Sequence record: NC_048748.1
Length of the DNA stretch: 64,000 nt
Source: Escherichia phage vB_EcoS_HdH2
Strand: one strand, 5' to 3'
Shown: positions 1-64,000 of the stretch, piece by piece
How the letters are laid out: the number at the start of each line of letters is the position of its first letter
Numbering within the stretch: the first letter of the stretch is position 1
Translations under genes and position numbers: made by a program
The notes under the pieces: generated by a model
What the model saw: the letters and a program-made list of their open reading frames with translations, nothing else
Database searches by the model: none
What the model was told of the DNA's origin: nothing

Positions 1-49
1 CGACCCGAAGCATCCAAGGCTCCCACGCTACCAACTGCGCTACGCACTG
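1..49 (-). tRNA. tRNA-Pro (anticodon UGG), 5' portion only, truncated by window edge
   Basis: Reverse complement gives acceptor CAGTGCG, D-arm GCGC-AGTTGGTA-GCGT, anticodon stem-loop GGAGC-CTTGGAT-GCTTC (U33, UGG, A37); T-arm and 3' end lie beyond position 1. Confidence 0.45.
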
Positions 50-70
50 TTAATTTTTGTTAACTCACTT

Positions 71-120
71 TATAAAATATATTATACAGATAATTAAGCA
101 TAATAGCAAATGAATTTTTA
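71..120 (-). promoter_or_regulatory. T5-type early sigma70 promoter (AT-rich upstream, -35 TTTGCT, extended -10 TGTATAAT)
   Basis: Member of a conserved motif family seen about 17 times in the window; reverse complement carries -35 and TGTATAAT followed by a TATAAA-type downstream box. Confidence 0.55.
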
Positions 121-257
121 ATAAATTTACTTATTGTGTAGGCCACCTGGAGGCTACCAACCCCACGGCTGACAAAGAAGTTTGCGAGACTTCTCTTAAA
201 AGCCAGAATAGACCCGCCGATCTATCGGAACCTACATAATAAGTAAACTTTATAGTG

Positions 258-379
258 TCATTCTAGACAGGATTCGAACCTGTTATCCCTTGTGCGGACT
301 TACGAGAACCCTTCTTTCACTCGAATCGAACGAGCTTCTGCCCTCGCCAAGTTGGTTTCCCCATCAACCACGCTAGAAT
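258..379 (-). tRNA. tRNA-like element with about 50-nt internal insertion (atypical or degenerate tRNA)
   Basis: Perfect 7-bp acceptor pairing ATTCTAG/CTAGAAT, D-arm TGGT-loop-ACCA, canonical T-arm ACAGG-TTCGAAT-CCTGT next to the 3' acceptor strand; the two halves are about 120 nt apart; no encoded CCA. Confidence 0.3.
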
Positions 380-501
380 GTTTGGTTGTTTTCAGTGCAA
401 GAGTCCGAGTCTTGGACACGACCGCTTCGCAAGTACATAGGCAGCTTATCATGAGTCAGCACTTCCGAATTGCTAGCTCCGTGTTCTGCACTGAAATTTT
501 A

Positions 502-849
502 TTAGTTTAACCGTAAAGTATTATCTACTTCAACATTAATTGTTCGGCATTCCTCTGGGATTGCTGGGGTGGCCTTGTATTCCCACCACTCAGCACCGTC
601 ATACTCCCCACGTTCTAGCCAAGTTCCATCGGCAAACCATACATTACCATAAAGTAATTGTCCACCGTATCCAGAATCATATTCAAAGTCTAGGTTATTA
701 AGAAAATCCTCAATATCTTCTTCTGTATAGCCTAAAGGTAGTACCCAAATTTTTTTATCCCCATAATACCCGAATTCTATTTTAATACACTTAACTTTAG
801 AATTGGTATTTTTTAAGGCGAGTAACAGCTCTTCTTTAGCATTACGCAT
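502..849 (-). CDS. hypothetical protein (115 aa)
   Basis: ORF immediately downstream of tRNA-Asp in the same transcription direction; no recognisable motif. Confidence 0.5.
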   Translation of the reverse strand: MRNAKEELLLALKNTNSKVKCIKIEFGYYGDKKIWVLPLGYTEEDIEDFLNNLDFEYDSGYGGQLLYGNVWFADGTWLERGEYDGAEWWEYKATPAIPEECRTINVEVDNTLRLN

Positions 850-874
850 AGTATATTCTCATACTGAATTAATT

Positions 875-951
875 TGGCGCGACCGATGGGATTTGAACCC
901 ACATTCCCTCCCGTGACAGGGGAGTACCATTACCAAGCCAGCCCCGGTCGC
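875..951 (-). tRNA. tRNA-Asp (anticodon GUC)
   Basis: Reverse complement GCGACCG...CGGTCGC-G-CCA; anticodon loop CTGTCAC; T-loop GGTTCAAATCC; CCA encoded. Confidence 0.75.
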
Positions 952-960
952 ATAATTTAT

Positions 961-1146
961 TTACTCAGCTTTGAGTTTTTCAATAGCTGCATTAAGTTCT
1001 TTAAGAAACTCTTTTCGTACATTAAGACGATTGAGACTTACTAGTATATCATGTTTAAGTTCTTCGATGTATTTCTTCTCAACTTCAATATTGTTGATAG
1101 TGCTATCACGATGAACTTCTAGCTGCGCAATCACATTCTTGGACAT
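961..1146 (-). CDS. hypothetical protein (61 aa, coiled-coil-like)
   Basis: ORF between two tRNA genes; charged helical composition. Confidence 0.4.
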   Translation of the reverse strand: MSKNVIAQLEVHRDSTINNIEVEKKYIEELKHDILVSLNRLNVRKEFLKELNAAIEKLKAE

Positions 1147-1248
1147 GCTTGTTTCCTCAGTTATTAATGAAAATGGTATCTGTGGCTGAATTCGATGTCA
1201 GCAATGATAGCTGGTTGGCTACCGGTTTACTTAACTCTACACAGAATT

Positions 1249-1331
1249 TGGCGGGCCGTGTAGGATTCGAACCTACGTTGTCTTTCGACATGGATTAACA
1301 GTCCACCGCCAAACCGCTTGGCTAACGACCC
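1249..1331 (-). tRNA. tRNA with Asn anticodon GUU but a 13-nt variable arm
   Basis: Acceptor GGGTCGT/ACGGCCC, anticodon stem GTGGA/TCCAT with loop CTGTTAA, variable arm GTC-GAAA-GAC, T-arm GTAGG-TTCGAAT-CCTAC, G-CCA 3' end. Confidence 0.6.
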
Positions 1332-1483
1332 TAAATTTATATTGCTGACTAGGATTTTCACCTAGACGGAGTTAGCACCGTAGCGTGTAGCGGCATACCT
1401 CTCCAAACCGTGCCTCATCTTTCAATTACGGAGACAGTGTTCCTACGCGTGCCTGAATTGATTTAACAATTCTTTCAGCAAAT

Positions 1484-1559
1484 TGGACGACCGCATGAGA
1501 TTTGAACTCACATAAAAAGGATTTGCAATCCTTCGCCTAAGCCATTCAGCCAACGGTCG
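1484..1559 (-). tRNA. tRNA-Cys (anticodon GCA)
   Basis: Acceptor CGACCGT/GCGGTCG, anticodon loop TTGCAAA, T-loop GTTCAAATC, T-CCA end. Confidence 0.7.
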
Positions 1560-1595
1560 GTTTATCTTGTTCTGTTATGTTGCTTCTCCAGTTCA

Positions 1596-1650
1596 ATTTA
1601 TGTAATTATTATACAGAACTTTCGGAAACTAAGCAACTACATTTTTTAAG
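1596..1650 (-). promoter_or_regulatory. T5-type early promoter upstream of tRNA-Cys
   Basis: Reverse complement has TTGCTT -35 and TGTATAATAAT extended -10 followed by CATAAATTG box. Confidence 0.55.
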
Positions 1651-1901
1651 AATTTGATGCCTTTCTTTTTCTTCTTATATTTCCACGTTAATGGATTCTG
1701 TCGATTATGAACGCTTGAGATCTTCGTCTCGTCAAAGTTCTTCAATATCATGTAATCACAAGATAATTGTTCTAGTGGAATGTGATCACCGTCAAAAGCA
1801 TATACATAAGGCTGTTGACTAGCACGATAATGATAGACTTTATTAATTCTACGTTTCAGCGACTTATCCGCGCAGTAAATAAAGAAGTTTTCAGGATGCA
1901 T
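1629..1901 (-). CDS. hypothetical protein (90 aa)
   Basis: ORF in early-region orientation; no recognisable domain. Confidence 0.45.
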   Translation of the reverse strand: MHPENFFIYCADKSLKRRINKVYHYRASQQPYVYAFDGDHIPLEQLSCDYMILKNFDETKISSVHNRQNPLTWKYKKKKKGIKFLKNVVA

Positions 1902-1918
1902 CAGCAGCTCCTTTAATT

Positions 1919-1993
1919 TGGTGCACCCTGTTCGTATCGAACGAACCTCTCAAGCTCTTCAGGCAAGCGCTAATCCATCTCAGCTAAAGGTGC
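1919..1993 (-). tRNA. tRNA-Phe-like (anticodon GAA) with two U-U mismatches in the anticodon stem
   Basis: Acceptor GCACCTT/AGGGTGC, D-stem GCTG/TAGC, anticodon loop CTGAAGA, T-arm GTTCG-TTCGATA-CGAAC, A-CCA end; not in the ORF track. Confidence 0.55.
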
Positions 1994-1998
1994 AAATT

Positions 1999-2078
1999 TT
2001 GGCAAACCTACTAGGACTCGAACCTAGACCGTACGGTTTTGGAGACCGACATGCTGTCCAGTAACACTCTAGGAATGC
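1999..2078 (-). tRNA. tRNA-like (possible Trp, anticodon CCA) with non-canonical acceptor stem
   Basis: Canonical T-arm CTAGG-TTCGAGT-CCTAG and G-CCA end, candidate anticodon loop CTCCAAA, but no clean 7-bp acceptor pairing could be drawn. Confidence 0.3.
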
Positions 2079-2084
2079 AGAAAT

Positions 2085-2161
2085 TGGCGTCCTGTGCGGG
2101 GATCGAACCCGCAAATCCTACCTTGAAAGGGTAGTGACTTTACCAGTTTGTCTAACAGGAC
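2085..2161 (-). tRNA. tRNA-Glu (anticodon UUC)
   Basis: Acceptor GTCCTGT/ACAGGAC, anticodon stem-loop CTACC-CTTTCAA-GGTAG, T-loop GGTTCGATCC, G-CCA end. Confidence 0.75.
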
Positions 2162-2168
2162 TTAAATT

Positions 2169-2259
2169 TGGTGTTGGATGATGGAGTCGAACCACCCGAG
2201 ACCCTTCCGAGTCGGCAGATTTACAGTCTGCTTCGCTACCTCTACGATACTAATCCAAC
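2169..2259 (-). tRNA. tRNA-Tyr (anticodon GUA), type II with long variable arm
   Basis: Acceptor GTTGGAT/ATCCAAC, anticodon stem-loop GCAGA-CTGTAAA-TCTGC, long variable arm, T-loop GGTTCGACTCC, A-CCA end. Confidence 0.7.
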
Positions 2260-2314
2260 ATATTTAAAAGTATTCAAATACTAGTTTAAACACTTTTAAA
2301 TATGTTTCCGAATT

Positions 2315-2360
2315 AGATAACTATTATACCAAGTTTTAAGGCACTGAGCAAGTCAAATTT
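2315..2360 (-). promoter_or_regulatory. early promoter upstream of tRNA-Tyr, overlapping a 12-bp-stem hairpin
   Basis: Reverse complement has TTGACTTGCT -35 and TGGTATAATAG -10; inverted repeat GCACTGAGCAAG...CTTGCTCAGTGC at about 2341-2380 just after the stop of the 2388-2663 gene. Confidence 0.5.
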
Positions 2361-2387
2361 TAAAGAACTTGCTCAGTGCTGTATTAG

Positions 2388-2663
2388 TTAGTCGAACTTA
2401 GGAGTGACAGTTAAGGAGAACGGAAGTTCGAAAACTTCTTCGCCCTCATTACTAACGGTAACTACACGACCTTTAAGTTCAGACATTAAAATATCAATAT
2501 CAGCTTTTGCATCTGGAGCCATGCCAGCTTCAATACATTTAGCTTTAACTTCCGGTAAAAGCTCTACGTTATAGAGATAGAGCCACTCAATCTCACCTTC
2601 CCAGTCTTCCCAGGATTTGCAGATTGCACTTTCAATACCAGTTGCTACAACACGATTTTGCAT
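2388..2663 (-). CDS. hypothetical protein (91 aa)
   Basis: ORF with GAAGGAG RBS and upstream early promoter (2684-2730). Confidence 0.55.
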   Translation of the reverse strand: MQNRVVATGIESAICKSWEDWEGEIEWLYLYNVELLPEVKAKCIEAGMAPDAKADIDILMSELKGRVVTVSNEGEEVFELPFSLTVTPKFD

Positions 2664-2753
2664 TCGTTAACTCCTTCATCAATTTATACAACTATTATAT
2701 CAGAAATTTAAAGCAAAAGGCAAGTACATTTTTAAAAATTCTGTTTGGAGGAG

Positions 2754-2960
2754 CTAAACTCCAGATTCTTCAGCTAAGTCTAGACTAATAAGAGTTATAG
2801 CCATAATTGCTGCACCGTGTTCTTTTTCTCCGGTGTTTTTAGCAGAGTCTATAATATCCTTAATCTGTTCGTAATAACTTTTTACTTCTTGTTCAATGCC
2901 TGCCTCGGCTATCATGCCTTTAGCCATGAATCGTTGCATGGTAATTTCAGGATTAGCCAT
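2754..2960 (-). CDS. hypothetical protein (68 aa)
   Basis: ORF in operon orientation; start overlaps the stop of an upstream small ORF (ATGGCTAA). Confidence 0.45.
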   Translation of the reverse strand: MANPEITMQRFMAKGMIAEAGIEQEVKSYYEQIKDIIDSAKNTGEKEHGAAIMAITLISLDLAEESGV

Positions 2961-3120
2961 GTTGTTTCTCCAGTTTCATTTTTAATAGTTTACAGAGGAA
3001 ATCAACGTCTTCATCTGTGCCTAAGTCTCTATCCTCAAGGGTCGCCTTGAAGTTTTTCGTCAATTCCATGAGGATGACTTCCCTAGAACGACGTGTTAGC
3101 GGAGGTGGATGTCTATACAT
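2957..3120 (-). CDS. small hypothetical protein (about 54 aa), below the ORF-track threshold
   Basis: ATG at about 3118-3120 just downstream of the tRNA at 3136-3212; stop overlaps the next start. Confidence 0.35.
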
Positions 3121-3135
3121 CTTATTTCCTTAATT

Positions 3136-3212
3136 TGGTAGGGGTGGTGGGATTCGAACCCACAAAACCTGAATTTTAAGTCCAGTACCTATGCCAATTC
3201 GATTACACCCCC
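3136..3212 (-). tRNA. tRNA with anticodon UAA (Leu by anticodon) but a short 5-nt variable arm
   Basis: Acceptor GGGGGTG/CACCCCT, anticodon stem-loop CTGGA-CTTAAAA-TTCAG, T-arm GTGGG-TTCGAAT-CCCAC, A-CCA end. Confidence 0.55.
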
Positions 3213-3428
3213 GTGTAATTTAGTCAATTACTTTTGAAGCTTCAAGGTAGTCGATATAGTGTACGTTTTCTACCGTAATCATATAATCTGCCACTTTATC
3301 CATAGCTTGGGCTTCAGAGGTAGCTCTGGCTAACCTATATCCTTTTTTATATTCATCAGGGTATTCTCTATCTTGAATAAACACAACATAAACTATGTAT
3401 AATTCCACTTGTAATCCCCTAATTAAGT

Positions 3429-3506
3429 TGGTGGCTCCCCGAGGATTCGAACCTACGTACCTTCCGGTTATGAGCCGGGTGCTCATACCATATGAGCTTG
3501 AGAACC
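3429..3506 (-). tRNA. tRNA-Met/Ile-like (anticodon CAU) with imperfect T-stem
   Basis: Acceptor GGTTCTC/GGGAGCC, D-stem GCTC/GAGC, anticodon loop CTCATAA, T-loop TTCGAAT with two mismatches at the base of the T-stem, A-CCA end. Confidence 0.45.
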
Positions 3507-3512
3507 AGAATT

Positions 3513-3601
3513 TGGCGGAAGAAGTGGGAATCGAACCCACAAGGCTATATTTCAAACCGACAGATTAGCAATCTGCTGCAATACCGTTATGCTATTCTTC
3601 C
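3513..3601 (-). tRNA. tRNA-Ser (anticodon GCU), type II
   Basis: Acceptor GGAAGAA/TTCTTCC, anticodon stem-loop GCAGA-TTGCTAA-TCTGT, long variable arm, T-loop GGTTCGATTCC, G-CCA end; early promoter directly upstream (3603-3660). Confidence 0.7.
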
Positions 3602-3621
3602 GAATTTATAAATATATTATA

Positions 3622-4140
3622 TTAGAAATTTAACTTCATAGCAAGAAAATTTTTCAAGTTTTCGGTAGACATCTCATCCACATCTATAGGAGAAACAAAC
3701 CCATTTAATTGTCTAGCAAACTTTTCGCCAGCAGGATCATTATCCCCAACAGCTACCAATTTAAAAGGTAGTAATTTCAATTGCTTTAACAACGCTTTTC
3801 CGGGGGAAGAACCCAACATTGCTAGGGCAGGATAACCAGCGTTATGTAACGCAACTGCCTTAAATACAGATTCAGCAATCAATACTACTTTTTCATCTCC
3901 ATTGAGAGTTTCTAGTCCCCATACACACTGTGTAGTAGAATAAGTAAAATATTTAGCCTCAAAGGGACACTTACCATGACCTTTTGGAGCAGAAGGATTA
4001 TAAGTCTGATAGCCTCTCAACATCCCAGAGAAGTCATACAATGGGACTGTTAGCCAGCCTTCTGGGCTTAACCAGCAATGATATTTATCTGTATCAAACC
4101 CTCTAGATAAGAGATGTTCTGTTAGTTCATCAACAGTCAT
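3622..4140 (-). CDS. Toprim-domain protein (primase/topoisomerase-like fold)
   Basis: Acidic motif LIAESVFKAVAL ... VAVGDNDPAGEKFA typical of Toprim; start moved to the internal ATG (MTVDELTE) that sits behind RBS GAGAGG and the promoter at 4155-4205. Confidence 0.45.
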   Translation of the reverse strand: MTVDELTEHLLSRGFDTDKYHCWLSPEGWLTVPLYDFSGMLRGYQTYNPSAPKGHGKCPFEAKYFTYSTTQCVWGLETLNGDEKVVLIAESVFKAVALHNAGYPALAMLGSSPGKALLKQLKLLPFKLVAVGDNDPAGEKFARQLNGFVSPIDVDEMSTENLKNFLAMKLNF

Positions 4141-4313
4141 ATTAGATTCCTCTCTCAAATTTATAAATATATTATACAGAGAATTTAGCATTCAAGCAAT
4201 TGAATTTTTTAACTTTTTAGAGGAAAATCATAGGATGCTTAAGGGTAGCAGATAAGTGGTGAGTACCGAAATTTGTGACCCCACTAAAAATCTGGGGGCA
4301 ATTTTTAAAGACC

Positions 4314-4345
4314 CCTTGACATTTTCGCCGGGGTAGTGTAAAGTA
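4314..4345 (+). promoter_or_regulatory. consensus-like sigma70 promoter (TTGACA, 17-nt spacer, TAAAGT) driving the plus-strand cassette
   Basis: -35 TTGACA at 4316-4321 and -10 TAAAGT at 4339-4344; shares the 15-mer TTGACATTTTCGCCG with the promoter at 33382. Confidence 0.6.
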
Positions 4346-4406
4346 TATGTTATGGATGAGTGATCAAAGAGACACACATTTTCTATATACTAGGAGGTGT
4401 CAAAAA

Positions 4407-5396
4407 ATGACAGAAGAAGTAGCTAAGAGTCCTGAAACCGTCGCTAGCGTAGCAGCAGAACTGCATCGTCACGAGGAATCAGATAAGAAAAAGTGGGAGA
4501 AAGTCAAAGCCTACGAAGAAGAACATCGTGAACACGATGATAAAGATGAAGAAGATGACGATGATGAACATTGTCATAAATATGGAAAACATAAAATGCA
4601 AGAACCAGTAAACGTATTTACTAACGGCTTCCCTGGCATGGGTGCATTCCCAGCTAACGCAAGTGCTTTCGGTGGAGAAGGTATGGGCCTATTCGGAGCT
4701 ATCCTAATCGGTGCTCTATTAACAGGCGGATTTGGTGGTTTCGGTGGATTCGGTGGACGTGGTGTAGTTAGTGATGGTACCGCAGTTGATGCAGTACTTC
4801 AGAACCAAGATACCGCTAGTATTCTAGCAGCTATTAACACTACTCGTACAGAAGCTAATCAGGGTACTGGAGCTGTTTTAAGCGCAGTTAACAATGGTTT
4901 TAGCCAGACATCCCAAAACCAGAGCCGTGATACTCAGTCTGTACTAACTACGATCTATGGTACAGGTGCTAATCTGTCTAATCAGATCTGCCAGGAAACT
5001 CGCAACGTTATTCAGGGTCAGTTCGATCTTTCTCGCCAGATTGATCAATCTTTCGCAGCTAACCAGATAGCTCGTGCACAAGATAAGTTTGATTCTGCAC
5101 AGATCGCTTTCCAGCAGACTTTACAAACTAATAACCAGTTTGCCGCTGTTCAGGCTCAGATGTGTGCTAACCAGAACTCTCTGGAACGTCAGATCGCTGA
5201 ATGTTGCTGTGAACTTCAGACTGCGATCGCTGGTGTAACTACTGCGCGTATCCAGGATGAGTTAGACGCATGTCGCCTACGTGAAGCAATCGCTGCGGGT
5301 AGCGGTGCTAACGGTCAGGTAATTAATCAAATCGCTTTAAGTCTTGGTGCTATCACTCAGACTCTGGCTGGTCTGCAGGCTAAACTGCCGGCTTAA
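4407..5396 (+). CDS. hypothetical membrane-anchored protein: acidic His-rich N-terminus, Gly-rich TM helix, Q/N-rich C-terminal domain with CCC motif
   Basis: ORF with AGGAGGTG RBS before ATG 4407; hydrophobic segment GLFGAILIGALLTGGFGGFGGFGG; codon usage resembles highly expressed genes; opposite strand to its neighbours. Confidence 0.55.
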   Translation: MTEEVAKSPETVASVAAELHRHEESDKKKWEKVKAYEEEHREHDDKDEEDDDDEHCHKYGKHKMQEPVNVFTNGFPGMGAFPANASAFGGEGMGLFGAILIGALLTGGFGGFGGFGGRGVVSDGTAVDAVLQNQDTASILAAINTTRTEANQGTGAVLSAVNNGFSQTSQNQSRDTQSVLTTIYGTGANLSNQICQETRNVIQGQFDLSRQIDQSFAANQIARAQDKFDSAQIAFQQTLQTNNQFAAVQAQMCANQNSLERQIAECCCELQTAIAGVTTARIQDELDACRLREAIAAGSGANGQVINQIALSLGAITQTLAGLQAKLPA

Positions 5397-5417
5397 TATT
5401 AAGGGGAGGAGCCCATT

Positions 5418-5837
5418 ATGAGTAAATATGGTTTTGTAAATAACGGACTTAATCAAAGTATGGGCTCCCAGCAGCCCATTCCGGGTCTGGATAATCCCTA
5501 CTTACAACAGTTGCAACAGCGTTTAGCAGAAGCGCAACAGATGCAGCAACAACTCCAGCAAAACCCTGGAAGTGTGAGTCCTATGCAAATGATGCAGCAA
5601 ATGAGTGGGCAGTCGCAAATGCCTCAACAAATGCAGCAACAGATGCCGCAGCAGCAGCAAGTTCAGCAACAAACCCATCAACCGCAGGTTTCTGCGGAAG
5701 GACAGGCAGTACTAGCCCTTTTCGAAGACTTCGCAAAGACAGAGGATGGGAAGCAGCTTGTATCACTTATGGGTAAGTTTAATAGCTTCTGCCAAAGCCA
5801 AATTGCAAAAGCTCAAAATAGCGGTGATAACTCCTAA
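5418..5837 (+). CDS. hypothetical glutamine-rich low-complexity protein (139 aa)
   Basis: ORF with GGGGAGGAG RBS; extremely Q-rich (QQMQQQLQQ, MPQQMQQQMPQQQQVQQQ). Confidence 0.5.
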   Translation: MSKYGFVNNGLNQSMGSQQPIPGLDNPYLQQLQQRLAEAQQMQQQLQQNPGSVSPMQMMQQMSGQSQMPQQMQQQMPQQQQVQQQTHQPQVSAEGQAVLALFEDFAKTEDGKQLVSLMGKFNSFCQSQIAKAQNSGDNS

Positions 5838-5846
5838 GGAGGAATT

Positions 5847-6041
5847 ATGTGTTGCAGAAAATCTGTTTCGTGCTGCCCAATGCCTGTAGCACGTTGTTGC
5901 TCTCCAGCAATGTTTACGCAAATACCGGCGTTCAATCCGTTTGCCTTTAAGCCTACTCTTATCCTGCCCCCTAGAGTAGATTTTCAGTCAAGATTGGCCT
6001 CCCGTATGGGTGGTTGCTGTAACAAGAGTATATGGTTCTAA
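5847..6041 (+). CDS. hypothetical Cys-rich small protein (64 aa) with four CC doublets
   Basis: ORF with AGGAGG RBS directly after the previous gene; CC at residues 2-3, 9-10, 17-18 and 57-58; followed by terminators. Confidence 0.4.
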   Translation: MCCRKSVSCCPMPVARCCSPAMFTQIPAFNPFAFKPTLILPPRVDFQSRLASRMGGCCNKSIWF

Positions 6042-6056
6042 AGAACCAAACAATAA

Positions 6057-6090
6057 AGCCCCTAGTCGAAAGACTTAGGGGCTTTTTCTT
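6057..6090 (+). terminator. rho-independent terminator ending the plus-strand cassette
   Basis: Hairpin AGCCCCTAGTC-GAAA-GACTTAGGGGCT followed by TTTTT. Confidence 0.65.
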
Positions 6091-6107
6091 TTGCCTTAAA
6101 ATACAGA

Positions 6108-6140
6108 AAAGCCCGCGCTCTCGGAGAAAACGCGGGCTTA
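6108..6140 (-). terminator. rho-independent terminator after the SPFH gene (hairpin shared with the plus-strand cassette end)
   Basis: Inverted repeat AAGCCCGCG...CGCGGGCTT; on the minus strand it is followed by TTTTCTGTATTTT. Confidence 0.55.
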
Positions 6141-6162
6141 GTTCGAAGATTACGTGTAACTA

Positions 6163-7110
6163 TTACTTGTTACGCATATCCATGATCATTTGACCATCAT
6201 AGCCAGTGCCAACTACAGTCTGAGGTACACCACCTTGATATTTCTGAGCACGAATCATCTCAACTTCCAGTTGTTTCCAACGAATCATCTCAGGAGTAAT
6301 GGTACGTTGTAGTGCGGCGTTAGCTTCAGCTTCTTTCTTAGCTGCGTACAGTTTAGCATCTGCGTCACGTTCATTAGCAATAGCTTGGTTATTGCGAGCT
6401 TCACGATCTGCTTCTGCTTGTTTAACTTTTTGCTGTGCTTCCTGTTCAACGCGGGCAAGTTCAGCTTTCGCAGCGTTAACTTGCTCTTCACGAACTTTGG
6501 TATTCTGTACCTGTTCCATGATTACCGGTGGCAAAGTAATATCCTGAAGAAACACCTGCTTAACTGTGTAACCATATGGGCGTGCATACTCTTCAACTTC
6601 CTGTTGAATTGCAGTTTGCAATTGAGCCTGAATTTTAGCATCAAACAAATCTTGTGCTTTAGGTACAGACTTACCAAACTCACGAATAGTAGACAGTAAT
6701 TTTTCAGTTACATATTTGTCTAACGCTTGATCCTGAGTACCTGCATTAATACGGTTAATCGGTGCCTTAGAACCATCAAACTGCAACATAACAGTCAGGT
6801 CAACAGTGGATTTAAACTTATCCTGACTAGGGACCTGAAGTTTATCTAATTTTAGAGCAATATCTTTAGTACTAAAAGTATCGAAAGAAGCAAAAGGATT
6901 TACAATATGAAAGCCGGGTAATACTGGGCTAGGGTCAACCTTACCCAGGAAGGTCTGGGTTTTAACAGTACCGTCTTGAACAACAGTGTAAGAGTTAAGA
7001 GCCAGAACTAAACCTACCAAACCAACTGCAGCCCCAATACCCCAACGTTTGATATTACGCATTAATTTTTGCTCATAAGTCAGTTCTTTAGTGTTTTTAG
7101 TAGCAAACAT
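6163..7110 (-). CDS. SPFH/band-7 family membrane protein (HflC/stomatin-like)
   Basis: N-terminal TM helix (IGAAVGLVGLVLAL), SPFH-like core (YTVVQDGTVKTQTFLGKV), charged Ala/Glu/Gln-rich coiled-coil tail; RBS AAAGGAAAT; directly downstream of tRNA-Arg. Confidence 0.6.
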   Translation of the reverse strand: MFATKNTKELTYEQKLMRNIKRWGIGAAVGLVGLVLALNSYTVVQDGTVKTQTFLGKVDPSPVLPGFHIVNPFASFDTFSTKDIALKLDKLQVPSQDKFKSTVDLTVMLQFDGSKAPINRINAGTQDQALDKYVTEKLLSTIREFGKSVPKAQDLFDAKIQAQLQTAIQQEVEEYARPYGYTVKQVFLQDITLPPVIMEQVQNTKVREEQVNAAKAELARVEQEAQQKVKQAEADREARNNQAIANERDADAKLYAAKKEAEANAALQRTITPEMIRWKQLEVEMIRAQKYQGGVPQTVVGTGYDGQMIMDMRNK

Positions 7111-7144
7111 ATATTTCCTTTATTTTAGTTACAGTTAATAAAAT

Positions 7145-7219
7145 TGGCCGAGGTGACAGGATTCGAACCTGCATAAAGGAATTTAGAAGACTCCTGCCTC
7201 TCCCTTAGACTACACCCCG
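7145..7219 (-). tRNA. tRNA-Arg (anticodon UCU)
   Basis: Acceptor CGGGGTG/CACCTCG, anticodon stem-loop GGAGT-CTTCTAA-ATTCC, T-arm GCAGG-TTCGAAT-CCTGT, G-CCA end. Confidence 0.7.
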
Positions 7220-7229
7220 TTTAAGTATT

Positions 7230-8010
7230 TTTAAGAACTCTCGTAAAAACTCTTAAAAATACAGACGATACCGGGAGAGTCATAAGTCTCACTCATTAAG
7301 TATTTCAAGACAAAATACGGTAACGTCTATTATTTTCCAGTTTAAGTCAGGGTGACTTAGTGGTTATGTCCTGCGGTATATTGAGGACTCGGTTAGGCTT
7401 GGGGTCATGACTTCCCACCTTTTGCTGCTACTCAACAGGAGTTATCGCGAATTACCTGTGCTATTGTGCACCATTAGTGACATCTCTCATGTCAGCATTT
7501 CCCACTTTGTGGATAGCTTGAAAAACTACTCCGATATGGAGAAAGAACTTCACTACCCTAGAATACCTTCTAAAGTTCTTCTTTAGCCTGGACATAGTTA
7601 AATCGTAATAAAACTATTCAGCAGACTGGTTGGTTAGTCTGGAACCAACTACCGCGTGGTTTAGGCAGTGCGCAACTAACCTCGGAAGCTTTTACGTTAA
7701 AAGCATCAGTTATCCAGTTCTTACCGACCGTAGGATTCGAACCTACATCTTCCACCAGTTACGGCTTGATAATACCAATTATACTAGGACGGCAGTGTTA
7801 CTACATAAGTGATTTCCACACCCCACTATTTATAAATTAGAGAAGAGTTTAGGGGAGAGGTTTCAGACGCCTCATTTTACACGTTCTAGCCACTAACCGG
7901 GATTGCCGCCCCCTGTGTACTAGTTTTACAACTAACCCACCGACTCTATTCAACGAATCTTAGTGCTCGACGCATCTTACATTAAGACAAGTTCAGCGTA
8001 ATCGGCTCGC
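7230..8010 (-). ncRNA. promoter-driven non-coding transcript region; candidate stable RNA(s), includes a tRNA-like 3' domain at about 7720-7795
   Basis: About 780 nt without a credible ORF, lying between the early promoter at 8020-8070 and tRNA-Arg; contains canonical T-arm GTAGG-TTCGAAT-CCTAC with acceptor-like GCCGTCC/GGTCGGT but no anticodon stem, plus several local hairpins. Confidence 0.3.
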
Positions 8011-8019
8011 TGTTCCCTA

Positions 8020-8070
8020 ATTTATGAATATATTATACAGAATTTAAAGGCATTTAGCAAATAAATTTTT
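8020..8070 (-). promoter_or_regulatory. T5-type early promoter firing into the 7230-8010 non-coding region
   Basis: Reverse complement has TTTGCTA -35, TGTATAATATAT extended -10 and CATAAATT box. Confidence 0.55.
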
Positions 8071-8512
8071 AATTAAATTCGCCAGCAATCTGAGCAGCAG
8101 TACCACCATCATAACGCCCAGAAAATTCTTCCTTAATCGCTTTCATCAGCATACCTTTTGTAATTCCAGGGTTTAGCTTAACTAATTCTGCAAAGTATTT
8201 ACGAATCTCAGTATCAGATAACTGAGGAGGCAGATACTCCTGCAACCACTTAGTTAGAATGTATTCATACTGAGCAGACTGCAAGCTATAACTATCAAGA
8301 TCTTGACCATGAAGTTTAGCTTTCATCTGGTTAATGCTTTTTAGTTGAGCTTTGAGATAAGACACAAATTGTTCAGAAGTGATGAAATCTTTATCAATAC
8401 GCTGAAGATCCCCGATTATGGTCTGATAGCTTTTAGCGACTTCTTTATCAGAACCATTAAACTTAGAATCCTGCAAAGCTCTACGCAAAACATCTAAAAT
8501 ATTCTCTTCCAT
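8069..8512 (-). CDS. GatB/YqeY-domain protein
   Basis: YqeY-like signature (YLPPQLSD, GRYDGGTAAQI); start overlaps the stop of the upstream small ORF (TAATG). Confidence 0.55.
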   Translation of the reverse strand: MEENILDVLRRALQDSKFNGSDKEVAKSYQTIIGDLQRIDKDFITSEQFVSYLKAQLKSINQMKAKLHGQDLDSYSLQSAQYEYILTKWLQEYLPPQLSDTEIRKYFAELVKLNPGITKGMLMKAIKEEFSGRYDGGTAAQIAGEFN

Positions 8513-8680
8513 TATTTCATTCCTAACGCTTGGTTAAAAGATTGTTCTGTCATAACTGCTGAGACTTTGGCGAAATCAAACTTTTTAGGGTTCGTAGTGA
8601 TCTCAGCAACGTTAGAAGTTTTAACAGTTTTCGTAGTACGAATACCGCGAGTGTTAACGCCAATAATTACAACTGATTTC
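8510..8680 (-). CDS. small hypothetical protein (about 54 aa, MKSVVIIGVNTRGIR...), not in the ORF track
   Basis: ATG behind RBS GAGAGGAAG and the promoter at 8703-8755; stop overlaps the next start. Confidence 0.4.
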
Positions 8681-8750
8681 ATATTTCGCTTCCTCTCATT
8701 AATTTATGAAAGTATTATACAGAAATTTAAGTACTTAAGCAAGTAAATTT

Positions 8751-9200
8751 TTAAGTTTTAGTGACAACAGGTTTATAGAATGTATGTCCCTTAATCTTAG
8801 TTGTTTTCTTAAATTTCTTTGTCCAGTAAGGTTTATCTTTACCACTATGGAAGTATAGTGCTCCATGTGTAGGATCTTGTGGTAAATCAACGTAGTATAT
8901 CACTCTAGCTAAATTCTTAGCAGTTTGCCAAGCCTCATCAGTTTTATCAACTTTTGGTCTCTTAGATACCCAAGAGAACTGGTTAGACTGATATACTACT
9001 TTACAGTAGGAATCTGGGAATTTACCGGAGTTTACACGGTTTTTAGTAACATGTGCAATCGCTGTCATTCCCTTTATGCCCTCACCACGACTTTCGAAAT
9101 AGATATTTTTAGCAATGCAATCTATTTCTTTTGCATCGTGCGATGCCTGACTACTAAAGCTGAAGGTAAGGGCAGCTACTAAAAGCAAAGCTGCCTTCAT
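8751..9200 (-). CDS. secreted cell-wall hydrolase, SleB/CwlJ-like (Hydrolase_2 family); candidate lysis or entry enzyme
   Basis: Signal-peptide-like N-terminus (MKAALLLVAALTFSFSSQA) and family motif FESRGE...AIAHVTKNR; start set at second ATG behind GGCAGGAG RBS. Confidence 0.5.
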   Translation of the reverse strand: MKAALLLVAALTFSFSSQASHDAKEIDCIAKNIYFESRGEGIKGMTAIAHVTKNRVNSGKFPDSYCKVVYQSNQFSWVSKRPKVDKTDEAWQTAKNLARVIYYVDLPQDPTHGALYFHSGKDKPYWTKKFKKTTKIKGHTFYKPVVTKT

Positions 9201-9205
9201 TCTTT

Positions 9206-9523
9206 TTACTCCTGCCAATCATATTCAACACGATTGGGATTTTCTTTATACCCTAAGTCAAGCAAATCATTACGCATACTTTGCTTAGCTACTGGGTTCG
9301 AGGTTACTAGTACCACTTTCTTTGGTCTCTGCCCAAATTCTAAGAGTAAACGAAGAATTTGATAACCTTCCATACCATCTACAGCCAAGTCATTATCCAT
9401 ATAAACGAAATGGCCTGTGGTATCAGTTTTATTCAGAAACTCTACAGCGGCTTCTGGGGTTCGAATGATAATGTCCATTCCGTGAAGATTACGCACATCA
9501 TCAATCAAAATATGAAAAGTCAT
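9206..9523 (-). CDS. hypothetical protein (105 aa), possibly a CheY-like receiver fold
   Basis: ORF behind the promoter at 9541-9595; acidic pocket-like motif DNDLAVDGMEGY; assignment weak. Confidence 0.4.
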   Translation of the reverse strand: MTFHILIDDVRNLHGMDIIIRTPEAAVEFLNKTDTTGHFVYMDNDLAVDGMEGYQILRLLLEFGQRPKKVVLVTSNPVAKQSMRNDLLDLGYKENPNRVEYDWQE

Positions 9524-9965
9524 AATAGCCTCGTTTCATCAATTTAAAAATATATTATACATATAATTTAGTAGATTAGCAAATACATTTTTAAATTGTG
9601 AAACTAGTAAACCGATAAACAGCCTAGAGGCGCCACAGGCCCTATCTTATGAGCCATGTACCTTTGATCTAGGGTTTGAATCATCAACGAATACTTTGCA
9701 TCTTTTAGCTTTAGAAGTTTAGAAGTTTGAGTTCTTTAAACTTTTCAGCTTTCATACTTAAATGTTGATCTTTGAAGTTGTGTCGGTAATATCAACGACG
9801 CTTTGTTCTTACGTGTCAGCTTAAAAGGCTGGTGTAATAAACATAATCTCCAATAGATTATACTTTATAGTATGGTCAGCGGTCTTATTTAACCTCGTAT
9901 TTCAACCGCTGCTGCGAGGTAAGATGCTTGGGCTTTCGTCTACCGATTTACTAGCTTTTAAATTA

Positions 9966-10604
9966 TTACTCTACTTCAATGAAGGTAGAGGCATTAGACT
10001 CGGACAGAACAAAGTCAACATTTGTTGCAAAGTCCTGGTATTCCTCGTCATGCTGTTTAATCAGCTTCTCCAGTTCCAGCGGATCAATCAAGAATGGAGT
10101 ATTCTTGAGTTCCAGCAGGTTGAGCTGCATTTTAACTTCATCTTCGGAAGTTTTCTTATCGCGGGTAGCCATGCTATCCTGCAAACGCTCATATTTAGCA
10201 TCAAACTGTGCTTTCTGTGTATTAAACTTAACCGTAGCGGCATGGAACTGCTTACGCATGTTAGCCAGCAGCTGAGCTTTAAGCTCCATAGAACGCTTAG
10301 CTTCAATTGCTTCCGCAACAGTCATTTTACGAGAACCGATCTCAACGATTGTTTCTGCATTGCTCTTAATCAGAGCAGCTTTGATACGATCACGCTGGGA
10401 CATCATATCTAGGAGAGATTGGAAATCTGCCTTAATACGAGCAGATAGATCGTCTACTTCGATTGCAGCGCCAACTACAACCTTATTTTTATCCTTACCT
10501 TCACCAACAGCGATCAGAAGCTGTTGTTCAGTAGCTTTACGAATTTTAGCTTCCAGAGATTTGATAGTTGCCAGAGCGCGAGTTTTAGAAATACGAGTAG
10601 TCAT
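9966..10604 (-). CDS. hypothetical protein (212 aa), charged and helical
   Basis: Long ORF in operon orientation; no recognisable catalytic motif. Confidence 0.55.
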   Translation of the reverse strand: MTTRISKTRALATIKSLEAKIRKATEQQLLIAVGEGKDKNKVVVGAAIEVDDLSARIKADFQSLLDMMSQRDRIKAALIKSNAETIVEIGSRKMTVAEAIEAKRSMELKAQLLANMRKQFHAATVKFNTQKAQFDAKYERLQDSMATRDKKTSEDEVKMQLNLLELKNTPFLIDPLELEKLIKQHDEEYQDFATNVDFVLSESNASTFIEVE

Positions 10605-10657
10605 TATTTGCTTCCTTATATGAAGTTTGAGATTTGAATTTGTTTAAATTTGATCTA

Positions 10658-10840
10658 TTACAGACCAATTGCCAGCAGAGTGCGCAGAACAGTATCGTTA
10701 CTGTTATCAATTTTAGGATTAGCACGATTTAGCAGATCAAAGATTTTCTGGACACCTGATTGACGTTCAGCCATACGACGGATACCCAGATTACGAGTAG
10801 CTTTCTTACCATTTTTACGAACATTTTTAGATACTGGCAT
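10658..10840 (-). CDS. hypothetical small basic protein (60 aa)
   Basis: ATG preceded by RBS and the early promoter at 10861-10915. Confidence 0.5.
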   Translation of the reverse strand: MPVSKNVRKNGKKATRNLGIRRMAERQSGVQKIFDLLNRANPKIDNSNDTVLRTLLAIGL

Positions 10841-10910
10841 ATTTGTTTTCCTTTTATTGTTTTCTCAAATTTATGAATATATTATACAGAATTTTGGGGC
10901 CGGAAGCAAA

Positions 10911-11612
10911 TCAAATTTTCATTTTTTCGATCATAGCCGCAACACAATAGCTCTCAACTAAGGCATCGAATGCTGGGTCGTGCTTAACCGGATATATCCC
11001 ATAACGAATGGTGTCCATCTTCTCCATTTTAGCTATTGCCCAGCTAATACCTTCGGTCTCTAGAGCCTTATAACTGTATCCAGCTTGCATCCAGAGATTA
11101 CGAAGAGATCGAACATTACCCAAATTCCAGAATTTCCACGGAACTACCTCTTCATTGGTTCCAGCATGGAACGTGTTTGCAGAGTAGATAGTCATATCAA
11201 ACTCTGGGCCATTGCCATAATACAAAGCATTTTCTCCTAGAGCCAACTCCATAATATTTTGAGCCATAGAGAAGGCAGCATAGTTTGAGCCTAATTTATT
11301 AGTGCAATGATGTTTACCATTTTGGAAGGCAATCAGTTTTGGATTACGTTCCTTCATAGCTTCCATAATGTGAATAGCAGACGGGCTATTTTTAGCTTGA
11401 TCCATCCAGAATGCTAGAGTAGATGCTGTAACTTTGGCACCAGAATTAAGCTGATCCTGCACATCCAAAGTAACAAATACTAAGTCAGGGTCTTTATCAA
11501 TCCCATGCATAGCCACAAAAGCGAAAGAAGGCATTGCGATATGAGTAGTACCACAATCTCCTGGGGTTCCTAGAGATTCAATATCTAACATACCAAATGG
11601 TTTTACTTTCAT
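10911..11612 (-). CDS. DEDDh-family 3'-5' exonuclease (DnaQ/DexA-like)
   Basis: Exo I motif LDIESLG near the N-terminus and H-x4-D motif (KHDPAFDAL) near the C-terminus. Confidence 0.55.
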   Translation of the reverse strand: MKVKPFGMLDIESLGTPGDCGTTHIAMPSFAFVAMHGIDKDPDLVFVTLDVQDQLNSGAKVTASTLAFWMDQAKNSPSAIHIMEAMKERNPKLIAFQNGKHHCTNKLGSNYAAFSMAQNIMELALGENALYYGNGPEFDMTIYSANTFHAGTNEEVVPWKFWNLGNVRSLRNLWMQAGYSYKALETEGISWAIAKMEKMDTIRYGIYPVKHDPAFDALVESYCVAAMIEKMKI

Positions 11613-11640
11613 AACTTATCCTTTATTGTGTAGAAAACTA

Positions 11641-11877
11641 TTAAAGAGCTGTCTCTTTAATAGACTCCCACTTCTTGGGGTCTTTAAAACCAGGAAGCAT
11701 ATCCTCACTGACATCCCAGTTTTCTTCCATAGAAAAGTCTGGCCATTCATTCCAGTTATCTTCCAGCTCTTCATAACAGGTATCCATTACCTCATGACTA
11801 GAAAGTCGTGTATAATCTCTAGCGGACTTATGAGTGCTAGCACGGTTAAAATCATTCTTTGCTACAAAATTACGCAT
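11641..11877 (-). CDS. hypothetical acidic protein (78 aa)
   Basis: ORF in operon orientation; Trp/acidic-rich. Confidence 0.4.
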   Translation of the reverse strand: MRNFVAKNDFNRASTHKSARDYTRLSSHEVMDTCYEELEDNWNEWPDFSMEENWDVSEDMLPGFKDPKKWESIKETAL

Positions 11878-11919
11878 AGTTTCTCCAAACTAAGAGGGGC
11901 TTTCGCCCCCTAACTTAAA

Positions 11920-12135
11920 TTACTTGCCCAGCAGTTTAAGGATATTTTCCATAATAGTTTGGGCAGATTTTTCACTCTTAGTAGTTTCGGCCAGTTTCAG
12001 GGCAAGTTCTTCCTGTTGTTTCTGAATATCAGCAGCAATTTTCTGATCAGCCTCAATACGAGCTTGAAGTTCATCAGTAATAGTAGTAAAGGAAGCAACG
12101 ATTTCAGTAACGGAACGTGGTTTCTTAGAGAACAT
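11920..12135 (-). CDS. hypothetical protein (71 aa), flanked by two copies of a GGGGC-TTTCG-CCCC hairpin
   Basis: ORF between hairpins at about 11893-11912 and 12174-12192. Confidence 0.45.
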   Translation of the reverse strand: MFSKKPRSVTEIVASFTTITDELQARIEADQKIAADIQKQQEELALKLAETTKSEKSAQTIMENILKLLGK

Positions 12136-12194
12136 AAAAATATCCTTGATTGGTTAGAGAATTAGTTGACTGTAGGGGCTTTCGCCCCTATCTA

Positions 12195-12710
12195 TTACTT
12201 CACTTTACGTTTGCGAGCTGGTTTAGCAGATTTACGAGCAGAATCGCCTGTGAATTTAATACCCACACCGTAACACAGAGCACGAACATTATCCTTGCTA
12301 TATTCTACGCCAAAGATATTTGGCTTAACAGAACCAAACTGGCCACGAGTATCACGCAGTACATCTGCCGTTGGTTTGCGCTTCTGGTTAACTGCTTTTT
12401 CGTAATCTTTCATGGCCATGCCATTACGAGAGAACAATTCAGCTCCAGCATTGAAACTCAGTGTTACTGGAACAGATTTGTGACCATAACCCTGTACATA
12501 GGTCACAAGGCGGGCTACAGAACGAGTAGCATTCTTAGCCTTCGGCTTTTGACGAATCGGAGCCGGACGATTCAGTGCCTGTGCAGCTTGAGCATCAGTA
12601 GGATGCTTGCGCAGGTGGCGTTCCAGACGAGCTTTGCGGTTAGCCTCAGTCTGCGGGAAAGTTTTAACTGTAGTAGCTGCTTGAGTTTTTGCGTTTTTCT
12701 GCTTAGCCAT
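12195..12710 (-). CDS. hypothetical basic protein (171 aa), possibly nucleic-acid binding
   Basis: Lys/Arg-rich termini; behind the early promoter at 12736-12790. Confidence 0.5.
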   Translation of the reverse strand: MAKQKNAKTQAATTVKTFPQTEANRKARLERHLRKHPTDAQAAQALNRPAPIRQKPKAKNATRSVARLVTYVQGYGHKSVPVTLSFNAGAELFSRNGMAMKDYEKAVNQKRKPTADVLRDTRGQFGSVKPNIFGVEYSKDNVRALCYGVGIKFTGDSARKSAKPARKRKVK

Positions 12711-12785
12711 TATTTGTTTTCCTTTTTGTTTATCAATTTATGAAGTATATTATACGAGAATTTGAAGCGTTTAGCAAATGAATTT

Positions 12786-13235
12786 TTAATTTATTAACTG
12801 TAAGCTTCTTTTAATTTCAGACCTTACCTGCATCAAAAGAACTCCTAAAGTATTATCCCCGATGCCTCGGCAAACACCCCAATATGTATCTCCCCAGGTA
12901 TTTCCTTCAATCAAAGTTGCATTTTCTGTTGCTAACAGTTTGTCTCTCAAATCAGGGATTGCAAACTTTAACCGTAAAAGCTCTAGCATTACATCATCTT
13001 TTACCTTATCCCAGTCAGGGCGTATAATTAATTTACGTCCTCTACGTTTAGCAACTCCTGCATTTAGGGAACGTAATATATGAGCTACATCATCTTTTTG
13101 GTCGGATTTCATAGCCTGAAAAGCATGTTCTACAGTATCAGCATGCCATATTTCATTTAGGTATTCGAAAGTAATTGGTGATAAATAAAAGTTAGATAAG
13201 AAACTATAAGCACCTTTAAATTCAGTAATCTTCAT
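12786..13235 (-). CDS. NADAR / YbiA-like (DUF1768) family protein
   Basis: Family-typical motifs FLSNFY, EHAFQA, NTWGD...WG, LG.LLM. Confidence 0.6.
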   Translation of the reverse strand: MKITEFKGAYSFLSNFYLSPITFEYLNEIWHADTVEHAFQAMKSDQKDDVAHILRSLNAGVAKRRGRKLIIRPDWDKVKDDVMLELLRLKFAIPDLRDKLLATENATLIEGNTWGDTYWGVCRGIGDNTLGVLLMQVRSEIKRSLQLIN

Positions 13236-13516
13236 TTTTTACGCCCCGCATCTTTGGCCTCTTCGGCTGTATAGATATACTGATAAGCCCCTTTGGAGTA
13301 AGCTGGAGCAGTACACATTTTCTTACGCTCAATCTCTTCTTGAGCTTTTCTTTCGCGTTCAGCTAATTCTTCATCCAGATAAACTAAACGTTGTTCTGGA
13401 GGAGGTGGAAGACGTGTTTCTGGCTCACCAATATTAGCCTTTCTTATTTGACGAGGTGATTGTGCACGTTTTCTCAACGGTTTAAATCCTAATGAATTTG
13501 AGTTATAAATTCGCAT
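13232..13516 (-). CDS. hypothetical protein (94 aa)
   Basis: ATG behind AGGAGG RBS and the early promoter at 13530-13590. Confidence 0.5.
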   Translation of the reverse strand: MRIYNSNSLGFKPLRKRAQSPRQIRKANIGEPETRLPPPPEQRLVYLDEELAERERKAQEEIERKKMCTAPAYSKGAYQYIYTAEEAKDAGRKK

Positions 13517-13592
13517 AAAGCCCTCCTCACTTTCAATACGAATATTATACTAAATTAGAGGGCTTTAAGCAAGAAGATTTTTAATTTATTTA

Positions 13593-14069
13593 TCACATCT
13601 CGGCCATTTCAGCTTCAGTAATAACTGTGTTACACAATGCATCTACAGCTTCATTACCACTAATACCAGAATGTCCTTTAACCTTAATAAAGGTAGGATT
13701 AGTATTATGAAAGTTGATATACTGCTGTGTTAATTTAAATGCTTCCTGCCAAAGTTCTAGATTAAGAGGAACTTCACCATCTGCTTTCTTCCAGCCTTTC
13801 CTTTGCCAAGAAAACATCCAACTTTCCATACCATTTTTGCAATAAGCAGAATCAGTATAGATAACAATTGGTCTATTATCTTTTTTAACTGACCAACGTA
13901 GAGCCTCTACAATAGCCGTGAGTTCCATCTCATTATTTGTAGTTTTAGGACTATATCCAGATTTAGAACCTAAACGATCGTCGTTATCATCATAGACAAT
14001 AAAGCCCCAAGCACCTGGACCTGGGTTAGACTTACAAGCACCATCTGTGTAAATGTGGAAAACCGACAT
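13593..14069 (-). CDS. rnhA: ribonuclease H (RNase HI-like)
   Basis: RNase H motifs: YTDGAC, ELTAIVEAL, IYTDSAYC, KGHSGISGNE. Confidence 0.7.
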   Translation of the reverse strand: MSVFHIYTDGACKSNPGPGAWGFIVYDDNDDRLGSKSGYSPKTTNNEMELTAIVEALRWSVKKDNRPIVIYTDSAYCKNGMESWMFSWQRKGWKKADGEVPLNLELWQEAFKLTQQYINFHNTNPTFIKVKGHSGISGNEAVDALCNTVITEAEMAEM

Positions 14070-14338
14070 TATTTGCTCCAGTCAATTTCAAGCCAAAAAC
14101 CTTCACGCTGCTCATACTTAGCTTCTACGACATAGCCTAGTTTAGTGAGTCGTTGCATAACGCTGTTTCTGGCGTTTTCTGAATATTCAGTTAACCCCTG
14201 AATATGGCAGTTAAATTCTTTTTCTTTGATTGCTTTATCAATCTCTACGGCAATAAGTGACTCTAGATTAAGTACTTCCTGTTTAATAACAGCAATAGTA
14301 TTTTGTTTTGCTTCTAAAGCAGATAAAAGAATAGACAT
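14069..14338 (-). CDS. hypothetical protein (89 aa)
   Basis: ORF with start/stop overlap to neighbours in the same operon. Confidence 0.45.
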   Translation of the reverse strand: MSILLSALEAKQNTIAVIKQEVLNLESLIAVEIDKAIKEKEFNCHIQGLTEYSENARNSVMQRLTKLGYVVEAKYEQREGFWLEIDWSK

Positions 14339-14592
14339 TAGTTTTCGCCTTCTATAATTACCCTAGTCGCTGGAGGAATTGGCGGCATAGGAGGAATACA
14401 TGGATGACCTCTTTGTGCATCATTTGGTACTCTTGGCGGTTCAGGTCTAATTGCCTTTAATTCCTTTTCTAGGAATTGTTCTAACGCCCGTTCTACAAAA
14501 TGATCGAAAGGTAAGTGATAATACTGAGACAGAGCTAAGAACCTACGTTCTTGACTTTGTGTTAAATAAACTTTCTTTTTAAAGAGTCCCAT
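14338..14592 (-). CDS. hypothetical protein (about 84 aa)
   Basis: Start moved to the internal ATG (MGLFKKK) behind GGAGACAACT RBS because the upstream codons overlap the promoter at about 14598-14650. Confidence 0.45.
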   Translation of the reverse strand: MGLFKKKVYLTQSQERRFLALSQYYHLPFDHFVERALEQFLEKELKAIRPEPPRVPNDAQRGHPCIPPMPPIPPATRVIIEGEN

Positions 14593-14684
14593 AGTTGTCT
14601 CCGATTTATAAAATATATTATATCTAAATTTCACTCAGTAAGCAAATGAAATTTAAATATAATAGCCCCGAAGGGCTATTTGAG

Positions 14685-15524
14685 TTAGGAAGACATTTTA
14701 GCTTTAAGAGCTGGGTGAGGATCATACCCTTCCAAATGGAATGACCAAGCTGCCGTATTATTTTCTAGCAAGTCGTAAAGATCTACAAACTCTGGCATTA
14801 CTAGAGTTGGCAGAGGGCGTGGCTTGCGTTTTACCTGTTCTTCTACCTGTTCCATGTGGTCATTATAGATATGAGTATCCCCGCCACTAAAGATAAGATA
14901 ACGAGGTTTTAATCCTGTCAGTTTTGCTAATATATGCGTTAATAAAGCATAACTAGCAATATTGAAAGGTAAACCGAGGAAACAATCCACAGAGCGTTGT
15001 GTCCATTTAAGATCTAGGTATCCATCGTTACTTACATAGCACTGGAAGCCGTAGTGACAAGGTGGTAATGCCATTTTATCAAGTTCAGCTACGTTCCACG
15101 CAGAAACTAGATGTCTGCGGCCATGAGGATTATTCTTGAGTCCTTCAATAAGTTCTAGAATCTGATCTCGCCCACCAAAGTTACGCCACTGTTTACCATA
15201 TACTGGTCCTAGATTACCCTTATCATACCCCATACTTATAGCTTGGTCTTCATAATTTGGAGTCCAGATGGTCCACTGTCCTTCGTCACGACCAAATGTG
15301 AATACACGTAGATCATGAAGATTTGTGGAACCAGACAAGAACCATAAGAGTTCTCCTACTACGGATTTCCAAGCTAGACGTTTGGTAGTGACGGCAGGAA
15401 ACCCATCACGTAGATCGAATTTAGCGTAAGAATCAAAAATTGAAACTGTGCCTGTTCCTGTACGGTCATTACGGGGTTCACCTAGTAAAATTACATCTGT
15501 CAAAATTTTTAAGTATTGTTGCAT
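14685..15524 (-). CDS. thyA: thymidylate synthase
   Basis: Active-site motif ALPPCHYGFQCYV and overall ThyA-like sequence; terminator hairpin ATAGCCC-CGAA-GGGCTAT at about 14662-14680. Confidence 0.85.
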   Translation of the reverse strand: MQQYLKILTDVILLGEPRNDRTGTGTVSIFDSYAKFDLRDGFPAVTTKRLAWKSVVGELLWFLSGSTNLHDLRVFTFGRDEGQWTIWTPNYEDQAISMGYDKGNLGPVYGKQWRNFGGRDQILELIEGLKNNPHGRRHLVSAWNVAELDKMALPPCHYGFQCYVSNDGYLDLKWTQRSVDCFLGLPFNIASYALLTHILAKLTGLKPRYLIFSGGDTHIYNDHMEQVEEQVKRKPRPLPTLVMPEFVDLYDLLENNTAAWSFHLEGYDPHPALKAKMSS

Positions 15525-16057
15525 TAATAAGTAACCAATTCCTGTACAAATCGCAGGCTGTTATCACTGTTTGCGCCAACTGCATAGACTAATCGAGTGG
15601 ATTCATAGTTATAATCCAGTATCATACTATCTAGGTGTACATCTGACTCTAGCTTCTGCTCACTAAAGATTGTAGATACAAAAGCACTTTCTATATGCCC
15701 ATGCTGATACATTTCTAGGAGAAGATTAGCTCCGCCTAGAACTACTGTCTGTTGATCTTTTAAGAATGTAGGTAATGTATCCCCAATCTTTGAAATTGGG
15801 GTATAGATACCCTGTTTAATATCATCAGGCAGAGGACGATCCGCACGAATAAAGAGGTCGGATTCTCCAATCATACGTTGCCGAACAACTTCTGGAAGTG
15901 CTAAATAAGTACCCGCACCAATGATGATGTTATCTGGATTCAACACGTCCAGTTGAGAATAGAAAGCATCTAGCTCTTCTTTGAAGGAACCCCAGGGAAG
16001 TTTACCTCGGAGGCCGAACTCTCCATTCGGCCCAACTGCATACATTGCTGTAATCAT
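15524..16057 (-). CDS. frd: dihydrofolate reductase
   Basis: DHFR-like N-terminus (MITAMYAVGPNGEFGLRGKLPW), Gly-rich loop, size 177 aa, adjacent to thyA. Confidence 0.7.
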   Translation of the reverse strand: MITAMYAVGPNGEFGLRGKLPWGSFKEELDAFYSQLDVLNPDNIIIGAGTYLALPEVVRQRMIGESDLFIRADRPLPDDIKQGIYTPISKIGDTLPTFLKDQQTVVLGGANLLLEMYQHGHIESAFVSTIFSEQKLESDVHLDSMILDYNYESTRLVYAVGANSDNSLRFVQELVTY

Positions 16058-17199
16058 AAGAAATCTCCAAATTCATTACCCAGATCTTTCAGAGTATCAG
16101 TAGAGGTCTCAGTTACCTGACCTACACGGTAGGCTGCACCAATCTGGATTTCTTGCGGAGCAGGCTGTAGAGAAGTAGTATCCAACCAGTTCATGATCCA
16201 CGGAATAGGGTTTTTGGTGATTACCGGCAGATTACTTGGCCATTCTACACCGATGTGCATAAATGCATTACGCCCCACAAAGTACAAGTATTCTTCTAGA
16301 AGTTCTGCATTCAAACCGATTAGACTACGACCTTTGAAGATGAAATGACCCCATTCAATTTCAGTTTTCAGAGTTTTCAGGAGCTGTGCTGGTGCTTTAG
16401 CCACTGCTTCATCTACCAGATCTTTGTCAAACTGCTGGAACATAATCTGGATGATTGCTTTAGACATCTGGGTGTGCAGAGCCTCATCTTTAGCGATTAA
16501 TTGCAGGTTCTTAGCAATACCTTGCAGAATATCGTTCTCTGCTAGAGCAAAAGTACATGCAAAGGATGCGTAGAACTGCATTGCTTCCAGACCGTAGATT
16601 GCAAAATAAGCATCTAACAGTTTAGCCTGAGTTTCACGCTTAACTTCAGGGAACTCAGTTTCTGGATATGTATTGTCACCACGATGATCACGTACTGCGA
16701 TGAAATACTGACCTAACTGGTACAGTTCATCGAACAGTTCAACAGAATCTGCGATACGTGCAAATGCTTCTTGGTTTTTAGTTACAGAATCAATAAATTC
16801 TGCTGGATCAGTCAGCACATTACGAATAATATTGCTATAGGCACGACTATGCAGGTCTTCGAAGTAGCTCCACTGCTTTAGCATACCTTCCAATTCTGGA
16901 CGACTTACAAGTGGCATAATAGCTGCTTCAGGCGCTCGACTGATAAAGGAATCAGTTTGAGTCTGCCATGCTAAATTCAGAAGTGTAATTTCCTGAATTT
17001 CACGTGGGAGGTTAGGCCATTGTTTCTTATCGGCTTCTAAACTGATTTCTGTCTCAGTCCAAAATTGAGAGCGTTGCAGAAGTGCCAGACGTTCTAGTTC
17101 TGGATGTGCTACACGTACATAATCTGCGATACCTAGAGAATCGCCCAGGAAAAGATCAGCGTTAGTATGATCCCAATTCAGGTTTAGTAAAGTAGTCAT
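16054..17199 (-). CDS. nrdB: ribonucleotide reductase small subunit (class Ia R2)
   Basis: 381-aa ORF with iron-ligand and tyrosyl-radical region typical of NrdB; adjacent to nrdA. Confidence 0.8.
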   Translation of the reverse strand: MTTLLNLNWDHTNADLFLGDSLGIADYVRVAHPELERLALLQRSQFWTETEISLEADKKQWPNLPREIQEITLLNLAWQTQTDSFISRAPEAAIMPLVSRPELEGMLKQWSYFEDLHSRAYSNIIRNVLTDPAEFIDSVTKNQEAFARIADSVELFDELYQLGQYFIAVRDHRGDNTYPETEFPEVKRETQAKLLDAYFAIYGLEAMQFYASFACTFALAENDILQGIAKNLQLIAKDEALHTQMSKAIIQIMFQQFDKDLVDEAVAKAPAQLLKTLKTEIEWGHFIFKGRSLIGLNAELLEEYLYFVGRNAFMHIGVEWPSNLPVITKNPIPWIMNWLDTTSLQPAPQEIQIGAAYRVGQVTETSTDTLKDLGNEFGDFL

Positions 17200-17269
17200 T
17201 GATTTTCCTCTTTCTCACTATTTCAGGAATATTATAGCAAATCAGGTAGCGATTAGCAAGTAAAATTTC

Positions 17270-17298
17270 AAAGAAAAAGGAGACCCGAAGATCTCCTT
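17270..17298 (-). terminator. rho-independent terminator after nrdA, followed by the nrdB promoter
   Basis: Stem AGGAGA/TCTCCT with 8-nt loop, followed on the minus strand by TTTTTCTTT. Confidence 0.55.
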
Positions 17299-17306
17299 GT
17301 CTTTTA

Positions 17307-19637
17307 TTACAACTGGCAACCACCAGAAGCACAACCCGCTGCTTCTTCACCCGCTCCTCCACCATTCGCAGTGTTGAAGTTTGCGTAGTACCAAGTCTTC
17401 CAACCATATTTAACAGCAGTCATGAAATCACGAACTACTACTGGGCCAGGAATGATTTCATTCTCAAACTTGGTGTAGTCGTAGTACATATTAGTACTGA
17501 TAGACTGGCTGAAGAATTTCTGCATAGTTGCTACCCATTTGATCCATTCAATACGATCCACATCATAAGCCAGTTTATAGCTCATTAAAGTTTCCCAATC
17601 AGTTGCACCTGGGGCAATTGCAATTACTTTATTCACTGCACTACCCTTGATAGATACAATCTTACGAGGTGGTTCAATAGAGTTAGTAACGCCTAACAGA
17701 ACAGAAGAACTTTCTCCCGGCATCTGCGCAGTCAGAACAGAGTTACGCATACCGTACTTCAGAATATCTGCACGCAGAGACTCCCAATCCATTTCTAGAC
17801 CTACTGATACCAGTTCATCAACAGTTTTCTTGTACGTGTCGATTACTAGTATTCCTTTAGATGGTTTAGTACGATCGAACCACTCACATGCACCTTGCTC
17901 TTTGGCTAGACGTACAGAGGCTTTATGCAGGAAGTAAGACAGTTTTTCAGCTTCACGATGGATCCAGTTACGTGCTTCAACGCCTTCATAAGCCAGACCT
18001 TCTGCTGCCATTGCACCTGCTGCGTTCATAAGGCCAATACCAACGTTACGACGTTTCTTAGCTGTATATTCCATAGTTGGGAACGGATAGTCCTGAATTT
18101 CAATGATGGTATCAACGAATTTCAGAAGAATATAGCAAGTCTTTTCCCACTCAGCCAGAGATTCCATGCGTCCTAGTACAACACCACCTAAGTTACACAG
18201 AGATACTTCACCAATATCCTCCGGCTTCATTTGATCAAGTTGTTCTTTTGTTTTATACAGTTCCGTGATATGATGGAACGGACGTGTAGGCTGAGTAATT
18301 TCAACACAAAGGTTTGTCATACGGATCGGATCAAGGAAGTTACCGTGACGATTAGATTCCCCGATGTGGTGAGCATACATACGTCCTGTTTCCATTCGGA
18401 TACGTAGCCAAGTATCTAGGATTTCTTTTGCAGAGACTTTAGGAGCTGCTGGAACTGTTTTTCCTTCGTGGTCGATCTTTGTAAGAGATGCCACACGTTT
18501 CTCCGCTGCCACATAGATTTTTTCAAATTTAGCCTCGTCATCACTATAAAACGCTTCATGAACTTCTGGGGCATAGAAGTATGACATTAGCGTAATATCT
18601 TCATTTTTCAGATAACGTTTTAACAAAAGATTGTTGAAGCTCAGAGAATAATCCATCTTATCGATTTTATTCTCATCTGTAGCACGTTGTTGCTTAACCT
18701 GCATCAACTGAATGATTTCAGGGTCAAAGTAAGGATAAGACACTGTAGCAGAACCACCACGAGTTTGCTGAGTATTGGCCTTTACTGAGCGGTCAATGTG
18801 TCGATAATATGGCAGTTTTCCGGAATGCGGGAATGCCCCATTTCGCACCGGATCAGCAATTGATCGGCTTTCAAGATGATACCCGATTCCCGCTCTGGCT
18901 GCGACCATTTTGAAGACGATGTGCTCGGCTGTGTCGATTGAATCCAATGTGTCAGTGGAATCAACGAGGCAACAACTAGCAAATCCACGGTCACTAGAGC
19001 GCAAGCCAACCAATGGCGGCGTAGGAACGTTGATTTTGTGGAGCGACATTGCATTGTAGAGATCGATTGCATCTAGAATTGTCCAGTTAGGTTGAGATAG
19101 CATCGCCATTGCCATACCCATGTAGGCAAACTGCGGGGTTTCGTAAATTTCGCCAGTTGCGATATTACGACGGGAATACTTATCAAAGAATTGTTTCAAT
19201 CCTCCGCTAGTGAAAAGACGGTCGCGATCATGGTCGATAACCTGATTCAGAGCTTCAAATTGCTCATCGGTAATCCATGCACTCATGTCTTCCCATGCAC
19301 CTACACTAACCATATGATCGTGGAAAAAGCGTAGAGAAGGTGGTTCGAAGGAATCATAAAGGCGTTTACGCATCTGCGCAAGACGTAATTCCTTTGCTGG
19401 CACGTCGTATGCTGGATTATCTTTGATAAGACTTTCAGCAGCTTTAATTAAAGCATCCATCAGAGTGTCGGAATCTACAACCCCTTTAGGCAGAGTTTTT
19501 TGAGCAGCCATAGTAATGGCTGACCAACTTACATCAACTGTTTTGCAACCATACTCTGCCCAACCATTGAGTTTTTCAGGAGCAAAGTCTTCTACAGTAC
19601 CGTCACGTTTAATTACTTTTTCGATGCGATGGCTCAT
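17307..19637 (-). CDS. nrdA: ribonucleotide reductase large subunit (class Ia R1)
   Basis: ATP-cone N-terminus (MSHRIEKVIKRDGT), catalytic Cys regions, C-terminal CxxC tail; start moved to the ATG behind AAAGGAAAG RBS and the promoter at 19665-19720. Confidence 0.85.
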   Translation of the reverse strand: MSHRIEKVIKRDGTVEDFAPEKLNGWAEYGCKTVDVSWSAITMAAQKTLPKGVVDSDTLMDALIKAAESLIKDNPAYDVPAKELRLAQMRKRLYDSFEPPSLRFFHDHMVSVGAWEDMSAWITDEQFEALNQVIDHDRDRLFTSGGLKQFFDKYSRRNIATGEIYETPQFAYMGMAMAMLSQPNWTILDAIDLYNAMSLHKINVPTPPLVGLRSSDRGFASCCLVDSTDTLDSIDTAEHIVFKMVAARAGIGYHLESRSIADPVRNGAFPHSGKLPYYRHIDRSVKANTQQTRGGSATVSYPYFDPEIIQLMQVKQQRATDENKIDKMDYSLSFNNLLLKRYLKNEDITLMSYFYAPEVHEAFYSDDEAKFEKIYVAAEKRVASLTKIDHEGKTVPAAPKVSAKEILDTWLRIRMETGRMYAHHIGESNRHGNFLDPIRMTNLCVEITQPTRPFHHITELYKTKEQLDQMKPEDIGEVSLCNLGGVVLGRMESLAEWEKTCYILLKFVDTIIEIQDYPFPTMEYTAKKRRNVGIGLMNAAGAMAAEGLAYEGVEARNWIHREAEKLSYFLHKASVRLAKEQGACEWFDRTKPSKGILVIDTYKKTVDELVSVGLEMDWESLRADILKYGMRNSVLTAQMPGESSSVLLGVTNSIEPPRKIVSIKGSAVNKVIAIAPGATDWETLMSYKLAYDVDRIEWIKWVATMQKFFSQSISTNMYYDYTKFENEIIPGPVVVRDFMTAVKYGWKTWYYANFNTANGGGAGEEAAGCASGGCQL

Positions 19638-19779
19638 TTGGCTTTCCTTTTTATAGTTATCAGGATTTAAGGAATATTCTACTTTATTATTGGTCATTAG
19701 GCAAATAAAATTTTCTGATAGAAAAGGCCCGAGTATTTTCATACCCAGGCCCTGTATATTACCAGTCTAGCTTTTTAGC

Positions 19780-20070
19780 TTATTCAATTACTTTAGCTCT
19801 AGCTACTTCTTTTAATAGAATATCTATGGAGGTGCTCAGCTCGTTATAATTGAATGGTTTATTTGGATTTGAGGTTACAATTTTCCACGCTAGGGTTGTC
19901 TTAGGACTTTCTTCCCCTTCCTTACGTGTAATCATATTAGCAGCACTCAGTGAAGTACGATGTATTTTAGTTTTACGGCTCAGATGAACGACGTTTTCCA
20001 TATTACACCTTCCCCATGTCTTTAAAAATATCATAGAATGCTTTAGACTCAACAGAACGAACGTTATCAA
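19780..20070 (-). CDS. hypothetical protein (96 aa)
   Basis: ORF overlapping the phoH 3' end in another frame; weakly supported. Confidence 0.3.
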   Translation of the reverse strand: MITFVLLSLKHSMIFLKTWGRCNMENVVHLSRKTKIHRTSLSAANMITRKEGEESPKTTLAWKIVTSNPNKPFNYNELSTSIDILLKEVARAKVIE

Positions 20071-20755
20071 TCAATTCGATCATTGAGAATGGAGCATTTT
20101 CATATTTCTCATAAACTTCCATAAGAAGTGCTAGACCTGAGTCACCTTTAATGTCTTTCTGAGCTATATCCCCGCAGATAATTAAACGGCAGTCTTGTCC
20201 TACACGAGTTAGGAGACAAACCATTGCCTCAACGGAAATATTCTGAGCTTCATCGACAATTACATAGGAGTTGTTGAAAGTTCTGCCACGAGCATGTTCT
20301 ATAGCCAAAAATTTAATTTTCTGACGTTCGACATATCCCTTATAGGCATGATCACCGATGGCCCATTTCATACCATCAGCTATTGGCTCTAACCAAGGCT
20401 CTAGCTTTTCTGCTAGATCACCAGGAAGCATACCAAGAGACTTACCTAGAGGTTCATTAGGACGTACGAGGATCACTTGCTCAATATCTGAGTGAATGTC
20501 TATGAGTTCCTGAGCTGCAAGAACAGACGGGATAAAGGTTTTACCAGTACCTGGCTCACCAATACCCACAGTCACTGTGTTGTTCTTGATCATATTGATA
20601 TATGATTTTTGCTCGCGGTTTTTACCTACTAGGGATTTAGCAACTGGGTTAGCGTAATCATTAGAAAAATCAGCCTGAATTACGTTATTCTCATATTTGT
20701 TGCCACGCTTTCTTGAACCATTGCGGTTCTCTCTTTTTTGACGTGCTTTTCCCAT
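20003..20755 (-). CDS. phoH: PhoH-like ATPase
   Basis: Walker A GEPGTGKTF, Walker B VIVDEAQN; start at ATG (MGKARQ) behind AGGAG RBS and the promoter at 20815-20870. Confidence 0.75.
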   Translation of the reverse strand: MGKARQKRENRNGSRKRGNKYENNVIQADFSNDYANPVAKSLVGKNREQKSYINMIKNNTVTVGIGEPGTGKTFIPSVLAAQELIDIHSDIEQVILVRPNEPLGKSLGMLPGDLAEKLEPWLEPIADGMKWAIGDHAYKGYVERQKIKFLAIEHARGRTFNNSYVIVDEAQNISVEAMVCLLTRVGQDCRLIICGDIAQKDIKGDSGLALLMEVYEKYENAPFSMIELIDNVRSVESKAFYDIFKDMGKV

Positions 20756-21049
20756 AAATAACACTCCTATAGTGTACTTCGCTAACAGAGGATCAACAAA
20801 AAGATCTTGTTTATCAACTTACAAATATATTATACCAATATGTACAGTAAAAAGCAACTACAATTTTAAATAAGCCTATGATATTGCATTTAAATAAAAA
20901 ATTTGCTTGCTTTTAACGTGAGATGTGTGATACTAGATAATCATTTTATATCGCGTGCACGAGTGCGTGATTATACAATTTTTAATAGAGATTGGCAAAT
21001 AAAATTTTTTGACTCAGATCATGTTACAGAACTTTATAGTAAAATATTG

Positions 21050-21078
21050 TTGACATCCGCCCTCGAATGAGTTATAAT
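21050..21078 (+). promoter_or_regulatory. consensus sigma70 promoter (TTGACA, 17 nt, TATAAT) upstream of nrdD
   Basis: TTGACA at 21050-21055 and TATAAT at 21073-21078; RBS GAGAAGGAGAG precedes ATG 21108. Confidence 0.65.
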
Positions 21079-21107
21079 AGTAGTCTTAGTTAGAGAAGGA
21101 GAGTATA

Positions 21108-23079
21108 ATGAATCGCAATGAAGAACTAAAGTATAAAGAAATGCAGGCGTTAATTAGAAACTGCAAAGAGATTATCGAAGGGTCAGCAGATGAAGAGCTG
21201 CTGTTTAATAATGCCAATAAACCCTCAGAACGTTTCCCTACACAAAGGGATATGCTTGCAGGTGAATTGAGTAAGTATCTGATTCTAGAAGAAATGCCAA
21301 TTCAGATTCGAAATGCTCATATGATTGGGGATATTCATTTCCATGATGCTGATTATGCTGCATTAGGCATGACTAACTGTTGCCTGGTAGCTCTGGAAGA
21401 TATGTTGAAGAATGGTATGAAGGTTGGTAATGCTGAAATTAGCACTCCAAACTCTATCACTACTGCGGCGGCTATCACTGCTCAGATTATCACTCAAGTT
21501 AGCTCCCATCAGTATGGTGGTACTTCTGTAGACCGATTAGATGAAGTATTGGCTCCTTATGTTCGTAAGTCTTATGATAAGAATCATGCGTTTGCAAAAC
21601 GTTGGACTAAGGATGAAGCCAAAGCATCCGTAATGGCTACGGAGATGACTGAAAAAGAAGTCTATGATGCTTGTCAAGGTTTAGAATATGAAATCAATAC
21701 CATGTTCAACTCTAATGGTCAGAGCCCATTTATTACCTTTGGTTTTGGTCTAGGGACTTCTTGGGAAGCTCGTCTAGTACAGAAAGCAATACTGAAAGTA
21801 CGTATGGATGGTTTAGGTATCAATAAACGTACAGCTATCTTTCCGAAACTGGTGTTTGTTCTGCGTGATGGCGTAAATATGAAGCCAGGAGATGTTAATT
21901 ATGACATCAAGAAGTTAGCTATGAAATGTACTGCTGAACGTATGTATCCCGACTATATCAGCTACGATAAGGTTGTGGAAGTTACTGGTGACTATAAAGT
22001 TTCTATGGGCTGCCGTTCATTCCTAGCTGCTACAGAAGATGGTGAAACTGCAGGTCGTAATAACTTAGGTGTTGTTTCTGTAAACTTGCCTAGAATTGCT
22101 ATCGAAGCTGAAGGGAATATTGATCTATTCTTTGATTTGCTTGAGCTACGTGTGGATACAGCGTTAAAAGCATTGGAGTGGAGAGTTGATCGCTTAAAAT
22201 ACATTCAAGCTAAAGCCGCGCCCATCCTCTATATGTCAGGAGCCTTTGGGTTACGCTTGGGGCCTGATGAATATGTATTCGATCATTTCTATAACCGTGC
22301 TTTTATGCAGGTCTCGGACATTGTGTCTACATCTTTGCCAAACATGAACTGTAGCATTTCATGGCAACCAATATACCCTAGAGATACAGAAGCACCGTTC
22401 TGTATCTCTAGGGTATATTGGTTGCCATGAAATGCTACAGTTCATGTTTGGCAAAGATGTAGACACAATGTCCGAGACCTGCATAAAGTTTGTTCAGCGT
22501 GTATTGCAGTACATGCGAGATAGAGTCGATCAGAAGAAGGAAGAAACTAAGTTAGGTTATAGCCTGTATGCTACACCATCAGAATCCCTATGTGACCGTT
22601 TTTGTCGTCTAGACCGGGAATATTTCCCGGAGCATGAAGATATTCTGTCCAAAGGATACTACACTAACTCTCACCACCTTGATGTGGAACGTAAAGTTGC
22701 TCCTAACGTGAAATTTGATTATGAATCTAACTTTACTCCTATTGCTTCTGGTGGGTGTATTTCCTATGTAGAACTACCGGATATGAAACGATTCCCAGAT
22801 GCACTGGAATGGGTTATTAATTATGCTGCTAGTAAAGTTCATTACTTCGGTATTAATACTCCAGTGGATTCTTGTGGTAAATGTGGATTCTTAGGTGAAA
22901 CAATAGCATCCGAAGATGGGTTTAAGTGCCCTATCTGTGGTAATCATGACCCAGAAACTCTTGAAGTAACTCGTCGAGTTTGTGGATATCTTGGAAATCC
23001 AGGTGCTCGTCCATTTAACCCTGGCAAACAGCACGAGGTTATGGGCAGGGTGAAACACCAGGATATTCGAGCTAAATAA
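21108..23079 (+). pseudogene. nrdD: anaerobic ribonucleoside-triphosphate reductase gene, reading frame interrupted at 22391-22487 by an inverted duplication
   Basis: ORF 21108-22430 carries the NrdD N-terminal and core regions; ORF 22432-23079 carries the glycyl-radical motif RVCGYLG and a CxxC/CPICG zinc ribbon; deleting 22391-22487 (97 nt) joins the two in frame into about 624 codons. Confidence 0.75.
22302..22487. repeat. perfect inverted repeat: two 89-bp arms (22302-22390 and 22399-22487) around an 8-nt loop AGCACCGT
   Basis: Right arm is the exact reverse complement of the left arm as read base by base; left arm is in-frame nrdD coding sequence, right arm introduces a TGA. Confidence 0.9.
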
Positions 23080-23121
23080 GATAATCAGCCGGGTTGCTAG
23101 TCGACCTGGCTTTTATTTTAT

Positions 23122-23150
23122 TTGCTTTCAGCCAAAAATTTATATATAAT
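23122..23150 (+). promoter_or_regulatory. P-N25-like early promoter
   Basis: TTTGCTTTCAG...TATATAATAGATTTATAAATTTGAGAGG, near-identical architecture to the promoter at 29861-29915. Confidence 0.65.
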
Positions 23151-23177
23151 AGATTTATAAATTTGAGAGGAGAGTAT

Positions 23178-23537
23178 ATGGAACTAAAGCCATTTATTGT
23201 TGTATCTAAGTTAGGACATTATCACTTAGGAGTAGATACTATTCAGGAAGCTATTTTTGCTGCTACAGGTGATTACTCATTACTAGAAGGTATTGGATAT
23301 CCTACATTACTAGGTGACTTTGTAGAGCAAGAATTAGATATTACTGTTTATAATCCTATATATGAAGAACCTGAAGACTTAAAAGAGACCCTAGAATTTG
23401 TATATTGGAACCACCTGCAAGTGTTTAATGTTACCTCTAATGGCACAGAGGATTTCTCTTCTGTTATTAAACATCATATTAAGCAGGTTTACTACGATTA
23501 TTTCTATGAGGATATTGGAACGGAGCTAAAAGTATGA
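23178..23537 (+). CDS. hypothetical protein (about 119 aa)
   Basis: Start at ATG (MELKPF) behind GAGAGGAGAG RBS, downstream of the promoter at 23122. Confidence 0.55.
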   Translation: MELKPFIVVSKLGHYHLGVDTIQEAIFAATGDYSLLEGIGYPTLLGDFVEQELDITVYNPIYEEPEDLKETLEFVYWNHLQVFNVTSNGTEDFSSVIKHHIKQVYYDYFYEDIGTELKV

Positions 23538-23737
23538 AAAACGTAAAACATCTTAAATATCGCTTAATTTACAACGGACGTATGGAAACAGAAGACCTGG
23601 CCCAGTTAGCTATTAATTCTAATGAGGTTATAGTGCGTGCGCTGGCAATTGAAAAGTTGCGTGCTTCTTATGAAAATCGTGTTATGGAACTAGAGGAGAA
23701 ACTTTATGGCATTCTCGAAGCCGATGCTACCAGATAA
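23534..23737 (+). CDS. hypothetical protein (67 aa)
   Basis: Overlapping start/stop with neighbours in a compact operon. Confidence 0.45.
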   Translation: MKNVKHLKYRLIYNGRMETEDLAQLAINSNEVIVRALAIEKLRASYENRVMELEEKLYGILEADATR

Positions 23738-23927
23738 GGGTTTAAACTCCGTTTTGGAAAACGCATTAATGCAGCACTGGGAAACTGGCTATAAGGATGG
23801 TGTTGAATCCTGCGCTACTATGCTAGAAGTTATTGCTAATACCTTAATGGAGAAAGACAATAAAGAATTAGCTGAGCTATTAGACAGTATTGGGCAAAAC
23901 TTCAGAGAACAGGTGAAAAATGCGTAG
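23706..23927 (+). CDS. hypothetical protein (73 aa)
   Basis: ORF in operon; no recognisable domain. Confidence 0.4.
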   Translation: MAFSKPMLPDKGLNSVLENALMQHWETGYKDGVESCATMLEVIANTLMEKDNKELAELLDSIGQNFREQVKNA

Positions 23928-24744
23928 ATTAATTATTATTAGCGGTGCAGGTTTGAGTGTTGAAAGTGGCGTACGAGCTTTTCGTACTGATACTGCTAGT
24001 GGTAAAGCACTGTGGGATGATTATGATCTAGAAGAAGTATGTAATATTCATGCCTTTCGTGGTAATTTTTATCATAAAACCCATATGTTTTACAACAAGC
24101 GTCGTGAAGAGTTAGAAACTGTTGAACCTAATCTTGCACACTTGCGTATTGGTGAATGGTATAAGAAATATCCGGGTCAAGTAGTAAATTTGACTACTAA
24201 CGTTGATGACCTTATTGAGCGTGCTGGTGTTCCGCATAGTGACATTTTGCATATTCATGGATATTTAAAAGAGGTTGTTGTAGCTGACAGCTACAATAGT
24301 AGCAATAAACGAGTTATTGATGTTGGGTATAGCTCTATTGACCCAGATGATTATAAATGGGCTAAACCTAATGTAATCTTCTTTGGTGAGCATGCTCCAG
24401 CGTACGCAGAAATGTACAATATTTTTGATGGTATTACCAGTCAAGATATGATCGTTGTGGTTGGTTGCTCTAACCAAGTAATTAACTTCTACTGGGAATT
24501 ATTTCCTGTTCTTAATTTGACTGCTGCCAAATTAATGGTAGTTAACTACTATGATAGTGCCCTAGCGACAGAGCCAGGCTATCAAGGTATGACTCGTAGT
24601 GAGATGTACCAGCTGGAAGAACGCGGTATCCCTTACTGGAGTAAAGGGGCTGTAGATGCCTTCAGTGACCCTGATTTTATTGCTCGTGTAGAAGCTCATC
24701 TAGAGGGTAGACCTTATATGCCGGGGAAACAAATATGTCCATAA
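23920..24744 (+). CDS. SIR2/sirtuin-family protein lacking the zinc-ribbon cysteines
   Basis: Sirtuin motifs IIISGAGLSVESGVRAFR, NVDDLIERAG, HIHGYL; no CxxC pairs. Confidence 0.55.
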   Translation: MRRLIIISGAGLSVESGVRAFRTDTASGKALWDDYDLEEVCNIHAFRGNFYHKTHMFYNKRREELETVEPNLAHLRIGEWYKKYPGQVVNLTTNVDDLIERAGVPHSDILHIHGYLKEVVVADSYNSSNKRVIDVGYSSIDPDDYKWAKPNVIFFGEHAPAYAEMYNIFDGITSQDMIVVVGCSNQVINFYWELFPVLNLTAAKLMVVNYYDSALATEPGYQGMTRSEMYQLEERGIPYWSKGAVDAFSDPDFIARVEAHLEGRPYMPGKQICP

Positions 24745-24917
24745 TTAAATCTGTGTATACACACCCTGATGATATATTTGTATGGGCGGACGGTAGTTGG
24801 TGCTATCGCTGTGAGTTGTGGGAAATGGACTATAAATCCGATGACTATGGTGTTATATATGTGGATACGGTTGAGTATGATACGTTCTTAGAAAGGAACA
24901 AAAATGGAAATAAGTAA
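24735..24917 (+). CDS. hypothetical protein (60 aa)
   Basis: Short ORF overlapping neighbours. Confidence 0.35.
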   Translation: MSIIKSVYTHPDDIFVWADGSWCYRCELWEMDYKSDDYGVIYVDTVEYDTFLERNKNGNK

Positions 24918-25410
24918 TACTCCAATTATTTTTCTAGACATTGATGGGGTGCTCAATTCGAGCATCTCCCACCATCATGCACCTGATGATGAAAAGATTT
25001 TCTTTGGAAGTGACTGGGTTTTCAAACCGCTTCTCAAGGCTTTTCAGGACTTTATTCGTCCTTCTCCGATAATGATTGTTGGAGTATCCTCATGGTTCTC
25101 TGTCAGGAATGAGATGGAGAACGTTCAGATTATGACCGGATTAGGTCTTATCGATCGTTTTCTTGGTACAACGGATTTTACTGGTGGTGGGCTATCTAGG
25201 GGTAATTCTGTTCTTCGCTTCGTTGAAAAGCATAAGCTCAAACATTGGTGTGTGCTGGATGATGCCGGTGCTATGATGTATCAGTATCCAACGGTTATAG
25301 TCAATGGTAGAACAGGAATAAATCTTCAGGATTTAAAAGCTGTTAGCTATATGCTAGAATTTAGCCCAGATCTTGAAATGTGTAAATCCTTACAACAATT
25401 TAAGGTGTAA
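24904..25410 (+). CDS. HAD-superfamily hydrolase-like protein
   Basis: HAD motif I FLDIDGVLN near the N-terminus and acidic motif VLDDAG. Confidence 0.45.
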   Translation: MEISNTPIIFLDIDGVLNSSISHHHAPDDEKIFFGSDWVFKPLLKAFQDFIRPSPIMIVGVSSWFSVRNEMENVQIMTGLGLIDRFLGTTDFTGGGLSRGNSVLRFVEKHKLKHWCVLDDAGAMMYQYPTVIVNGRTGINLQDLKAVSYMLEFSPDLEMCKSLQQFKV

Positions 25411-25412
25411 AT

Positions 25413-25841
25413 ATGTTCAATAATGTATTCTCTAAAGAAGCTAACCCAATTTTGGTTAACTTTTGGCGTACTCTCCCGGCTAGCCTGTATAATGAGGCTA
25501 TTAACTCCTTGAAAATATGGTGTGAGAATAACGAAATCTCCTTTGCTTTTAAAGATGATATTGATGAGGCCCCCTGTATTGGTTTAATTGTTCAGGTAGA
25601 GGAGGGTCTTGAAGAAATTGTCGGCTGGAAAGAGTTAGATGAAATGGGCTTAGTTTTTGCGTTAAACTATAAGCTGTTTATGCCTGCTAAGCATCGCCTC
25701 GTTGTTAACTATAAAACCAGTGAATCTCCTGGCTTTCAAGTTAATGAACATTACGGTTGGTCTTACTCACCGGAAGAAGTAAATGAGGGGATTCAGAAAC
25801 TTCGACGTTTCGGGTATATGATCCCAGGTTTAACCGCCTAA
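25413..25841 (+). CDS. hypothetical protein, paralog 1 of a tandem pair
   Basis: Shares DDPCIG, GW(K/N)ELxxMGLxxALN and C-terminal GYxxPGL motifs with the next ORF. Confidence 0.5.
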   Translation: MFNNVFSKEANPILVNFWRTLPASLYNEAINSLKIWCENNEISFAFKDDIDEAPCIGLIVQVEEGLEEIVGWKELDEMGLVFALNYKLFMPAKHRLVVNYKTSESPGFQVNEHYGWSYSPEEVNEGIQKLRRFGYMIPGLTA

Positions 25842-25850
25842 GGGGGCACA

Positions 25851-26243
25851 ATGGAACAAGTATATTGGCGTCAGATTGATCCTAGTTTGGTGAAGCGTGC
25901 GGAGAAGCTGCTACAACGTTGGTTGGTGGTAAGACAAGCCTCCTTCACTTTTCCGGAGCAGCAAACGGATGATCCATGCATTGGCGTTTTCCTGTCTGGA
26001 TATGCCGGGGAGTGGGAATTGGATTGGAATGAATTGTCTGCTATGGGCTTGATTGTTGCCCTAAACTTCTCTATATTCCATCCACGTGGTTTGGCCATAT
26101 GTCGTGTGCCTGATGACGGTTGTTCGCCCCATCTTTTACAGGTGGAAGATGATATTTGGGAGTACACTCCAGGTATTCTCAAAGAAGCTAAAGAACAATT
26201 AAATCGTGTTGGGATCTATGTTCCGGGGCTAAATGATGAATGA
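25851..26243 (+). CDS. hypothetical protein, paralog 2 of a tandem pair
   Basis: Same motif set as 25413-25841. Confidence 0.5.
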   Translation: MEQVYWRQIDPSLVKRAEKLLQRWLVVRQASFTFPEQQTDDPCIGVFLSGYAGEWELDWNELSAMGLIVALNFSIFHPRGLAICRVPDDGCSPHLLQVEDDIWEYTPGILKEAKEQLNRVGIYVPGLNDE

Positions 26244-26265
26244 GTTTTATTAGCTGAACTCTGAT

Positions 26266-26292
26266 TACCGAGTCATTTTGGCTCGGTTTTAT
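26266..26292 (+). terminator. rho-independent terminator
   Basis: Hairpin CCGAG-TCATTTTGG-CTCGG followed by TTTT. Confidence 0.5.
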
Positions 26293-26334
26293 CCGTACTC
26301 AAGACCAGTGATAGCATCTTTGGAAAAAATTTAC

Positions 26335-26363
26335 TTGCATGATGCTCAAAATCTTGATATAAT
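26335..26363 (+). promoter_or_regulatory. sigma70 promoter (TTGCAT, 17 nt, TATAAT) with long leader to the 26861 gene
   Basis: TTGCAT at 26335-26340 and TATAAT at 26358-26363, followed by about 490 nt of non-coding sequence. Confidence 0.5.
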
Positions 26364-26860
26364 ATTTATATTGAATCGAGAGACATTAGTAAAAATTAAT
26401 TTTGCTAATTTTTCTTGTTTACAATCCGCGATACGGAACAGTTAGGCTGCCCCATTAAGGGTTGTTTTAACTATTACTAGTGTTTATATTGCATTAGTTA
26501 ATCTTCAATTAAGTGATCTGTGTACCCTGAATTCGGAAAGGTAAATCCAAACCGTGCATATTTAGCTCGTTATATAGGCAGAGTTTTATATGGGGGTGCG
26601 AACGAAAAGAGCAGCGAATGGCGGCACGTACAGTAGTCACCTACCAATAGGATAGTGAGGACAAATAGAATCGGCTTAGCGGCCAATGACCTAGGTTCTA
26701 TTCTGTATATGAGCGAAGAGAGCACAGCACTGAGATATGATAACTTATTCATATTGTTTGATGATAATTGATGTTTACGTAAATAGTAGTAATAGTTGTT
26801 CTATTCTTTCTGAATAGTCCTAAAGAAAAGATTTCGATTAACCAACACAGGAGTATTGTT

Positions 26861-29650
26861 GTGTTTTCTATCCTCCAAGGTCACGCTGGGTTTTCTCGTG
26901 ATTTAGCAACAGGTATTTGGCGAGAAATCAAAGCGGAAGATTATACCTTTGCCAAGCGATTCTCGAAAGAGCATCCAGAAGGTAAACCAGCTTCTATGCC
27001 CTTCAAATTTGATGTAATAGAAGAGCACGACCCTCAAAGCCTTGCCGAAATGTTACCACTTATGAGACGTTTAACGTCTGACCCTCATATCGTTGCGGTA
27101 CGAGGTCGGTGTCTTGCACCTAAAAATAACGTGCGACGTAAGAAAGGTAACTTTAATGTATCTAATCCTAGTAATATTATTGCTATGGACGTGGATGGTA
27201 TCCTAGATACCGGTGGGTATGACAAGTTTAACCTTGTTGGTATGGCCCGCCACATTATTAAGATGTTGAATAGTATTAGTGAGGACATGTTCCCTCTTGA
27301 TGCAGGCTTTATAGCTCATGCATCGTCTTCGGCTGGGCTAAAACCAGGTATCCGAATGCACTTAATGCTAGAATCTAACGTCAAGGTAACTCAGGGTCAG
27401 TTAAAGTTCTTATTTACATCTATCAACGATAGTAGTAAGCAAAAATTTGGTTTTGATATTGCCGACTTAGCTTATTATTCATCTGTCCAGCTCCACTATT
27501 TTGCCGACCCCTTATTTAGTGATGGTATTGTTGATCCGTTTAAAGCGGAGAGTAAGCCACGTCTGGTGTATGTTAAAGGTTCGAAAGTAAATTTGCCCAA
27601 TAATCTGGTTGACTATGAAACAACTAGAGGGGAGTTTAAGGAAGAGTTTTATTCTTTACTTGATCAAATTAAAGGCAAAAAGATCGCGTCTGATAAAGTA
27701 GAAGAAACCATCAGCGAATTGGAAGAAGCTGAGGATGGGGTGTACCTGCGTATTATCCCCAAACTCTACCATAGAGCATTAGAGGATGGTGTTGATTTTG
27801 CATGGCTAGAACGTGAGATTAAACCCGCTTTATCTGAATATATTGCAACTAAAGATAACAGTCGTAATATTCAAGATTACTTTAATAACGGTCGTAAGCA
27901 GGCTCTCAAAGCGTTTGTTAATAATTCTAAACGTGAGATTCCATTAAATCTGAAAGGTGTTCCGCTCAAGAAATTAGAAGTGGATTCTCCACCAGAAGTT
28001 CCGTACCTGAAGATTAACATTGTGCCTCCAAAAGGCCATATAACATTTGTTAAAGCAAGTCTTGGTACTGGTAAGACTACGGCAGTAACTAAATGGCTGG
28101 ACGCAGGTGTTCTTCCTGGCAACTTTTTAGCAGTTACAAATACTAGAGCACTGGTATCTTCAAACGCTAAGAAATTTAGCGCAGGACAATATGATAAGTC
28201 TGTAGATATGCTCAACTTTAAACGTGGAGCTATTGATCGTATGTCCACGACTATTCACTCTTTGCATAAGTTCAAAAGTTTTATTGGTCAAATAGATACC
28301 ATTTTTATTGATGAATGTGATGCTGTAATGAATGATCTATTATTCGCACCTGTTGTTAAGCAACGTCGCGAATGTATTCAAGTTCTACGTGACATCCTCA
28401 TGACAGCTAAAACTGTAATTCTATCAGATGGTGATATTAGTGCCGAAACTATTGAAGCATATGGTTCTCTAATTGATTTTGATAAACCAGTAGCATTTTA
28501 TAATCATCACCGTAAGATGCTGTCAAAAGCTCATGCTTATGAGTTCCCTGATGAATCCAGTATTTGGGTTGCACTTCAGACTTCCCTGGAGATGGGTGAG
28601 AAATCTATCCTAGTATCTGACTGTGGGCCAGATGAACTGAATGAGAAGGGCATGGCGTTGCGTCGTAATACGGGTGCGTTAGTTAAGGAAATCCACTCAA
28701 ACTCTACGTCTGATGTAGATATTAGACGTATTCTGGATTACACAACTAATGAACTAATTGATCAACAAATTGATTGCTTATTATGTAGTCCATCCGTAAC
28801 GAGTGGTGTTGACTTTAACTATTTTGATAACGTATTTGTTATTACTAGAACTAGTAATCAAGCGCCAAACATGCGCTTTCAAGCAATCAGGCGCGACCGT
28901 GGTGCTCAGAATATCTATTATTTTATTGATAAATCCACTAGTGGATTCTCCGCAGGTTCTGAACAGTATAATATTGATGAAGGTTGGCTGGAGTTAGCAC
29001 AGCAATTATACGCACGTCGCAGGGAGCTGGAATCTAGGAACTATACTAGTACTTTACGTTATTACTTGCTTGATCAAGGTGCAACTATTGATATTTTCAG
29101 CGAAAGCTGGGGAACTATTGAAGGTGCTGGTAAAGAATATACAGAAGAGCGAATCAAAGCCATTCTGCATTCAACTCCGGATTATTGTGCTCCACGTCAT
29201 GCGGATGCGTATGAAGCTAAACTACTTCTTGTTCGCTATTATCATCTTGAGTCTATTAAAGATGTAACAGTTGAGCATGTTGAACAATATATCAAAGATA
29301 AACCGAATGATCGAGCCGCCTTCTTCCATAAGATGCACGAGATGTTTTGGGAAGATATTAAGAAGTGTTCAAATGTAACCATTAAACCATTCATAGAAGC
29401 TCTGAAAGGTAAGAAAAAGGACTTCTTCCTTAAAACAGGTCAAAGTGCTAACCCAAAATATGCTAGAATGTATCTTGGTATGATGGGTATTGGTAAGGAT
29501 ATGAACACTGAAAATATCGTAGACTGGTATAGAACCTATTGTAAAATCGAGTGTATGCCAATCCCTTATAAGTTCATGACTGACGAGGAAAGACATATGC
29601 ACGATGAAGCAATGGCAGAGCTAGGTGCTAGAAATGACAGTGAAGAATAA
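26861..29650 (+). CDS. large P-loop helicase-like protein (929 aa), possible replication-origin-binding helicase
   Basis: Walker A ASLGTGKTTA, Walker B IFIDECD; GTG start behind ACAGGAG RBS. Confidence 0.5.
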   Translation: MFSILQGHAGFSRDLATGIWREIKAEDYTFAKRFSKEHPEGKPASMPFKFDVIEEHDPQSLAEMLPLMRRLTSDPHIVAVRGRCLAPKNNVRRKKGNFNVSNPSNIIAMDVDGILDTGGYDKFNLVGMARHIIKMLNSISEDMFPLDAGFIAHASSSAGLKPGIRMHLMLESNVKVTQGQLKFLFTSINDSSKQKFGFDIADLAYYSSVQLHYFADPLFSDGIVDPFKAESKPRLVYVKGSKVNLPNNLVDYETTRGEFKEEFYSLLDQIKGKKIASDKVEETISELEEAEDGVYLRIIPKLYHRALEDGVDFAWLEREIKPALSEYIATKDNSRNIQDYFNNGRKQALKAFVNNSKREIPLNLKGVPLKKLEVDSPPEVPYLKINIVPPKGHITFVKASLGTGKTTAVTKWLDAGVLPGNFLAVTNTRALVSSNAKKFSAGQYDKSVDMLNFKRGAIDRMSTTIHSLHKFKSFIGQIDTIFIDECDAVMNDLLFAPVVKQRRECIQVLRDILMTAKTVILSDGDISAETIEAYGSLIDFDKPVAFYNHHRKMLSKAHAYEFPDESSIWVALQTSLEMGEKSILVSDCGPDELNEKGMALRRNTGALVKEIHSNSTSDVDIRRILDYTTNELIDQQIDCLLCSPSVTSGVDFNYFDNVFVITRTSNQAPNMRFQAIRRDRGAQNIYYFIDKSTSGFSAGSEQYNIDEGWLELAQQLYARRRELESRNYTSTLRYYLLDQGATIDIFSESWGTIEGAGKEYTEERIKAILHSTPDYCAPRHADAYEAKLLLVRYYHLESIKDVTVEHVEQYIKDKPNDRAAFFHKMHEMFWEDIKKCSNVTIKPFIEALKGKKKDFFLKTGQSANPKYARMYLGMMGIGKDMNTENIVDWYRTYCKIECMPIPYKFMTDEERHMHDEAMAELGARNDSEE

Positions 29651-29867
29651 AAAATGGGAAACAAGGAAGTTTCCAGTAAAAGAACGTAAAGTTCCTGTTT
29701 ACGATACTTCGGAAAAGCTATGTAGGGTGGTACCGCACAGATTAGCTGGCATCCCTAACATATCCGAATGGTTACTTAAACAACGGAGGACTAACGTATC
29801 TCTTCGCATAGGGTTTGAGTTAGATAAAGTATATGCTGAACTTTCTTCTTTGCTCAAAGAATCATAA
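29634..29867 (+). CDS. hypothetical protein (about 77 aa)
   Basis: ORF overlapping the helicase 3' end in another frame; start uncertain. Confidence 0.35.
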   Translation: MTVKNKKWETRKFPVKERKVPVYDTSEKLCRVVPHRLAGIPNISEWLLKQRRTNVSLRIGFELDKVYAELSSLLKES

Positions 29868-29915
29868 AAAATTTATTTGCTTTCAGGAAAATTTTTCTGT
29901 ATAATAGATTCATAA
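29861..29915 (+). promoter_or_regulatory. phage T5 P-N25-type early promoter
   Basis: TCATAAAAAATTTATTTGCTTTCAGGAAAATTTTTCTGTATAATAGATTCATAAATTTGAGAG matches the T5 N25 promoter as I recall it; -35 TTGCTT at 29877-29882, -10 TATAAT at 29900-29905, 17-nt spacer. Confidence 0.8.
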
Positions 29916-29938
29916 ATTTGAGAGAGAGGAGTTTAAAT

Positions 29939-30643
29939 ATGGCTGGTTCTCGCAGAAAGAAACATATCCATGAAATCCCGGATGAAGTCTTTAAAAAAGT
30001 TATAGAGCATCTGGAGAACGGTGGTACTAAGAAAGCAGCATGTGAAATGCTCGGCGTATCATCCAACCCAACTATGGAAAGGATGATAGAAGAGTGGCAA
30101 GATCGCCAAATTCAAGTTGCCGAGATGAAGAAAAAGAAACGTGGCACACTCATTGAAGGCATTGAGTTAGCTAACGTTATTGAGCAGTATTTATCTGGTG
30201 ATTCTTTTGAAGAAATTGCCGATCGTAATTACCGCTCTGTAGCAATGGTTAAATCTGTTCTGGAACGATATGGTGCTCTACTTCGTTTGAACGATATTGT
30301 AGATCCATTGAATCCTCCAATTATTCCTGATGATGCTGTAGCAGAAGAATTTGCAGTTGGTGAGCTTGTTTGGGTTCCTGGGTACCAGTGTATCGGTGAA
30401 ATCAAAAAAGCAATGGATAATCCTGTTGGCTGTTATCGAGTCTGGTTACTATCGGAAGGCAAACAACAGAACGTTCATTATATGAATTACGAGCTGGCCT
30501 CTGTTAAACATCTGGAAAAGTTAGGGGTTGATGTAAAGTCTCTGGGGTATAAATGGACTCGGGAAGAAGTCATTACGTTGATTAACGAAGCTGTTAAGGC
30601 CGCCTTGAAACTTGATAAAGAAAAAGGAAAACGCCGTGAGTAG
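29939..30643 (+). CDS. helix-turn-helix DNA-binding protein (234 aa), possible early transcription regulator
   Basis: HTH-like segment GGTKKAACEMLGVSSNPTMERMI; ATG behind GAGAGAGGAG RBS directly downstream of the N25-type promoter. Confidence 0.5.
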   Translation: MAGSRRKKHIHEIPDEVFKKVIEHLENGGTKKAACEMLGVSSNPTMERMIEEWQDRQIQVAEMKKKKRGTLIEGIELANVIEQYLSGDSFEEIADRNYRSVAMVKSVLERYGALLRLNDIVDPLNPPIIPDDAVAEEFAVGELVWVPGYQCIGEIKKAMDNPVGCYRVWLLSEGKQQNVHYMNYELASVKHLEKLGVDVKSLGYKWTREEVITLINEAVKAALKLDKEKGKRRE

Positions 30644-30887
30644 ACTAACTGATTTACTTAAAGATGGGGAAGTAAAAACACTATATCGTAGAAGCTGGGA
30701 TAACGATAATAACGGCTTAGTGTTACTAACTTTAGATGCTGACTCGGATGTAGCTACTCAGCATACCTGGGTAGCCGGTAACTATCCATACAGCGAGGTT
30801 GTTTCATTAACAGTATGCGAAGCTATTGCAGACGATTGGGAGGTTGCCAGCATCGAGGATATGCTCGCTGTTGGCCTGGTGGAGTAA
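30612..30887 (+). CDS. hypothetical protein (84-91 aa, start uncertain: TTG 30612 or GTG 30636)
   Basis: ORF overlapping the stop of the previous gene. Confidence 0.35.
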   Translation: MIKKKENAVSRLTDLLKDGEVKTLYRRSWDNDNNGLVLLTLDADSDVATQHTWVAGNYPYSEVVSLTVCEAIADDWEVASIEDMLAVGLVE

Positions 30888-30904
30888 CTACTTAAAAATT
30901 TCAG

Positions 30905-30932
30905 TTGCTTAATCCTACAATTCTTGATATAA
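30905..30932 (+). promoter_or_regulatory. early sigma70 promoter (TTGCTT ... TGATATAAT)
   Basis: -35 and extended -10 with 17-nt spacing upstream of the 30991 gene. Confidence 0.55.
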
Positions 30933-30990
30933 TATTCTCATAGTTTGAAAGAACTATTCTGTTTAATTCTTAATTAAGGAAATATAAAAT

Positions 30991-31401
30991 ATGACTACTC
31001 CAACTCAGTGGACTGATGAACTGTTCGAAAAAATGTCTTCCGAATACGTTGCTCGTATGGAGCAATTCCCAGAGGATGAACGTCCGGGTGTTAGCATGGA
31101 AATTGTTAGCGAAATTGCCCAGGAAAACGGCGTAACTCCGAACGGTTTTCGTATGAAGCTGACTAAAGCAGGTTTGTATATCAAGAAAGCTGCTGGCTCT
31201 GCTTCTAAATCTAGCGCATCTACTGGAGAAAAAGCTTCCAGTGGTTCTCGTACCTCCAAAGCCCAGGCTCATGCCGACCTTCGTTCAGCATTCTCTGATG
31301 CTGGCCTAGCACCAGATTTTCTGGATGATGCAATTATCGACAAACTGACCGGCAAAGCGGCTGCTCATCTGGCAGAAGCAATCCGAGCTATCACTAAGTA
31401 A
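30991..31401 (+). CDS. hypothetical protein (136 aa) with Ser/Ala-rich linker
   Basis: ORF with AAGGAAAT RBS. Confidence 0.5.
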   Translation: MTTPTQWTDELFEKMSSEYVARMEQFPEDERPGVSMEIVSEIAQENGVTPNGFRMKLTKAGLYIKKAAGSASKSSASTGEKASSGSRTSKAQAHADLRSAFSDAGLAPDFLDDAIIDKLTGKAAAHLAEAIRAITK

Positions 31402-31437
31402 TTTTTAGATAAATCCACCAACAAAAGGAACACAGTT

Positions 31438-31734
31438 ATGACCAAAGCTGAAATTATTGCACAATGTGAAAAATTTGGTGAGTTTTATCTTCATTACGAG
31501 AAACTTCGTCAGAAAGGAACCACATACCTTCAGGGTACGATGGAATTTGATCCAGCCCAGGATAAATATCTGGCTGAGCGTATTAAACGTGAACGTATTC
31601 GTAAAGCGAAAGATGATGAAATCCTTGTCTTCTCTCGTACTAATGATAGTTTCCGTTTTATTCCTGTCGAGAAAGTCCGTCGTGTGACTAGCCTCCAATC
31701 AGAGTTAGATCGTGCCTCTCCAGTAGGCCGATAA
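31438..31734 (+). CDS. hypothetical protein (98 aa)
   Basis: ORF with AAGGAACAC RBS; followed by a terminator. Confidence 0.5.
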   Translation: MTKAEIIAQCEKFGEFYLHYEKLRQKGTTYLQGTMEFDPAQDKYLAERIKRERIRKAKDDEILVFSRTNDSFRFIPVEKVRRVTSLQSELDRASPVGR

Positions 31735-31744
31735 GAAACCAATT

Positions 31745-31767
31745 AGCCCCTATATGGGGCTTTTTGT
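31745..31767 (+). terminator. rho-independent terminator
   Basis: Hairpin AGCCCC-TATAT-GGGGCT followed by TTTTTGT. Confidence 0.65.
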
Positions 31768-31784
31768 GTATTTGGGATATGTAA

Positions 31785-32093
31785 ATGAGCGAACAGGTAA
31801 ATCAAAACTATGAAGGACACGTTGATGACCAGTCCATCATACTTTGGGAGAAGGAGGGAGAACAAGTAAGATTAACAGTATCTGAATTTCGTGGGAATCT
31901 ATACATGGGTATTCGTTACTGGCTTCTTGATATTAATGATGAATGGTTTCCAACGAAATCTGGCTTCTCTTTTCCTTACACTCTAGAAACAACATCACAG
32001 CTTTTCTATGCGTTTACACAGATTCTTAGCGAATCTGAGGTTTTACATGAAGTACAGAAACGAGCTGAAGAACTCAAAGCCAAGAATGCCTAG
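31785..32093 (+). CDS. PC4-like single-stranded DNA-binding protein
   Basis: PC4-fold-like core (SIILWEKEG, RLTVSEFRGNLYMGIRYW, WFPTKSGFSF); a PC4 homolog has been described in T5. Confidence 0.5.
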   Translation: MSEQVNQNYEGHVDDQSIILWEKEGEQVRLTVSEFRGNLYMGIRYWLLDINDEWFPTKSGFSFPYTLETTSQLFYAFTQILSESEVLHEVQKRAEELKAKNA

Positions 32094-32108
32094 TTCTTGG
32101 CTTTTTCT
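32078..32108 (+). terminator. rho-independent terminator
   Basis: Hairpin AGCCAAGAA-loop-TTCTTGGCT followed by TTTTTC. Confidence 0.55.
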
Positions 32109-32119
32109 TTATAAATGTA

Positions 32120-32150
32120 TTTGCTTTCAACTCAGTTTTGTTATATAATA
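32120..32150 (+). promoter_or_regulatory. early sigma70 promoter (TTGCTT ... TATATAAT)
   Basis: Same architecture as the N25-type promoters; precedes the 32179 gene. Confidence 0.55.
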
Positions 32151-32178
32151 TTTATATAAATTGATAAGAGGATCAATT

Positions 32179-32367
32179 ATGAAAGTAACACTTCCAAAAA
32201 TTCAAGCAAAGCTAAATCTAGTATCGAATGCTAGAAATAACTATCTAGATAACTTTGGTGGAATCAACGATAAAGCGTACAAAGATGCGTGGTTGAAAGA
32301 AGCGCAAGAGTTAGCCGATCTCATTGCTCAGTATAATAAAGAACTACGGGTAGAAATGAATGACTAA
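32179..32367 (+). CDS. hypothetical protein (62 aa)
   Basis: Start at ATG (MKVTLPK) behind AGAGGA RBS. Confidence 0.45.
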   Translation: MKVTLPKIQAKLNLVSNARNNYLDNFGGINDKAYKDAWLKEAQELADLIAQYNKELRVEMND

Positions 32368-33331
32368 TGTAAAAGACTTTATTAAACGCTGTCAAGAAGC
32401 ATATTATCAAGGCATGTCTTTAATCTCTGATGAAGAATATGATCGCCTGGTAAAACGCTTCCCATTAGAAGAAGAGATTGGGCCTAAGGGTGATATTCCA
32501 CATCTGTACCGTATGTATTCTTTACAGAAAGTTTATTATAATCGTGGAGATAAACCTCCGTTTAACCCATTAGGTCAGGTAGAAACTGATAAGTTAGATG
32601 GTTGTGCGATTTCTCTGCTATATATTAATGGCGAATTTGTTCAAGCACTAACTCGTGGTAATGGTATTCTAGGAAATGATGTCACAAGCAACGTAAGATT
32701 GCTGAACATCCCCAAAAAGATTTCCCAAAAAGTACCTACTCAAATCACTGGTGAAGTTCTAATTACAAAAGAAGTAGAAAATAAACGTAACTTTGCCTCT
32801 GGTGCTATTAACCTCAAAGATAGCGATGATTTCGTACAACGTATCGGGGAAGGTGGTTTAATCTTCGTTGCATATGGTATCCAGTGTTCTGCTGAATCTG
32901 TAGGTATTACAGAAGCGTATTTAAAAGATATGCTTTGGCTGGAGAATGAGAACTTCTTAACAGTTGTTAATGTGCGTTCCTTCTTTAAATGGATTCCTAC
33001 TGATGGTAAAGTTGTTCGTATTAATGACAACAACAAATTCTTCCGAGAAGGCTGGACTAATAAATTCCCTCGTGGAGCATTCGCTATTAAAGAGGATGAA
33101 GAAGGCGAGATTACAACTCTTACTAAAGTTGAGTGGCAGGTAGGGGCTTCTGGTAAAGTAACTCCAGTTGGTTATTTCGAACCGGTAATTATTGATGATG
33201 CTACGATTGTTAAAGCGACTCTCAATAACGTTGATTATATTAACTCTCTCGATCTAGAGATCGGTTGCCAGATTCGAGTGATTCGTGCTGGTGGTGTAAT
33301 CCCGTGCATAGTAGAGCGAGTATACGATTAA
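32360..33331 (+). CDS. ligA: NAD-dependent DNA ligase, N-terminal adenylation/OB part (separate ORF)
   Basis: LigA-like Ia region and KxDG adenylation motif (TDKLDGCAISLLY); ends at a stop at 33331. Confidence 0.7.
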   Translation: MTNVKDFIKRCQEAYYQGMSLISDEEYDRLVKRFPLEEEIGPKGDIPHLYRMYSLQKVYYNRGDKPPFNPLGQVETDKLDGCAISLLYINGEFVQALTRGNGILGNDVTSNVRLLNIPKKISQKVPTQITGEVLITKEVENKRNFASGAINLKDSDDFVQRIGEGGLIFVAYGIQCSAESVGITEAYLKDMLWLENENFLTVVNVRSFFKWIPTDGKVVRINDNNKFFREGWTNKFPRGAFAIKEDEEGEITTLTKVEWQVGASGKVTPVGYFEPVIIDDATIVKATLNNVDYINSLDLEIGCQIRVIRAGGVIPCIVERVYD

Positions 33332-33381
33332 TACATAACCCTTTGCTACCCATCTACCATATCGGAATTATAAAGTGGTTA

Positions 33382-33410
33382 TTGACATTTTCGCCGCTTA
33401 GGTATATACT
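33382..33410 (+). promoter_or_regulatory. sigma70 promoter (TTGACA, 17 nt, TATACT) between the two ligase ORFs
   Basis: TTGACATTTTCGCCG 15-mer shared with the promoter at 4316; a second TGCTATAAT-type promoter lies at about 33480-33505. Confidence 0.55.
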
Positions 33411-33533
33411 ATTATCATTCAGTTGAGGGATAGAAAGTTATGGCGAGGGTAAGCAAAGTTAATTAAAATTGTAGTTGCTAAATGCTTAAATACTTGCTAT
33501 AATATTTATATAAATTGATAAGGAAGAAATTTG

Positions 33534-34310
33534 ATGAAAATCGAAATTCCAACACAATGTCCCTCTTGTGGTTCTAAGCTAGATCTTGTCAACGGACAAT
33601 TATTCTGTCGTAATAAGTCCAACTGTCCAGCGCAATCAAGTAAGTTAATTGAGAACTTCTGTACAAAAATGAAGTTAAAGGGCTTTGGCCCGAAAACTAT
33701 TGAGAAGCTGGAGCTGACGAAGATTTCAGAACTATTTTACCTAACCGAAGAAGATTTGGTTAGAGCCGTGGGTAGCAAGGTTGCCGCTAAGTTAATTAGC
33801 GAATTAAATACTAAAGTTCGCGGAGACATTGACTTTGGTTCAGTTCTCGGTTCTTTAGGAATCCCTCTAATTGGAGAGGTTGCAGCAAAGAAATTATCCC
33901 AAAATTGCACTAGCTTTCAAGATGTGAGAGCTGACGGCAAGGCTGGAGAAAACTATAAAGCCTGGCTAAATTCCCCACAAGGCAAGGATGTTATCGAATT
34001 ACCGTGGAAATTCTCAAATGGTATTAAGGGTGCTAAAGCTGAGGTCATCACTGATGGTCTAGTAGCCCAACCAAACGGAATAACGGTATGTATTACCGGA
34101 TCTTTGCAAGATTTTGCAAATCGAACGGATGCAACAAACTATTTAGAAGGTCTAGGATATACGGTTAAGAAATCCGTTACTAAAGACGTCAAATACCTAA
34201 TCTGTGAGGATGAATCGAAGCGTTCTTCCTCATCTTATAAGAAAGCCGAAACGAATGGGATAGAAATCCTGTCGATTAAAGAACTATTGGAGAAAAATAA
34301 TAATGTCTAA
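33534..34310 (+). CDS. ligA: NAD-dependent DNA ligase, C-terminal Zn-finger/HhH/BRCT part (separate ORF)
   Basis: Zinc-finger cysteines CPSCGSKL...CRNKSNC, HhH-like region, BRCT-like C-terminus. Confidence 0.7.
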   Translation: MKIEIPTQCPSCGSKLDLVNGQLFCRNKSNCPAQSSKLIENFCTKMKLKGFGPKTIEKLELTKISELFYLTEEDLVRAVGSKVAAKLISELNTKVRGDIDFGSVLGSLGIPLIGEVAAKKLSQNCTSFQDVRADGKAGENYKAWLNSPQGKDVIELPWKFSNGIKGAKAEVITDGLVAQPNGITVCITGSLQDFANRTDATNYLEGLGYTVKKSVTKDVKYLICEDESKRSSSSYKKAETNGIEILSIKELLEKNNNV

Positions 34311-35070
34311 ACTGAACTGGAACGTAGAAGGTGTAACCGAGTCTCTGAAAGCAAAAGCCACTGCTCTGGGTGTTGATGTAATCTCTCAAGAACAAGTAGC
34401 TGCTATCGCCGCTGAACTGGCTGCTGAAACTGGCAAAGACGTTACCGCTCGCTCTGTTGGCTCTAAGCTGCGTAAAGAAGGTTTCGAAGTACAGAAAGCT
34501 AACGAAGTACAGAAATCCCCGTGGACTCCTGAGCAGGAAGCTGAACTGGTTGATTTCCTGAACGCTCATGCTGGTCAGTATACTTATGCTGAAATCGCTG
34601 CTGCTGTAGCTGGTGGTCAGTTCGGTGCTAAACAGGTACAGGGTAAGATCCTGAGTCTGGAAATGACCGCTTCTGTTAAACCAACTGAAAAAGCTGCTGC
34701 TGTTCGTTCCTTCACTCCTGATGAAGAAACTGATTTTGTTAATCAGGTTGTTGCTGGGGCTACTATTGAAGCTATCGCTGCTCACTTCGGTCGTAATATC
34801 AAACAGATCCGTGGTAAAGCTCTGAGTCTGCTCCGTGAAGGTCGTATCGCTGCTATGCCGGTACAGGAAACTTCAAGTGCTAAAACTCGTGAAGATCTGC
34901 TAGAAGGTCTGGATCTGGTTAACATGACCGTTGCTGAGATCGCTGAGAAAACTGGTAAGTCTGAGCGTGGTGTTAAATCTATGCTGTCTCGTCGTGGTCT
35001 GGTTGCTAAGGACTATGATGGTGCCGCTAAGCGTGCTAAACTGGATGCAAAAGCTGCGGCTGCTGAATAA
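34303..35070 (+). CDS. hypothetical protein with internally repeated Ala-rich domains; codon usage suggests high expression
   Basis: Repeats around ...EIAAAVAGG... / ...EAIAAHFG... / ...EIAEKTG...; strongly biased codons; followed by a strong terminator. Confidence 0.5.
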   Translation: MSKLNWNVEGVTESLKAKATALGVDVISQEQVAAIAAELAAETGKDVTARSVGSKLRKEGFEVQKANEVQKSPWTPEQEAELVDFLNAHAGQYTYAEIAAAVAGGQFGAKQVQGKILSLEMTASVKPTEKAAAVRSFTPDEETDFVNQVVAGATIEAIAAHFGRNIKQIRGKALSLLREGRIAAMPVQETSSAKTREDLLEGLDLVNMTVAEIAEKTGKSERGVKSMLSRRGLVAKDYDGAAKRAKLDAKAAAAE

Positions 35071-35085
35071 TCTGGTAAATTAAAC

Positions 35086-35120
35086 CTAAGGGGAGGGGGC
35101 TATGCTCCTTCCCCTTTTTG
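35086..35120 (+). terminator. rho-independent terminator
   Basis: Hairpin AAGGGGAGGG-loop-CCTTCCCCTT followed by TTTTG. Confidence 0.65.
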
Positions 35121-35152
35121 CATTTAGAAGGCACGAAAGCGTGCAAAGGAGA

Positions 35153-36625
35153 ATGACCTTGTTTAACGTGCAAGCTGTAGTGTTGAAGATGCTTCTAGCT
35201 TCCGAACAGAAGCAAATAGCATTGGAAACATTCTCAAAACTGCATAAAGATCATTTTAATGACGCTTTCTCCTCAATTTACCAAGCCGTCCAGAATTATT
35301 ATAAAAAATATAACACAATGCCGTCCATTGACGCACTTATGCTTGAAGCTAATAGGAACGCCCGCCTTTCTCAAGCTCTAGTCGTCTTAGCTAACACTCA
35401 AATTCCAGAAGTGAGCATGGAACAGGCACTTGAAGTCCTAGAAGCCGAATATACACAGGATTTATTCCTGAAGCTTCTAGAAACAGACGTGCTTCAAGAT
35501 TTAACAATGCTGGATCAGGGAGAAATTCTCAACCGAGTTGCCTCCCTTCACTTAAAATTAGAAGAGAAAGTAACGAATACTGGAAAAGTATTCAACGCAG
35601 ATAACATGCGTATTTTCCAGAGAGAAGAAGATACCAAACTGAACTTAATCGCTCTTGGTATTTGTAATGAGTTCGACGCTCAAATCGGTTTAGCTCGCAC
35701 AGAAACGTTACTGCTTGGTGGTTGGCGTGGTACTGGTAAATCCATTATCTGTTCAAACATACAGGTTCAGCAATATTTGAATGGGGATATTGCTCCATAC
35801 TTCTCAATTGAGATGAAAGAACATGAAGTATTTAGACGTAATCTAGCCATGTTAGCTGGTGTATCAGCATTAGCAATGCGTAATAATACTCTAGAAGGTG
35901 CACCTCTATTGAGATTAGCCAGAACTAGAGCTAGAATGTTTAATGGGGGTGAAGAGCTTTTCGACAACTTCGTTAAACAGTACACAATGGCTAAGATGAG
36001 TGATTTCTACGATATGGAAAGTAAGCTAATAGAAGGGTATGAGCTACATACTCCTATGATTATTGTTTATGATCCTGAGCTGTCTATTACAACAGTTGAC
36101 GTAGAATTAAATAAATTAGTTGCTAGATATGGGGATAAAGTTACAGTAGCTTTATTGGACTATATTAACCAAACCCGACTTCCAGATTCTAAAACCATTG
36201 ATATGTATGACTGGAAAGAACAGATGGTTGTTAGCTCGTCTTTCAAATCTATCTGTCAGAAACATAACGTGGCTGGTGTAGCTCCTTACCAGATCGATCA
36301 AGATGGTAGAACACGTATGTCAAAAGGGATTCTTGATTCCGCAGACATGGCTGCTAATCTTAATGCTGCAAAAGCTGATAATGGTCAAGGTGCTATTATG
36401 TTTGACTTCGTTAAGACCCGTTCTTCTGATAGCGTGAAGTTTATGCCTAAAATGAACTGGGAAACCCTGCGGATGGATAACACTACCAACCTAGCAATGG
36501 AAGATATATCTCAAATGGAAGCTGAGTTCGTTATCCCTATTGAGAAGGATAAGCCAGCTCAATCTAAACGTGCTAAGAAAGACAAAGCTGAAAATTCAAC
36601 AGGTGAACAGGCCAGCGATATATGA
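35153..36625 (+). CDS. P-loop replicative-helicase-like protein (DnaB/RecA-fold)
   Basis: Walker A GGWRGTGKS and Walker B-like IIVYDPE; start at ATG (MTLFNV) behind AAAGGAGA RBS, because the upstream ORF-track codons overlap the terminator. Confidence 0.5.
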   Translation: MTLFNVQAVVLKMLLASEQKQIALETFSKLHKDHFNDAFSSIYQAVQNYYKKYNTMPSIDALMLEANRNARLSQALVVLANTQIPEVSMEQALEVLEAEYTQDLFLKLLETDVLQDLTMLDQGEILNRVASLHLKLEEKVTNTGKVFNADNMRIFQREEDTKLNLIALGICNEFDAQIGLARTETLLLGGWRGTGKSIICSNIQVQQYLNGDIAPYFSIEMKEHEVFRRNLAMLAGVSALAMRNNTLEGAPLLRLARTRARMFNGGEELFDNFVKQYTMAKMSDFYDMESKLIEGYELHTPMIIVYDPELSITTVDVELNKLVARYGDKVTVALLDYINQTRLPDSKTIDMYDWKEQMVVSSSFKSICQKHNVAGVAPYQIDQDGRTRMSKGILDSADMAANLNAAKADNGQGAIMFDFVKTRSSDSVKFMPKMNWETLRMDNTTNLAMEDISQMEAEFVIPIEKDKPAQSKRAKKDKAENSTGEQASDI

Positions 36626-37155
36626 TAACACAGGAACGACTAAAAGAACTGTTTGACTACTCCCCAGAGACTGGGGAGTTTATTAGAAAAGTATCTAGAG
36701 GCAGCCAGAAAGCCGGGAGTATAGTAACTAGAAAGGATTCAAACGGTTATATAATTATCGGTATAGATGGTAGGGATTATAAAGCCCATCGTATGGCCTT
36801 CCTATTTATGGAAAACACGTTACCTGAAAAAGTAGACCATGTAAATAGAATACCCTTTGATAACCGATGGTGTAATCTAAGAGACGCCACAGCCCAGGAA
36901 AATAGTAGAAATAAAACCGCATGTAGTAAGTCTGGATATTTGGGAGTTGCTTGGGATATAGAAAAACAAAGATGGAGAGTTCAAGTAAGAGACTCTAATA
37001 GCACTCTTAAAAATGGTGGCAGATTTAAGTATGAAGAGCTAGAGCTAGCTGTAAATTCAGCAAATATATTAAGGGCTAAGTTACATGGAGAACGTGCTGT
37101 TATAGAAATTTTTGATACATCTAATTATCCTTCGCTGGAGGAGTTAAATTCATGA
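36622..37155 (+). mobile_element. HNH homing endonuclease with AP2-like DNA-binding domain
   Basis: HNH motif (AHRMAFL...VDHVNRIPFDNRWCNLR) and AP2-like segment YLGVAWDIEKQRWRVQV; AT-rich codon usage; inserted between helicase and primase. Confidence 0.65.
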
Positions 37156-38042
37156 GTAGAATAACAGAGTTACTTGATCTAAAAGGAATTGAGTACAAGG
37201 ATACAGGCGGGGATATTCTTATATGCTGTCTCAATCCAGATCATGACGATAAACACCCGAGTTTGCGTATTGACCCTGAAACAGGTATTATGCACTGCTT
37301 GAGTTGTGGCTTCGGTAAAGGTATACCGAGCATTTACCATTATTTTAATGAGACTCAGTACAGACAGTCCCCAAGGCTATCGCAAGTACGTAAAAAGATT
37401 TCAGAGATTAGGAATGGATCAACGAATCTTGCAATTCCTGAATCTGCTTACCTTTTCGAAGGTGATTTCCGAGGTATAAGTTCTAAGACCTTGAAGAAAT
37501 ATTTTGCTTTCCAACATCAAGCAGACTGGGAAGGCAGAATTGTATTCCCAATCACAGATGCTGTTGGACGCAATATCCTATTTTTGGGTCGTTCTATAAA
37601 CAGTTCTGCCCCTCCTAAATACTTAGTAAAACCAAAACAAGTTTCACCACCAATTTTTCCTGTACGATATAATACTCCAGTTCTTATTCTAGTTGAAGGC
37701 ATCTTTGATATGCTGAACCTAGAGGATAATGGTATAGACTATGCTTCTTGCTGCTTTGGTACACATCAGTTTACTTCGGATAACATTGCAGATAAGTTCA
37801 GTCCTTACATTATTGCCGGTGTAAAAGTTGTTGTTATCTTACTAGATAATGATGCTTCTGGTAATAAAGCTGCACAAGCACTGGCCAAGCTAATTCGTAC
37901 AAAAACGCGTTTAACACCTGTAGTTGCTAACTTTCTTCTGCCTGAAGGTAAGGACCCTGGTGACTTAAATAAAGAAGAGATTGATATGTTAGCAAAACGT
38001 ATTGAAATTTTAGTTGCTGAATCGCTTAAAGATTTGGTATAA
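37152..38042 (+). CDS. DNA primase (DnaG-like zinc finger plus Toprim)
   Basis: CHC2 zinc finger (CCLNPDHDDKHPSLRI...HCLSCG) and Toprim acidic motifs (LVEGIFDM, LLDNDASG). Confidence 0.7.
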   Translation: MSRITELLDLKGIEYKDTGGDILICCLNPDHDDKHPSLRIDPETGIMHCLSCGFGKGIPSIYHYFNETQYRQSPRLSQVRKKISEIRNGSTNLAIPESAYLFEGDFRGISSKTLKKYFAFQHQADWEGRIVFPITDAVGRNILFLGRSINSSAPPKYLVKPKQVSPPIFPVRYNTPVLILVEGIFDMLNLEDNGIDYASCCFGTHQFTSDNIADKFSPYIIAGVKVVVILLDNDASGNKAAQALAKLIRTKTRLTPVVANFLLPEGKDPGDLNKEEIDMLAKRIEILVAESLKDLV

Positions 38043-38104
38043 TATATTGGTAAGTTAGAGAAGAAACACTGAAGTTATACTTACTTACCAAGAGGAGATT
38101 AAAT

Positions 38105-40672
38105 TTGAAAATCGCAGTAGTTGATAAAGCTCTAAATAATACTCGTTATGATAAACATTTCCAGCTATACGGCGAGGAAGTTGATGTATTCCATATGTGT
38201 AACGAGAAGTTATCTGGTCGTTTGCTTAAAAAGCACATTACTATTGGAACACCAGAAAACCCATTTGATCCGAATGATTATGATTTTGTTATACTAGTAG
38301 GTGCTGAACCTTTCCTGTACTTTGCAGGTAAGAAAGGTATTGGTGATTATACCGGTAAACGTGTAGAGTATAATGGATATGCTAACTGGATTGCGAGTAT
38401 CAGCCCAGCCCAGTTACACTTTAAACCTGAAATGAAACCAGTTTTTGATGCAACAGTAGAGAATATCCACGATATTATCAATGGTCGTGAGAAGATTGCA
38501 AAAGCTGGTGATTACCGTCCTATTACTGACCCTGATGAGGCAGAAGAATATATCAAGATGGTGTATAATATGGTTATCGGACCTGTCGCATTCGACTCCG
38601 AAACCTCAGCACTATACTGTCGAGATGGTTATCTGCTTGGTGTTTCTATGTCTCACCAAGAGTATCAGGGTGTATATATCGATTCTGATTGTCTCACAGA
38701 GGTTGCAGTATATTATCTCCAGAAAATTCTAGATAGTGAAAACCACACTATTGTTTTTCACAACTTGAAGTTTGATATGCACTTTTATAAGTACCATCTG
38801 GGACTTACTTTTGATAAAGCACATAAAGAACGCAGGCTCCATGATACCATGTTGCAGCACTATGTTCTAGATGAACGTCGTGGTACTCATGGCTTGAAAT
38901 CTCTAGCAATGAAGTATACCGATATGGGTGACTACGACTTCGAACTAGATAAGTTCAAAGATGATTACTGCAAAGCACATAAAATCAAGAAAGAAGATTT
39001 CACCTATGATTTAATTCCATTTGATATTATGTGGCCGTATGCTGCGAAAGATACAGATGCTACCCTACGTTTACACAACTTCTTTTTACCAAAAATTGAG
39101 AAGAATGAAAAACTTTGCAGTCTGTATTACGATGTTCTAATGCCTGGTTGTGTATTCCTACAGCGTGTCGAAGATCGTGGAGTACCTATATCTATTGATC
39201 GTTTGAAAGAAGCTCAGTATCAGTTAACTCATAACCTGAATAAAGCCCGTGAGAAACTGTATACTTATCCAGAAGTTAAACAGCTAGAACAAGATCAGAA
39301 TGAAGCATTTAACCCGAATTCTGTTAAGCAACTTCGTGTTCTTCTGTTCGATTATGTTGGTTTGACTCCAACTGGTAAGTTAACGGATACTGGTGCAGAT
39401 TCTACAAACGCAGAAGCTCTGAATGAACTGGCTACGCAGCATCCGATTGCTAAAACTCTTCTAGAGATTCGTAAACTGACTAAGCTGATCTCTACTTATG
39501 TTGAGAAGATTCTACTGAGTATTGATGCAGATGGTTGCATTCGTACTGGTTTCCATGAACATATGACTACTTCTGGTCGTCTAAGTTCTTCTGGTAAACT
39601 GAACCTGCAACAGTTACCTCGTGATGAATCTATCATTAAGGGTTGTGTAGTTGCACCACCTGGATACCGTGTAATCGCATGGGACTTAACAACTGCGGAA
39701 GTTTATTATGCTGCTGTTCTATCTGGTGATAGAAATATGCAACAAGTATTTATCAACATGAGAAATGAACCTGATAAATACCCTGACTTCCACTCTAACA
39801 TCGCCCACATGGTATTTAAATTGCAATGTGAACCCCGTGATGTTAAAAAGTTGTTCCCAGCTCTGCGTCAGGCTGCTAAGGCAATTACCTTCGGTATTCT
39901 GTATGGCTCTGGCCCGGCTAAAGTAGCTCATTCTGTTAATGAAGCTCTTCTGGAACAGGCTGCTAAGACAGGAGAACCGTTTGTTGAATGTACTGTTGCG
40001 GATGCGAAGGACTATATCGAAACTTACTTCGGTCAGTTCCCACAGCTTAAGCGTTGGATTGATAAGTGCCACGATCAAATCAAGAATCATGGGTTTATCT
40101 ATAGTCACTTTGGTCGTAAACGTCGTCTGCATAATATCCATTCCGAAGACCGTGGCGTTCAGGGTGAAGAAATTCGTTCTGGATTTAACGCAATCATTCA
40201 GTCTGCTTCTTCTGATAGTCTCCTTTTAGGTGCTGTAGATGCAGATAATGAAATCATTTCTCTTGGTTTAGAACAAGAGATGAAGATTGTTATGCTGGTT
40301 CATGACTCCGTAGTTGCTATTGTTCGTGAGGATTTGATCGACCAATACAATGAAATCCTGATTCGTAATATTCAGAAAGACCGTGGTATCAGTATTCCTG
40401 GCTGTCCGATTGGTATTGATTCAGATTCTGAAGCTGGAGGTTCTCGTGACTATTCTTGTGGTAAGATGAAGAAACAGCACCCATCAATCGCTTGTATTGA
40501 TGATGATGAATATACTCGTTATGTCAAGGGTGTATTACTTGATGCAGATTTCGAGTATAAGAAATTAGCTGCAATGGATAAAGAGCATCCAGACCACAGC
40601 AAGTACAAGGATGATAAGTTTATTGCTGTATGCAAAGATCTGGATAACGTGAAAAGGATTCTCGGTGCTTAA
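38105..40672 (+). CDS. pol: family-A DNA polymerase with 3'-5' exonuclease domain (T5 polymerase-like, 855 aa)
   Basis: Exo motifs (FDSETS, YAAKD) and Pol A motifs (DLTTAEVY, RQAAKAITFGILYG, HDS); TTG start behind AAGAGGAG RBS; size and sequence match recalled T5 polymerase. Confidence 0.9.
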   Translation: MKIAVVDKALNNTRYDKHFQLYGEEVDVFHMCNEKLSGRLLKKHITIGTPENPFDPNDYDFVILVGAEPFLYFAGKKGIGDYTGKRVEYNGYANWIASISPAQLHFKPEMKPVFDATVENIHDIINGREKIAKAGDYRPITDPDEAEEYIKMVYNMVIGPVAFDSETSALYCRDGYLLGVSMSHQEYQGVYIDSDCLTEVAVYYLQKILDSENHTIVFHNLKFDMHFYKYHLGLTFDKAHKERRLHDTMLQHYVLDERRGTHGLKSLAMKYTDMGDYDFELDKFKDDYCKAHKIKKEDFTYDLIPFDIMWPYAAKDTDATLRLHNFFLPKIEKNEKLCSLYYDVLMPGCVFLQRVEDRGVPISIDRLKEAQYQLTHNLNKAREKLYTYPEVKQLEQDQNEAFNPNSVKQLRVLLFDYVGLTPTGKLTDTGADSTNAEALNELATQHPIAKTLLEIRKLTKLISTYVEKILLSIDADGCIRTGFHEHMTTSGRLSSSGKLNLQQLPRDESIIKGCVVAPPGYRVIAWDLTTAEVYYAAVLSGDRNMQQVFINMRNEPDKYPDFHSNIAHMVFKLQCEPRDVKKLFPALRQAAKAITFGILYGSGPAKVAHSVNEALLEQAAKTGEPFVECTVADAKDYIETYFGQFPQLKRWIDKCHDQIKNHGFIYSHFGRKRRLHNIHSEDRGVQGEEIRSGFNAIIQSASSDSLLLGAVDADNEIISLGLEQEMKIVMLVHDSVVAIVREDLIDQYNEILIRNIQKDRGISIPGCPIGIDSDSEAGGSRDYSCGKMKKQHPSIACIDDDEYTRYVKGVLLDADFEYKKLAAMDKEHPDHSKYKDDKFIAVCKDLDNVKRILGA

Positions 40673-41162
40673 TTTCAAATTGCCCGTCTATGCGTTACGG
40701 GCGTTTGTATCAATTGAGCAAGAAGGTGATTATTCCGTAATTACAACAAGATATAATAAATATGTGCTAGATAACAGGAAGTTGCCTGGCACGTTTTCTC
40801 AACGTAGGCTTATTCTATTTGAGAAACGGAAAGAATTACCATACAAGCTCTATCCTATTAGGGGTAGAATATCAATGTTGTCTCAATTAGTTGGGTCAAA
40901 GCGTAACCAATTTATAGATTCTGATGGAAATCTTATTAATTGGAAGAAAACTACGTTCTATGATGTTGTCACCTCTAAAGTTTTGCATTCAGCTAGAATT
41001 TATAATGGAAAATACCAATGCTATGTGGCTAAAGTCCCTTATCCGTTTGTATTATCCTATGTTCCAGCTTATATAAGCTATATTCTGGTAAATAATAGCC
41101 CTGTTATTTATCAAGTCCATCAAGAGGAGCCTGAAATTCCTAGACTTAGAATAAAATTATGA
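40665..41162 (+). CDS. hypothetical protein (165 aa), AT-rich codon usage
   Basis: ORF between polymerase and helicase with composition unlike its neighbours; possible inserted gene. Confidence 0.4.
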   Translation: MLNFKLPVYALRAFVSIEQEGDYSVITTRYNKYVLDNRKLPGTFSQRRLILFEKRKELPYKLYPIRGRISMLSQLVGSKRNQFIDSDGNLINWKKTTFYDVVTSKVLHSARIYNGKYQCYVAKVPYPFVLSYVPAYISYILVNNSPVIYQVHQEEPEIPRLRIKL

Positions 41163-42511
41163 AGGTTGTTATATCTAATAAAGCCTATTTCAAGCCCGAT
41201 GATGAACTTTGGGATTATTGTAGTAAGCAAACCACTTATCACATAGAGACAATGACTAGTAAATACCCTATTATGTATAAGAATAGTGGTGTTGTTGCCA
41301 AAGAGATTAAGTGGATTCCTATTACGCGTCTGGACTTACTAGATGCTAAAGGAGTAAAATACGAATTAGTCGATAAACGCACATTAGCTCCGGTAGATAT
41401 ACCAAAACCTAAGTTCAAACTGCGTGAAGAAGATCAGCTTCCAATATACGAAGAATGCGATGATACTTGTATTATTAATGGTAAGCCTGGATTTGGTAAA
41501 ACTATCCTAGCCCTTGCACTTGCGTATAAATTTGGCCAGAAAACTCTGGTAATTTGTACGAATACATCCATTCGTGAAATGTGGGCGGCAGAAGTTCGTA
41601 AATGGTTTGGGTTTGAACCAGGCATCATAGGTTCTGGGAAATACAATATCGATCCACCAATTGTAGTCAGTAATATTCAAACAGTGAATAAACATGCGAA
41701 TAATCTTTCTAAAGTATTCGGTACTGTTATAGTTGATGAAGTTCACCATTGTGTGGCTACAACTTTCACTAACTTCCTAGAAATATCATGTGCTCGCTAT
41801 AAAATTGGACTATCCGGTACACTAAAACGAAAAGATGGTTTGCAAGTTATGTTCAAAGATTTCTTTGGGTATAAAATCTTTAGTCCTCCAGTTAATAATA
41901 CTGTTGCTCCTACAATCCACAGGTACTCAGTACCAGTTGAATTGTCTGGAAACCAAAACGTACCGTGGGCATTACGTGCTAACGATGTGTATAATCATCC
42001 TGAATATCGAGAGACTATTATAAACCTAGCACATTTATATGTGAATATGGGACATAAAGTACTCATTGTAAGTGATAGAACAGAGTTAATCCAAACAGTA
42101 CTAGAAGCACTATCTCAGAGAGGAATCACAACCTATGAAATTATAGGAGCAACCCACTTAGATGACCGATTAAAAATTCAGGAAGATATAGCAAAAGGTG
42201 GGCCTTGTGTACTTGCAGCAGCTCAAAGTATCTTCTCTGAAGGTATTTCCCTTAATGAGCTGTCTTGTTTAATAATGGGAAGCCTCATTAATAATGAATC
42301 TCTCATTGAACAGCTTGCAGGCCGTGTTCAACGTATTGTCGAGGGCAAACTCGACCCTATTGTTGTAGATCTAATTATGAAAGGTGGTACTGGTCTAAGA
42401 CAGGCTTCTGGACGTATGGCAGTATATCGTAACAACGGGTGGAAAACTATTACCATGACTCCTGAGAAAGCAGTTCAATTAGCTAAAATTGCATTTGGCA
42501 ACAGCTCATAA
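41159..42511 (+). CDS. SF2 DExH-box helicase (T5 D10-like)
   Basis: Walker A GKPGFGKT, DExH VDEVHH, helicase C-terminal motifs (QLAGRVQR). Confidence 0.65.
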   Translation: MKVVISNKAYFKPDDELWDYCSKQTTYHIETMTSKYPIMYKNSGVVAKEIKWIPITRLDLLDAKGVKYELVDKRTLAPVDIPKPKFKLREEDQLPIYEECDDTCIINGKPGFGKTILALALAYKFGQKTLVICTNTSIREMWAAEVRKWFGFEPGIIGSGKYNIDPPIVVSNIQTVNKHANNLSKVFGTVIVDEVHHCVATTFTNFLEISCARYKIGLSGTLKRKDGLQVMFKDFFGYKIFSPPVNNTVAPTIHRYSVPVELSGNQNVPWALRANDVYNHPEYRETIINLAHLYVNMGHKVLIVSDRTELIQTVLEALSQRGITTYEIIGATHLDDRLKIQEDIAKGGPCVLAAAQSIFSEGISLNELSCLIMGSLINNESLIEQLAGRVQRIVEGKLDPIVVDLIMKGGTGLRQASGRMAVYRNNGWKTITMTPEKAVQLAKIAFGNSS

Positions 42512-42735
42512 ATGATGTATAATATATACATAAATTTGAGAGAGAAAGTTTCGGATTGATAAGAAAGTCCGAAGCAGAAAAATAAAAATTTTAGTTGCTA
42601 AATTCTCTCGAAATCTAGTATAATATATATATACATAAATTCGAGGAGAAAACAAAAATTAAATTCTTCGATTATGAAAAGCTATACTTACTAGCTAGAG
42701 GAAATTCCGACCTAATTATTAAGCTCTTCAAAAGA

Positions 42736-43020
42736 ATGCTTACAGAGCCTGATGCTCACCAATTATTGGTCGGTTCCTCATTCATTTTAAATGAATCAAC
42801 AATAGTTAATAATCCAAATAAATTGTCTAATAGACAACTGGCAGAATATCTAGGAATTTTAAGTCTACGAAATTATGCCGAATACAAGTTTACAAACGAT
42901 CCTAGTTTGGACATGCAATATGTTCCAGTATGGATACCACGTTTAGTAATCGACACTAACCCACTAATCGCAATTAACAAATCGAAATTAATCTTTAAAG
43001 AGGAAATAAAATATGGCTAA
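42736..43020 (+). CDS. hypothetical protein (94 aa), weakly supported
   Basis: ORF overlapping the RBS of the next gene; weak RBS; AT-rich. Confidence 0.3.
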   Translation: MLTEPDAHQLLVGSSFILNESTIVNNPNKLSNRQLAEYLGILSLRNYAEYKFTNDPSLDMQYVPVWIPRLVIDTNPLIAINKSKLIFKEEIKYG

Positions 43021-43786
43021 GTCTTGGGGCGAAACTACTGGCGGTTCTAACGATAAAATCGAATTCCTGAAGTTCAACAACGGTATCACTCGTGTCCGTA
43101 TCGTTTCTGGTGTTCTTCCACGTTATGTCTATTGGCTGACTAATAAAGAGGGTAGCGTAGCTCCTTTCGAATGTCTTCGTTTCAACCGTGACAAAGAGAG
43201 CTTTGTTCGTGGTAAAGCTGATCCGGTTCATGAGATGGGTTTCTTCGAGAAAGAGCTGGATAAAGATGGTAATCGTGTTCCGCTGAAACCGAAGAAAAAC
43301 TATATCGCTTTTGTTATCGACCGTTCTGATAACAAACTGAAAGTAATGGAAGTCAAAGCTACTATTCTGAAAGGCATCCAGTCTATCATGAAGCAGTTGA
43401 ATCTGGCAACTCCGTTTGATATTGATATTTCTATCGAGAAAAAAGGCAAAGGTTTCGATACTGAGTATGATGTACAGCAGATTGCTGCTATGCAGTTCCA
43501 GATTAAGCTGCAAGATCCTAACAGTGCAGAATCTAAGCAATATGCTGCGGATGTAGATCTGATTGGTGAAGCTATGTGTGATGAAGATGGCGACATCATT
43601 AAGTTCGAAAAAGTTCCTTCTCTGGAACAAACCTATCCGGTTCCTACCTATGAAGAGCAGAAAGAAGCAATTCTAGCCTTCATGGAGGGTCGCGAGAATA
43701 AAGATGATGATGCCAAATCTGGTAATAGCAATGCAGGCTCCCAGAAAGGTATTGACTCAGAAGCTGCAAGCGATCTGGATGACTAA
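43013..43786 (+). CDS. putative single-stranded DNA-binding protein with acidic C-terminal tail
   Basis: AAAGAGGAAAT RBS, codon usage typical of highly expressed genes, acidic tail ...SEAASDLDD; followed by terminator. Confidence 0.45.
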   Translation: MAKSWGETTGGSNDKIEFLKFNNGITRVRIVSGVLPRYVYWLTNKEGSVAPFECLRFNRDKESFVRGKADPVHEMGFFEKELDKDGNRVPLKPKKNYIAFVIDRSDNKLKVMEVKATILKGIQSIMKQLNLATPFDIDISIEKKGKGFDTEYDVQQIAAMQFQIKLQDPNSAESKQYAADVDLIGEAMCDEDGDIIKFEKVPSLEQTYPVPTYEEQKEAILAFMEGRENKDDDAKSGNSNAGSQKGIDSEAASDLDD

Positions 43787-43792
43787 TAGATA

Positions 43793-43818
43793 GAGGGGCT
43801 TCGGCCCCTTTCTTTTTA
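43793..43818 (+). terminator. rho-independent terminator
   Basis: Hairpin GAGGGGC-TTCG-GCCCCTT followed by TCTTTTT. Confidence 0.65.
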
Positions 43819-43822
43819 ACTT

Positions 43823-44800
43823 ATGAGAATATTATTTAGTGCTGATCATCATATCAAACTAGGACAAGATAAAGTTCCAAAGGAATGGCAGAAGCGTCGC
43901 TTCCTGATGCTAGGAGAACGGTTAAATGATATATTCCATAATCATAACTGTGATCTTCATATTGCTGGTGGTGATATACTTGACGTTGCCGACCCGTCGT
44001 CAGAAGAAATAGAACTGCTTGAACAGTTCATGTCAAGACTCGACCATCCAGGCAAAATCTTTACTGGAAATCATGAAATGTTAACTAAAACCATTTCATG
44101 TCTATATCATTATGCAGGAGTTATTAATAAAGTAACGAGTGGTAAGTGGGAAGTAATTACTAAACCATATCGTTCCCCTGAATTTGATATTGTTCCATAT
44201 GACGAAATCCATAAATCTAAGTGGAAACCATCTGAATCAAAACTATGTTTCACACATGTTCGTGGTGAAATCCCTCCACATGTAAAACCAGAAATTGATC
44301 TAACTAAGTATAACTGTTATGATACTGTAATTGCTGGCGATTTACATTCTTATACTAATAGCCAGACTATCGGATCTACTAGACTTCTCTACCCAGGGTC
44401 TCCATTAACTACATCGTTCCATAGAGAACGCACAAAAGGTACAAATGGTTGCTTTATCATTGATACCGACACATTAAAAGTAGAATGGATTGAACTAGGG
44501 GATTTACCACAACTGATTCGTAAAACAATCGGAGCTGGTGAAGAGATGGAACCTAGTGATTATGATCGTGTAGTCTATGAAGTTACTGGTGACGTTGTTC
44601 AATTAAAGTCTATTAAAGACTCTGATTTATTAGATAAGAAGATTAACCATCGAGTTACTAAAGATGCTAAGTTAAATCTTGTTGATCTTGATATGTTAGG
44701 TGAACTTGAACTTTACTTCCGTGAAGTCGAGAAGCTATCTCAAGGCGACATTGATAGAATCTTGGCTAGAGCTGCGAAATATGTCAAAGATTACAATTAA
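43823..44800 (+). CDS. Mre11/SbcD-like nuclease (calcineurin-like phosphoesterase)
   Basis: Phosphoesterase motifs SADHH, GGDILD, GNHE. Confidence 0.7.
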   Translation: MRILFSADHHIKLGQDKVPKEWQKRRFLMLGERLNDIFHNHNCDLHIAGGDILDVADPSSEEIELLEQFMSRLDHPGKIFTGNHEMLTKTISCLYHYAGVINKVTSGKWEVITKPYRSPEFDIVPYDEIHKSKWKPSESKLCFTHVRGEIPPHVKPEIDLTKYNCYDTVIAGDLHSYTNSQTIGSTRLLYPGSPLTTSFHRERTKGTNGCFIIDTDTLKVEWIELGDLPQLIRKTIGAGEEMEPSDYDRVVYEVTGDVVQLKSIKDSDLLDKKINHRVTKDAKLNLVDLDMLGELELYFREVEKLSQGDIDRILARAAKYVKDYN

Positions 44801-46619
44801 GACACTAAAATTTAGTAACGTTATGTCTTACGGTAAGGACATCGTAATTCATTTCGATAAGAATCCAGTTACTCAACTAATTGGTGGCAATGGGCTAGGG
44901 AAATCCACCATCGCTACGGTTATCGAGGAATTGTTTTATAACAAGAACTCACGTGGTATTAAGAAAGATGCTCTGTTCTCTTGGAATGCCCCTAAGAAAG
45001 AATACGATATGCACGCTTACTTTTCAAAAGATGATGATGAGTATGAGCTGCATAAAGTAGTTAAGTCAACTGCTAAAGTAACGTTGATTAAGAATGGGGA
45101 AGATATTAGTGGACATACGGCAACCCAAACATACAAGATAATTGAAGAGATTATGGGTGGTGACTTTCAAACATTCACCAAACTGATTTATCAATCAGTG
45201 GGTTCCAACCTAGATTTTCTAAAAGCAACAGATGCAACACGTAAGGCTTTTCTTGTTAACTTGTTCAATCAAGAGCAATACAAAGAAATGTCGGAAACTG
45301 TTAAGGCTGACCGTAAAGAAATAGCAAATACCTTAAATAATTTGCAGGGCCAGATGGCTGTAATTACGAAAATCCTTAATGGGAAAAATAATCTCGGGAG
45401 TTTACAGGAACCGGTTGAAGTTCCTGAGTTTGATGAAGAACCATTAGCACAAGAACTTACTGAATCGAAAATTAAGGCGGCATTAGCCAAGTCTCAAGAG
45501 GCTAATATTACTAAATTGCGTAATTTGGACAAAGCTGTACAAGTTGCCGAACAATCTTTCGAGCCTTTCAAAAATTTGCCCGCGCCCACTGACCAAAACG
45601 AAGAGATCTCAAGTGTTACGCGTGACCTAACGATTGTGACCTCACGTGCGGGCGAAGTTAAGAAACGTTATCAGAAGTTCAAGCAAGAAGCTTCAAATAC
45701 TGAATGCCCTACTTGTGGTACTCATCTGGATACAACTGCTGCTCAAAAAGCAATGGATATGGCTAGAATAGAATATGATCCTCTGTTCAAAGAGAAGCAA
45801 TCTCTTGAAGCTAAGCTAGAACAGTTGAAGAAAGAACAACTTGAGTACGTTGCGTATACTAGAGCAAAGGATGCTTTGGATAAAGCGGTGGTAGCTAGAG
45901 ACGAGTTCAAAAATTCAATGAGTGATGCTTCTTTTGAAGAACTCAATGTGCAAATCCTACAGGTGCAAATCCGACAATTAGAACAGGCAATCGCTGATGG
46001 ACGTTCTAAGGTTGCAATTGCCAAAGAGCATAATGCAAATGTCGAATTAGCTAATGCAAAATATAAAGCGAAAATAGAACAGATTGAGAAAGCTGAAGCA
46101 GAAATGTCTGAGATTACTTCCAAACTGAATGGAGTATCAGAAGCTGTAGCTGATCTTGATATTCTAATTGCTGCTTTGAAAAATCTGGTGGGATATAAAT
46201 TAGAGCATAGTGTGAAAGTATTTGAAGAACTAATTAATAAATACCTTTCCATTATGACTGGAGGTAAATTCGCACTTGGATTTGAACTTGATGAAACAAA
46301 ATTACAAGTAGTAATCTTCAATGATGGAAACCGTACCAGTATGGAGAACTGCTCTACTGGTCAGCAAAGTCGAATTAATCTAGCAACATTGTTAGCGATT
46401 CGTATGCTGTTAACATCTATTAGTAAAGTTAATATTAATCTTCTATTCCTTGATGAAGTAATTAGCTTTATTGATACGAAAGGACTTGATACTCTCGTTG
46501 AACTATTAAATGAGGAAGAAAGTCTAAATTCTATCATTGTTTCTCATGGGCATACGCATCCATTAGCTCATAAGATTACTGTCAAAAAAGATGCAGAAGG
46601 ATTTTCCTACTTAGAATAA
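44781..46619 (+). CDS. Rad50/SbcC-like ATPase with zinc-hook coiled coil
   Basis: Walker A GGNGLGKST, CPTCG hook inside a long coiled coil, signature STGQQSR, Walker B LLFLDEV; start at ATG (MSKITIK) overlapping the Mre11-like gene. Confidence 0.75.
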   Translation: MSKITIKTLKFSNVMSYGKDIVIHFDKNPVTQLIGGNGLGKSTIATVIEELFYNKNSRGIKKDALFSWNAPKKEYDMHAYFSKDDDEYELHKVVKSTAKVTLIKNGEDISGHTATQTYKIIEEIMGGDFQTFTKLIYQSVGSNLDFLKATDATRKAFLVNLFNQEQYKEMSETVKADRKEIANTLNNLQGQMAVITKILNGKNNLGSLQEPVEVPEFDEEPLAQELTESKIKAALAKSQEANITKLRNLDKAVQVAEQSFEPFKNLPAPTDQNEEISSVTRDLTIVTSRAGEVKKRYQKFKQEASNTECPTCGTHLDTTAAQKAMDMARIEYDPLFKEKQSLEAKLEQLKKEQLEYVAYTRAKDALDKAVVARDEFKNSMSDASFEELNVQILQVQIRQLEQAIADGRSKVAIAKEHNANVELANAKYKAKIEQIEKAEAEMSEITSKLNGVSEAVADLDILIAALKNLVGYKLEHSVKVFEELINKYLSIMTGGKFALGFELDETKLQVVIFNDGNRTSMENCSTGQQSRINLATLLAIRMLLTSISKVNINLLFLDEVISFIDTKGLDTLVELLNEEESLNSIIVSHGHTHPLAHKITVKKDAEGFSYLE

Positions 46620-46622
46620 AAC

Positions 46623-47105
46623 ATGGCTGTAGATAGTAGAGAGAAAGGTAAACGTGGTGAATATCAGGTAAGAGATATTCTACGTGAGCGTACAGGTCTT
46701 GAGTGGGAACGTGTTCCTGGCTCTGGTGCTTTTGGCCAGAGCCACGGACTGAAGGGTGACATCTACCTTCCACCACAAAGCGGACACATTAGTAAATACT
46801 GCTTCGAGGTTAAGTGGTATAAAGATGATAATATATCAAGTAATTTATTTAATGTTGGTGAATCCACTCTAGAGAAGTGGTGGCAGCAGTGCTCACGTGA
46901 AGGTGAGCAGATGAACTCCAAACCTGCATTAATATTCAAGAAAGACAGAGGACAGTGGTTAATAGCTTTGGATAGCTCAGACCCGATGGTTGACAACTTA
47001 ATGAGTCGTACCCATATGGTGTTAAATAAGAAAGACATGGAAATCGTAATTGGTTTATTTGAGCCATGGCTACATCATGCATCTGTTGAGGACTTAATTA
47101 AATAA
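46623..47105 (+). CDS. PD-(D/E)xK nuclease-fold protein, possible Hjc-like Holliday-junction resolvase
   Basis: Pattern KGKRGEYQVRDIL...GSGAFGQ...GDIYL...CFEVKW resembles the Hjc catalytic core. Confidence 0.45.
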   Translation: MAVDSREKGKRGEYQVRDILRERTGLEWERVPGSGAFGQSHGLKGDIYLPPQSGHISKYCFEVKWYKDDNISSNLFNVGESTLEKWWQQCSREGEQMNSKPALIFKKDRGQWLIALDSSDPMVDNLMSRTHMVLNKKDMEIVIGLFEPWLHHASVEDLIK

Positions 47106-47980
47106 TGAGTAAATCCTGGGGAAAATTTATTGAAGAAGAGGAAGCTGAAATGGCTTCCCGTCGTAACCTAATGATTGTCGATGGAACTAACTTAGGCTTT
47201 CGCTTCAAACATAACAACAGTAAAAAACCATTTGCCTCAAGTTATGTTTCCACTATTCAGTCTCTAGCAAAATCTTATTCTGCTAGAACTACAATAGTTT
47301 TAGGGGATAAAGGGAAGTCTGCATTCCGCTTAGAGCATCTCCCCGAGTATAAGGGAAATCGAGATGAGAAATACTCACAGCGTACGGAAGAGGAGAAAGC
47401 GCTAGATGAGCAGTTCTTTGAGTATTTAAAGGATGCTTTCGAATTATGTGAAACTACATTCCCAACTTTCACTATTCGTGGTGTAGAAGCAGACGACATG
47501 GCAGCTTATATTGTTAAGCTCATCGGGCATCTATATGATCACGTTTGGTTGATTTCTACTGACGGTGACTGGGATACCTTATTAACTGATAAAGTTTCTC
47601 GCTTCTCTTTCACAACACGTCGTGAATATCATCTTCGTGATATGTACGAGCATCATAATGTTGACGATGTAGAGCAGTTTATCTCTCTGAAAGCAATTAT
47701 GGGTGATTTAGGGGATAATATCCGAGGTGTTGAAGGTATTGGGGCAAAACGCGGTTATAACATTATTCGTGAATTCGGTAACGTTCTGGATATTATTGAT
47801 CAGCTCCCATTGCCTGGAAAACAGAAATATATACAAAATTTAAATGCTTCGGAAGAGTTGCTTTATCGAAACCTAATTCTGGTTGATTTACCTACCTACT
47901 GTGTGGATGCTATTGCTGCTGTAGGTCAAGATGTATTAGATAAGTTTACAAAAGATATTTTGGAGATTGCAGAACAATGA
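47105..47980 (+). CDS. D15: flap endonuclease / 5'-3' exonuclease (T5 D15-like, 291 aa)
   Basis: FEN motifs (MIVDGTNLGFR, GVEADD, ISTDGDWD, GIGAKRG); length and N-terminus match recalled T5 5'-exonuclease. Confidence 0.85.
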   Translation: MSKSWGKFIEEEEAEMASRRNLMIVDGTNLGFRFKHNNSKKPFASSYVSTIQSLAKSYSARTTIVLGDKGKSAFRLEHLPEYKGNRDEKYSQRTEEEKALDEQFFEYLKDAFELCETTFPTFTIRGVEADDMAAYIVKLIGHLYDHVWLISTDGDWDTLLTDKVSRFSFTTRREYHLRDMYEHHNVDDVEQFISLKAIMGDLGDNIRGVEGIGAKRGYNIIREFGNVLDIIDQLPLPGKQKYIQNLNASEELLYRNLILVDLPTYCVDAIAAVGQDVLDKFTKDILEIAEQ

Positions 47981-48423
47981 TTAAAATTAAATTAACTCAT
48001 CCAGATTGTATGCCTAAGATTGGTTCCGAGGATGCCGCAGGTATGGATCTGCGAGCATTCTTTGGTACTAACCCTGCTGCAGATTTACGAGCTATTGCAC
48101 CAGGTAAATCTCTAATGATTGACACCGGTGTCGCGGTGGAAATTCCGCGAGGTTGGTTCGGTTTGGTAGTTCCACGTAGTTCTTTAGGTAAACGCCATCT
48201 GATAATTGCAAATACCGCAGGGGTGATCGACTCAGATTATCGTGGAACTATTAAGATGAACCTGTTTAACTACGGTTCTGAAATTCAAACATTAGAAAAT
48301 TTCGAGAGACTTTGTCAACTAGTAGTAGTACCACACTACTCAACTCATAATTTTGAAATCGTTGATAAACTAGAGGAGACTGATCGTGGAGAAGGTGGAT
48401 TTGGAAGCTCAGGAAGTAAGTAA
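47977..48423 (+). CDS. dut: dUTPase
   Basis: dUTPase motifs (AGMDLRA, PRSSLG, GVIDSDYRG, GGFGSSG). Confidence 0.8.
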   Translation: MIKIKLTHPDCMPKIGSEDAAGMDLRAFFGTNPAADLRAIAPGKSLMIDTGVAVEIPRGWFGLVVPRSSLGKRHLIIANTAGVIDSDYRGTIKMNLFNYGSEIQTLENFERLCQLVVVPHYSTHNFEIVDKLEETDRGEGGFGSSGSK

Positions 48424-48658
48424 TTTTACTGATCCTAATGGAGTAGGCCTAGACTTAGCTGAACCTACTAATTTCTATCATGTGGCTGTTGCTCAGCCTG
48501 ATCTTAACAAAATTGTACTTAAAGTCGATATGTTTGGTAATGTGGAACAGTGGGATGAGGAAGGATTCTTGAACCTATGTAATGAGTCTCAAGATCCAAC
48601 TCTCAAAGCCATGTTAGCCGTGTATAACTTAGGTATTATCAAAGGAAGTAAAGATTAA
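48386..48658 (+). CDS. hypothetical protein (about 90 aa)
   Basis: ORF overlapping the dut 3' end, last gene before the bidirectional terminator. Confidence 0.4.
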   Translation: MEKVDLEAQEVSNFTDPNGVGLDLAEPTNFYHVAVAQPDLNKIVLKVDMFGNVEQWDEEGFLNLCNESQDPTLKAMLAVYNLGIIKGSKD

Positions 48659-48662
48659 TAAA

Positions 48663-48695
48663 AACCCCAGTGGATTGTCCACTGGGGTTTTCTTT
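48663..48695. terminator. bidirectional rho-independent terminator between the convergent replication and tail modules
   Basis: Hairpin CCCCAGTGGA-TTG-TCCACTGGGG flanked by AAAAA on one side and TTTTCTTTT on the other. Confidence 0.7.
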
Positions 48696-50938
48696 TACTT
48701 AGCCTTTAACTCAGCTATCTGAAGTTTTAGCTCCTCTATCTGATTGCTTAGATTTTGAATTGCCGCTAGAGCATCTAATAGAAGCACATTCTCATCTAGG
48801 GCCAGAGAAGTAGAACCGTCGGAAGATTCGTATTTTCTTACATATTGACTATCAATCTCCTCTAGTTGTTGCGCGATAAAACCTCTACGTACCTGATTCC
48901 CTTTATCATATATGTACTTAAATGAGGTATACTCCATCTGCTTAATATTCTCCAGAGCAATGGAAGTACTTAAGGATTCAATATCCTTTTTCTTATTACG
49001 ATCTGAAACTGGGGACTTACTAAATATATAGTTAACAGTACCTGCATTATCACCAAAAGTAATATCATAACTAGTACCATTAAAGATAGTATTTCTAACA
49101 GCGTTACCACTAGGGGATTCCCCCGTACTAAGATCGTAATCCCAGCATTGCGTAAGCATTGCATTTGGGTGGGCGTTAATATCACTCCCCATAGTAAGTG
49201 TACCTAGAGCCGTATAGCTTCTCCAAGCGCCTCCAGGCCCTCCTGTACCTCCACCAACAATAGGGACAAAAGCTCCATAGAGGGAAGTATTCCACCAATC
49301 TTGTGCTCTAAAAGGAGTGTACCCATAAGCTAAAGGAGTTGCAGAACCCCCTGTAGCTCTTCCCAGTCTAATTGCACCGTCTAACCCGAAATTAAAGTGG
49401 GCCACATCTATCTCACTTACTAATTGGTTTTCTACAGCTATAACACCCACTAAGTTTCGTGCATAGGCACCTTGAGCATACATACGCATCCTATAGGCAT
49501 CTGTTGTACCCACTCTGTATTGAGAGGTTAGTTTACCACCTAATACAGTTGTACTAACTGCAGGAGCCGAGGCATCAGCATTAATAGAAGAAAAGTCTGT
49601 ATTAGCAGCATTAAAAGAACCATTAGCACGGATAATCCAAATACCTGTTGCATGGTTAGGGTATAGGTCACCAATAGGGCCAGTACCGCCGGGGTCTGAT
49701 TGGTAAGCAGGACCACGTCCATATGTCTTGTTACTTCTAGAGGCCGAAAATCCTAAGTGGTCTCCCTTATCTGAACCTCCTACAGTAAAGGAACTACCTG
49801 TATCTTGAGCATTTAAATAAAAAGCCCCCATGGCATCTGCAGCATCAGCGTTACTACCATGAGTATAGAAAGTACCAGTAATATTGGGGGCAGTCTGATT
49901 CCACACCTGATTAGCAGACGGTTCATTAGTGGCTCCAGAACTACCAGATAAGAATAGATGCTTAATACTATTTAACTGTGTACCATTAAGATCAGGAACT
50001 CGGAAAGTAGTAGAACCATCACCAGTAGAGTAGGAAGCTCTCCAAGCGCTAGGTCTATTAGGATCCCCACTATTAATCCATAAAGCGTCGGAAACAGCGT
50101 AAAATAGACCACTAGATACCGCAGACCATAGATCTGCTGTTTTAGCATCAGTACGGCTAACTAACTGACCATCTGCTGGTATATAGCCGGCTGGCAGGTT
50201 AGTACGGTTACCATTGAACCATTCAACAGCACCAATACGGTTATTCATAACTCCACTCATGCTAGCACCACCTCCTCCTGAGATATTAGCTAGCTGACGA
50301 ACAGTAACAGCATCATAAGGTGCTTGACCATCGGCGGCTAATGCTAGAGGTTTACCATCTAGCAGCTTAGTTAAGGCCTCCGCAGGAGTACTAGCACCGG
50401 TACCACCAGATTGAATAGGTAAAGGTATAAATGTACCAGAAGCTGTGCTATAAACTCCCCATGTAGTACCTTCACCAACAGTAAGATAGTTTGTCGCATA
50501 AGGACTATATACTAGAGTTTCACCGGGGAACTGCTTAAACCTATTAAGCTCTAAGTTAGCTCTAGCATTTTCCGCAGTGCTAGCCCCTGTACCACCCTGA
50601 GCAACCGTAATAGCCTTAGTAAGTGCGTTTAGTTCAGTAATATCGTTATTAGCACCTTTAGCAGCTTTAGTGTTAAGAGTACTATTAATACTACCAATTG
50701 CAGTATTAATATTCCCAATAGCATCAGTGTTACTTTTGATAGAGCTATCAATACCAGTTAAACGCGTATTAAGTTCTTGCTGATCTAAGTTATATTTAGA
50801 AATTTGTAGATATTTGGATGTTAGTACGACAGCACCAGCTTCTCCATCAACAGAGAAAACGCCGGCAACTGCGGCGTCTCTATTAACTACAACATAGGGG
50901 GCCATAGCCCCACTTTTTGGCATTAAATTACGTGACAT
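48695..50938 (-). CDS. ltfB: L-shaped tail fibre protein, second gene (LtfB-like) with C-terminal intramolecular chaperone domain
   Basis: Gly/Thr/Ser-rich fibre repeats; C-terminus has a chaperone-domain-like segment paralogous to that of the upstream gene. Confidence 0.6.
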   Translation of the reverse strand: MSRNLMPKSGAMAPYVVVNRDAAVAGVFSVDGEAGAVVLTSKYLQISKYNLDQQELNTRLTGIDSSIKSNTDAIGNINTAIGSINSTLNTKAAKGANNDITELNALTKAITVAQGGTGASTAENARANLELNRFKQFPGETLVYSPYATNYLTVGEGTTWGVYSTASGTFIPLPIQSGGTGASTPAEALTKLLDGKPLALAADGQAPYDAVTVRQLANISGGGGASMSGVMNNRIGAVEWFNGNRTNLPAGYIPADGQLVSRTDAKTADLWSAVSSGLFYAVSDALWINSGDPNRPSAWRASYSTGDGSTTFRVPDLNGTQLNSIKHLFLSGSSGATNEPSANQVWNQTAPNITGTFYTHGSNADAADAMGAFYLNAQDTGSSFTVGGSDKGDHLGFSASRSNKTYGRGPAYQSDPGGTGPIGDLYPNHATGIWIIRANGSFNAANTDFSSINADASAPAVSTTVLGGKLTSQYRVGTTDAYRMRMYAQGAYARNLVGVIAVENQLVSEIDVAHFNFGLDGAIRLGRATGGSATPLAYGYTPFRAQDWWNTSLYGAFVPIVGGGTGGPGGAWRSYTALGTLTMGSDINAHPNAMLTQCWDYDLSTGESPSGNAVRNTIFNGTSYDITFGDNAGTVNYIFSKSPVSDRNKKKDIESLSTSIALENIKQMEYTSFKYIYDKGNQVRRGFIAQQLEEIDSQYVRKYESSDGSTSLALDENVLLLDALAAIQNLSNQIEELKLQIAELKAK

Positions 50939-53900
50939 TAACTAGTACCTTTCATTTTGTCTAACTCTGCTTCTATATTTGATAATCTAGTCATCAAATC
51001 AAGCTTTTCGTTAATGTTGTCAATAACAGTGGACATCTCCTGTAATTTAGTCTCAAGAGACTTATTTCTTTCAGATAATACTTTAATAGCAGCTAAAGCA
51101 TCCATTAATAATGGGTTGGTATCTAGAGTTAAAGTAATATCGTCAGTTTCAGGGTTGCCAACAGATTTAACATATTGAGGATCAATCAACTCTAATTGTT
51201 GTGCAATAACACCACGTCTAATATTCTTTTTCTTATCAAACTTATATGTGAATTTCTTGAACTCCATTTTTTCAATATTTTCAAGAGATTCTTCACCCGA
51301 TACGTCCTGAATATTATCTTTTAAATTGATATCAGATACCGCATTTTTAGTATAAGTAAAGTTAAAGACAACGTTATCATAGTCTGATCCCCATCCGTTA
51401 ATATCCCCTGACATGTGGAACTGGTAGGTGCATGCCCAATTAGAGTCCCCGCGCAGTCTAAATACATAGGCAGGCCAAGCAGTAGGGCCACTGGCTATTA
51501 ATCCAGTAGTAGCCCTCATCGGGTAACCACCTGTAGATTGAGTTCTGGCACTAATAATAGGCACAAACCCGTGATCATTATCTACTACATCAGAAGCTTG
51601 AAAAGGAGCGAAGAAACCAAATGAATCCCCATCCCAGGGTTTCTGGTATCCTTGAGTATGCATGCGCTCTGCATTCCAAGCCCCGGAATCCATATACAGA
51701 TTAGCATATTTAGTAGCAGTAAAGGAACCGTCTGCAGTACGTCTATAGGCAGCTATCGTAGCTCTTTCAGTAAGAGATTGGCCATAATTACCTTCTGAGT
51801 AAAATAGCGCTTCTAAACGAGGTGTGTCTGGATCCACCGAGTTATCCAACTGGACTTGTGCAGAAAAAACCTCCGATCCTATGTAAGATCCCGCCGAAGG
51901 AACCGCGTGGTATTTACGGGAAATAACACCACCATTCTTAATATTAATAGGCCAACCTTCCAGATTACGTAGCTGAGTAATATCGAAGTTAATACCAGCA
52001 CTTGCAGCCTCTAGGTTTTTTCTAGCTTGAGCTGGCTCAGTAGCTCCAGTACCCCCATGCTCAACAGGTAAAGATACCCACTTGTTCTCAGAATGGTCGT
52101 ATACTCCCCAGTTTTTAGTGTCTTGGACCATAAACACTATATTTTGATCCTGAGAGGTTATATGTGTTCCTCCTTCTAGCTGCTTTACTCTATCCACTTC
52201 TAGGTTAGTTTTGGCGGAACTAACTGTAGAAGCTCCTGTCCCTCCTTTAGCTAGACTTAAGACACCTTGAGTATCACCATTTAGATCTGGCTTGTTAACA
52301 GTACCATAAAGAATATTAGTATGAACAATAGGGTTTTCACTATCTAAACCAGCATCATTGATTGCAGCTACAAATACTGCGGCACTACCATACCCAGCAC
52401 AGATAAATGAATTAGTATCTGCTACCCTAGAGTAGAAACCTGCAGAATACGAGGGCAAGCCCTCAACTCCAGTATCATTGCGATAATATCCAGAACCAAA
52501 AGCTCTCATAGCTTTAAAGAAGGATACTAGATCTGGCTCATTTAACGTAATACCAGCACCACCTAAGCCAAAAGCACCGCGAAGTAGAACTTCCCCATCA
52601 GTACCATTCCAAGCATTCTTAGTAACAACGTTACCTAGTGCTAGGTTACCATTCTCGTCTGGTATAATAGTTCCATTAACCATAGCCACGTAAGGGAGCT
52701 TAATAGCTCCAGTATCGTCAGCAGGACTAATCCCATTCACAGTGGTAATATAAGGAATTTGTTCTTTGATAGCACCAGCATCTTCTTCACCCTTAGTTGG
52801 TGCACGGAATGCCTGTCCCTGCATCATATCTGGTAGACGGAAAGTAGTAGTACCATTACCAGTGGAGAAATAGAGAGTTGCACCTGCTTGCCATTGTTCT
52901 TCGGTAACAGAAGGGATTAAGCCAGCCTCAATAGCTTCCCAAGTATCTGGGTAGTCTACACGAAGAACTTCACGACCATCAGCAGGAAGAACACCAGGGT
53001 AGCCAACACCTGAATCTTTATCATAAGGGAACCAAGTAACTTCACCCAGCCATAAAGAGGGGTTACCACCAGGAAGAGTAATCTGTACGTTACCTGCGTC
53101 ATCTGCACGAACGTTGTTAATAGAAACTAGCTTTTGCTCTGTCTCTACTAACTCTAATACTGGAGTCTCAGCAGTTCCAGCTACTTTGTACCAACCGTAC
53201 TTTGAATCAGTTTGATTCCATACTAAAATCTTTTCACCTAATACACGACTAGATACATCTGCATCAGCTTCAGCTTTAGTTTTATATACTTTGATAAATC
53301 CAGAAATATCTTCTTTATCAAGTTTAGTGTCTACTATTTGAGCAGCACGATCAGCTTCTGCTTTAGCGCGATTAGCCTCAGTAGTTGCATTTCCTGCCTG
53401 ATTAGTGGCTTCACCCTCAGATGCAGCAGCATTAATCTCAGACGTTTTAGCATTTAATTCCGATTGCTTAGCAGCAGCAGCATGTTCTCCAGCAGTTGTA
53501 GCAGAATTAGCAGCTTTTATTTCGGAAGAGGCGGTTCTTTTCTCAGCAGCTTCTGCACCAGTTTGGGCTGTCTGTGCAGCTATTTTAGCCTGTTCAGCTA
53601 ATAAACGACTTTGTTCAGCATTCTGCGCTGCCAATTCGGCAGAGTCTCTAAATCCCTTTGATTCTTGCGCAGAAGCTGCAGAATTATCTGCACTGCTTTG
53701 GGCTAATCCCGCCTGTTTTTCTGACTCAGTAGCAGAGGCAGCAGATTGAGTTGCTGAAGCTTCGGAAGCACCAGCATGAATACCTGCCTGAATCTCTGAA
53801 TCTTTAGCTTTATTTTCAGAGTCTTTAGCTGCTATTTCAGAACCTTTAGCAGCAGCAGCGGATCCTGCAGCGGCCTCTACAGCAGCAGTTAATTCACCAG

Positions 53901-54021
53901 CAGTAATAGAACTAATAGAATTACCTAAAACTACTGTATATTTAGGATACTTACTAGCAGTAGTTGTAGTATCATCTATGTTCAGAATCTGCTGTACAAT
54001 AATTTTAGTTTTAAGTGCCAT
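50938..54021 (-). CDS. ltfA: L-shaped tail fibre protein, first gene (LtfA/pb1-like) with C-terminal intramolecular chaperone domain
   Basis: N-terminus [41 protein letters not shown] matches recalled T5 pb1; Ala-rich coiled coil; C-terminal chaperone-like segment. Confidence 0.7.
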   Translation of the reverse strand: MALKTKIIVQQILNIDDTTTTASKYPKYTVVLGNSISSITAGELTAAVEAAAGSAAAAKGSEIAAKDSENKAKDSEIQAGIHAGASEASATQSAASATESEKQAGLAQSSADNSAASAQESKGFRDSAELAAQNAEQSRLLAEQAKIAAQTAQTGAEAAEKRTASSEIKAANSATTAGEHAAAAKQSELNAKTSEINAAASEGEATNQAGNATTEANRAKAEADRAAQIVDTKLDKEDISGFIKVYKTKAEADADVSSRVLGEKILVWNQTDSKYGWYKVAGTAETPVLELVETEQKLVSINNVRADDAGNVQITLPGGNPSLWLGEVTWFPYDKDSGVGYPGVLPADGREVLRVDYPDTWEAIEAGLIPSVTEEQWQAGATLYFSTGNGTTTFRLPDMMQGQAFRAPTKGEEDAGAIKEQIPYITTVNGISPADDTGAIKLPYVAMVNGTIIPDENGNLALGNVVTKNAWNGTDGEVLLRGAFGLGGAGITLNEPDLVSFFKAMRAFGSGYYRNDTGVEGLPSYSAGFYSRVADTNSFICAGYGSAAVFVAAINDAGLDSENPIVHTNILYGTVNKPDLNGDTQGVLSLAKGGTGASTVSSAKTNLEVDRVKQLEGGTHITSQDQNIVFMVQDTKNWGVYDHSENKWVSLPVEHGGTGATEPAQARKNLEAASAGINFDITQLRNLEGWPINIKNGGVISRKYHAVPSAGSYIGSEVFSAQVQLDNSVDPDTPRLEALFYSEGNYGQSLTERATIAAYRRTADGSFTATKYANLYMDSGAWNAERMHTQGYQKPWDGDSFGFFAPFQASDVVDNDHGFVPIISARTQSTGGYPMRATTGLIASGPTAWPAYVFRLRGDSNWACTYQFHMSGDINGWGSDYDNVVFNFTYTKNAVSDINLKDNIQDVSGEESLENIEKMEFKKFTYKFDKKKNIRRGVIAQQLELIDPQYVKSVGNPETDDITLTLDTNPLLMDALAAIKVLSERNKSLETKLQEMSTVIDNINEKLDLMTRLSNIEAELDKMKGTS

Positions 54022-54443
54022 TATTGAGTTACTCCATCGCTGATGTATACTTTACCTTCCATAATACGGAAAGAACTGACTTCAGAGCCAATTACATCAC
54101 GAGTCATTAGGATATCATAATAACCAGCAAAGCGTTGTCTTGGGTTATACTTATCACGTTCTTTAGATGCTTTTTCACCAATATTAGTAACGTCTGCAAC
54201 GGAAAGACTAATTGCAGCAGCACCTTGAGCAGCATCAATAACGCGAGTTTTAAAGTTAGCTAGAACTTCGGCGTTCTCGTCTAAGCTAGACTTAATAGTT
54301 CCTCGGAGTGAATATCCGGTTAAGTTAACAGGAACTTCTGTTGGTGGATACACACTATCATCAACATCCATAAATTGCATGATAAGACCATAAGGTACTT
54401 TTTCATCAATAACAATATCAATAACTCTATTTTCAGTACTCAT
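54021..54443 (-). CDS. hypothetical tail-module protein (140 aa)
   Basis: ORF between the pb4-like and ltfA genes in the late operon. Confidence 0.5.
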
Positions 54444-54449
54444 TATTTA

Positions 54450-56507
54450 TTACCTTATATGAATATACCCGCTATTTAGGTCTATCTTCATCTTGTAGTA
54501 TGCCTCAGGGTTTCCTGATAACGCAGCGTTCCTATCATAAATGATGTTAACACCGATCTGAGATAAGAAAGCATTTCCTGCTACAATTTTATCTGCCGTC
54601 ACCGTCCCATTAACAATCATGTTTCCGTGGAGAACCATTGCAGGGTTAACCCAACCAGACCCATTCCATTGTCTTGTAAATGCTGATTGTGGAGCATTAC
54701 TATTAAATTCGGTTAATACATCATATCTAACAGGAGGACTACCAAAGTTATTCTGGAAGAAGGCATTAGCCTGCCCATCATCCCAACCCCCAAGACCAGG
54801 AATACCTAAGGAGTACATTCCAGGACCACGTTGTCCATCATGTCCTATAGTACCTTCAGTACCACTCCACTGAACTACATCAGACCAGCTAGTACCTTCA
54901 AGAAGTTTGTTAGTAACGGGATCAAGCGTACCTGTAGTGGCATAGATATTTTGTGTCATATCTGTACGGTTAGGTGGAGTTTTTGACCAACCAGGAGGCG
55001 GATAATCTTGTTCTAGTGGTTTAGCAGGTAGAGATGTTGCTAACTTATAAACAAATACTGTTTGCTTACCTTGCATACCAGTACCTAGATCTACATCGCC
55101 ATTAGGAGTTCCAATAACTACTCCACTAGAAATACGTAGCACATCACCATCATAACGAATCCACTGTGTGGCATTACCAATGTCTAGTTTTGCTTTGGCT
55201 GAAGTATTATCCATACCCATCCAAATACCAGAGTTATTATCCCCCCAGGATTTACCTTGTGTGTAGATTGCTGGATTATCTTTACCAGATAAGTTAGTCA
55301 TGATAAAGTTAGCAGCATTGATATCTCTAGTAATTACTTTACCATCAACGTTAACAACACGGTTTATAGGGTCAAAAGAAATGGGTGCTTTCCCTTCTTC
55401 ATCTAGTAGACCAATGTTAATAGCACCAGTAGCTGCGTCGATTAAGAATGTCTGTCTCCAGATTTCTCCATCTTTCATACTACCCTTAATAAAGGCATAG
55501 TTAACATCAATACCCGTCTCATTGACAAAGCTGTTGTCTAGAGGAGTATCTTCATTCAATATAAATGTTACAGGAGCTGATTCTGTTATATCCTGTTTAT
55601 TTGGTCCCCAGGCAATTGACGAAACCTTAAAGGTATGTTCAACTTTCCACGGGAATGATATAATCGTTGCAGCTCTAGCAGCCCCAACGTTTATCTTTTG
55701 AGCTTTAGCCCAGCCAGTCTTAGCGTATTCTTCAGAGTTTATATAAGTAACCAGAAATTCACGGACATTAGCACCCGCACCACGTTCCCAGTCCCACTCT
55801 ATTCTAACATCATATCGTTCCTTACCATCTGCGATTCGTGCAGCTTTAAAGGCAATATTAGTAGGTGCGGTAGGTGGTACGAAATTATAAGCTACAGTGA
55901 AAACGCTAGGATATTCATAATAACCAGATGAGTCAACTGTAACACCATCTGGCATCGTAATTTGACCAGATATTCTGATCTTATAGTCGCCAACAGGAAC
56001 ACCACCAAATTTGATAGTAGGTCCCAGTGCGCCTATATAATATTTAACCCATTCACTATCTTCTGATGCAGTACTTTTTAATTCAATAGTGCAGTAACTA
56101 GCTTCACCAGCCGTCTCTACAACAACTATTGGAGCACCAACACCAACGTCAACGGGTTCTGATTCAGATCTTGCTGCAGTAATTATTGGCTTTTCCTTTG
56201 TTCTAAAGTTAGTTTCATTAGAGAGGTTGATACCAATCTTAGCTTCCAGTAACTCTGAGTCAATAATTGAGTCATAGAAAGCCCCCTGGATCTCATAGGA
56301 GGTAGAGGGGGTTAGATTATTAATCATTACGAAGAAAGTATCTATACCGGTGTAATCACGTCTATCTATACTTTCTCCTATTTTTAACCAAAAAGATCTA
56401 CCAATAACATCATAATCAGTATAAATGGAGTGCTGGACATAAGCCAAAGTATATCCAGTCATTATACTATTTAAGACCATTTTGGCTGGTGCATTATTTG
56501 AAATCAT
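54450..56507 (-). CDS. pb4: baseplate / straight-fibre protein (T5 pb4-like)
   Basis: Size and position as T5 pb4; start taken as ATG (MISNNAPAKMV) overlapping the pb3 stop (TAATG) rather than the upstream GTG. Confidence 0.55.
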   Translation of the reverse strand: MISNNAPAKMVLNSIMTGYTLAYVQHSIYTDYDVIGRSFWLKIGESIDRRDYTGIDTFFVMINNLTPSTSYEIQGAFYDSIIDSELLEAKIGINLSNETNFRTKEKPIITAARSESEPVDVGVGAPIVVVETAGEASYCTIELKSTASEDSEWVKYYIGALGPTIKFGGVPVGDYKIRISGQITMPDGVTVDSSGYYEYPSVFTVAYNFVPPTAPTNIAFKAARIADGKERYDVRIEWDWERGAGANVREFLVTYINSEEYAKTGWAKAQKINVGAARAATIISFPWKVEHTFKVSSIAWGPNKQDITESAPVTFILNEDTPLDNSFVNETGIDVNYAFIKGSMKDGEIWRQTFLIDAATGAINIGLLDEEGKAPISFDPINRVVNVDGKVITRDINAANFIMTNLSGKDNPAIYTQGKSWGDNNSGIWMGMDNTSAKAKLDIGNATQWIRYDGDVLRISSGVVIGTPNGDVDLGTGMQGKQTVFVYKLATSLPAKPLEQDYPPPGWSKTPPNRTDMTQNIYATTGTLDPVTNKLLEGTSWSDVVQWSGTEGTIGHDGQRGPGMYSLGIPGLGGWDDGQANAFFQNNFGSPPVRYDVLTEFNSNAPQSAFTRQWNGSGWVNPAMVLHGNMIVNGTVTADKIVAGNAFLSQIGVNIIYDRNAALSGNPEAYYKMKIDLNSGYIHIR

Positions 56508-59356
56508 TAAATGGATGCCCACTCCACAGACTGTTCTCCATCATCCCCTTCTGCCCTAATACGAAAATACAATTTTCTATTTATACCTAGAGCACCGCTG
56601 TTCTGGAGAGCAAAGTCTGCCTTATTATATGTTAATAAATAGTCATAAGTATACTGATTTTCAATACGTACACTTCTTAACATCCTATTTTGCGAATCGT
56701 GTATTTCAAGGGTATAAAATATACTCTCTATTATATCTTCTTCAGGTATTCTATCCCAGGCTAGTTTCACATCTGGGCCAACAAACTCAGTTACATCTCC
56801 AGAGGCAGTATTAGTTACCCTAAAATTAGATACTACGCTTAGGTTTTTAGCAGAGTTAAGTTCTATAGATAATGTTACTGGAGAACTTCTTCTACCATTA
56901 ATATCTACTGCCCTTATTTCAAATATTGCTAAACCTGCAGGCTCTCCAATTATCTCTTGGATCATGCGTTCATTGGGATTTGTTTCTAGTTGCTGCACAA
57001 TATAAGGTTCAGCATGACCGGAATGCACAATAGAGTAGTAAACTACATTATTGGTTAGACTCGGAAGCCAGGATAACTCACCATTTTTACCTATAGAGCC
57101 TACTAAACCGCTAGGAGTAGGAGTATATTTAAAGTCTCTAGGAGGAAGGACATTGTTACTAATATCAGGAATATCATTACCGCTATTATCAACCTGCTCA
57201 GAGTTGATGAATACATCCTCTCCATACTCCTGTAAGGTAACATTTATCTTTCCTTCTCTAGAGTTTTCCACTTCGTCTACTAGGAAATACTTTTTGTCCC
57301 ATCCATAACGATCATATGTGAATGCAATAGCATCATTAGGCTCAATACCAATGAATTGATATGGCAATGAGAAAGAAAGTGTTCTTGAGTATCTGGATTT
57401 CTTAAGTTCTCTATCCGCAAAACTTCTTGCAGTATAGTAATTAGTAATATTAGCAAAAGATAGTTGTAATTTTTTATCTAGGTTCTTGTCCTGTTCCTTA
57501 TACTTAGAGTTATAGAATGTAATGGAATTAGTTTTCCAGCTAAGGGCTGGATCTACGATAGATGCTTGAACTGAGTTGAATTTATTTCTACCAGTAGTAT
57601 CTGATAGCTCCAAATCACCGTAAGTATCTAGAAAATTAATCTCTAATGGAGTATTAGAGTATTTTTCTACAGTAACCCTGTACTGGCCAGATAAGTTGTT
57701 AATAGCCCCACCGTAGGACTCTAATAAACCTTGCACATTTTTAAATACTGATTCAGATGTATCCAGAATAGTATTCATTTGTACTATTTGTCTATTTTCT
57801 GCTAGTGGATCAGTCCACCCAACGTATCTCCAATATGGCTGCCAAGATACCTGATAGGATTCATCTATAATATCTAAAATAGCTGCTTCCTGTATTAATT
57901 GCTGAAGGGGGAACTGATCAATGGTAATATTAGCGCCGTATCTATCAGAGGTTAAGTAATCAAGTGTTTGCCAAATACCATTTAAACTAGTACTATTAGC
58001 AGTTACTCTACCATCAGAATGGTAAATTTTTATCTTCTTACCCTGAATCTCAGCACTAACTTCAGGAATCTCAGTCCTATTTTCATTAATAGTGAAGCGC
58101 ACCACTGCGTATGCAGTATCTAGTAGTTTATACCTAGCATCCCAGTACTCCGGTCCATTGCCATTCATATTCTGAAGGTAGAACCCACGTTCTTTAGCTA
58201 TATCTACTAGTACTTCAGAAGCCGTTTGGTCAGGTTTTCCATGATACGTCCAAATTCTTATGTCACCATTACCATCATTATACTTATACTCCTGCCCATG
58301 CACGGAAGGGCTACTAGAGGAGGTTCCGGATGCTATCCTCTGCATTGTATCTCCTGCTATTTTTTTAGTACCAAAGCAGGTTCTAGCAGAGCTATCATTA
58401 GCATCTACACAAATCATAGGGTTATCACCAAAGGAGAAATCAAGAAAACCATCAATCTCTCCCTCAGCAAAAGCGTATACGACATAAACTATATTGGGAT
58501 TGTGTAGTTCTGTATCAGCAAAAATGGGTATTCCAGGAATTTTTTGAACTCCATAAACCACCGGTATGTATTTAGCAGCAAGGTTAAAATCTATATCCAC
58601 TTCTTTAGTGACAGTTTCATAGTATTTTTTAAGGCTGTAGCTTCTAGATAAACCGAATAATTTTTTCTTTGATTTTAGCTTGTATCTTTCTTCCTGAACC
58701 TGATATTTTGCTAGGATAGAGATACTTTTATTAGAGTGGAAGAAGCCGTAGTCTTCTTGATACTCTGGTCTTTTAGCACCATTAGATGGTACTAACTGTC
58801 CAGCTACAACTTCAAGCCCCCTATGGGAAGCGTCATCAGTATATCTACCATTAACTCTATCAAAGTCATAGAATTGGTTAGAACAATTCCAGGTAATTGT
58901 AGAGGTTCCCACTCCAGAGGTACTAATGTTATCTTTAATACCCCCTCCAGTAATCCTCCCCCTAAAATATAGTAAAGGACCATTTGTATCTGGGTCTACT
59001 GGCAGAATAGAACCATCTTCAGTAATAATTGCTTGATGAATTGATACGGTTCTATCTAAGAAGGACACACCATTTTGTACTAGTTTTAGTACTTCATCCT
59101 GTGCTGTACCAGTAATAGTAAAAGATAGACTACCAATAGATAAATCTCTATTTTGTTTGTGTGAGCTAATAGACTTAACTTTACCCGCCTGGTATAAGAT
59201 GCCATTATATAGTACATCCCTAAAATAATCAGTTAAATAAATAAAAGCAGTACTAGTACCAGTAGAGCCAGGTAACTCTAGAGAAATTAGACTAGCAGTT
59301 TTTATTCTGCTATTATTTTTTAAGTAGTTTCTAGCACTATCTAGTATTTTTTTCAT
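56507..59356 (-). CDS. pb3: baseplate hub protein (T5 pb3-like, 949 aa)
   Basis: 949-aa ORF directly downstream of the Dit-like gene, same length as T5 pb3. Confidence 0.6.
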   Translation of the reverse strand: MKKILDSARNYLKNNSRIKTASLISLELPGSTGTSTAFIYLTDYFRDVLYNGILYQAGKVKSISSHKQNRDLSIGSLSFTITGTAQDEVLKLVQNGVSFLDRTVSIHQAIITEDGSILPVDPDTNGPLLYFRGRITGGGIKDNISTSGVGTSTITWNCSNQFYDFDRVNGRYTDDASHRGLEVVAGQLVPSNGAKRPEYQEDYGFFHSNKSISILAKYQVQEERYKLKSKKKLFGLSRSYSLKKYYETVTKEVDIDFNLAAKYIPVVYGVQKIPGIPIFADTELHNPNIVYVVYAFAEGEIDGFLDFSFGDNPMICVDANDSSARTCFGTKKIAGDTMQRIASGTSSSSPSVHGQEYKYNDGNGDIRIWTYHGKPDQTASEVLVDIAKERGFYLQNMNGNGPEYWDARYKLLDTAYAVVRFTINENRTEIPEVSAEIQGKKIKIYHSDGRVTANSTSLNGIWQTLDYLTSDRYGANITIDQFPLQQLIQEAAILDIIDESYQVSWQPYWRYVGWTDPLAENRQIVQMNTILDTSESVFKNVQGLLESYGGAINNLSGQYRVTVEKYSNTPLEINFLDTYGDLELSDTTGRNKFNSVQASIVDPALSWKTNSITFYNSKYKEQDKNLDKKLQLSFANITNYYTARSFADRELKKSRYSRTLSFSLPYQFIGIEPNDAIAFTYDRYGWDKKYFLVDEVENSREGKINVTLQEYGEDVFINSEQVDNSGNDIPDISNNVLPPRDFKYTPTPSGLVGSIGKNGELSWLPSLTNNVVYYSIVHSGHAEPYIVQQLETNPNERMIQEIIGEPAGLAIFEIRAVDINGRRSSPVTLSIELNSAKNLSVVSNFRVTNTASGDVTEFVGPDVKLAWDRIPEEDIIESIFYTLEIHDSQNRMLRSVRIENQYTYDYLLTYNKADFALQNSGALGINRKLYFRIRAEGDDGEQSVEWASI

Positions 59357-59967
59357 AAACTTTCCCGTAAATTTAATGAGATGCCGGAATATGTTCCGTT
59401 ATTATTTAATGTAGATCCGAAAGCATCACCATTCATGAGTTTTGTTCTAAATAGTATCCCATTAAATACTGGTTTTTCAGCTCCAGTAGTAGTTACAAAT
59501 AAATCAGGATATATGTTAATAGACCATGAATTACCAGATCTATTAAATGATGTTATTTTATAAACTTTTGGGTGATTGGATAATTTAAATAAATCACCTG
59601 GTTTAGGGATACCGGTAAGAACACCTTTTGTATCCATAGTAATATTGGAACCTTTTTGTCCTGCTGGTATATTTACTAAGTTAGTATTACCCCTAACCCT
59701 AAAAGCCTCATACTGAGGTAATATAACATCAATGTAACCTCCTGTCCTCTTATACTCTAGAATAAAGGAATCTAGAACACTATATTCATCAGGAAACAAT
59801 TCTGGGTAAGAAATATTTATACCCCAGTACTGAGCAGATACCTTAACTTCGTTAACTTTACCATTAGGTAACTCATCACGAATTACTGGGTCATTATCAA
59901 TCAGGTTAACACTTTCGAATCCTAATCCTGAAAGTTCTGGATTCGTGTATGGGTCTGGTAATCTCAT
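59353..59967 (-). CDS. pb9: distal tail protein (Dit, T5 pb9-like, 204 aa)
   Basis: 204-aa ORF directly downstream of the tape measure gene, same length and position as T5 pb9. Confidence 0.55.
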   Translation of the reverse strand: MRLPDPYTNPELSGLGFESVNLIDNDPVIRDELPNGKVNEVKVSAQYWGINISYPELFPDEYSVLDSFILEYKRTGGYIDVILPQYEAFRVRGNTNLVNIPAGQKGSNITMDTKGVLTGIPKPGDLFKLSNHPKVYKITSFNRSGNSWSINIYPDLFVTTTGAEKPVFNGILFRTKLMNGDAFGSTLNNNGTYSGISLNLRESL

Positions 59968-60039
59968 AGTTAATTTCTCCTCTTAGATACAATTATTATA
60001 ATAGTATTAGAAAATTTTATCAAGAAATTTTTATTTTTC

Positions 60040-60072
60040 CATAAAGAAAAGGAGGACTCAAAGTCCTCCTCC
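60040..60072 (-). terminator. rho-independent terminator after the tape measure gene, followed by a sigma70-like promoter
   Basis: Minus-strand hairpin GGAGGACTT-TGA-GTCCTCC followed by TTTTCTTT; downstream TTGATA, 17 nt, TATAAT and RBS TAAGAGGAG before the Dit start. Confidence 0.5.
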
Positions 60073-60076
60073 AGTT

Positions 60077-63000
60077 TTAAGAATTTCCTAGTGTTTTTAG
60101 GCTAGCACCGTTCTCATTCAGAGCTAATTCTACTGCGTCTCTTAGAGCACCACTATTACTAGAAGCAAACTCTCTAAAACTTGCAGCATCCATAGCACTA
60201 ATATTCAAGATGATAGGTCTTCCTGAAGTTGAGTTAGATGAGGTTTTTAGCTCATCATTAGGCGTAGCTTTCATAGGAACCATAGGGGTAACTACTTCTG
60301 TACCATGCTCACCCATTTGATAGCTAACCCCAGGGTACATATTACCACCCTCAGCACGAGGAACGAAAGAGTTAGCACTACCTATACCTTGATCGCCACG
60401 AATATAAGATAGTTCACCTGCATTAGCAGACATGGACACATCTATATTCTTTTGACGCTCTCCTAAGGTTAAGTAACTAGTTGTATCCGCTCCAGAATCT
60501 GCAATAGAAGACATACCAGATGCAGAAGATGCTTGAGCAAGAGCTAAGGCACCTGCCAAACCTGCTGCCACCATCAAAGGAATAGAGAATGGGTACGGTA
60601 CAGCTGTCGCCGCCTGCATTACAGCTACTGCAGTTTGGATGATGATCTGCTTCTTAGCTGCGTCTTGTTGAATCTTCAACTTTTCAGCTTCCAACTTCTT
60701 CAACTTAGCTTTAGATGCTTCTGATTTACCATCACGTTTCTGTTCTGCTGCAATAGCCTGATCAATTGCACTAACCTGTTGACTAGTACTATATTGAATC
60801 ATAGAGGCTACGGTCTGCATACCGGAAGCAATCATAGATGTAGTATCTAAAGATCCCTGAGAGAATTGAATCATAGCATTAGTTAGGTTACCCATGCTTT
60901 GAGCTACAGCGGTTGCTTCAGAGTTTAGCTCAGATAGTTTAGAGATTGCCTGATCATAGGAGGCCATTCTATTTTGCATATCAGCAAAATCTTTATCCTC
61001 CCCAGATAGTCCAGTTGTAGGAGTATATACAGCACCTACAGAAGATCCCACCTGTTGCTGCATCTGGGTATCTCTCTGTTTTCTAAGCTGCTCTAAGGCC
61101 GCCGAAGTTTTATAAATCTCATTACGATATTTAATTTCTTCCTCAGTATTGCCCTTAGACAGCTCCAGCTGTTGCTGCAGAATGGATAATCTTTCAGTAA
61201 GAATTTGAGATTGACCAGTAACATTCCTCTGCGTTTGGCTGACCTCTAGCGCATCCATGAGAGCTGATACATGTGAGGCAGTTGCCTGTTTCTCCGCTTC
61301 CCATATTTCTCTACTTATTTGTGCTTGAGCACGTCTAGACTGTTCTGCCTCTTTCTGTTTGTCCGCTTGTTTTGTATACCATTCGTACTTCTCTTTCTCT
61401 ATAGTTAGTTCTAGTTTTAGCTGAGCTAATCTATATTGAGTAGTAGTCATAGTGCGGTCATTCAGAAGAGCTATCTCACGATCTACACCAAGAATTTTAT
61501 CTGTGTAATCTTTAACCTTCTTCTGGGCTTCCATACCCTGATTAGTAAGTTTAAGCTTCTCCAGCTGAATTTTTTCAATTTCTTTTTCAACAGCTTTATT
61601 TCCCTGGTTTGTTTGAAGAACACGGCGTAAAGCAGCTTCTTGCTCTTCTAACTGTTGCAACTCTAAACGTCTACCAGCTTCCTGAGCCTTTTCCTTATCC
61701 TTAGTTTGATTATACACATCGGCTATTTTCTGTTGAACTGCTAACTGATTTTTAGTTTCATTACCAGTTAGTTTAACATACTCGGACAAGGCCTGAGAAG
61801 CAGTTTTCATCTCAGATAACGTATTATAGCCTAAATTAAGATTTTTAACATACTCATCTGCACTTTTACCAGTACCTAGAGATAGAGATTCTATGTTTTT
61901 TATAGCATCTGCTAAAGTAGCACTAGTTTTAGCAGCAGTATCTGTATTCTGAGCAACGTTCTGTATATCATTAGCTAAGTCACTAGCAGTTTTCTTAGTC
62001 TGATTGTACGCTTTCTGCTGCTCGGTTAGTCCTTTTAATACAGTAGAGTTAAAATCGTATACAGCACCAGGATCAGTAGTATCTCTCTGTAGATTAATTT
62101 GCTTCTGAAACTCGGGGTTAGCTTTTGCAGCAGCAGCTCCAGCAGCTTGATACGCTGATTTCCAGGCATTAAGGTTTTCAGTAGAATCCTCTACTTCCTT
62201 ACCAAGTCTAGTTACTTGTAGACCCATAGCTGCAGTTTCTGCTACAAATTGCTTATTGGCCTCCGAAGCACCTGCTGCTGCAAGACCAACAGGAATACCT
62301 TCACCAACTTGACGTATAGCTAGTTTTGTATAGAAATCTGCTTGTTCCATTCGTTTATCGAACTCAGATTTTAGCTTATTACGCTTATCAAGAGATTCCT
62401 TATACATATCTAGAGCTTTATTATAGCCTTCTTCAGAAGCAGCTAAACTTAAAGCAACAGCACCAACGTTGGTAGGGTCTATCTGTCTATTGGTTTTTTC
62501 TTGAGCTCTAGCTGCCTCCGCAGATACAGAAGCCTGAGAAGTATAAAATACTGTGTTGATAGCATCAATTACTGGCCCTAAGTACTTAGCAGCAGCCTGC
62601 TGAATCTTTCTCAGTGCGGCATCAGCATTAGCGGCAAACTGCTCCCACGGAGTAGCACGTAAAACTTCATCTAAGTAACCAAAACGTTTAGTAGACTCTG
62701 CTATAACAGCATTAGCATACGCTTGCTGTTTCTGGAAGGTAGTAAGGCTATTAATATTATATGTTATACCTGTGTTTGCAGCATTTAACTGTTTAACGTA
62801 ATCAGCATAAGCATCGTTAAGACGAATAGTAACACCAAGCTCATCCAGAAGTTCGATTTCCTGTTTAGATACACCCTTAATTACACGGTTAAGTGCATCG
62901 GTCATATCAACGCCAAGAACAGCAGCAGCACGACGAGCTACTAGACCAAATTTATTAAGTTGTTCAGCATCAAATCCGTACGCAGAAGCTGAGGATGCTT

Positions 63001-63757
63001 GTCTCATTGCTTCTTCAAAGGAGATTGCATAGCCAGCTGCCTCTTGTAGTGATCTAGCAAGGGACTGAACAGGAGTACCTGTCTGAGTACCCACTATAAC
63101 ACCAAATTTTTCTAGACGATTTAGCTGATCACCTAGTTTGAGTTGTTCGAATGCAGATTGCAAAACGAAGATGTTAGAAGCAATAGCAGCGTATAATAAT
63201 GGTAAACCACCACCAACTTTAGCCATTGCAGCAAAATCACGGGTAGCACCACGAGCTGAACCAGAAGTATTACCAATGGCTCTAGACGCTCTGCCAGCGG
63301 CACCAGCAGTATCATTAAAGCCTCTAGTTGTACCGCCTAAAACTCTATTGGTGTCATACAATCTATCTTGAACTTTCTCTGTTGCAGCTGCAACATCATT
63401 ACCCATTGCTTTAACAGATCTAGAAACTCCATCGAATCCAATTTCTAGTTTATCTGTTACTTCAATAAGTTGGATAGCCAGGTAATCTAGCTTATCACCA
63501 ATACCATCAATGGATTTAGTGATGCCAGCCATACCCCTACTAGCTTGCATTTTAGTAAGACTTTTTGCTGCTCTGTCTGCTGCCCTCTCAATGGAATATA
63601 GAGTTTTGGGCATTTTACCTAACTGTTCATTTGTCAGTTCGGAAGCAGCAGCAGCATTTTCTAATGCATCAGATACGTTTTCAATAGACTTTGCAGTACG
63701 GGTTGCCCCCTTCTGTTTAACGTCTATTAGTAATTCTCGTATTAGCTTATCAGTCAT
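60077..63757 (-). CDS. pb2: tail tape measure protein (T5 pb2-like, 1226 aa)
   Basis: Very long Ala/Gln-rich coiled-coil protein with hydrophobic segment near the C-terminus; in T5 position and about the T5 pb2 size. Confidence 0.8.
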   Translation of the reverse strand: MTDKLIRELLIDVKQKGATRTAKSIENVSDALENAAAASELTNEQLGKMPKTLYSIERAADRAAKSLTKMQASRGMAGITKSIDGIGDKLDYLAIQLIEVTDKLEIGFDGVSRSVKAMGNDVAAATEKVQDRLYDTNRVLGGTTRGFNDTAGAAGRASRAIGNTSGSARGATRDFAAMAKVGGGLPLLYAAIASNIFVLQSAFEQLKLGDQLNRLEKFGVIVGTQTGTPVQSLARSLQEAAGYAISFEEAMRQASSASAYGFDAEQLNKFGLVARRAAAVLGVDMTDALNRVIKGVSKQEIELLDELGVTIRLNDAYADYVKQLNAANTGITYNINSLTTFQKQQAYANAVIAESTKRFGYLDEVLRATPWEQFAANADAALRKIQQAAAKYLGPVIDAINTVFYTSQASVSAEAARAQEKTNRQIDPTNVGAVALSLAASEEGYNKALDMYKESLDKRNKLKSEFDKRMEQADFYTKLAIRQVGEGIPVGLAAAGASEANKQFVAETAAMGLQVTRLGKEVEDSTENLNAWKSAYQAAGAAAAKANPEFQKQINLQRDTTDPGAVYDFNSTVLKGLTEQQKAYNQTKKTASDLANDIQNVAQNTDTAAKTSATLADAIKNIESLSLGTGKSADEYVKNLNLGYNTLSEMKTASQALSEYVKLTGNETKNQLAVQQKIADVYNQTKDKEKAQEAGRRLELQQLEEQEAALRRVLQTNQGNKAVEKEIEKIQLEKLKLTNQGMEAQKKVKDYTDKILGVDREIALLNDRTMTTTQYRLAQLKLELTIEKEKYEWYTKQADKQKEAEQSRRAQAQISREIWEAEKQATASHVSALMDALEVSQTQRNVTGQSQILTERLSILQQQLELSKGNTEEEIKYRNEIYKTSAALEQLRKQRDTQMQQQVGSSVGAVYTPTTGLSGEDKDFADMQNRMASYDQAISKLSELNSEATAVAQSMGNLTNAMIQFSQGSLDTTSMIASGMQTVASMIQYSTSQQVSAIDQAIAAEQKRDGKSEASKAKLKKLEAEKLKIQQDAAKKQIIIQTAVAVMQAATAVPYPFSIPLMVAAGLAGALALAQASSASGMSSIADSGADTTSYLTLGERQKNIDVSMSANAGELSYIRGDQGIGSANSFVPRAEGGNMYPGVSYQMGEHGTEVVTPMVPMKATPNDELKTSSNSTSGRPIILNISAMDAASFREFASSNSGALRDAVELALNENGASLKTLGNS

Positions 63758-63772
63758 ATTTTATTTTTCCCA

Positions 63773-63806
63773 ATAAAAAAGGCTCTGGGCAAATCACCCA
63801 GAGCCA
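63773..63806 (-). terminator. rho-independent terminator upstream of the tape measure gene
   Basis: Minus-strand hairpin GGCTCTGGG-TGATTTG-CCCAGAGCC followed by TTTTTTATTGGG. Confidence 0.55.
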
Positions 63807-63840
63807 AGCCTCATCGTGGAACGCCCATTGGAGGAAACTT

Positions 63841-64000
63841 TTACCGTGCTCGAGATTTGGCGTGCGGCTTAACGTTAGGTATTCTACCGTTTTGCGGCTT
63901 ATGCTTCTCAGCACGTTTACGTGCAGCGTCTACAGCTTTAGCATCAAATATATTGATAATGTGTAGAACAAATTCTTTTTCTATAGGATCAGTAATCCCA
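63841..64000 (-). CDS. 3' end of an upstream tail gene (partial, start beyond window), possibly a tail assembly chaperone
   Basis: Open minus-strand frame from the window edge to TAA at 63841-63843 (…AKAVDAARKRAEKHKPQNGRIPNVKPHAKSRAR). Confidence 0.4.
   Translation of the reverse strand, partial: GITDPIEKEFVLHIINIFDAKAVDAARKRAEKHKPQNGRIPNVKPHAKSRAR

What the first reader, a model, noticed from the sequence alone, without database searches (positions are those of the whole stretch)
36622..41162. HNH homing endonuclease inserted between helicase and primase, and a second AT-rich ORF between polymerase and helicase
ORF 36622-37155 has an HNH motif plus an AP2-type DNA-binding domain, the usual architecture of free-standing homing endonucleases, and overlaps both neighbours by 4 nt. 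ORF 40665-41162 shares the AT-rich codon usage and sits between the polymerase and the D10-like helicase without a recognisable domain. Both look like selfish insertions into the replication module and may be strain-specific.
Basis: partly seen in the sequence, partly recalled or inferred. Interest (0 to 1): 0.4.

Follow-up and report, generated by a model that had tools for sequence, protein, structure and literature searches.

The report
T5 homing endonuclease and core gene
The first ORF is the already annotated T5-type HNH homing endonuclease (hegJ / P-TflX), a mobile selfish gene found in about one in six T5-like phages; the second ORF is not a selfish insertion but a strongly conserved core gene that always sits next to the D10 helicase.

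Summary
The window is a T5-like (Tequintavirus) phage genome.

**ORF 36622-37155.** This is the ortholog of T5 hegJ ("putative H-N-H endonuclease P-TflX").
- It has an HNH_3 domain, and an AP2-type DNA-binding domain that is confirmed only at family-profile level.
- It is an exact 530-nt indel between the D6 helicase and the primase, bounded by ATGA at both ends.
- In the phage collection, 69 records carry it and 364 have the empty junction.
- Carriers are scattered among non-carriers in flank trees, and the gene is under purifying selection.
- All sampled carriers have 8 fixed synonymous changes in primase nt +19 to +69. This is the expected mark of a homing target and immunity tract. Cleavage itself was not tested.

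**ORF 40665-41162.**
- It is the ortholog of T5.123 and is present in about 900 Demerecviridae records.
- It lies immediately upstream of the D10-type helicase even in relatives of 24-29% identity.
- dN/dS is 0.07-0.13, and its GC3 is the same as its neighbours'.
- It is probably a non-catalytic partner of the helicase. That function is inferred.

The parts
36622..37155 (+). HNH-AP2 free-standing homing endonuclease gene (177 aa), ortholog of T5 hegJ / T5.120 'P-TflX'
   Evidence: The ORF is listed. Pfam HNH_3 and phrog_99 match. It is 92.7% nt identical to T5 at the same position and 99.3% to phiAPCEc03.
36626..37155 (+). The 530-nt inserted segment relative to HNH-less genomes. Empty site: ...GATATATGA|GTAGAATAAC. 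Filled site: ...GATATATGA|TAACACAGG...AAATTCATGA|GTAGAATAAC.
   Evidence: Junction comparison with AKFV33 and T5. A 50-nt empty-junction probe matches 364 records and a filled-junction probe matches 69.
36778..36909 (+). HNH_3 (His-Me finger) catalytic domain, aa 53-96, with D72-H73, N81, N85, N94 and N97
   Evidence: Pfam stretch 53-96. H73 is invariant, and D72, N81, N85, N94 and N97 are at least 90% conserved in 54 relatives. The family profile aligns to I-HmuI 1u3e.
36934..37101 (+). AP2-type DNA-binding domain (about aa 105-160)
   Evidence: Pfam AP2 is below threshold on this protein (aa 105-137, E 0.055). The family profile matches solved AP2/ERF domains over positions 103-161. Relatives carry PF00847.
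37137..37143 (+). GGAGGAG Shine-Dalgarno inside the 3' end of the HNH gene, 8 nt before the primase ATG. The insertion brings its own ribosome-binding site for the primase and keeps the ATGA coupling.
   Evidence: Read directly from the sequence. That it functions as a ribosome-binding site is inferred.
37170..37220 (+). Carrier-specific tract in the primase 5' end (nt +19 to +69 of primase): the inferred target or immunity region of the endonuclease
   Evidence: There are 8 positions, all synonymous, at which 9 HNH+ and 8 HNH- genomes share no nucleotide. A tree of primase nt 1-120 splits by HNH presence rather than by genus. The HNH-less 60-mer is at least 95% identical in 356 records. Cleavage was not tested.
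35102..36625 (+). D6 DnaB-like replicative helicase, the left neighbour; its 3' flank does not differ between carriers and non-carriers
37152..38042 (+). DnaG-type primase (CHC2 zinc finger plus Toprim), the right neighbour
40665..41162 (+). ORF2: conserved 165-aa core gene, ortholog of T5.123 (phrog_4386). GTG start with AAGGA 8-9 nt upstream. Not an insertion.
41159..42511 (+). D10 (UvsW/XPB-like SF2) helicase, translationally coupled to ORF2 (ATGA overlap) and its constant neighbour
   Evidence: D10 branch-migration activity is reported in PMC5180179.

Best explanation
**(A) ORF 36622-37155.** This is the T5 hegJ (P-TflX) ortholog, a free-standing homing endonuclease gene. Its protein joins a His-Me finger (HNH_3) nuclease to an AP2-type sequence-reading domain.
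- It sits as a precise 530-nt cassette between the helicase stop and the primase start. It is translated by coupling within the early replication operon and supplies a Shine-Dalgarno sequence for the primase.
- Inferred mechanism: in a mixed infection with an HNH-less T5-like phage, it nicks or cuts the recipient DNA in the first ~70 nt of the primase gene. Recombinational repair from the carrier genome then copies the cassette together with the adjacent primase 5' tract. The synonymous changes in that tract make carriers resistant.

**(B) ORF 40665-41162.** This is not mobile. It is a core Demerecviridae gene (T5.123 family), co-translated with and evolutionarily locked to the D10 branch-migration helicase.
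- Its fold partly resembles the nucleotidyltransferase domain of DNA ligases but lacks the catalytic lysine.
- It most likely acts as a non-catalytic DNA-end, nick or nucleotide-binding accessory of D10. This last step is inferred, with low confidence.
For: **(A) HNH gene**
- Domains.
- Orthology with T5 hegJ at the same site.
- Exact indel with ATGA at both ends.
- 69 filled against 364 empty junctions.
- Carriers are interleaved with non-carriers in helicase and primase-3' trees, but primase nt 1-120 splits by HNH presence across two genera.
- 8 fixed synonymous differences at +19 to +69. Carrier versus non-carrier divergence is 0.07-0.17 there, against about 0.03 on the helicase side.
- The gene is under purifying selection (dN/dS 0.03 against T5). 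Its dS against T5 is 0.39, whereas ORF2 of the same two genomes has dS 0.009, so it has a separate history from the backbone.
- At least three allele classes of about 70% nt identity occupy the same site, with conserved termini and mosaic members.
- The literature says homing endonuclease genes are the main source of differences among T5-like genomes (PMC10644984).

**(B) ORF2**
- Conservation and synteny.
- 227 clusters at 50% identity, all about 160-170 aa.
- dN/dS 0.07-0.13 with a conserved GTG start.
- Model pLDDT 93.8.
- Foldseek against BFVD also gives weak ligase hits after the family members.
- No lysine column exceeds 59% in 87 relatives. The conserved residues are P7, R12, D36, R47, R48, Y63, D85 and G88.
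Against: **(A)**
- No endonuclease activity, cleavage site or biased inheritance has been measured for P-TflX. The 'P' in the name means putative.
- The carrier-specific primase tract could be only a co-conversion or hitch-hiking tract rather than the recognition site itself.
- The per-genome association was checked directly in only 17-18 genomes. The collection-wide counts agree with it but are not matched record by record.

**(B)**
- No sequence-profile link to ligases was found.
- No interaction with D10 has been shown.
Confidence: 0.8

Rival explanations
1. One reading: both ORFs are selfish, strain-specific, AT-rich insertions into the replication module.
For: Both ORFs are small, tightly packed between replication genes and lack a known replication function. 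ORF2 has no Pfam domain and its overall GC is 0.345.
Against: ORF2 is present in 435 of 449 T5-like records and in 904 Demerecviridae records. It is syntenic with the D10 helicase at 24-29% identity. Its dN/dS is 0.07-0.13 and its GC3 equals that of its neighbours.
Confidence: 0.02
2. The HNH protein is domesticated. It performs a phage function, for example making the site-specific nicks of T5 virion DNA or helping packaging, rather than homing.
For: Strong purifying selection (dN/dS 0.03). [quoted passage not shown] 2004, cited in PMC10644984); that they nick is stated in the Gostya9 record's label and from my own knowledge, not in a paper I read. The gene sits in an early replication operon.
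Against: About 84% of T5-like records lack the gene. BF23 lacks it yet carries the same kind of nicks (PMC10644984). Carriers and non-carriers are otherwise near-identical in the flanks.
Confidence: 0.06
3. The HNH gene is an inactive, decaying remnant that persists only by linkage.
For: Homing endonuclease genes commonly degenerate after fixation. One T5 record (AY587007) shows two 1-nt deletions that truncate the ORF.
Against: In the window the ORF is full length with all conserved HNH residues. dN/dS is 0.03 at dS 0.39. The AY587007 deletions lie in A-runs and are absent from NC_005859, so they are probably sequencing errors.
Confidence: 0.07
4. ORF2 is an active covalent nucleotidyltransferase: a minimal ligase, or a capping-like or adenylyl-transferase enzyme.
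Against: The family has no conserved lysine (best column 59%) and no KxDG motif. No Pfam ligase or capping family matches any of 87 members. hhalign against the window's own LigA gives probability 1%. At 165 aa the protein is shorter than a complete nucleotidyltransferase plus OB enzyme.
Confidence: 0.05
5. ORF2 works with the DNA polymerase, for example as a processivity or scaffold factor like the ligase-like domain of poxvirus A20/A22, rather than with D10.
Against: In a distant relative a dNMP-kinase-like gene separates pol from ORF2, while the 4-nt overlap with the helicase is kept (L018). In L019 the helicase also follows directly.
Confidence: 0.15

Closest known systems
T5 hegJ / T5.120 'putative H-N-H endonuclease P-TflX' (NC_005859 69614-70147)
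   Same: Same position between the D6 helicase and the primase, same length (177 aa), same ATGA junctions. Identity is 92.7% nt, with only a few amino-acid differences.
   Different: Synonymous divergence is high (dS 0.39) although the backbone is near-identical. The window's first 60 nt match allele class C (T5_ev219) rather than T5. The adjacent primase tract is a different carrier haplotype, shared with phiAPCEc03.
T5 site-specific HNH endonucleases F-TflI, F-TflII, F-TflIV (Akulenko et al. 2004, cited in PMC10644984 and PMC3326045)
   Same: Free-standing HNH endonuclease genes of the same phage group. They are the experimentally characterised members of the family.
   Different: They lie in the tRNA gene region, not in the replication module (PMC3326045). 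No close paralog of the window's HNH occurs elsewhere in the window. The activity of P-TflX itself has not been shown.
I-HmuI (PDB 1u3e), the HNH homing endonuclease of Bacillus phage SPO1
   Same: The family profile aligns over the HNH core, positions 32-118, at E 2e-7.
   Different: I-HmuI is intron-encoded, and from my own knowledge its DNA-binding module is not an AP2 domain. The single sequence alone does not hit it.
Free-standing homing endonucleases of T-even phages (mobE between nrdA and nrdB; Seg proteins such as SegB, PMC2330249)
   Same: An intergenic cassette between conserved essential genes, presence/absence among relatives, and a target in a neighbouring conserved gene with co-conversion of flanks. 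This is established knowledge; mobE is discussed in PMC3326045.
   Different: A different phage family. The Seg proteins are GIY-YIG enzymes. Here the cassette is fully translationally coupled on both sides and no promoter of its own was found.
HNH-AP2 endonucleases, the bacterial and phage relatives of the plant AP2/ERF DNA-binding domain
   Same: HNH followed by an AP2-like domain. The profile matches WRI1, TEM1, ERF096 and AtERF1 structures.
   Different: The window protein alone is below Pfam's AP2 threshold.
T5.123 / phrog_4386 family of hypothetical proteins (for ORF2)
   Same: Full-length match at E 5e-84, 98.8% aa identity to T5, same position.
   Different: Nothing. It is the same gene. 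No function is recorded and no paper was found.
Nucleotidyltransferase (adenylation) domain of ATP-dependent DNA ligases (e.g. PDB 4d05, 2q2t), and non-catalytic derivatives of that fold (snurportin-1 1xk5)
   Different: No conserved catalytic lysine or KxDG motif, no sequence-profile signal, and the protein is only 165 aa and stands alone.

Membership tests
HNH / His-Me finger endonuclease (Pfam HNH_3, PF13392) | Profile match above the curated threshold | tested here: met
   32.6 bits against a cut-off of 24.8, E 6e-8, aa 53-96. phrog_99 E 6e-58.
HNH / His-Me finger endonuclease (Pfam HNH_3, PF13392) | Catalytic His and metal-binding Asn residues present | tested here: met
   H73 is invariant. 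D72, N81, N85, N94 and N97 are at least 90% conserved in 54 relatives and all are present in the window protein. The profile aligns with the I-HmuI core.
HNH / His-Me finger endonuclease (Pfam HNH_3, PF13392) | Metal-dependent DNA nicking or cleavage | not testable with these tools
   Needs purified protein.
AP2 DNA-binding domain (PF00847) | Profile match above the curated threshold on this protein | tested here: not met
   14.2 bits against a cut-off of 33.3, E 0.055.
AP2 DNA-binding domain (PF00847) | Family-level homology to bona fide AP2 domains | tested here: met
   A profile of 54 relatives hits WRI1 (5e-11), TEM1 (3e-6), ERF096 (0.004) and AtERF1 (0.012) over positions 103-161. About 40 of 117 relatives have a precomputed PF00847 hit.
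Free-standing homing endonuclease gene | Presence/absence polymorphism at one locus with precise boundaries | tested here: met
   530-nt indel bounded by ATGA. 69 filled against 364 empty junctions.
Free-standing homing endonuclease gene | Distribution and history incongruent with the host genome backbone | tested here: met
   Carriers are interleaved with non-carriers in flank trees. HNH dS is 0.39 against ORF2 dS 0.009 for the same genome pair. Several allele classes and mosaics share the site.
Free-standing homing endonuclease gene | Target site in the HEG-less allele, altered in carriers | tested here: inconclusive
   There are 8 fixed synonymous differences at primase +19 to +69 and the tree splits by HNH status. 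This is compatible with a target or immunity tract or with a co-conversion tract. The cleavage site is unknown.
Free-standing homing endonuclease gene | Preferential inheritance in mixed infection that depends on the nuclease | not testable with these tools
   Needs phage crosses.
Ortholog of T5 hegJ (P-TflX) | Same locus and high identity | tested here: met
   92.7% nt identity, between D6 and pri.
T5.123 / phrog_4386 family (ORF2) | Full-length profile match and conserved position upstream of the D10-type helicase | tested here: met
   E 5e-84 over 1-165 of 165. Synteny.
Covalent nucleotidyltransferase superfamily (DNA/RNA ligases, capping enzymes), considered for ORF2 | Nucleotidyltransferase fold | tested here: inconclusive
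Covalent nucleotidyltransferase superfamily (DNA/RNA ligases, capping enzymes), considered for ORF2 | Motif I KxDG with an invariant catalytic lysine | tested here: not met
   No lysine column exceeds 59% in 87 relatives. No KxDG motif is present in the sequence.
Covalent nucleotidyltransferase superfamily (DNA/RNA ligases, capping enzymes), considered for ORF2 | Sequence-profile match to ligase or capping families | tested here: not met
   No Pfam hit for any of 87 members. PDB profile search found nothing. hhalign against LigA gives probability 1%.
   Present in 435 of 449 records by DNA and in 904 records by tblastn. GC3 is 0.289 against 0.273-0.287 in its neighbours.

The most novel reading that the evidence does not exclude
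The ORF2 / T5.123 family (227 clusters at 50% identity, found across Demerecviridae and in metagenomic relatives) is a lysine-less derivative of the ligase nucleotidyltransferase fold. It serves as an obligatory DNA-nick, DNA-end or nucleotide-sensing partner of the D10 (UvsW/XPB-like) branch-migration helicase. It may link helicase action to the nicked genomes typical of T5-like phages.

Separately, the 51-nt primase tract 37170-37220 marks the still unmapped target of P-TflX.
Probability: 0.25. Interest if true: 0.5.

Novelty: already known. Interest (0 to 1): 0.25.

Why it matters
For the finding as given, not much. It re-discovers an annotated T5 homing endonuclease gene, and homing endonuclease genes are already recognised as the main source of differences among T5-like genomes.

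Two by-products are useful:
- **A testable target prediction for P-TflX.** Primase nt +19 to +69 is conserved in HNH-less phages of two genera and synonymously recoded in every carrier sampled. This would allow a first functional test of this putative enzyme and of marker exclusion in T5 crosses.
- **A lead on T5.123.** This uncharacterised core gene is shown to be locked to the D10 helicase over deep divergence and to have a ligase-like but lysine-less fold. That gives a starting point for an unstudied component of T5 replication and recombination.

Tried and rejected
**Searches that returned nothing**
- Single-sequence PDB searches gave nothing for ORF2, nor did the 87-sequence profile. The HNH single sequence gave nothing meaningful.
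- The search for related loci on IMG/VR failed with the ORF2 alignment because no stretch was conserved enough. Three distant members used singly found no relatives. I obtained context from tblastn on the phage collection and from the look-up of encoding contigs instead.
- The afdb50 fold library was unavailable, so I used BFVD.
- A Pfam scan of all 87 ORF2 relatives found no recurrent family.
- hhalign of the ORF2 family against the window's own NAD-ligase adenylation subunit was not significant. It gave probability 1%, aligning FIDSDG with the ligase 'IPTDGKVV' segment.
- Literature searches for F-TflVIII, T5.123 / YP_006951 and 'heterodimeric DNA ligase' found nothing.

**Ideas rejected**
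- The Gostya9 label 'F-TflVIII' for this gene was copied from a paralog (note DT57C_000073). P-TflVIII is the nrdA-nrdB endonuclease (PMC3326045), so I did not adopt that name.
- hegJ as the virion-DNA nickase: BF23 lacks the gene.
- The HNH or ORF2 having its own promoter: no strong sigma-70-like site lies just upstream of either.
Full report
**Identity of the window.** The region 25000-49000 is about 96% identical to phage T5 and its relatives. The gene order is ligA, ligB, D5, D6 helicase, HNH, primase, pol, ORF2, D10 helicase, T5.125, D11, D12, D13. So the window is a Tequintavirus (Demerecviridae) genome that is not identical to any record in the collection.

**Observation check.** Both ORFs exist as described.
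- ORF 36622-37155 overlaps the helicase stop and the primase start by ATGA on each side.
- It matches Pfam HNH_3 above threshold (E 6e-8) and phrog_99 (E 6e-58).
- The AP2 call is below Pfam's threshold on this single protein (14.2 against 33.3 bits). A profile of 54 relatives matches solved plant AP2/ERF domains (WRI1 5e-11, TEM1 3e-6, AtERF1 0.012) over positions 103-161. The same profile matches the I-HmuI HNH core over 32-118 (2e-7). Many relatives have precomputed PF00847 hits. The HNH + AP2 architecture is therefore real.
- The 'shared AT-rich codon usage' is not distinctive. GC3 is 0.281 and 0.289 for the two ORFs, against 0.273-0.287 for primase, D10 and ligA. ORF2's lower total GC comes from codon positions 1 and 2.

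**The HNH gene is the known T5 hegJ.** T5 RefSeq annotates the same 534-nt gene at the same place as hegJ/T5.120, 'putative H-N-H-endonuclease P-TflX'. Identity to the window is 92.7% nt, and the proteins differ at a handful of residues. Another T5 record (AY587007) shows it truncated because of two 1-nt deletions in A-runs. Gostya9 labels it 'F-TflVIII' by transfer from a paralog. P-TflVIII is actually the nrdA-nrdB endonuclease (PMC3326045).

**It behaves as a mobile cassette.**
- HNH-less genomes such as AKFV33 and BF23 read ...GATATATGA|GTAGAATAAC, so the helicase stop overlaps the primase start. Carriers have exactly 530 extra nt that end in a second ATGA.
- A 50-nt empty-junction probe matches 364 phage records. 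A 50-nt helicase-HNH junction probe matches 69. About 16% of T5-like records therefore carry a gene here.
- Carriers fall into at least three allele classes of about 70% nt identity: A (T5, window), B (MM-2, MET_P1) and C (T5_ev219). Sen_I1 is a B/C mosaic.
- All classes share nearly identical first ~90 nt and last ~30 nt. The window's first 60 nt are identical to class C rather than to T5.
- The 3' end of the cassette contains GGAGGAG 8 nt before the primase ATG, so the primase stays translationally coupled. No strong promoter precedes the gene.

**Evidence for homing.** I compared 9 carriers with 8-9 non-carriers from two genera (Tequintavirus and Epseptimavirus).
- The last 800 nt of the helicase do not distinguish carriers from non-carriers. 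Divergence is about 0.03 both within the groups and between them.
- In primase nt -20 to +100, carriers differ from same-genus non-carriers by 0.07-0.17, while non-carriers of the two genera are almost identical (0.008-0.033).
- Eight positions (+19, 30, 36, 42, 51, 63, 66, 69; window 37170-37220) share no nucleotide between the two sets. All are synonymous.
- Neighbour-joining trees of the helicase 3' end and of primase nt 401-891 interleave carriers and non-carriers and split by genus. The tree of primase nt 1-120 splits by HNH status instead.
- Collection-wide, the non-carrier 60-mer is at least 95% identical in 356 records and under 90% in 92, with only 3 between. This agrees with the 364 empty junctions.
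- The gene is under purifying selection (dN/dS 0.03 against T5). Its dS against T5 is 0.39, while ORF2 of the same two genomes has dS 0.009. The cassette has therefore had a different history from the backbone.

Together this is the classical signature of a free-standing homing endonuclease whose target lies in the adjacent conserved gene and whose carriers are recoded. Cleavage, strand specificity and biased inheritance remain untested.

**It is not the genome nickase.** BF23 lacks the gene but has the T5-type nicks (PMC10644984).

**ORF2 is a core gene.**
- ORF 40665-41162 is T5.123, listed as 'hypothetical protein' or 'D10 5' region', and matches phrog_4386 at E 5e-84.
- DNA search covers it in 435 of 449 T5-like records.
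- tblastn finds it in 904 records: Escherichia, Salmonella, Klebsiella, Pectobacterium, Proteus, Aeromonas and Vibrio T5-like phages, down to 30% identity, always beside pol and/or the D10-type helicase.
- An exhaustive profile search finds 227 clusters at 50% identity, nearly all 155-180 aa.
- In two metagenomic relatives of 24-29% identity the gene lies directly upstream of the ResIII/DEAD helicase. In one of them a dNMP-kinase-like gene separates it from pol. The constant partner is therefore the helicase.
- dN/dS is 0.07-0.13 and the GTG start with an upstream AAGGA is conserved.

**What ORF2 may be.**
- No Pfam, PDB-sequence or profile match exists.
- With an 87-sequence alignment AlphaFold2 gives pLDDT 93.8 and pTM 0.77.
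- A shallower first model gave the same list. Foldseek on BFVD gave weak ligase hits after the family members.
- The family has no conserved lysine (maximum 59%) and no KxDG motif. The conserved residues are P7, R12, D36, R47, R48, Y63, D85 and G88.
- I therefore do not file it as a ligase-family member.
- The best reading is a non-catalytic, ligase-like binding module that works with D10, a UvsW-like branch-migration helicase (PMC5180179). This functional step is inference.

**Novelty and score.** The HNH part is already known and ordinary for T5-like phages. The predicted P-TflX target tract and the ligase-like, helicase-linked nature of T5.123 are modest new leads. Interest 0.25.

Noticed in passing
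window 35088-35116 (and the ORF start at 35102): A strong terminator-like hairpin (13-bp stem, 8 GC pairs, T-run) lies between D5 and the D6 helicase and overlaps the first ATG of the helicase ORF. The real helicase start is probably the downstream Met (MTLFNVQ..., about 35153). Records disagree on the gene's length: 1467, 1509 or 1524 nt.
   Followed up: partly
window 32360-33331 and 33531-34310: The NAD-dependent DNA ligase is split into two ORFs (adenylation part and C-terminal part) with a ~200-nt spacer, as in T5 ligA/ligB, where promoters are annotated in the spacer. A 2026 PDB entry (9hu3) describes a heterodimeric phage ligase bound to a 'phage nick sequence'.
   Followed up: no
window 38043-38104 (primase-pol spacer); L005 2570-2899, L006 2040-2369, L020 3511-3840: A second variable cassette in this module: a 330-nt ORF (109 aa, hypothetical) sits between primase and pol in BB1, MM-2, slur09 and BF23. 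It is absent from the window and from T5. Its presence is independent of the HNH gene.
   Followed up: partly
L001 5624-6155 (T5 AY587007) against L002 3615-4148 (T5 NC_005859): Two single-A deletions in homopolymer runs make hegJ appear truncated (ORF111, 225 nt) in one T5 record. This is probably a sequencing error rather than decay.
   Followed up: yes
window 37152-37670 (first ~520 nt of primase): Among HNH-less genomes, Tequintavirus and Epseptimavirus differ by only 0.01-0.07 here, against 0.09-0.20 in the helicase and the primase 3' part. The cause is unexplained; it could be nucleotide-level constraint or recent exchange between genera.
   Followed up: no
window 36622-36711 against L007 1123-1212: The HNH alleles are mosaic. 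The window's first 60 nt are identical to the ~68%-identical allele of T5_ev219 but only 83-90% identical to T5, whose allele is otherwise 93% identical. This suggests recombination between allele classes inside the gene.
   Followed up: partly
window 42736-43020: The small ORF T5.125 (94 aa, phrog_4258, GC 0.326) downstream of D10, called 'D10 3' region' in one T5 record, is another conserved hypothetical gene of this module. It overlaps the D11 start.
   Followed up: no

What the first reader, a model, noticed from the sequence alone, without database searches (positions are those of the whole stretch)
42512..42660. Tandem promoters with a short hairpin transcript between them (candidate small RNA or attenuator)
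After the D10-like helicase gene a first promoter (TTGCAT ... TGATGTATAAT, CATAAATTTGAGAG) is followed within about 40 nt by a hairpin (TTCGGA...TCCGAA) and an A/T-rich run. A second promoter (TTGCTA ... TAGTATAAT) then precedes the SSB-like gene. The first promoter may make a very short RNA or act as an attenuator.
Basis: seen in the sequence. Interest (0 to 1): 0.4.

Follow-up and report, generated by a model that had tools for sequence, protein, structure and literature searches.

The report
Known T5 tandem promoters P31A/P31B
This is the already annotated pair of strong early promoters (P31A and P31B) that a T5-like phage uses to drive its single-strand-DNA-binding-protein operon; the small hairpin between them lacks the U-run a terminator needs, so a short RNA or attenuator is unlikely and the feature is ordinary.

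Summary
The window is a T5-like phage (98% identical to Tequintavirus isolates). Both promoters and the hairpin are present at the stated coordinates. The two promoters are orthologues of the features annotated 'P31A' and 'P31B' in the T5 GenBank record AY543070. They belong to the T5 N25-type early promoter family (near-consensus hexamers, A/T-rich upstream block, conserved ATAAATT.GAG transcribed region). Together they drive a two-gene operon, a T5.125-like gene and D11 (SSB), which ends at a canonical terminator.

The hairpin (42548-42575, 10 bp, -12.5 kcal/mol) is non-random and recurs in Epseptimavirus and Sugarlandvirus. It is followed by AGAAAAATAAAAATTTTAG, which is the A/T-rich upstream element of P31B, not a U-run. 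Five other hairpin-plus-promoter junctions in this window have a T-run directly after the stem; this one does not. I found no competing structure, conserved leader peptide, pause consensus or Rfam match. Natural isolates carry stem-breaking substitutions, and other Demerecviridae keep two or three tandem promoters without any hairpin.

Best reading: additive tandem promoters, with a terminator-like stem-loop that lacks its U-run and is read through. The short-RNA or attenuator idea is not supported by sequence, but it has not been tested experimentally. Interest is low.

The parts
41159..42511 (+). D10-type helicase gene (450 aa). Its last codons (..K I A F G N S S stop) carry the upstream region, the -35 and part of the spacer of P31A.
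   Evidence: ORF list; annotated as D10 helicase in T5 and relatives.
42495..42523 (+). Core of promoter P31A: -35 TTGGCA (42495-42500), 17-nt spacer, -10 TATAAT (42518-42523). Predicted start is the A at 42530.
   Evidence: Promoter scan gives 11 of 12 matches. Corresponds to the features 'promoter P31A' and 'P-31A' of AY543070. A helicase-end promoter with AAAATTGCATTTGGCAA is kept at nucleotide level in several genera. The start position is inferred from N25-type promoters, not mapped.
42530..42547 (+). Initial transcribed sequence of P31A, ATAAATTTGAGAGAGAAA (N25-type).
   Evidence: The motif recurs 5 times in the window against 0 expected. The N25 initial transcribed sequence is known to control promoter escape (PMC12464699).
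42548..42575 (+). Stem-loop GTTTCGGATT-GATAAGAA-AGTCCGAAGC (10 bp, 8-nt loop) with no U-run after it.
   Evidence: Folding results. Identical in Tequintavirus and Epseptimavirus. Sugarlandvirus has CTTCGGA-AAG-TCCGAAG at the same place. Natural stem-breaking variants exist.
42576..42594 (+). A/T-rich upstream (UP-like) element of P31B, AGAAAAATAAAAATTTTAG.
   Evidence: It abuts the -35. The same kind of block (TTAAAAATTT.. or GAAAAATAAAAATTTC) precedes the -35 of most T5-type promoters in the window.
42595..42624 (+). Core of promoter P31B: -35 TTGCTA, 18-nt spacer, -10 TATAAT. Predicted start is about 42631.
   Evidence: Promoter scan. Corresponds to 'promoter P31B' and 'P-31B' in AY543070 and to an annotated promoter in AKFV33.
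42625..42634 (+). Discriminator ATATATATAC, 4 nt longer (an extra ATAT) than the ATATAC of every related sequence examined.
   Evidence: Variant table.
42643..42660 (+). Shine-Dalgarno GAGGAG (42643-42648) and the probable ATT start codon (42658-42660) of the T5.125-like gene.
   Evidence: The 26 codons upstream of the annotated ATG are in frame with no stop. They are conserved as protein across Demerecviridae, with ATG or GTG at this codon in other genera.
42658..43020 (+). T5.125-like gene (120 codons, function unknown), first gene of the operon.
   Evidence: phrog_4258, E = 1e-61, covering residues 2-120; alignment A1.
43013..43786 (+). D11, the single-strand-DNA-binding protein gene and second gene of the operon. 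It has its own SD (GAGGAA), and its start overlaps the stop of the previous gene.
   Evidence: phrog_1607 'single strand DNA binding protein', E = 7e-106; annotations of relatives; sequence.
43792..43817 (+). Canonical intrinsic terminator closing the operon (GGGGC-TTCG-GCCCC followed by TTTCTTTTT).
   Evidence: Terminator scan; annotated as a terminator in T5.

Best explanation
The region is the orthologue of the phage T5 early promoters P31A and P31B, two sigma-70 promoters of the T5 N25 type whose start sites lie about 101 nt apart.

P31A overlaps the 3' end of the D10 helicase gene. P31B lies just upstream of the T5.125-like gene. Both promoters, together with read-through from the upstream polymerase-helicase genes, feed one short operon: the T5.125-like gene, then D11 (SSB), then a strong terminator. 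This supplies the large amount of SSB message needed during replication.

The A/T-rich run after the hairpin is the upstream (UP-like) element of P31B, not a terminator tail.

The hairpin sits where other hairpin-plus-promoter junctions of this genome carry their terminator stem. These junctions resemble the composite terminator/promoter 'PeSL' motifs of T4-type phages. This hairpin has no U-run. I therefore read it as a terminator-like stem-loop without its U-run, possibly a decayed terminator, that RNA polymerase reads through. At most it has a minor role in mRNA stability.

Shown here: the sequence elements, their family membership, the existing annotation, the operon structure, the absent U-run and the comparative pattern. 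Inferred: the start sites, read-through at the hairpin, and the additive use of the two promoters.
For: Identity and prior annotation:
- The region is 98% identical to T5-like phages.
- AY543070 annotates promoters P31A and P31B at the orthologous positions. AKFV33 annotates P31B as well.

Promoter quality and family:
- P31A scores 11 of 12 consensus matches. P31B scores 10 of 12 against TTGACA and 12 of 12 when the T5-type -35 TTGCTA is also accepted.
- The conserved initial transcribed motif occurs 5 times against 0 expected.
- About 25 further promoters in the window show the same upstream A/T block.

Operon:
- D11 matches the SSB family phrog_1607 at E = 7e-106.
- A canonical terminator lies at 43792-43817.

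No terminator at the hairpin:
- The terminator scan does not call it.
- There is 1 T in the 10 nt after the stem.
- Five hairpin-promoter junctions in the same window have TTTT(T) directly after GC-rich stems.

Comparative pattern:
- Two or three tandem promoters at this position occur in Tequintavirus, Epseptimavirus, Sugarlandvirus, Novosibvirus, Pogseptimavirus and several uncultured lineages.
- The hairpin occurs only in the first three.
- Three of the 27 distinct T5-like contigs carry a stem-breaking substitution that lowers the energy from -12.5 to between -6.5 and -7.8 kcal/mol.
- Identity between T5 and Eps7 across the hairpin is 0.90-0.92, no higher than the coding flanks.

Composite terminator/promoter motifs are described for T4-type phages (PMC4122927).
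Against: - The hairpin is clearly non-random (z = -5.85).
- Both arms are kept in Sugarlandvirus although the loop differs by 9 nt and the flanks are only about 65% identical. This argues for some selected role, not pure decay.
- In both lineages a promoter lies about 20 nt upstream of the hairpin.
- No transcript-end data exist for this locus, so weak termination or pausing cannot be excluded.
- The additive-promoter model has not been tested. P31A activity in vivo is inferred from sequence and from the T5 annotation, whose experimental basis I could not check (Gentz and Bujard 1985 is not held).
Confidence: 0.62

Rival explanations
1. First reader's model. The hairpin is a functional, perhaps factor-assisted, partial terminator or attenuator. 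P31A transcripts, and read-through from D10, end there in part. This would give a short leader RNA and shield P31B from incoming polymerases.
For: A stable stem-loop lies 19-46 nt after the predicted P31A start. It occupies the position taken by terminator stems at other promoter junctions in the window. The promoter-hairpin-promoter order also occurs in Sugarlandvirus.
Against: - There is no U-run: AGAAAAAUAA follows the stem, and the scan does not call a terminator.
- Only 4 of the 10 pairs are G-C.
- No alternative antiterminator pairing was predicted, and the long-range helix in the predicted fold encloses the hairpin rather than competing with it.
- The 9-codon TTG mini-ORF in the T5 loop is absent in Sugarlandvirus (direct reading).
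- The positions 11-12 nt after the stem do not fit the elemental pause consensus G-10 Y-1 G+1 (my reading against published consensus, from my own knowledge).
- Most Demerecviridae lineages with tandem promoters have no hairpin.
- Stem-breaking variants are viable.
Confidence: 0.1
2. The hairpin is an intercistronic mRNA processing and stability element. RNase E cuts the single-stranded A/U tract at 42576-42594. The stem-loop then protects the 3' end of the upstream pol-D10 message, or of a P31A leader fragment, from 3' exonucleases. This would uncouple the decay of the two messages.
For: The stem-loop is immediately followed by an unstructured A/U-rich stretch, AGAAAAAUAAAAAUUUU. It lies 37 nt after the D10 stop. 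Arms are conserved while the loop varies between T5 and Sugarlandvirus, which fits a structural RNA role. That such hairpins act as 3' stabilisers is general knowledge, not tested here.
Against: No compensatory double substitutions were seen. Three of the five stem substitutions observed break a pair. The element is absent in most related genera. The A/U tract is already explained as the upstream element of P31B. No RNA-end data exist.
Confidence: 0.15
3. The P31A leader (hairpin plus a long A/U-rich unstructured stretch reaching the ribosome-binding site) is a translational operator. The model is phage T4 gene 32, where SSB binds cooperatively to an A/U-rich leader, nucleated next to a folded element. 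Long (P31A and read-through) mRNAs would be autoregulated and short P31B mRNAs would not.
For: The operon encodes the phage SSB. The leader from 42576 to 42660 is A/U-rich and contains several UAAA motifs. The first gene uses a weak ATT start codon in all Tequintavirus sequences examined. The resemblance to T4 gene 32 comes from my own knowledge.
Against: The A/U richness is fully explained by the leader being promoter DNA. The element here is a hairpin, not a pseudoknot. The hairpin is missing in most genera that have the same SSB operon. D11 has its own Shine-Dalgarno sequence well downstream. The SD-sequestering hairpin predicted in T5 is not conserved.
Confidence: 0.05
4. The element acts at the DNA level. 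It could be a protein-binding palindrome (TTCGGA..TCCGAA) upstream of P31B. Alternatively, the whole unit could be a transcription-primed replication origin, like the tandem promoters phi1.1A and phi1.1B plus an A/T-rich tract at the phage T7 primary origin.
For: The inverted repeat is centred about 70 bp upstream of the P31B start. Tandem promoters plus an A/T tract sit inside the replication gene cluster. The T7 analogy comes from my own knowledge.
Against: The distance between the half-sites is 12 nt in T5 and 3 nt in Sugarlandvirus, which is hard to reconcile with a dimeric binding site. Cumulative GC skew shows no inflection near 42.5 kb; its turning points at about 20 kb and 48 kb lie where the predicted promoters change strand. 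The motif occurs only once in the window.
Confidence: 0.04

Closest known systems
Phage T5 promoters P31A and P31B (regulatory features at 75467-75541 and 75568-75642 of GenBank AY543070)
   Same: Orthologous position between D10 and T5.125. The sequence from the P31A -35 to the P31B -10 is identical.
   Different: This window has an extra ATAT in the P31B discriminator. The T5 record does not annotate the hairpin. It also starts T5.125 at an internal ATG, 78 nt downstream of the start codon supported by conservation.
T5 N25-type early promoters (PN25 and related, used in pQE-type expression vectors)
   Same: TTGCTx -35, 17-18 nt spacer, TATAAT, an A/T-rich upstream block and an ATAAATTTGAGAG initial transcribed sequence. 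This transcribed sequence is known to set the rate of promoter escape (PMC12464699).
   Different: P31A has its -35 and upstream region inside coding DNA, so its upstream block is less A/T-rich.
PeSL composite terminator/early-promoter motifs of T4-type phages (Arbiol et al. 2010, PMC2839356; Comeau et al. 2014, PMC4122927)
   Same: A stem-loop placed directly in front of an early sigma-70 promoter at a gene junction. At least five such junctions occur in this window. The hairpin-plus-P31B block is much better conserved between T5 and Sugarlandvirus than its flanks (47 of 51 nt by my count).
   Different: The phage family is unrelated. Here the stem-loop lacks the U-run. I did not test whether these junctions mediate gene shuffling in T5-like phages.
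Bacterial intrinsic (Rho-independent) terminators and attenuators
   Same: A stable stem-loop in a leader, just downstream of a promoter.
   Different: There is no U-run, the stem is G-C poor, and there is neither a competing antiterminator structure nor a leader peptide.
T4 gene 32 autoregulatory leader and the T7 phi1.1A/phi1.1B tandem-promoter origin
   Same: A structured element plus an A/U-rich leader in front of an SSB gene (T4). Tandem promoters plus an A/T tract within the replication genes (T7).
   Different: These are resemblances recalled from my own knowledge. Nothing tested here supports membership.

Membership tests
T5-type sigma-70 early promoter (both P31A and P31B) | -35 and -10 hexamers close to consensus with a 16-18 nt spacer | tested here: met
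   P31A: TTGGCA-17-TATAAT, 11 of 12 matches. P31B: TTGCTA-18-TATAAT, 10 of 12 against TTGACA and 12 of 12 when the T5 -35 TTGCTA is also accepted.
T5-type sigma-70 early promoter (both P31A and P31B) | A/T-rich upstream block and a conserved ATAAATT.GAG initial transcribed sequence | tested here: met
   Motif recurrence of 5 against 0 expected. Upstream blocks are listed. P31A's block is weaker because it lies in coding DNA.
T5-type sigma-70 early promoter (both P31A and P31B) | Transcription start demonstrated in vivo or in vitro | not testable with these tools
   The promoters are annotated in AY543070. I found no start-site data for this locus.
Intrinsic terminator | Stable stem-loop with a short loop | tested here: met
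   10 bp, 8-nt loop, -12.5 kcal/mol. Only 4 G-C pairs.
Intrinsic terminator | Run of U directly after the stem | tested here: not met
   AGAAAAAUAA follows the stem, with 1 U in 10 nt. The scan does not call a terminator.
Transcription attenuator | Mutually exclusive terminator and antiterminator structures, or a conserved leader peptide or ligand-binding domain | tested here: not met
   No competing fold was predicted. The predicted long-range helix is not kept in Eps7 or Sugarlandvirus (direct reading). The mini-ORF is not conserved. There is no Rfam match.
Small regulatory RNA gene | Own promoter plus a defined 3' end, conserved as a unit | tested here: not met
   A promoter is present but no 3'-end signal. 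There is no Rfam family. The hairpin is absent in most related genera.
PeSL-like composite stem-loop/early-promoter junction | A stem-loop directly upstream of an early promoter, recurring at gene junctions | tested here: met
   The 3' end of the stem lies 19 nt from the -35. Five further junctions have the same layout.
PeSL-like composite stem-loop/early-promoter junction | The stem-loop acts as a terminator, and the motif mediates insertions, deletions or shuffling | tested here: inconclusive
   The terminator feature is lacking here. A homing-endonuclease gene is inserted nearby in relatives, but upstream of P31A and not at the hairpin.

The most novel reading that the evidence does not exclude
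The hairpin plus the A-rich tract (AGAAAAAUAAAAA) is a cis-acting RNA element present only in long transcripts (from P31A and read-through) and absent from P31B transcripts. It would give the SSB operon two differently regulated mRNA classes. Possible mechanisms are autogenous control by D11 in the manner of T4 gene 32, Hfq binding to the A-rich tract, or processing into a stable leader RNA of about 50-60 nt.
Probability: 0.06. Interest if true: 0.45.

Novelty: already known. Interest (0 to 1): 0.12.

Why it matters
It matters little for discovery. The promoters are annotated features of a classic model phage, and the hairpin shows none of the signatures of a terminator, attenuator or small RNA.

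The check is useful mainly for annotation:
- It corrects the -35 assignment of P31A.
- It shows that the A/T run belongs to the second promoter.
- It documents that tandem promoters in front of the SSB operon are widespread in Demerecviridae.
- It shows that the T5.125 gene is annotated too short in the T5 record and probably starts at a rare ATT codon.

If the hairpin did turn out to have a function, it would be a small addition to what is known about T5 early gene expression.

Tried and rejected
- Rfam search of 41500-43800 at E up to 10: only chance-level hits.
- Long-range helix UUUGAGAGA/UCUCUCGAA, predicted in the 171-nt leader (z = -4.66): rejected. Eps7 has CCUCCC in place of UCUCUC, giving two A.C mismatches, and Sugarlandvirus lacks the GAGAGA partner.
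- SD-sequestering hairpin around the ATT start: found only in the T5 group, with weak z-scores, and not conserved.
- Mini-ORFs (TTG-ATA-AGA... of 9 codons; ATGATG... of 15 codons): not conserved in Sugarlandvirus.
- The 49-aa minus-strand ORF at 42506-42655: its frame is broken between this window and T5 by the 4-nt indel.
- Hairpin as a decayed copy of the 5' end of T5.125 (a tandem-duplication origin): similarity beyond the shared transcribed region is not significant (322 of 1000 shuffles reach it).
- Apparent homologous hairpin in Vibrio phage D386: not significant (z = 0.32).
- Terminator on the minus strand: the tail UUUCUCUCUC is weak, it is not conserved in Sugarlandvirus, and I know of no minus-strand transcription entering the region.
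- Origin of replication: no GC-skew inflection near 42.5 kb.
- Pause consensus and boxA-like motif: not met. The GCTCTT at about 42722 is not conserved in T5.
- Homing-endonuclease insertion as the source of the hairpin: the insertion lies upstream of P31A.
- More variants sought in IMG/VR and in metagenomes: only the same 27 viral contigs, plus 8 metagenome contigs with no new hairpin variants.
- Literature searches for T5 start-site, 3'-end or small-RNA data at this locus: nothing found. Gentz and Bujard 1985 is not held.
There are no PDB or Pfam matches for T5.125 or D11.

Full report
**What the window is.** The 600 bases around the finding are 97-98% identical to many Tequintavirus (T5-like) genomes. 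Gene order is that of T5:
- DNA polymerase, 38105-40672
- T5.123-like ORF
- D10 helicase, 41159-42511
- a small ORF, then D11
- a terminator
- D12 and D13

**Check of the observation.**
- Promoter 1 has a perfect -10 (TATAAT, 42518-42523). Its -35 is TTGGCA at 42495-42500 with a 17-nt spacer, giving 11 of 12 matches. There is no extended -10.
- Promoter 1 overlaps the end of the helicase gene. The stop codon lies in the promoter spacer.
- The hairpin is larger than described: 10 bp at 42548-42575 with an 8-nt loop and -12.5 kcal/mol. Its z-score is -5.85 on its own and -3.24 in a 71-nt context.
- Promoter 2 is TTGCTA-18-TATAAT at 42595-42624.
- The motif TATAAT-N6-ATAAATTTGAGAG occurs five times in the window against none expected.
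- A broader scan finds about 25 promoters with the same A/T-rich upstream block, TTGCTx -35 and ATAAATT transcribed region.
- These are T5 N25-type early promoters. Their initial transcribed sequence is known to govern promoter escape (PMC12464699).

**Already annotated.** The T5 reference record AY543070 carries regulatory features named 'promoter P31A' (75467-75541) and 'promoter P31B' (75568-75642) at exactly the orthologous positions. The sequence from the P31A -35 to the P31B -10 is identical to the window. AKFV33 also annotates P31B. The tandem promoters are therefore known. The hairpin is not annotated in either record.

**What the promoters drive.**
- The ORF after P31B is annotated in T5 as T5.125, 94 codons from an internal ATG.
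- The 26 codons upstream are open and in frame. They are conserved as protein in every Demerecviridae lineage examined.
- Other genera have ATG or GTG at that position, whereas all Tequintavirus sequences have ATT (42658) behind a strong GAGGAG. The gene is therefore 120 codons long and probably starts at ATT.
- T5.125 matches phrog_4258 (function unknown).
- The next gene, D11, matches phrog_1607, 'single strand DNA binding protein', at E = 7e-106.
- A canonical terminator follows at 43792-43817.
- The unit is thus two promoters, T5.125, the SSB gene and a terminator.

**Is the hairpin a terminator or attenuator?**
- The stem is followed by AGAAAAATAAAAATTTTAG and then the -35 of P31B.
- That run matches the A/T block in front of most T5-type promoters here. 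One example is GAAAAATAAAAATTTC before the promoter at 60023 on the minus strand. It is best read as P31B's upstream element.
- Only one of the ten bases after the stem is T, and the terminator scan does not call the site.
- Five other promoters in the window have a stem-loop in the same position. These lie at 23088-23121 and 32076-32112 on the plus strand, and at 14655-14680, 17269-17298 and 60040-60072 on the minus strand.
- In four of the five a G-C-rich stem runs straight into TTTT(T); in the fifth (14655-14680) the stem is followed by TTATATTT.
- The P31B hairpin thus has the layout of these composite terminator-promoter junctions without the U-run.
- No competing structure was predicted. 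The long-range helix in the 171-nt fold encloses the hairpin and is not conserved.
- No leader peptide is conserved, the pause consensus is not met and Rfam has nothing.

**Comparative evidence.**
- Two or three tandem promoters between the helicase and the T5.125 homologue occur in many lineages: Tequintavirus, Epseptimavirus, Sugarlandvirus (three promoters), Novosibvirus, Pogseptimavirus (three) and several uncultured groups.
- Two lineages have a single promoter, the P31A equivalent. Some Vibrio phages have an extra gene inserted.
- The promoter that overlaps the helicase 3' end is kept at nucleotide level (AAAATTGCATTTGGCAA) across genera.
- The hairpin is found only in Tequintavirus and Epseptimavirus (identical sequence) and in Sugarlandvirus.
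- In Sugarlandvirus it reads CTTCGGA-AAG-TCCGAAG. This is the same 3' arm with a loop 9 nt shorter, or equivalently a 5' arm placed differently.
- The block from the 3' arm through P31B's spacer is about 92% identical between T5 and Sugarlandvirus, against about 65% in the flanks (my count).
- This conservation speaks for some constraint, or for exchange of the hairpin-plus-promoter block as a unit.
- Against a strict requirement, five stem substitutions occur among the 27 distinct T5-like contigs. Three break a pair and lower the energy to between -6.5 and -7.8 kcal/mol. Two give G-U pairs. None is compensatory.
- Identity between T5 and Eps7 over the hairpin (0.90-0.92) is no higher than in coding DNA.
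- Searches of IMG/VR and metagenomes gave no further variants.

**Most likely mechanism.**
- P31A and P31B act additively, together with read-through from the polymerase-helicase genes. Together they give high early expression of the SSB operon.
- The hairpin is a terminator-like stem-loop lacking its U-run, which polymerase reads through.
- It resembles the stem-loop half of the 'PeSL' composite terminator/early-promoter motifs of T4-type phages (PMC4122927; PMC2839356).
- A modest role as a 3'-end protecting structure after RNase E cleavage in the A/U tract is the most plausible residual function, but it is untested.
The reasons are given under the rival explanations.

**Limits.** No experimental 5' or 3' end data for this locus could be found. 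Start sites and read-through are therefore inferences from sequence.

**Verdict.** Novelty: already known. Interest: low.

Noticed in passing
window 42643-42738 (T5 AY543070 about 75635-75726): The T5.125-like gene almost certainly starts at ATT (42658) behind GAGGAG, not at the ATG (42736) used in the T5 record. The 26 upstream codons are conserved as protein across Demerecviridae. Between T5 and Eps7 I count 9 synonymous and 4 conservative changes in them. Other genera have ATG or GTG at that codon, and Epseptimavirus pairs ATG with a weaker SD. An AUU start is rare in E. coli (infC, pcnB) and suggests deliberately low or IF3-sensitive translation.
   Followed up: partly
L003 (saus132) 700-1265; also L002 (beppo) and L004 (SHSML-45): Some relatives carry an HNH homing-endonuclease gene inserted at the 3' end of the helicase gene. 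The helicase gets a new C-terminus (..AVRLAQEVFKA). A 26-nt remnant of the old 3' end (AATTGCATTTGGCAACTGCTCATAA), containing the P31A -35, is kept downstream of the endonuclease gene, so P31A stays intact.
   Followed up: partly
The extra ATAT should move the start site relative to the conserved ATAAATT transcribed sequence, or it may be an assembly slip in the (AT)n run.
   Followed up: partly
window 23088-23121(+), 32076-32112(+), 14655-14680(-), 17269-17298(-), 60040-60072(-): Composite junctions in which a terminator stem-loop with its T-run merges into the A/T-rich upstream block of the next T5-type promoter. They resemble the PeSL motifs of T4-type phages. Whether they mark recombination or indel hot spots in T5-like phages was not examined.
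   Followed up: partly
window 33382-33503 (+): A second tandem promoter pair lies 93 nt apart (TTGACA-17-TATACT at 33382 and TTGCTA-17-TATAAT at 33475), with no notable hairpin between them.
   Followed up: no
L006 (Klebsiella phage vB_Kpn13-P2) 1430-1660; L038; L066-L067: Sugarlandvirus has three promoters in this intergenic region. The ATG of the T5.125 homologue starts only 4 nt after the -10 of the proximal promoter, so that promoter would give a leaderless or nearly leaderless mRNA.
   Followed up: no
L036 (Vibrio phage Ceto) 230-634; L072-L073: In some Vibrio-phage lineages an extra gene of unknown function sits between the helicase and the T5.125 homologue. Only one promoter then precedes T5.125.
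   Followed up: no

What the first reader, a model, noticed from the sequence alone, without database searches (positions are those of the whole stretch)
48695..54021. Two consecutive L-shaped tail fibre genes, each ending in its own chaperone-like C-terminal domain
Instead of one long ltf gene, the window has a 1027-aa gene with a T5 pb1-like N-terminus and a 747-aa second gene, both ending in a paralogous C-terminal segment. The segments share a LENIxxMEx(K/T)xFxY...RRG(V/F)IAQQLExID core, which I take to be an intramolecular chaperone (auto-cleaved) domain. This implies a branched or dual-specificity fibre as reported, to my recollection, for some T5-like phages. The distal receptor-recognition parts are the most divergent and would define host range.
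Basis: partly seen in the sequence, partly recalled or inferred. Interest (0 to 1): 0.4.

Follow-up and report, generated by a model that had tools for sequence, protein, structure and literature searches.

The report
Two-gene T5-like lateral tail fibre
This is the already described ltfA/ltfB pair of a T5-like coliphage (the proteins are identical to those of phage vB_EcoS_HdH2): two host-recognition tail-fibre proteins, each with its own self-cleaving folding domain, and it is an ordinary, published arrangement.

Summary
Two intact minus-strand ORFs of 1027 aa (50938-54021) and 747 aa (48695-50938) are joined by a TAATG stop/start overlap. Both end in a Peptidase_S74 intramolecular-chaperone domain whose Ser/Lys pair aligns with the proven T5 pb1 Ser1264/Lys1269.

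The interpretation also holds. Gene 1 is an LtfA:
- its N-terminus is T5-pb1-like and is 84% identical to DT57C LtfA over residues 1-442;
- it carries the phiEco32-gp14-like module proposed to dock LtfB.

Gene 2 is an LtfB. Its first 45 residues are 71% identical to phiEco32 gp15, and its first 60 are 88% identical to DT57C LtfB. The dock module and the LtfB N-terminus are found in almost the same number of phage records (240 versus 234).

A frameshift artefact is excluded.

It is not new. Both proteins are identical to RefSeq entries of Escherichia phage vB_EcoS_HdH2, and Korf et al. 2019 already noted its two fibre genes. The branched LtfA/LtfB model was published in 2016. Branching and dual O-antigen specificity are inferred here by homology, not shown. 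Interest is low.

The parts
54021..54443 (-). ltfC, the collar protein onto which the lateral fibre is mounted (140 aa)
   Evidence: Pfam PF23926 LtfC, E 1.7e-15. 94% identical to DT57C LtfC. Its stop overlaps the ltfA start.
50938..54021 (-). ltfA, lateral tail fibre protein A (1027 aa)
   Evidence: ORF. phrog_5481 tail fibre, E 0. PDB 8hqz_d (DT57C LtfA), E 3e-237. Identical to YP_009843454.1 of phage vB_EcoS_HdH2.
53332..54021 (-). LtfA residues 1-230: T5-pb1-like N-terminus (attachment to the LtfC ring) followed by an Ala-rich coiled-coil shaft
   Evidence: 46% identity to T5 Ltf 1-215, E 1e-25. Nearly identical to the resolved N-terminal part of DT57C LtfA (PMC10713586).
52696..53355 (-). 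LtfA residues 223-442: phiEco32-gp14-like module containing a tail-collar-type fold, the proposed docking site for LtfB
   Evidence: 42% identity to phiEco32 gp14 239-461, E 3e-46. PDB 7z47_D (SU10 gp12), E 1e-41. This stretch has no counterpart in T5 Ltf. It occurs in 240 phage records, against 234 for the LtfB N-terminus.
52012..52287 (-). LtfA residues 579-670: double GGTGAS module, paralogous to LtfB 102-192
   Evidence: BLASTP 40% identity, E 1e-16.
51337..51948 (-). LtfA residues 692-895: distal, presumed receptor-binding part
   Evidence: Diverges completely from DT57C LtfA. 95% identical to Salmonella phage HMD-P5. 37-40% identical to the distal half of T7-type podovirus fibres. The AF2 model is of low confidence here.
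50941..51336 (-). LtfA residues 896-1027: intramolecular chaperone / S74 autoprotease domain with a long C-terminal helix. Predicted cleavage is between V895 and S896.
   Evidence: PF13884, E 1.3e-12. S896/K901 align with T5 S1264/K1269. pLDDT 87-97. Foldseek hit to 7dc3, E 1.8e-5, and to 3gw6, probability 1.0.
48695..50938 (-). ltfB, lateral tail fibre protein B (747 aa)
   Evidence: ORF. phrog_6921 over its full length, E 3e-152. 95% identical to ZJUN2 LtfB, 84% to Sw2, 37% to DT57C LtfB over the full length. Identical to YP_009843453.1 of HdH2.
50804..50938 (-). LtfB residues 1-45: conserved N-terminal adaptor, proposed to plug into LtfA
   Evidence: 71% identity (32/45) to phiEco32 gp15 1-45. 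The first 60 residues are 88% identical to DT57C LtfB. The adaptor is found in 234 phage records, about 143 T5-like and about 91 Kuravirus.
49982..50236 (-). LtfB residues 235-319: phage tail collar domain, paralogous to LtfA 325-399
   Evidence: Pfam PF07484, 24.9 bits against a cutoff of 24. BLASTP E 6e-10.
49007..49582 (-). LtfB residues 453-644: distal, presumed receptor-binding part
   Evidence: About 46% identical to the distal half of 523-548-aa fibre proteins such as that of phage vB_EcoD_Pubbukkers. Residues 540-644 are paralogous to LtfA 804-895. The AF2 model was unusable.
48698..49006 (-). LtfB residues 645-747: intramolecular chaperone / S74 autoprotease domain. Predicted cleavage is between V644 and S645.
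   Evidence: PF13884, E 3.8e-13. S645/K650 aligned with the T5 dyad. S, D and K are invariant in alignment A2.
48660..48692 (.). Bidirectional intrinsic terminator hairpin that closes the fibre operon, facing the dut-side operon
   Evidence: Stem of 14-15 bp with T-runs on both strands. A feature at the same position in T5 is annotated as an 'efficient bidirectional rho-independent terminator'.

Best explanation
The locus is the lateral (L-shaped) tail-fibre operon ltfC-ltfA-ltfB of a T5-like phage, in its two-protein version first described for DT57C and DT571/2.

Proposed mechanism:
- LtfA trimers attach through their T5-pb1-like N-termini to the LtfC collar on the tail.
- LtfA's mid-section (residues 223-442, the phiEco32-gp14-like module) offers a docking site.
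- LtfB trimers have no homology to any T5 virion protein. They plug into that site through their conserved first ~45 residues. Each fibre therefore carries two distal tips.
- Each protein folds and trimerises with the help of its own C-terminal intramolecular chaperone. That domain then cuts itself off with a Ser-Lys dyad, before S896 in LtfA and before S645 in LtfB. This would leave mature proteins of about 895 and 644 residues and unmask the receptor-binding tips.
- The two divergent tips presumably bind two different O-antigen types, which widens the range of smooth hosts.

Shown here: gene structure, all homology blocks, catalytic residues, the chaperone fold of LtfA, and the closely similar number of phage records carrying dock and adaptor.

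Inferred from DT57C genetics and T5/K1F biochemistry: docking and branching, actual cleavage, and receptor identity.
For: Gene structure:
- Exact ORFs and the TAATG overlap.
- Gene order pb3-pb4-ltfC-ltfA-ltfB-terminator, identical to DT57C, Sw2 and ZJUN2.

Homology blocks:
- LtfA 1-442 is 84% identical to DT57C LtfA, 1-230 is 46% identical to T5 Ltf, and 223-442 is 42% identical to phiEco32 gp14.
- LtfB 1-45 is 71% identical to phiEco32 gp15. LtfB 1-60 is 88% identical to DT57C LtfB.
- LtfC is 94% identical to DT57C LtfC.

Dock and adaptor:
- The dock module occurs in 240 phage records and the LtfB adaptor in 234. The genus breakdown is nearly identical across two unrelated phage groups, T5-like and Kuravirus.
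- T5, which has a single Ltf, lacks the dock module.

Chaperone domains:
- PF13884 hits in both proteins.
- The Ser/Lys dyad aligns with T5 S1264/K1269 and is invariant in homologues.
- The chaperone part of the LtfA model is confident and matches 7dc3 and 3gw6.

Published genetics for the homologous system (PMC4728585):
- ltfA amber mutants lose both hosts.
- The ltfB opal mutant loses the LtfB-specific host.
- Swapping the C-terminal region of ltfA switches host.

Cryo-EM of DT57C found no LtfB density on the tail core (PMC10713586).
Against: - No structure of an LtfA-LtfB junction exists in any phage. In DT57C only the N-terminal part of LtfA was resolved.
- The Kuravirus SU10 paper describes the homologous pair gp12/gp13 as 'proximal' and 'distal' parts of one elbowed fibre, not as a branch.
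- In DT571/2 the ltfB opal mutant showed no fibres at all by EM. LtfB may therefore also be needed for LtfA stability, which is more than a simple side-branch model predicts.
- The co-occurrence rests on record counts, not on a record-by-record match.
- The receptor-binding parts could not be modelled. Nothing is known here about the receptors.
Confidence: 0.85

Rival explanations
1. Serial rather than branched fibre. LtfB is the distal half-fibre joined to LtfA at an elbow, as T4 gp34-37 are joined and as SU10 gp12/gp13 are described. LtfA's own distal part would be a minor knob and not a second functional tip.
For: [quoted passage not shown] No high-resolution junction structure exists.
Against: LtfA continues for about 450 residues after the dock module. 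It ends in its own complete distal domain plus chaperone. In DT57C and DT571/2 the C-terminal region of LtfA was shown by recombination to set host specificity independently of LtfB. An elbow seen in negative stain does not exclude a branch.
Confidence: 0.08
2. Two independent fibre sets. LtfB attaches to the tail by itself, for example at the tail tip, not through LtfA.
For: At low contour the DT57C map shows three weak fibre-like densities near the tail tip. The authors interpret them as folded-back LtfB.
Against: LtfB has no BLASTP similarity to T5 Ltf, and the tail proteins checked here (LtfC, pb4) are T5-like. In DT571/2, the ltfA amber mutant loses the LtfB-dependent host as well. The LtfB N-terminus is found in almost the same number of records as the LtfA dock module, in two phage groups with unrelated tails. 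No robust LtfB density was found on the DT57C virion core.
Confidence: 0.05
3. Artefact: one long ltf gene split by a sequencing frameshift.
For: None was found beyond the adjacency of the two ORFs and their one-base overlap.
Against: - Gene 1 ends in a complete, confidently modelled chaperone domain and coiled coil, which is always C-terminal.
- Gene 2 begins with the N-terminus conserved in DT57C LtfB and phiEco32 gp15.
- Gene 2 has no BLASTP match to T5 Ltf.
- The same two ORFs occur in Sw2 (also a one-base overlap), DT57C (38-nt gap) and ZJUN2 (58-nt gap).
- Identical proteins occur on several independent assemblies: clusters of 5 and 11 members.
Confidence: 0.01

Closest known systems
Escherichia phage vB_EcoS_HdH2 tail fibre proteins YP_009843454.1 and YP_009843453.1 (Korf et al. 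2019, PMC6563267)
   Same: Both window proteins are identical in sequence over their whole length. [quoted passage not shown]
   Different: Nothing differs, so the window is very probably this phage. The publication gives no functional or domain analysis of the two genes.
LtfA/LtfB branched lateral tail fibres of phages DT57C and DT571/2 (Golomidova et al. 2016, PMC4728585; cryo-EM Ayala et al. 2023, PDB 8hqz)
   Same: - Same gene order, ltfC-ltfA-ltfB.
- LtfA 1-442 is 84% identical.
- The LtfB N-terminal adaptor is 88% identical over 60 residues.
- LtfC is 94% identical.
- Both proteins end in S74 chaperone domains.
   Different: - The distal halves are unrelated or weakly related. LtfA after residue 442 shares only the chaperone domain at 27% identity. 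LtfB is 37% identical overall.
- The cleavage motif is V-S-D here and T-S-G in DT57C.
- The genes overlap by one base here, against a 38-nt gap in DT57C.
- No 19-aa tandem repeats follow the dock.
- Only short DNA repeats (40 nt or less) link ltfA and ltfB, so the A-B fusion deletions seen in DT530(1) are less likely.
- The receptors are presumably different O-antigens.
Salmonella phage Sw2 gp086/gp087, with closest single alleles in Salmonella phage HMD-P5 (LtfA) and Escherichia phage vB_EcoS_HZ_ZJUN2 (LtfB)
   Same: Sw2 has the same two genes with the same one-base overlap. They are 82% and 84% identical over the full length. The HMD-P5 LtfA distal 585 residues are 95% identical. ZJUN2 LtfB is 95% identical.
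   Different: The best matches for LtfA and LtfB lie in different phages, so the locus is mosaic. ZJUN2 LtfA diverges after residue 670.
Kuravirus fibre pair: phiEco32 gp14/gp15 (= SU10 gp12/gp13, PDB 7z47)
   Same: The gp14 239-461 module is 42% identical to LtfA 223-442. gp15 residues 1-45 are 71% identical to LtfB 1-45. gp15 182-721 is 41% identical to LtfB 180-743, including the chaperone domain.
   Different: This is a podovirus, and gp14 attaches to a portal adaptor through an unrelated N-terminus. The phiEco32 gp14 region aligned by BLASTP with LtfA ends at residue 575 and includes no S74 chaperone match. The SU10 authors describe the pair as proximal and distal segments.
T5 pb1 (Ltf), the single-polypeptide L-shaped fibre (PDB 4UW7/4UW8; Garcia-Doval et al. 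2015, PMC4690869)
   Same: The N-terminal 230 residues are 46% identical, and there is a second block (LtfA 479-578 / T5 386-487, 37.5%). The C-terminal chaperone has the same Ser/Lys dyad spacing and a similar length, 133 aa against 132 aa.
   Different: T5 has one 1396-aa protein, no gp14-like dock and no LtfB. No sequence similarity was found between pb1's bullet-shaped receptor-binding domain (970-1263) and either distal part here. T5 binds polymannose O-antigen; the receptor here is unknown.

Membership tests
LtfA/LtfB two-protein lateral tail fibre of T5-like phages (DT57C type) | Two fibre genes directly downstream of ltfC in the T5-like tail module, in the order ltfC-ltfA-ltfB | tested here: met
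   pb3, pb4 (four PB4 Pfam domains), LtfC (PF23926), then the two ORFs, then a terminator. DT57C, Sw2 and ZJUN2 have the same order.
LtfA/LtfB two-protein lateral tail fibre of T5-like phages (DT57C type) | LtfA N-terminus homologous to the T5 Ltf (pb1) N-terminus that mounts on the LtfC collar | tested here: met
   46% identity over residues 1-230 with T5 Ltf and 84% over 1-442 with DT57C LtfA. PDB 8hqz_d, E 3e-237.
LtfA/LtfB two-protein lateral tail fibre of T5-like phages (DT57C type) | LtfA carries the phiEco32-gp14-like region (DT57C residues 223-471), the proposed LtfB contact | tested here: met
   LtfA 223-442 against gp14 239-461: 42% identity, E 3e-46. It also matches SU10 gp12 7z47_D, E 1e-41. 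T5 Ltf has no counterpart.
LtfA/LtfB two-protein lateral tail fibre of T5-like phages (DT57C type) | The first ~45 residues of LtfB are highly similar to phiEco32 gp15, and LtfB has no homology to T5 Ltf | tested here: met
   32/45 identical to gp15. 88% identical to DT57C LtfB over 60 residues. No BLASTP hit to T5 Ltf.
LtfA/LtfB two-protein lateral tail fibre of T5-like phages (DT57C type) | Both proteins end in a pfam13884 autocleavable chaperone domain with the conserved cleavage motif | tested here: met
   PF13884, E 1.3e-12 and 3.8e-13. S-D-x3-K is present at 896-901 and 645-650.
LtfA/LtfB two-protein lateral tail fibre of T5-like phages (DT57C type) | LtfB is physically attached to the virion through LtfA (branched morphology) | not testable with these tools
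   Only indirect support: the numbers of phage records carrying dock and adaptor are closely similar (240 against 234). Only single chains can be modelled here.
LtfA/LtfB two-protein lateral tail fibre of T5-like phages (DT57C type) | The two proteins recognise different O-antigen receptors | not testable with these tools
   The distal parts differ from each other outside residues 804-895 / 540-644 and from the DT57C alleles. Receptor binding needs experiments.
Peptidase S74 / intramolecular chaperone auto-processing (ICA) domain | Profile match above the curated threshold | tested here: met
   48.2 and 50.0 bits against a gathering score of 22, covering profile positions 1-57 of 58. There is also a sequence hit to the MyRF ICA domain 7dc3, E 3e-5.
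Peptidase S74 / intramolecular chaperone auto-processing (ICA) domain | Catalytic Ser and Lys five residues apart (T5 S1264/K1269; K1F endosialidase mechanism) | tested here: met
   The MAFFT alignment places LtfA S896/K901 and LtfB S645/K650 on T5 S1264/K1269. These residues are invariant in 34-sequence and 9-sequence homologue alignments. The role of the residues comes from PMC4690869.
Peptidase S74 / intramolecular chaperone auto-processing (ICA) domain | Chaperone fold: a mixed alpha/beta body followed by a long helix that forms a trimeric coiled coil | tested here: met
   Met for LtfA only. pLDDT is 87-97 over residues 896-1027, with a long terminal helix. Foldseek gives 7dc3 at E 1.8e-5, TM 0.65, and 3gw6 at probability 1.0. 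For LtfB the test was inconclusive: the model has mean pLDDT 35.
Peptidase S74 / intramolecular chaperone auto-processing (ICA) domain | Upstream folding-sensor residues (T5 Asp1239 and Arg1250 of a neighbouring chain) | tested here: inconclusive
   The region upstream of the cleavage site does not align reliably with T5, so no equivalents could be assigned.
Peptidase S74 / intramolecular chaperone auto-processing (ICA) domain | Actual autoproteolytic release of the domain after trimer folding | not testable with these tools
   Needs protein expression or virion mass spectrometry. The predicted products are LtfA 1-895 and LtfB 1-644.
Single-polypeptide T5 pb1-type L-shaped fibre | One long ltf gene (about 1400 aa) ending in the pb1 bullet-shaped receptor-binding domain | tested here: not met
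   There are two separate complete ORFs. Only residues 1-230 and 479-578 of LtfA match T5 Ltf. Nothing matches pb1 970-1263.

The most novel reading that the evidence does not exclude
The gp14-like dock in LtfA and the roughly 45-residue LtfB N-terminus may form a portable two-part connector that has moved as a pair between Kuravirus podoviruses and T5-like siphoviruses. Distal receptor modules may be swapped onto it from still other families. Here LtfA 692-996 is 37-40% identical to T7-type fibres, and LtfB 453-743 is about 46% identical to the fibre of phage vB_EcoD_Pubbukkers. If so, the receptors of this phage could be predicted from those unrelated phages, and the connector could be used to graft a second specificity onto single-fibre phages such as T5. 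The 2016 paper already suggested the first half of this idea. Only the quantified similarity in record counts and the cross-family distal matches are added here.
Probability: 0.4. Interest if true: 0.3.

Novelty: already known. Interest (0 to 1): 0.1.

Why it matters
Lateral tail fibres decide which O-antigen-shielded Escherichia coli or Salmonella strains a T5-like phage can infect. Knowing that a phage carries the two-protein, probably two-tipped version is useful for predicting host range and for engineering therapy or biocontrol phages. For this window it matters only as correct annotation: ltfA and ltfB, with predicted maturation sites V895|S896 and V644|S645, instead of two generic 'tail fiber protein' entries. 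No open question is advanced. The unresolved point in the field is the structure of the LtfA-LtfB junction, and sequence analysis of one more member does not address it.

Tried and rejected
- **AlphaFold2 of the LtfB distal segment (residues 430-747, 9-sequence alignment).** Mean pLDDT was 35. The model is unusable, so no fold search was run on it.
- **AlphaFold2 of the LtfA distal segment (residues 671-1027, 34 sequences).** Only the chaperone part is confident. The receptor-binding part is at pLDDT 65 or lower, so the Foldseek hits outside the chaperone (latexin, FimD and others) are noise. No fold can be assigned to the tip. Monomer prediction suits intertwined trimers poorly.
- **PDB sequence search with LtfB 1-134.** The aim was a solved adaptor-dock complex. 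Only GGTGAS-module hits came back (7z47_D, 8vbx_R); nothing covered residues 1-45.
- **PDB sequence search with the LtfA chaperone domain.** It did not retrieve T5 4UW8 or K1F 3GW6, which are too divergent. The link to them rests on Pfam, the dyad alignment and Foldseek.
- **Long DNA repeats between ltfA and ltfB.** These were sought as the recombination hot spot described for DT57C. Only repeats of 40 nt or less at 83% identity were found.
- **Frameshift artefact.** Rejected; see the rival explanations.
- **The search for homologous proteins.** It returned no close T5-like relatives of either distal segment, although identical proteins are in that collection. The alignments were therefore shallower than they could have been.
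- **Sigma-70 promoter scan of the locus.** Nothing stood out: 21 sites against 15.3 +/- 4.2 expected. No promoter claim is made.

Full report
**1. Observation**

The ORF list shows two intact minus-strand ORFs at exactly the stated coordinates: 50938..54021 (1027 aa) and 48695..50938 (747 aa). The junction reads GGTACTAGTTAATGTCACGT. The TAA stop of the first gene shares its last A with the ATG of the second, an arrangement typical of translational coupling.

BLASTP between the two proteins gives three significant blocks:
- the C-terminal block, A804-996 / B540-744, 34% identity, E 7e-23;
- a double 'GGTGAS' module, A579-670 / B102-192, 40%, E 1e-16;
- a collar-type block, A325-399 / B235-317, E 6e-10.

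**2. Context**

The genes lie in a T5-like tail module. Reading along the direction of transcription on the minus strand, the order is:
- pb3;
- pb4 (four PB4 Pfam domains, E down to 3.5e-199);
- a 140-aa LtfC collar protein (PF23926);
- the two fibre genes;
- a strong bidirectional terminator hairpin at 48660-48692. The T5 record annotates such a terminator at the same position.

The rest of the window is about 96% identical at the DNA level to T5 and its relatives. The fibre locus itself drops to 85% or less over its full length. This is the known hypervariability of the locus (PMC8594841).

**3. Identity of the two genes**

Gene 1 is an LtfA.
- Residues 1-442 are 84% identical to DT57C LtfA, whose N-terminal part is solved (PDB 8hqz, E 3e-237).
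- Residues 1-230 are 46% identical to the T5 Ltf/pb1 N-terminus.
- Residues 223-442 are 42% identical to phiEco32 gp14 239-461 and match SU10 gp12 (7z47_D).
- T5's single Ltf has no counterpart of this last module.

Gene 2 is an LtfB.
- Its first 45 residues are 71% identical (32/45) to phiEco32 gp15. This is the same figure reported for DT57C LtfB in PMC4728585.
- Its first 60 residues are 88% identical to DT57C LtfB.
- It has no BLASTP match to T5 Ltf.

LtfC is 94% identical to DT57C LtfC. Every sequence hallmark that Golomidova et al. 2016 used to define the LtfA/LtfB system is therefore present.

**4. Chaperone domains**

- Both C-termini match PF13884 Peptidase_S74 above threshold.
- An alignment with T5 Ltf, DT57C LtfA/B, phiEco32 gp15, Sw2 and ZJUN2 places LtfA S896/K901 and LtfB S645/K650 on T5 S1264/K1269.
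- In T5, S1264A abolishes auto-proteolysis and the cut is at Thr1263|Ser1264 (PMC4690869).
- Ser, Asp and Lys are invariant in 34 and 9 database homologues.
- The AlphaFold2 model of LtfA 671-1027 is confident for the chaperone part (pLDDT 87-97) and ends in a long helix.
- Foldseek matches that model to the MyRF ICA domain (7dc3, E 1.8e-5, TM 0.65) and to the K1F endosialidase chaperone (3gw6, probability 1.0).

Predicted mature products are LtfA 1-895 (132-aa chaperone released) and LtfB 1-644 (103-aa chaperone released). Cleavage itself is inferred.

**5. Docking and branching**

This is the inferred step. Evidence obtained here: the LtfA dock module (residues 240-442) is found in 240 phage records and the LtfB N-terminal adaptor in 234. 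The breakdown by organism name is almost identical:

| First word of organism name | Dock module | LtfB adaptor |
|---|---|---|
| Escherichia | 111 | 110 |
| Salmonella | 95 | 91 |
| Shigella | 5 | 5 |
| Klebsiella | 3 | 3 |
| Yersinia | 2 | 2 |

The identity bands split the same way, about 145 T5-like and about 90 Kuravirus records in each search. Two modules that appear to travel together in two phage groups with unrelated tails fit a cognate connector pair.

Evidence from the literature on the homologous system:
- ltfA amber mutants lose growth on both smooth hosts.
- The ltfB opal mutant loses the LtfB-specific host.
- Exchanging the C-terminal region of ltfA switches host specificity.
- Cryo-EM finds no LtfB on the tail core.

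Caveats:
- The junction has never been resolved.
- The SU10 authors describe the homologous pair as proximal and distal segments of one elbowed fibre.
- The DT571/2 ltfB opal mutant shows no fibres at all.

**6. Distal parts**

- The LtfA distal 585 residues are 95% identical to Salmonella phage HMD-P5.
- LtfB is 95% identical to E. coli phage ZJUN2 and 84% to Sw2. The locus is therefore a mosaic of known alleles.
- Outside T5-like phages, LtfA 692-996 is 37-40% identical to the distal half of fibres with a T7-gp17-type N-terminus (PF03906), for example in Shigella phage CT02.
- LtfB 453-743 is about 46% identical to 523-548-aa fibre proteins such as that of phage vB_EcoD_Pubbukkers.

Structure prediction of the tips failed. 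No fold or receptor can be named.

**7. Frameshift test**

- Gene 1 ends in a complete chaperone domain.
- Gene 2 begins with a conserved N-terminus.
- Three independently sequenced phages have the same two genes, with a one-base overlap (Sw2), a 38-nt gap (DT57C) and a 58-nt gap (ZJUN2).
- Identical proteins occur on several independent assemblies.

**8. Novelty**

Both proteins are identical to YP_009843454.1 and YP_009843453.1 of Escherichia phage vB_EcoS_HdH2 (120,120-bp record). [quoted passage not shown]

The one-gene and two-gene alternatives at this locus are stated as known in the BASEL paper and the BF23 paper. By the record counts, roughly a third of T5-like records carry an LtfB (about 143 of about 413).

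**Verdict**

The feature is already known. The useful output is a finer annotation: domain map, predicted maturation sites and the dock/adaptor record counts. Interest is low.

Noticed in passing
window 875-7219 (- strand): A cluster of 10 tRNA genes (Asp, Asn, Cys, Phe, Trp, Glu, Tyr, Leu, Ser, Arg). This fits the 21-24 tRNA genes reported for HdH2-type T5-like phages (PMC6563267).
   Followed up: no
window 48660-48692: A perfect 14-15-bp hairpin with T-runs on both strands sits between the converging dut-side operon and ltfB. T5 has an annotated bidirectional terminator at the same position.
   Followed up: partly
window 48386-48658 (+): A 90-aa ORF overlaps the 3' end of dut. It is a homologue of T5.132 (phrog_5592, unknown function, E 5e-35). 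It is conserved in Sw2, but DT57C has no annotated CDS at this position.
   Followed up: partly
window 53405-53749 (+): A 114-aa Ala-rich antisense ORF lies inside the Ala-rich coiled-coil part of ltfA. It is probably a by-product of the GCN-rich repeat and not a gene. Short imperfect DNA repeats cluster in the same stretch.
   Followed up: no
window 51034-51948 (LtfA 692-996) and 48710-49582 (LtfB 453-743): The distal fibre modules have their nearest non-T5 relatives in other phage families. For LtfA these are fibres with a T7-gp17-type N-terminus, 37-40% identical. For LtfB they are 523-548-aa fibres such as that of phage vB_EcoD_Pubbukkers, about 46% identical. This points to exchange of tip-plus-chaperone cassettes across families.
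   Followed up: partly
window 46619-46623, compared with L004 9355-9864: Phage ZJUN2 has an HNH homing endonuclease between the SbcC-like exonuclease gene and the RusA-like resolvase gene. In the window these two genes abut directly.
   Followed up: no
window 44700-44800: The mechanically called GTG start of the SbcC-like ORF (44700) overlaps the preceding ORF (43823..44800) by about 100 nt. The real start is probably the internal ATG (MSKITIKTLKF...) 27 codons downstream.
   Followed up: no
window about 20000 and about 48000: GC skew changes sign at both positions. This coincides with the switches of coding strand, minus to plus near 20 kb and plus to minus at the terminator near 48.7 kb.
   Followed up: no
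database behaviour (against 63): the search for homologous proteins returned no close T5-like homologues of either distal segment. The identical HdH2 proteins and their 90% clusters are nevertheless present in the same collection. HdH2 is also absent from the 'phages' BLAST collection: the best full-locus hit is Sw2 at 85%.
   Followed up: no
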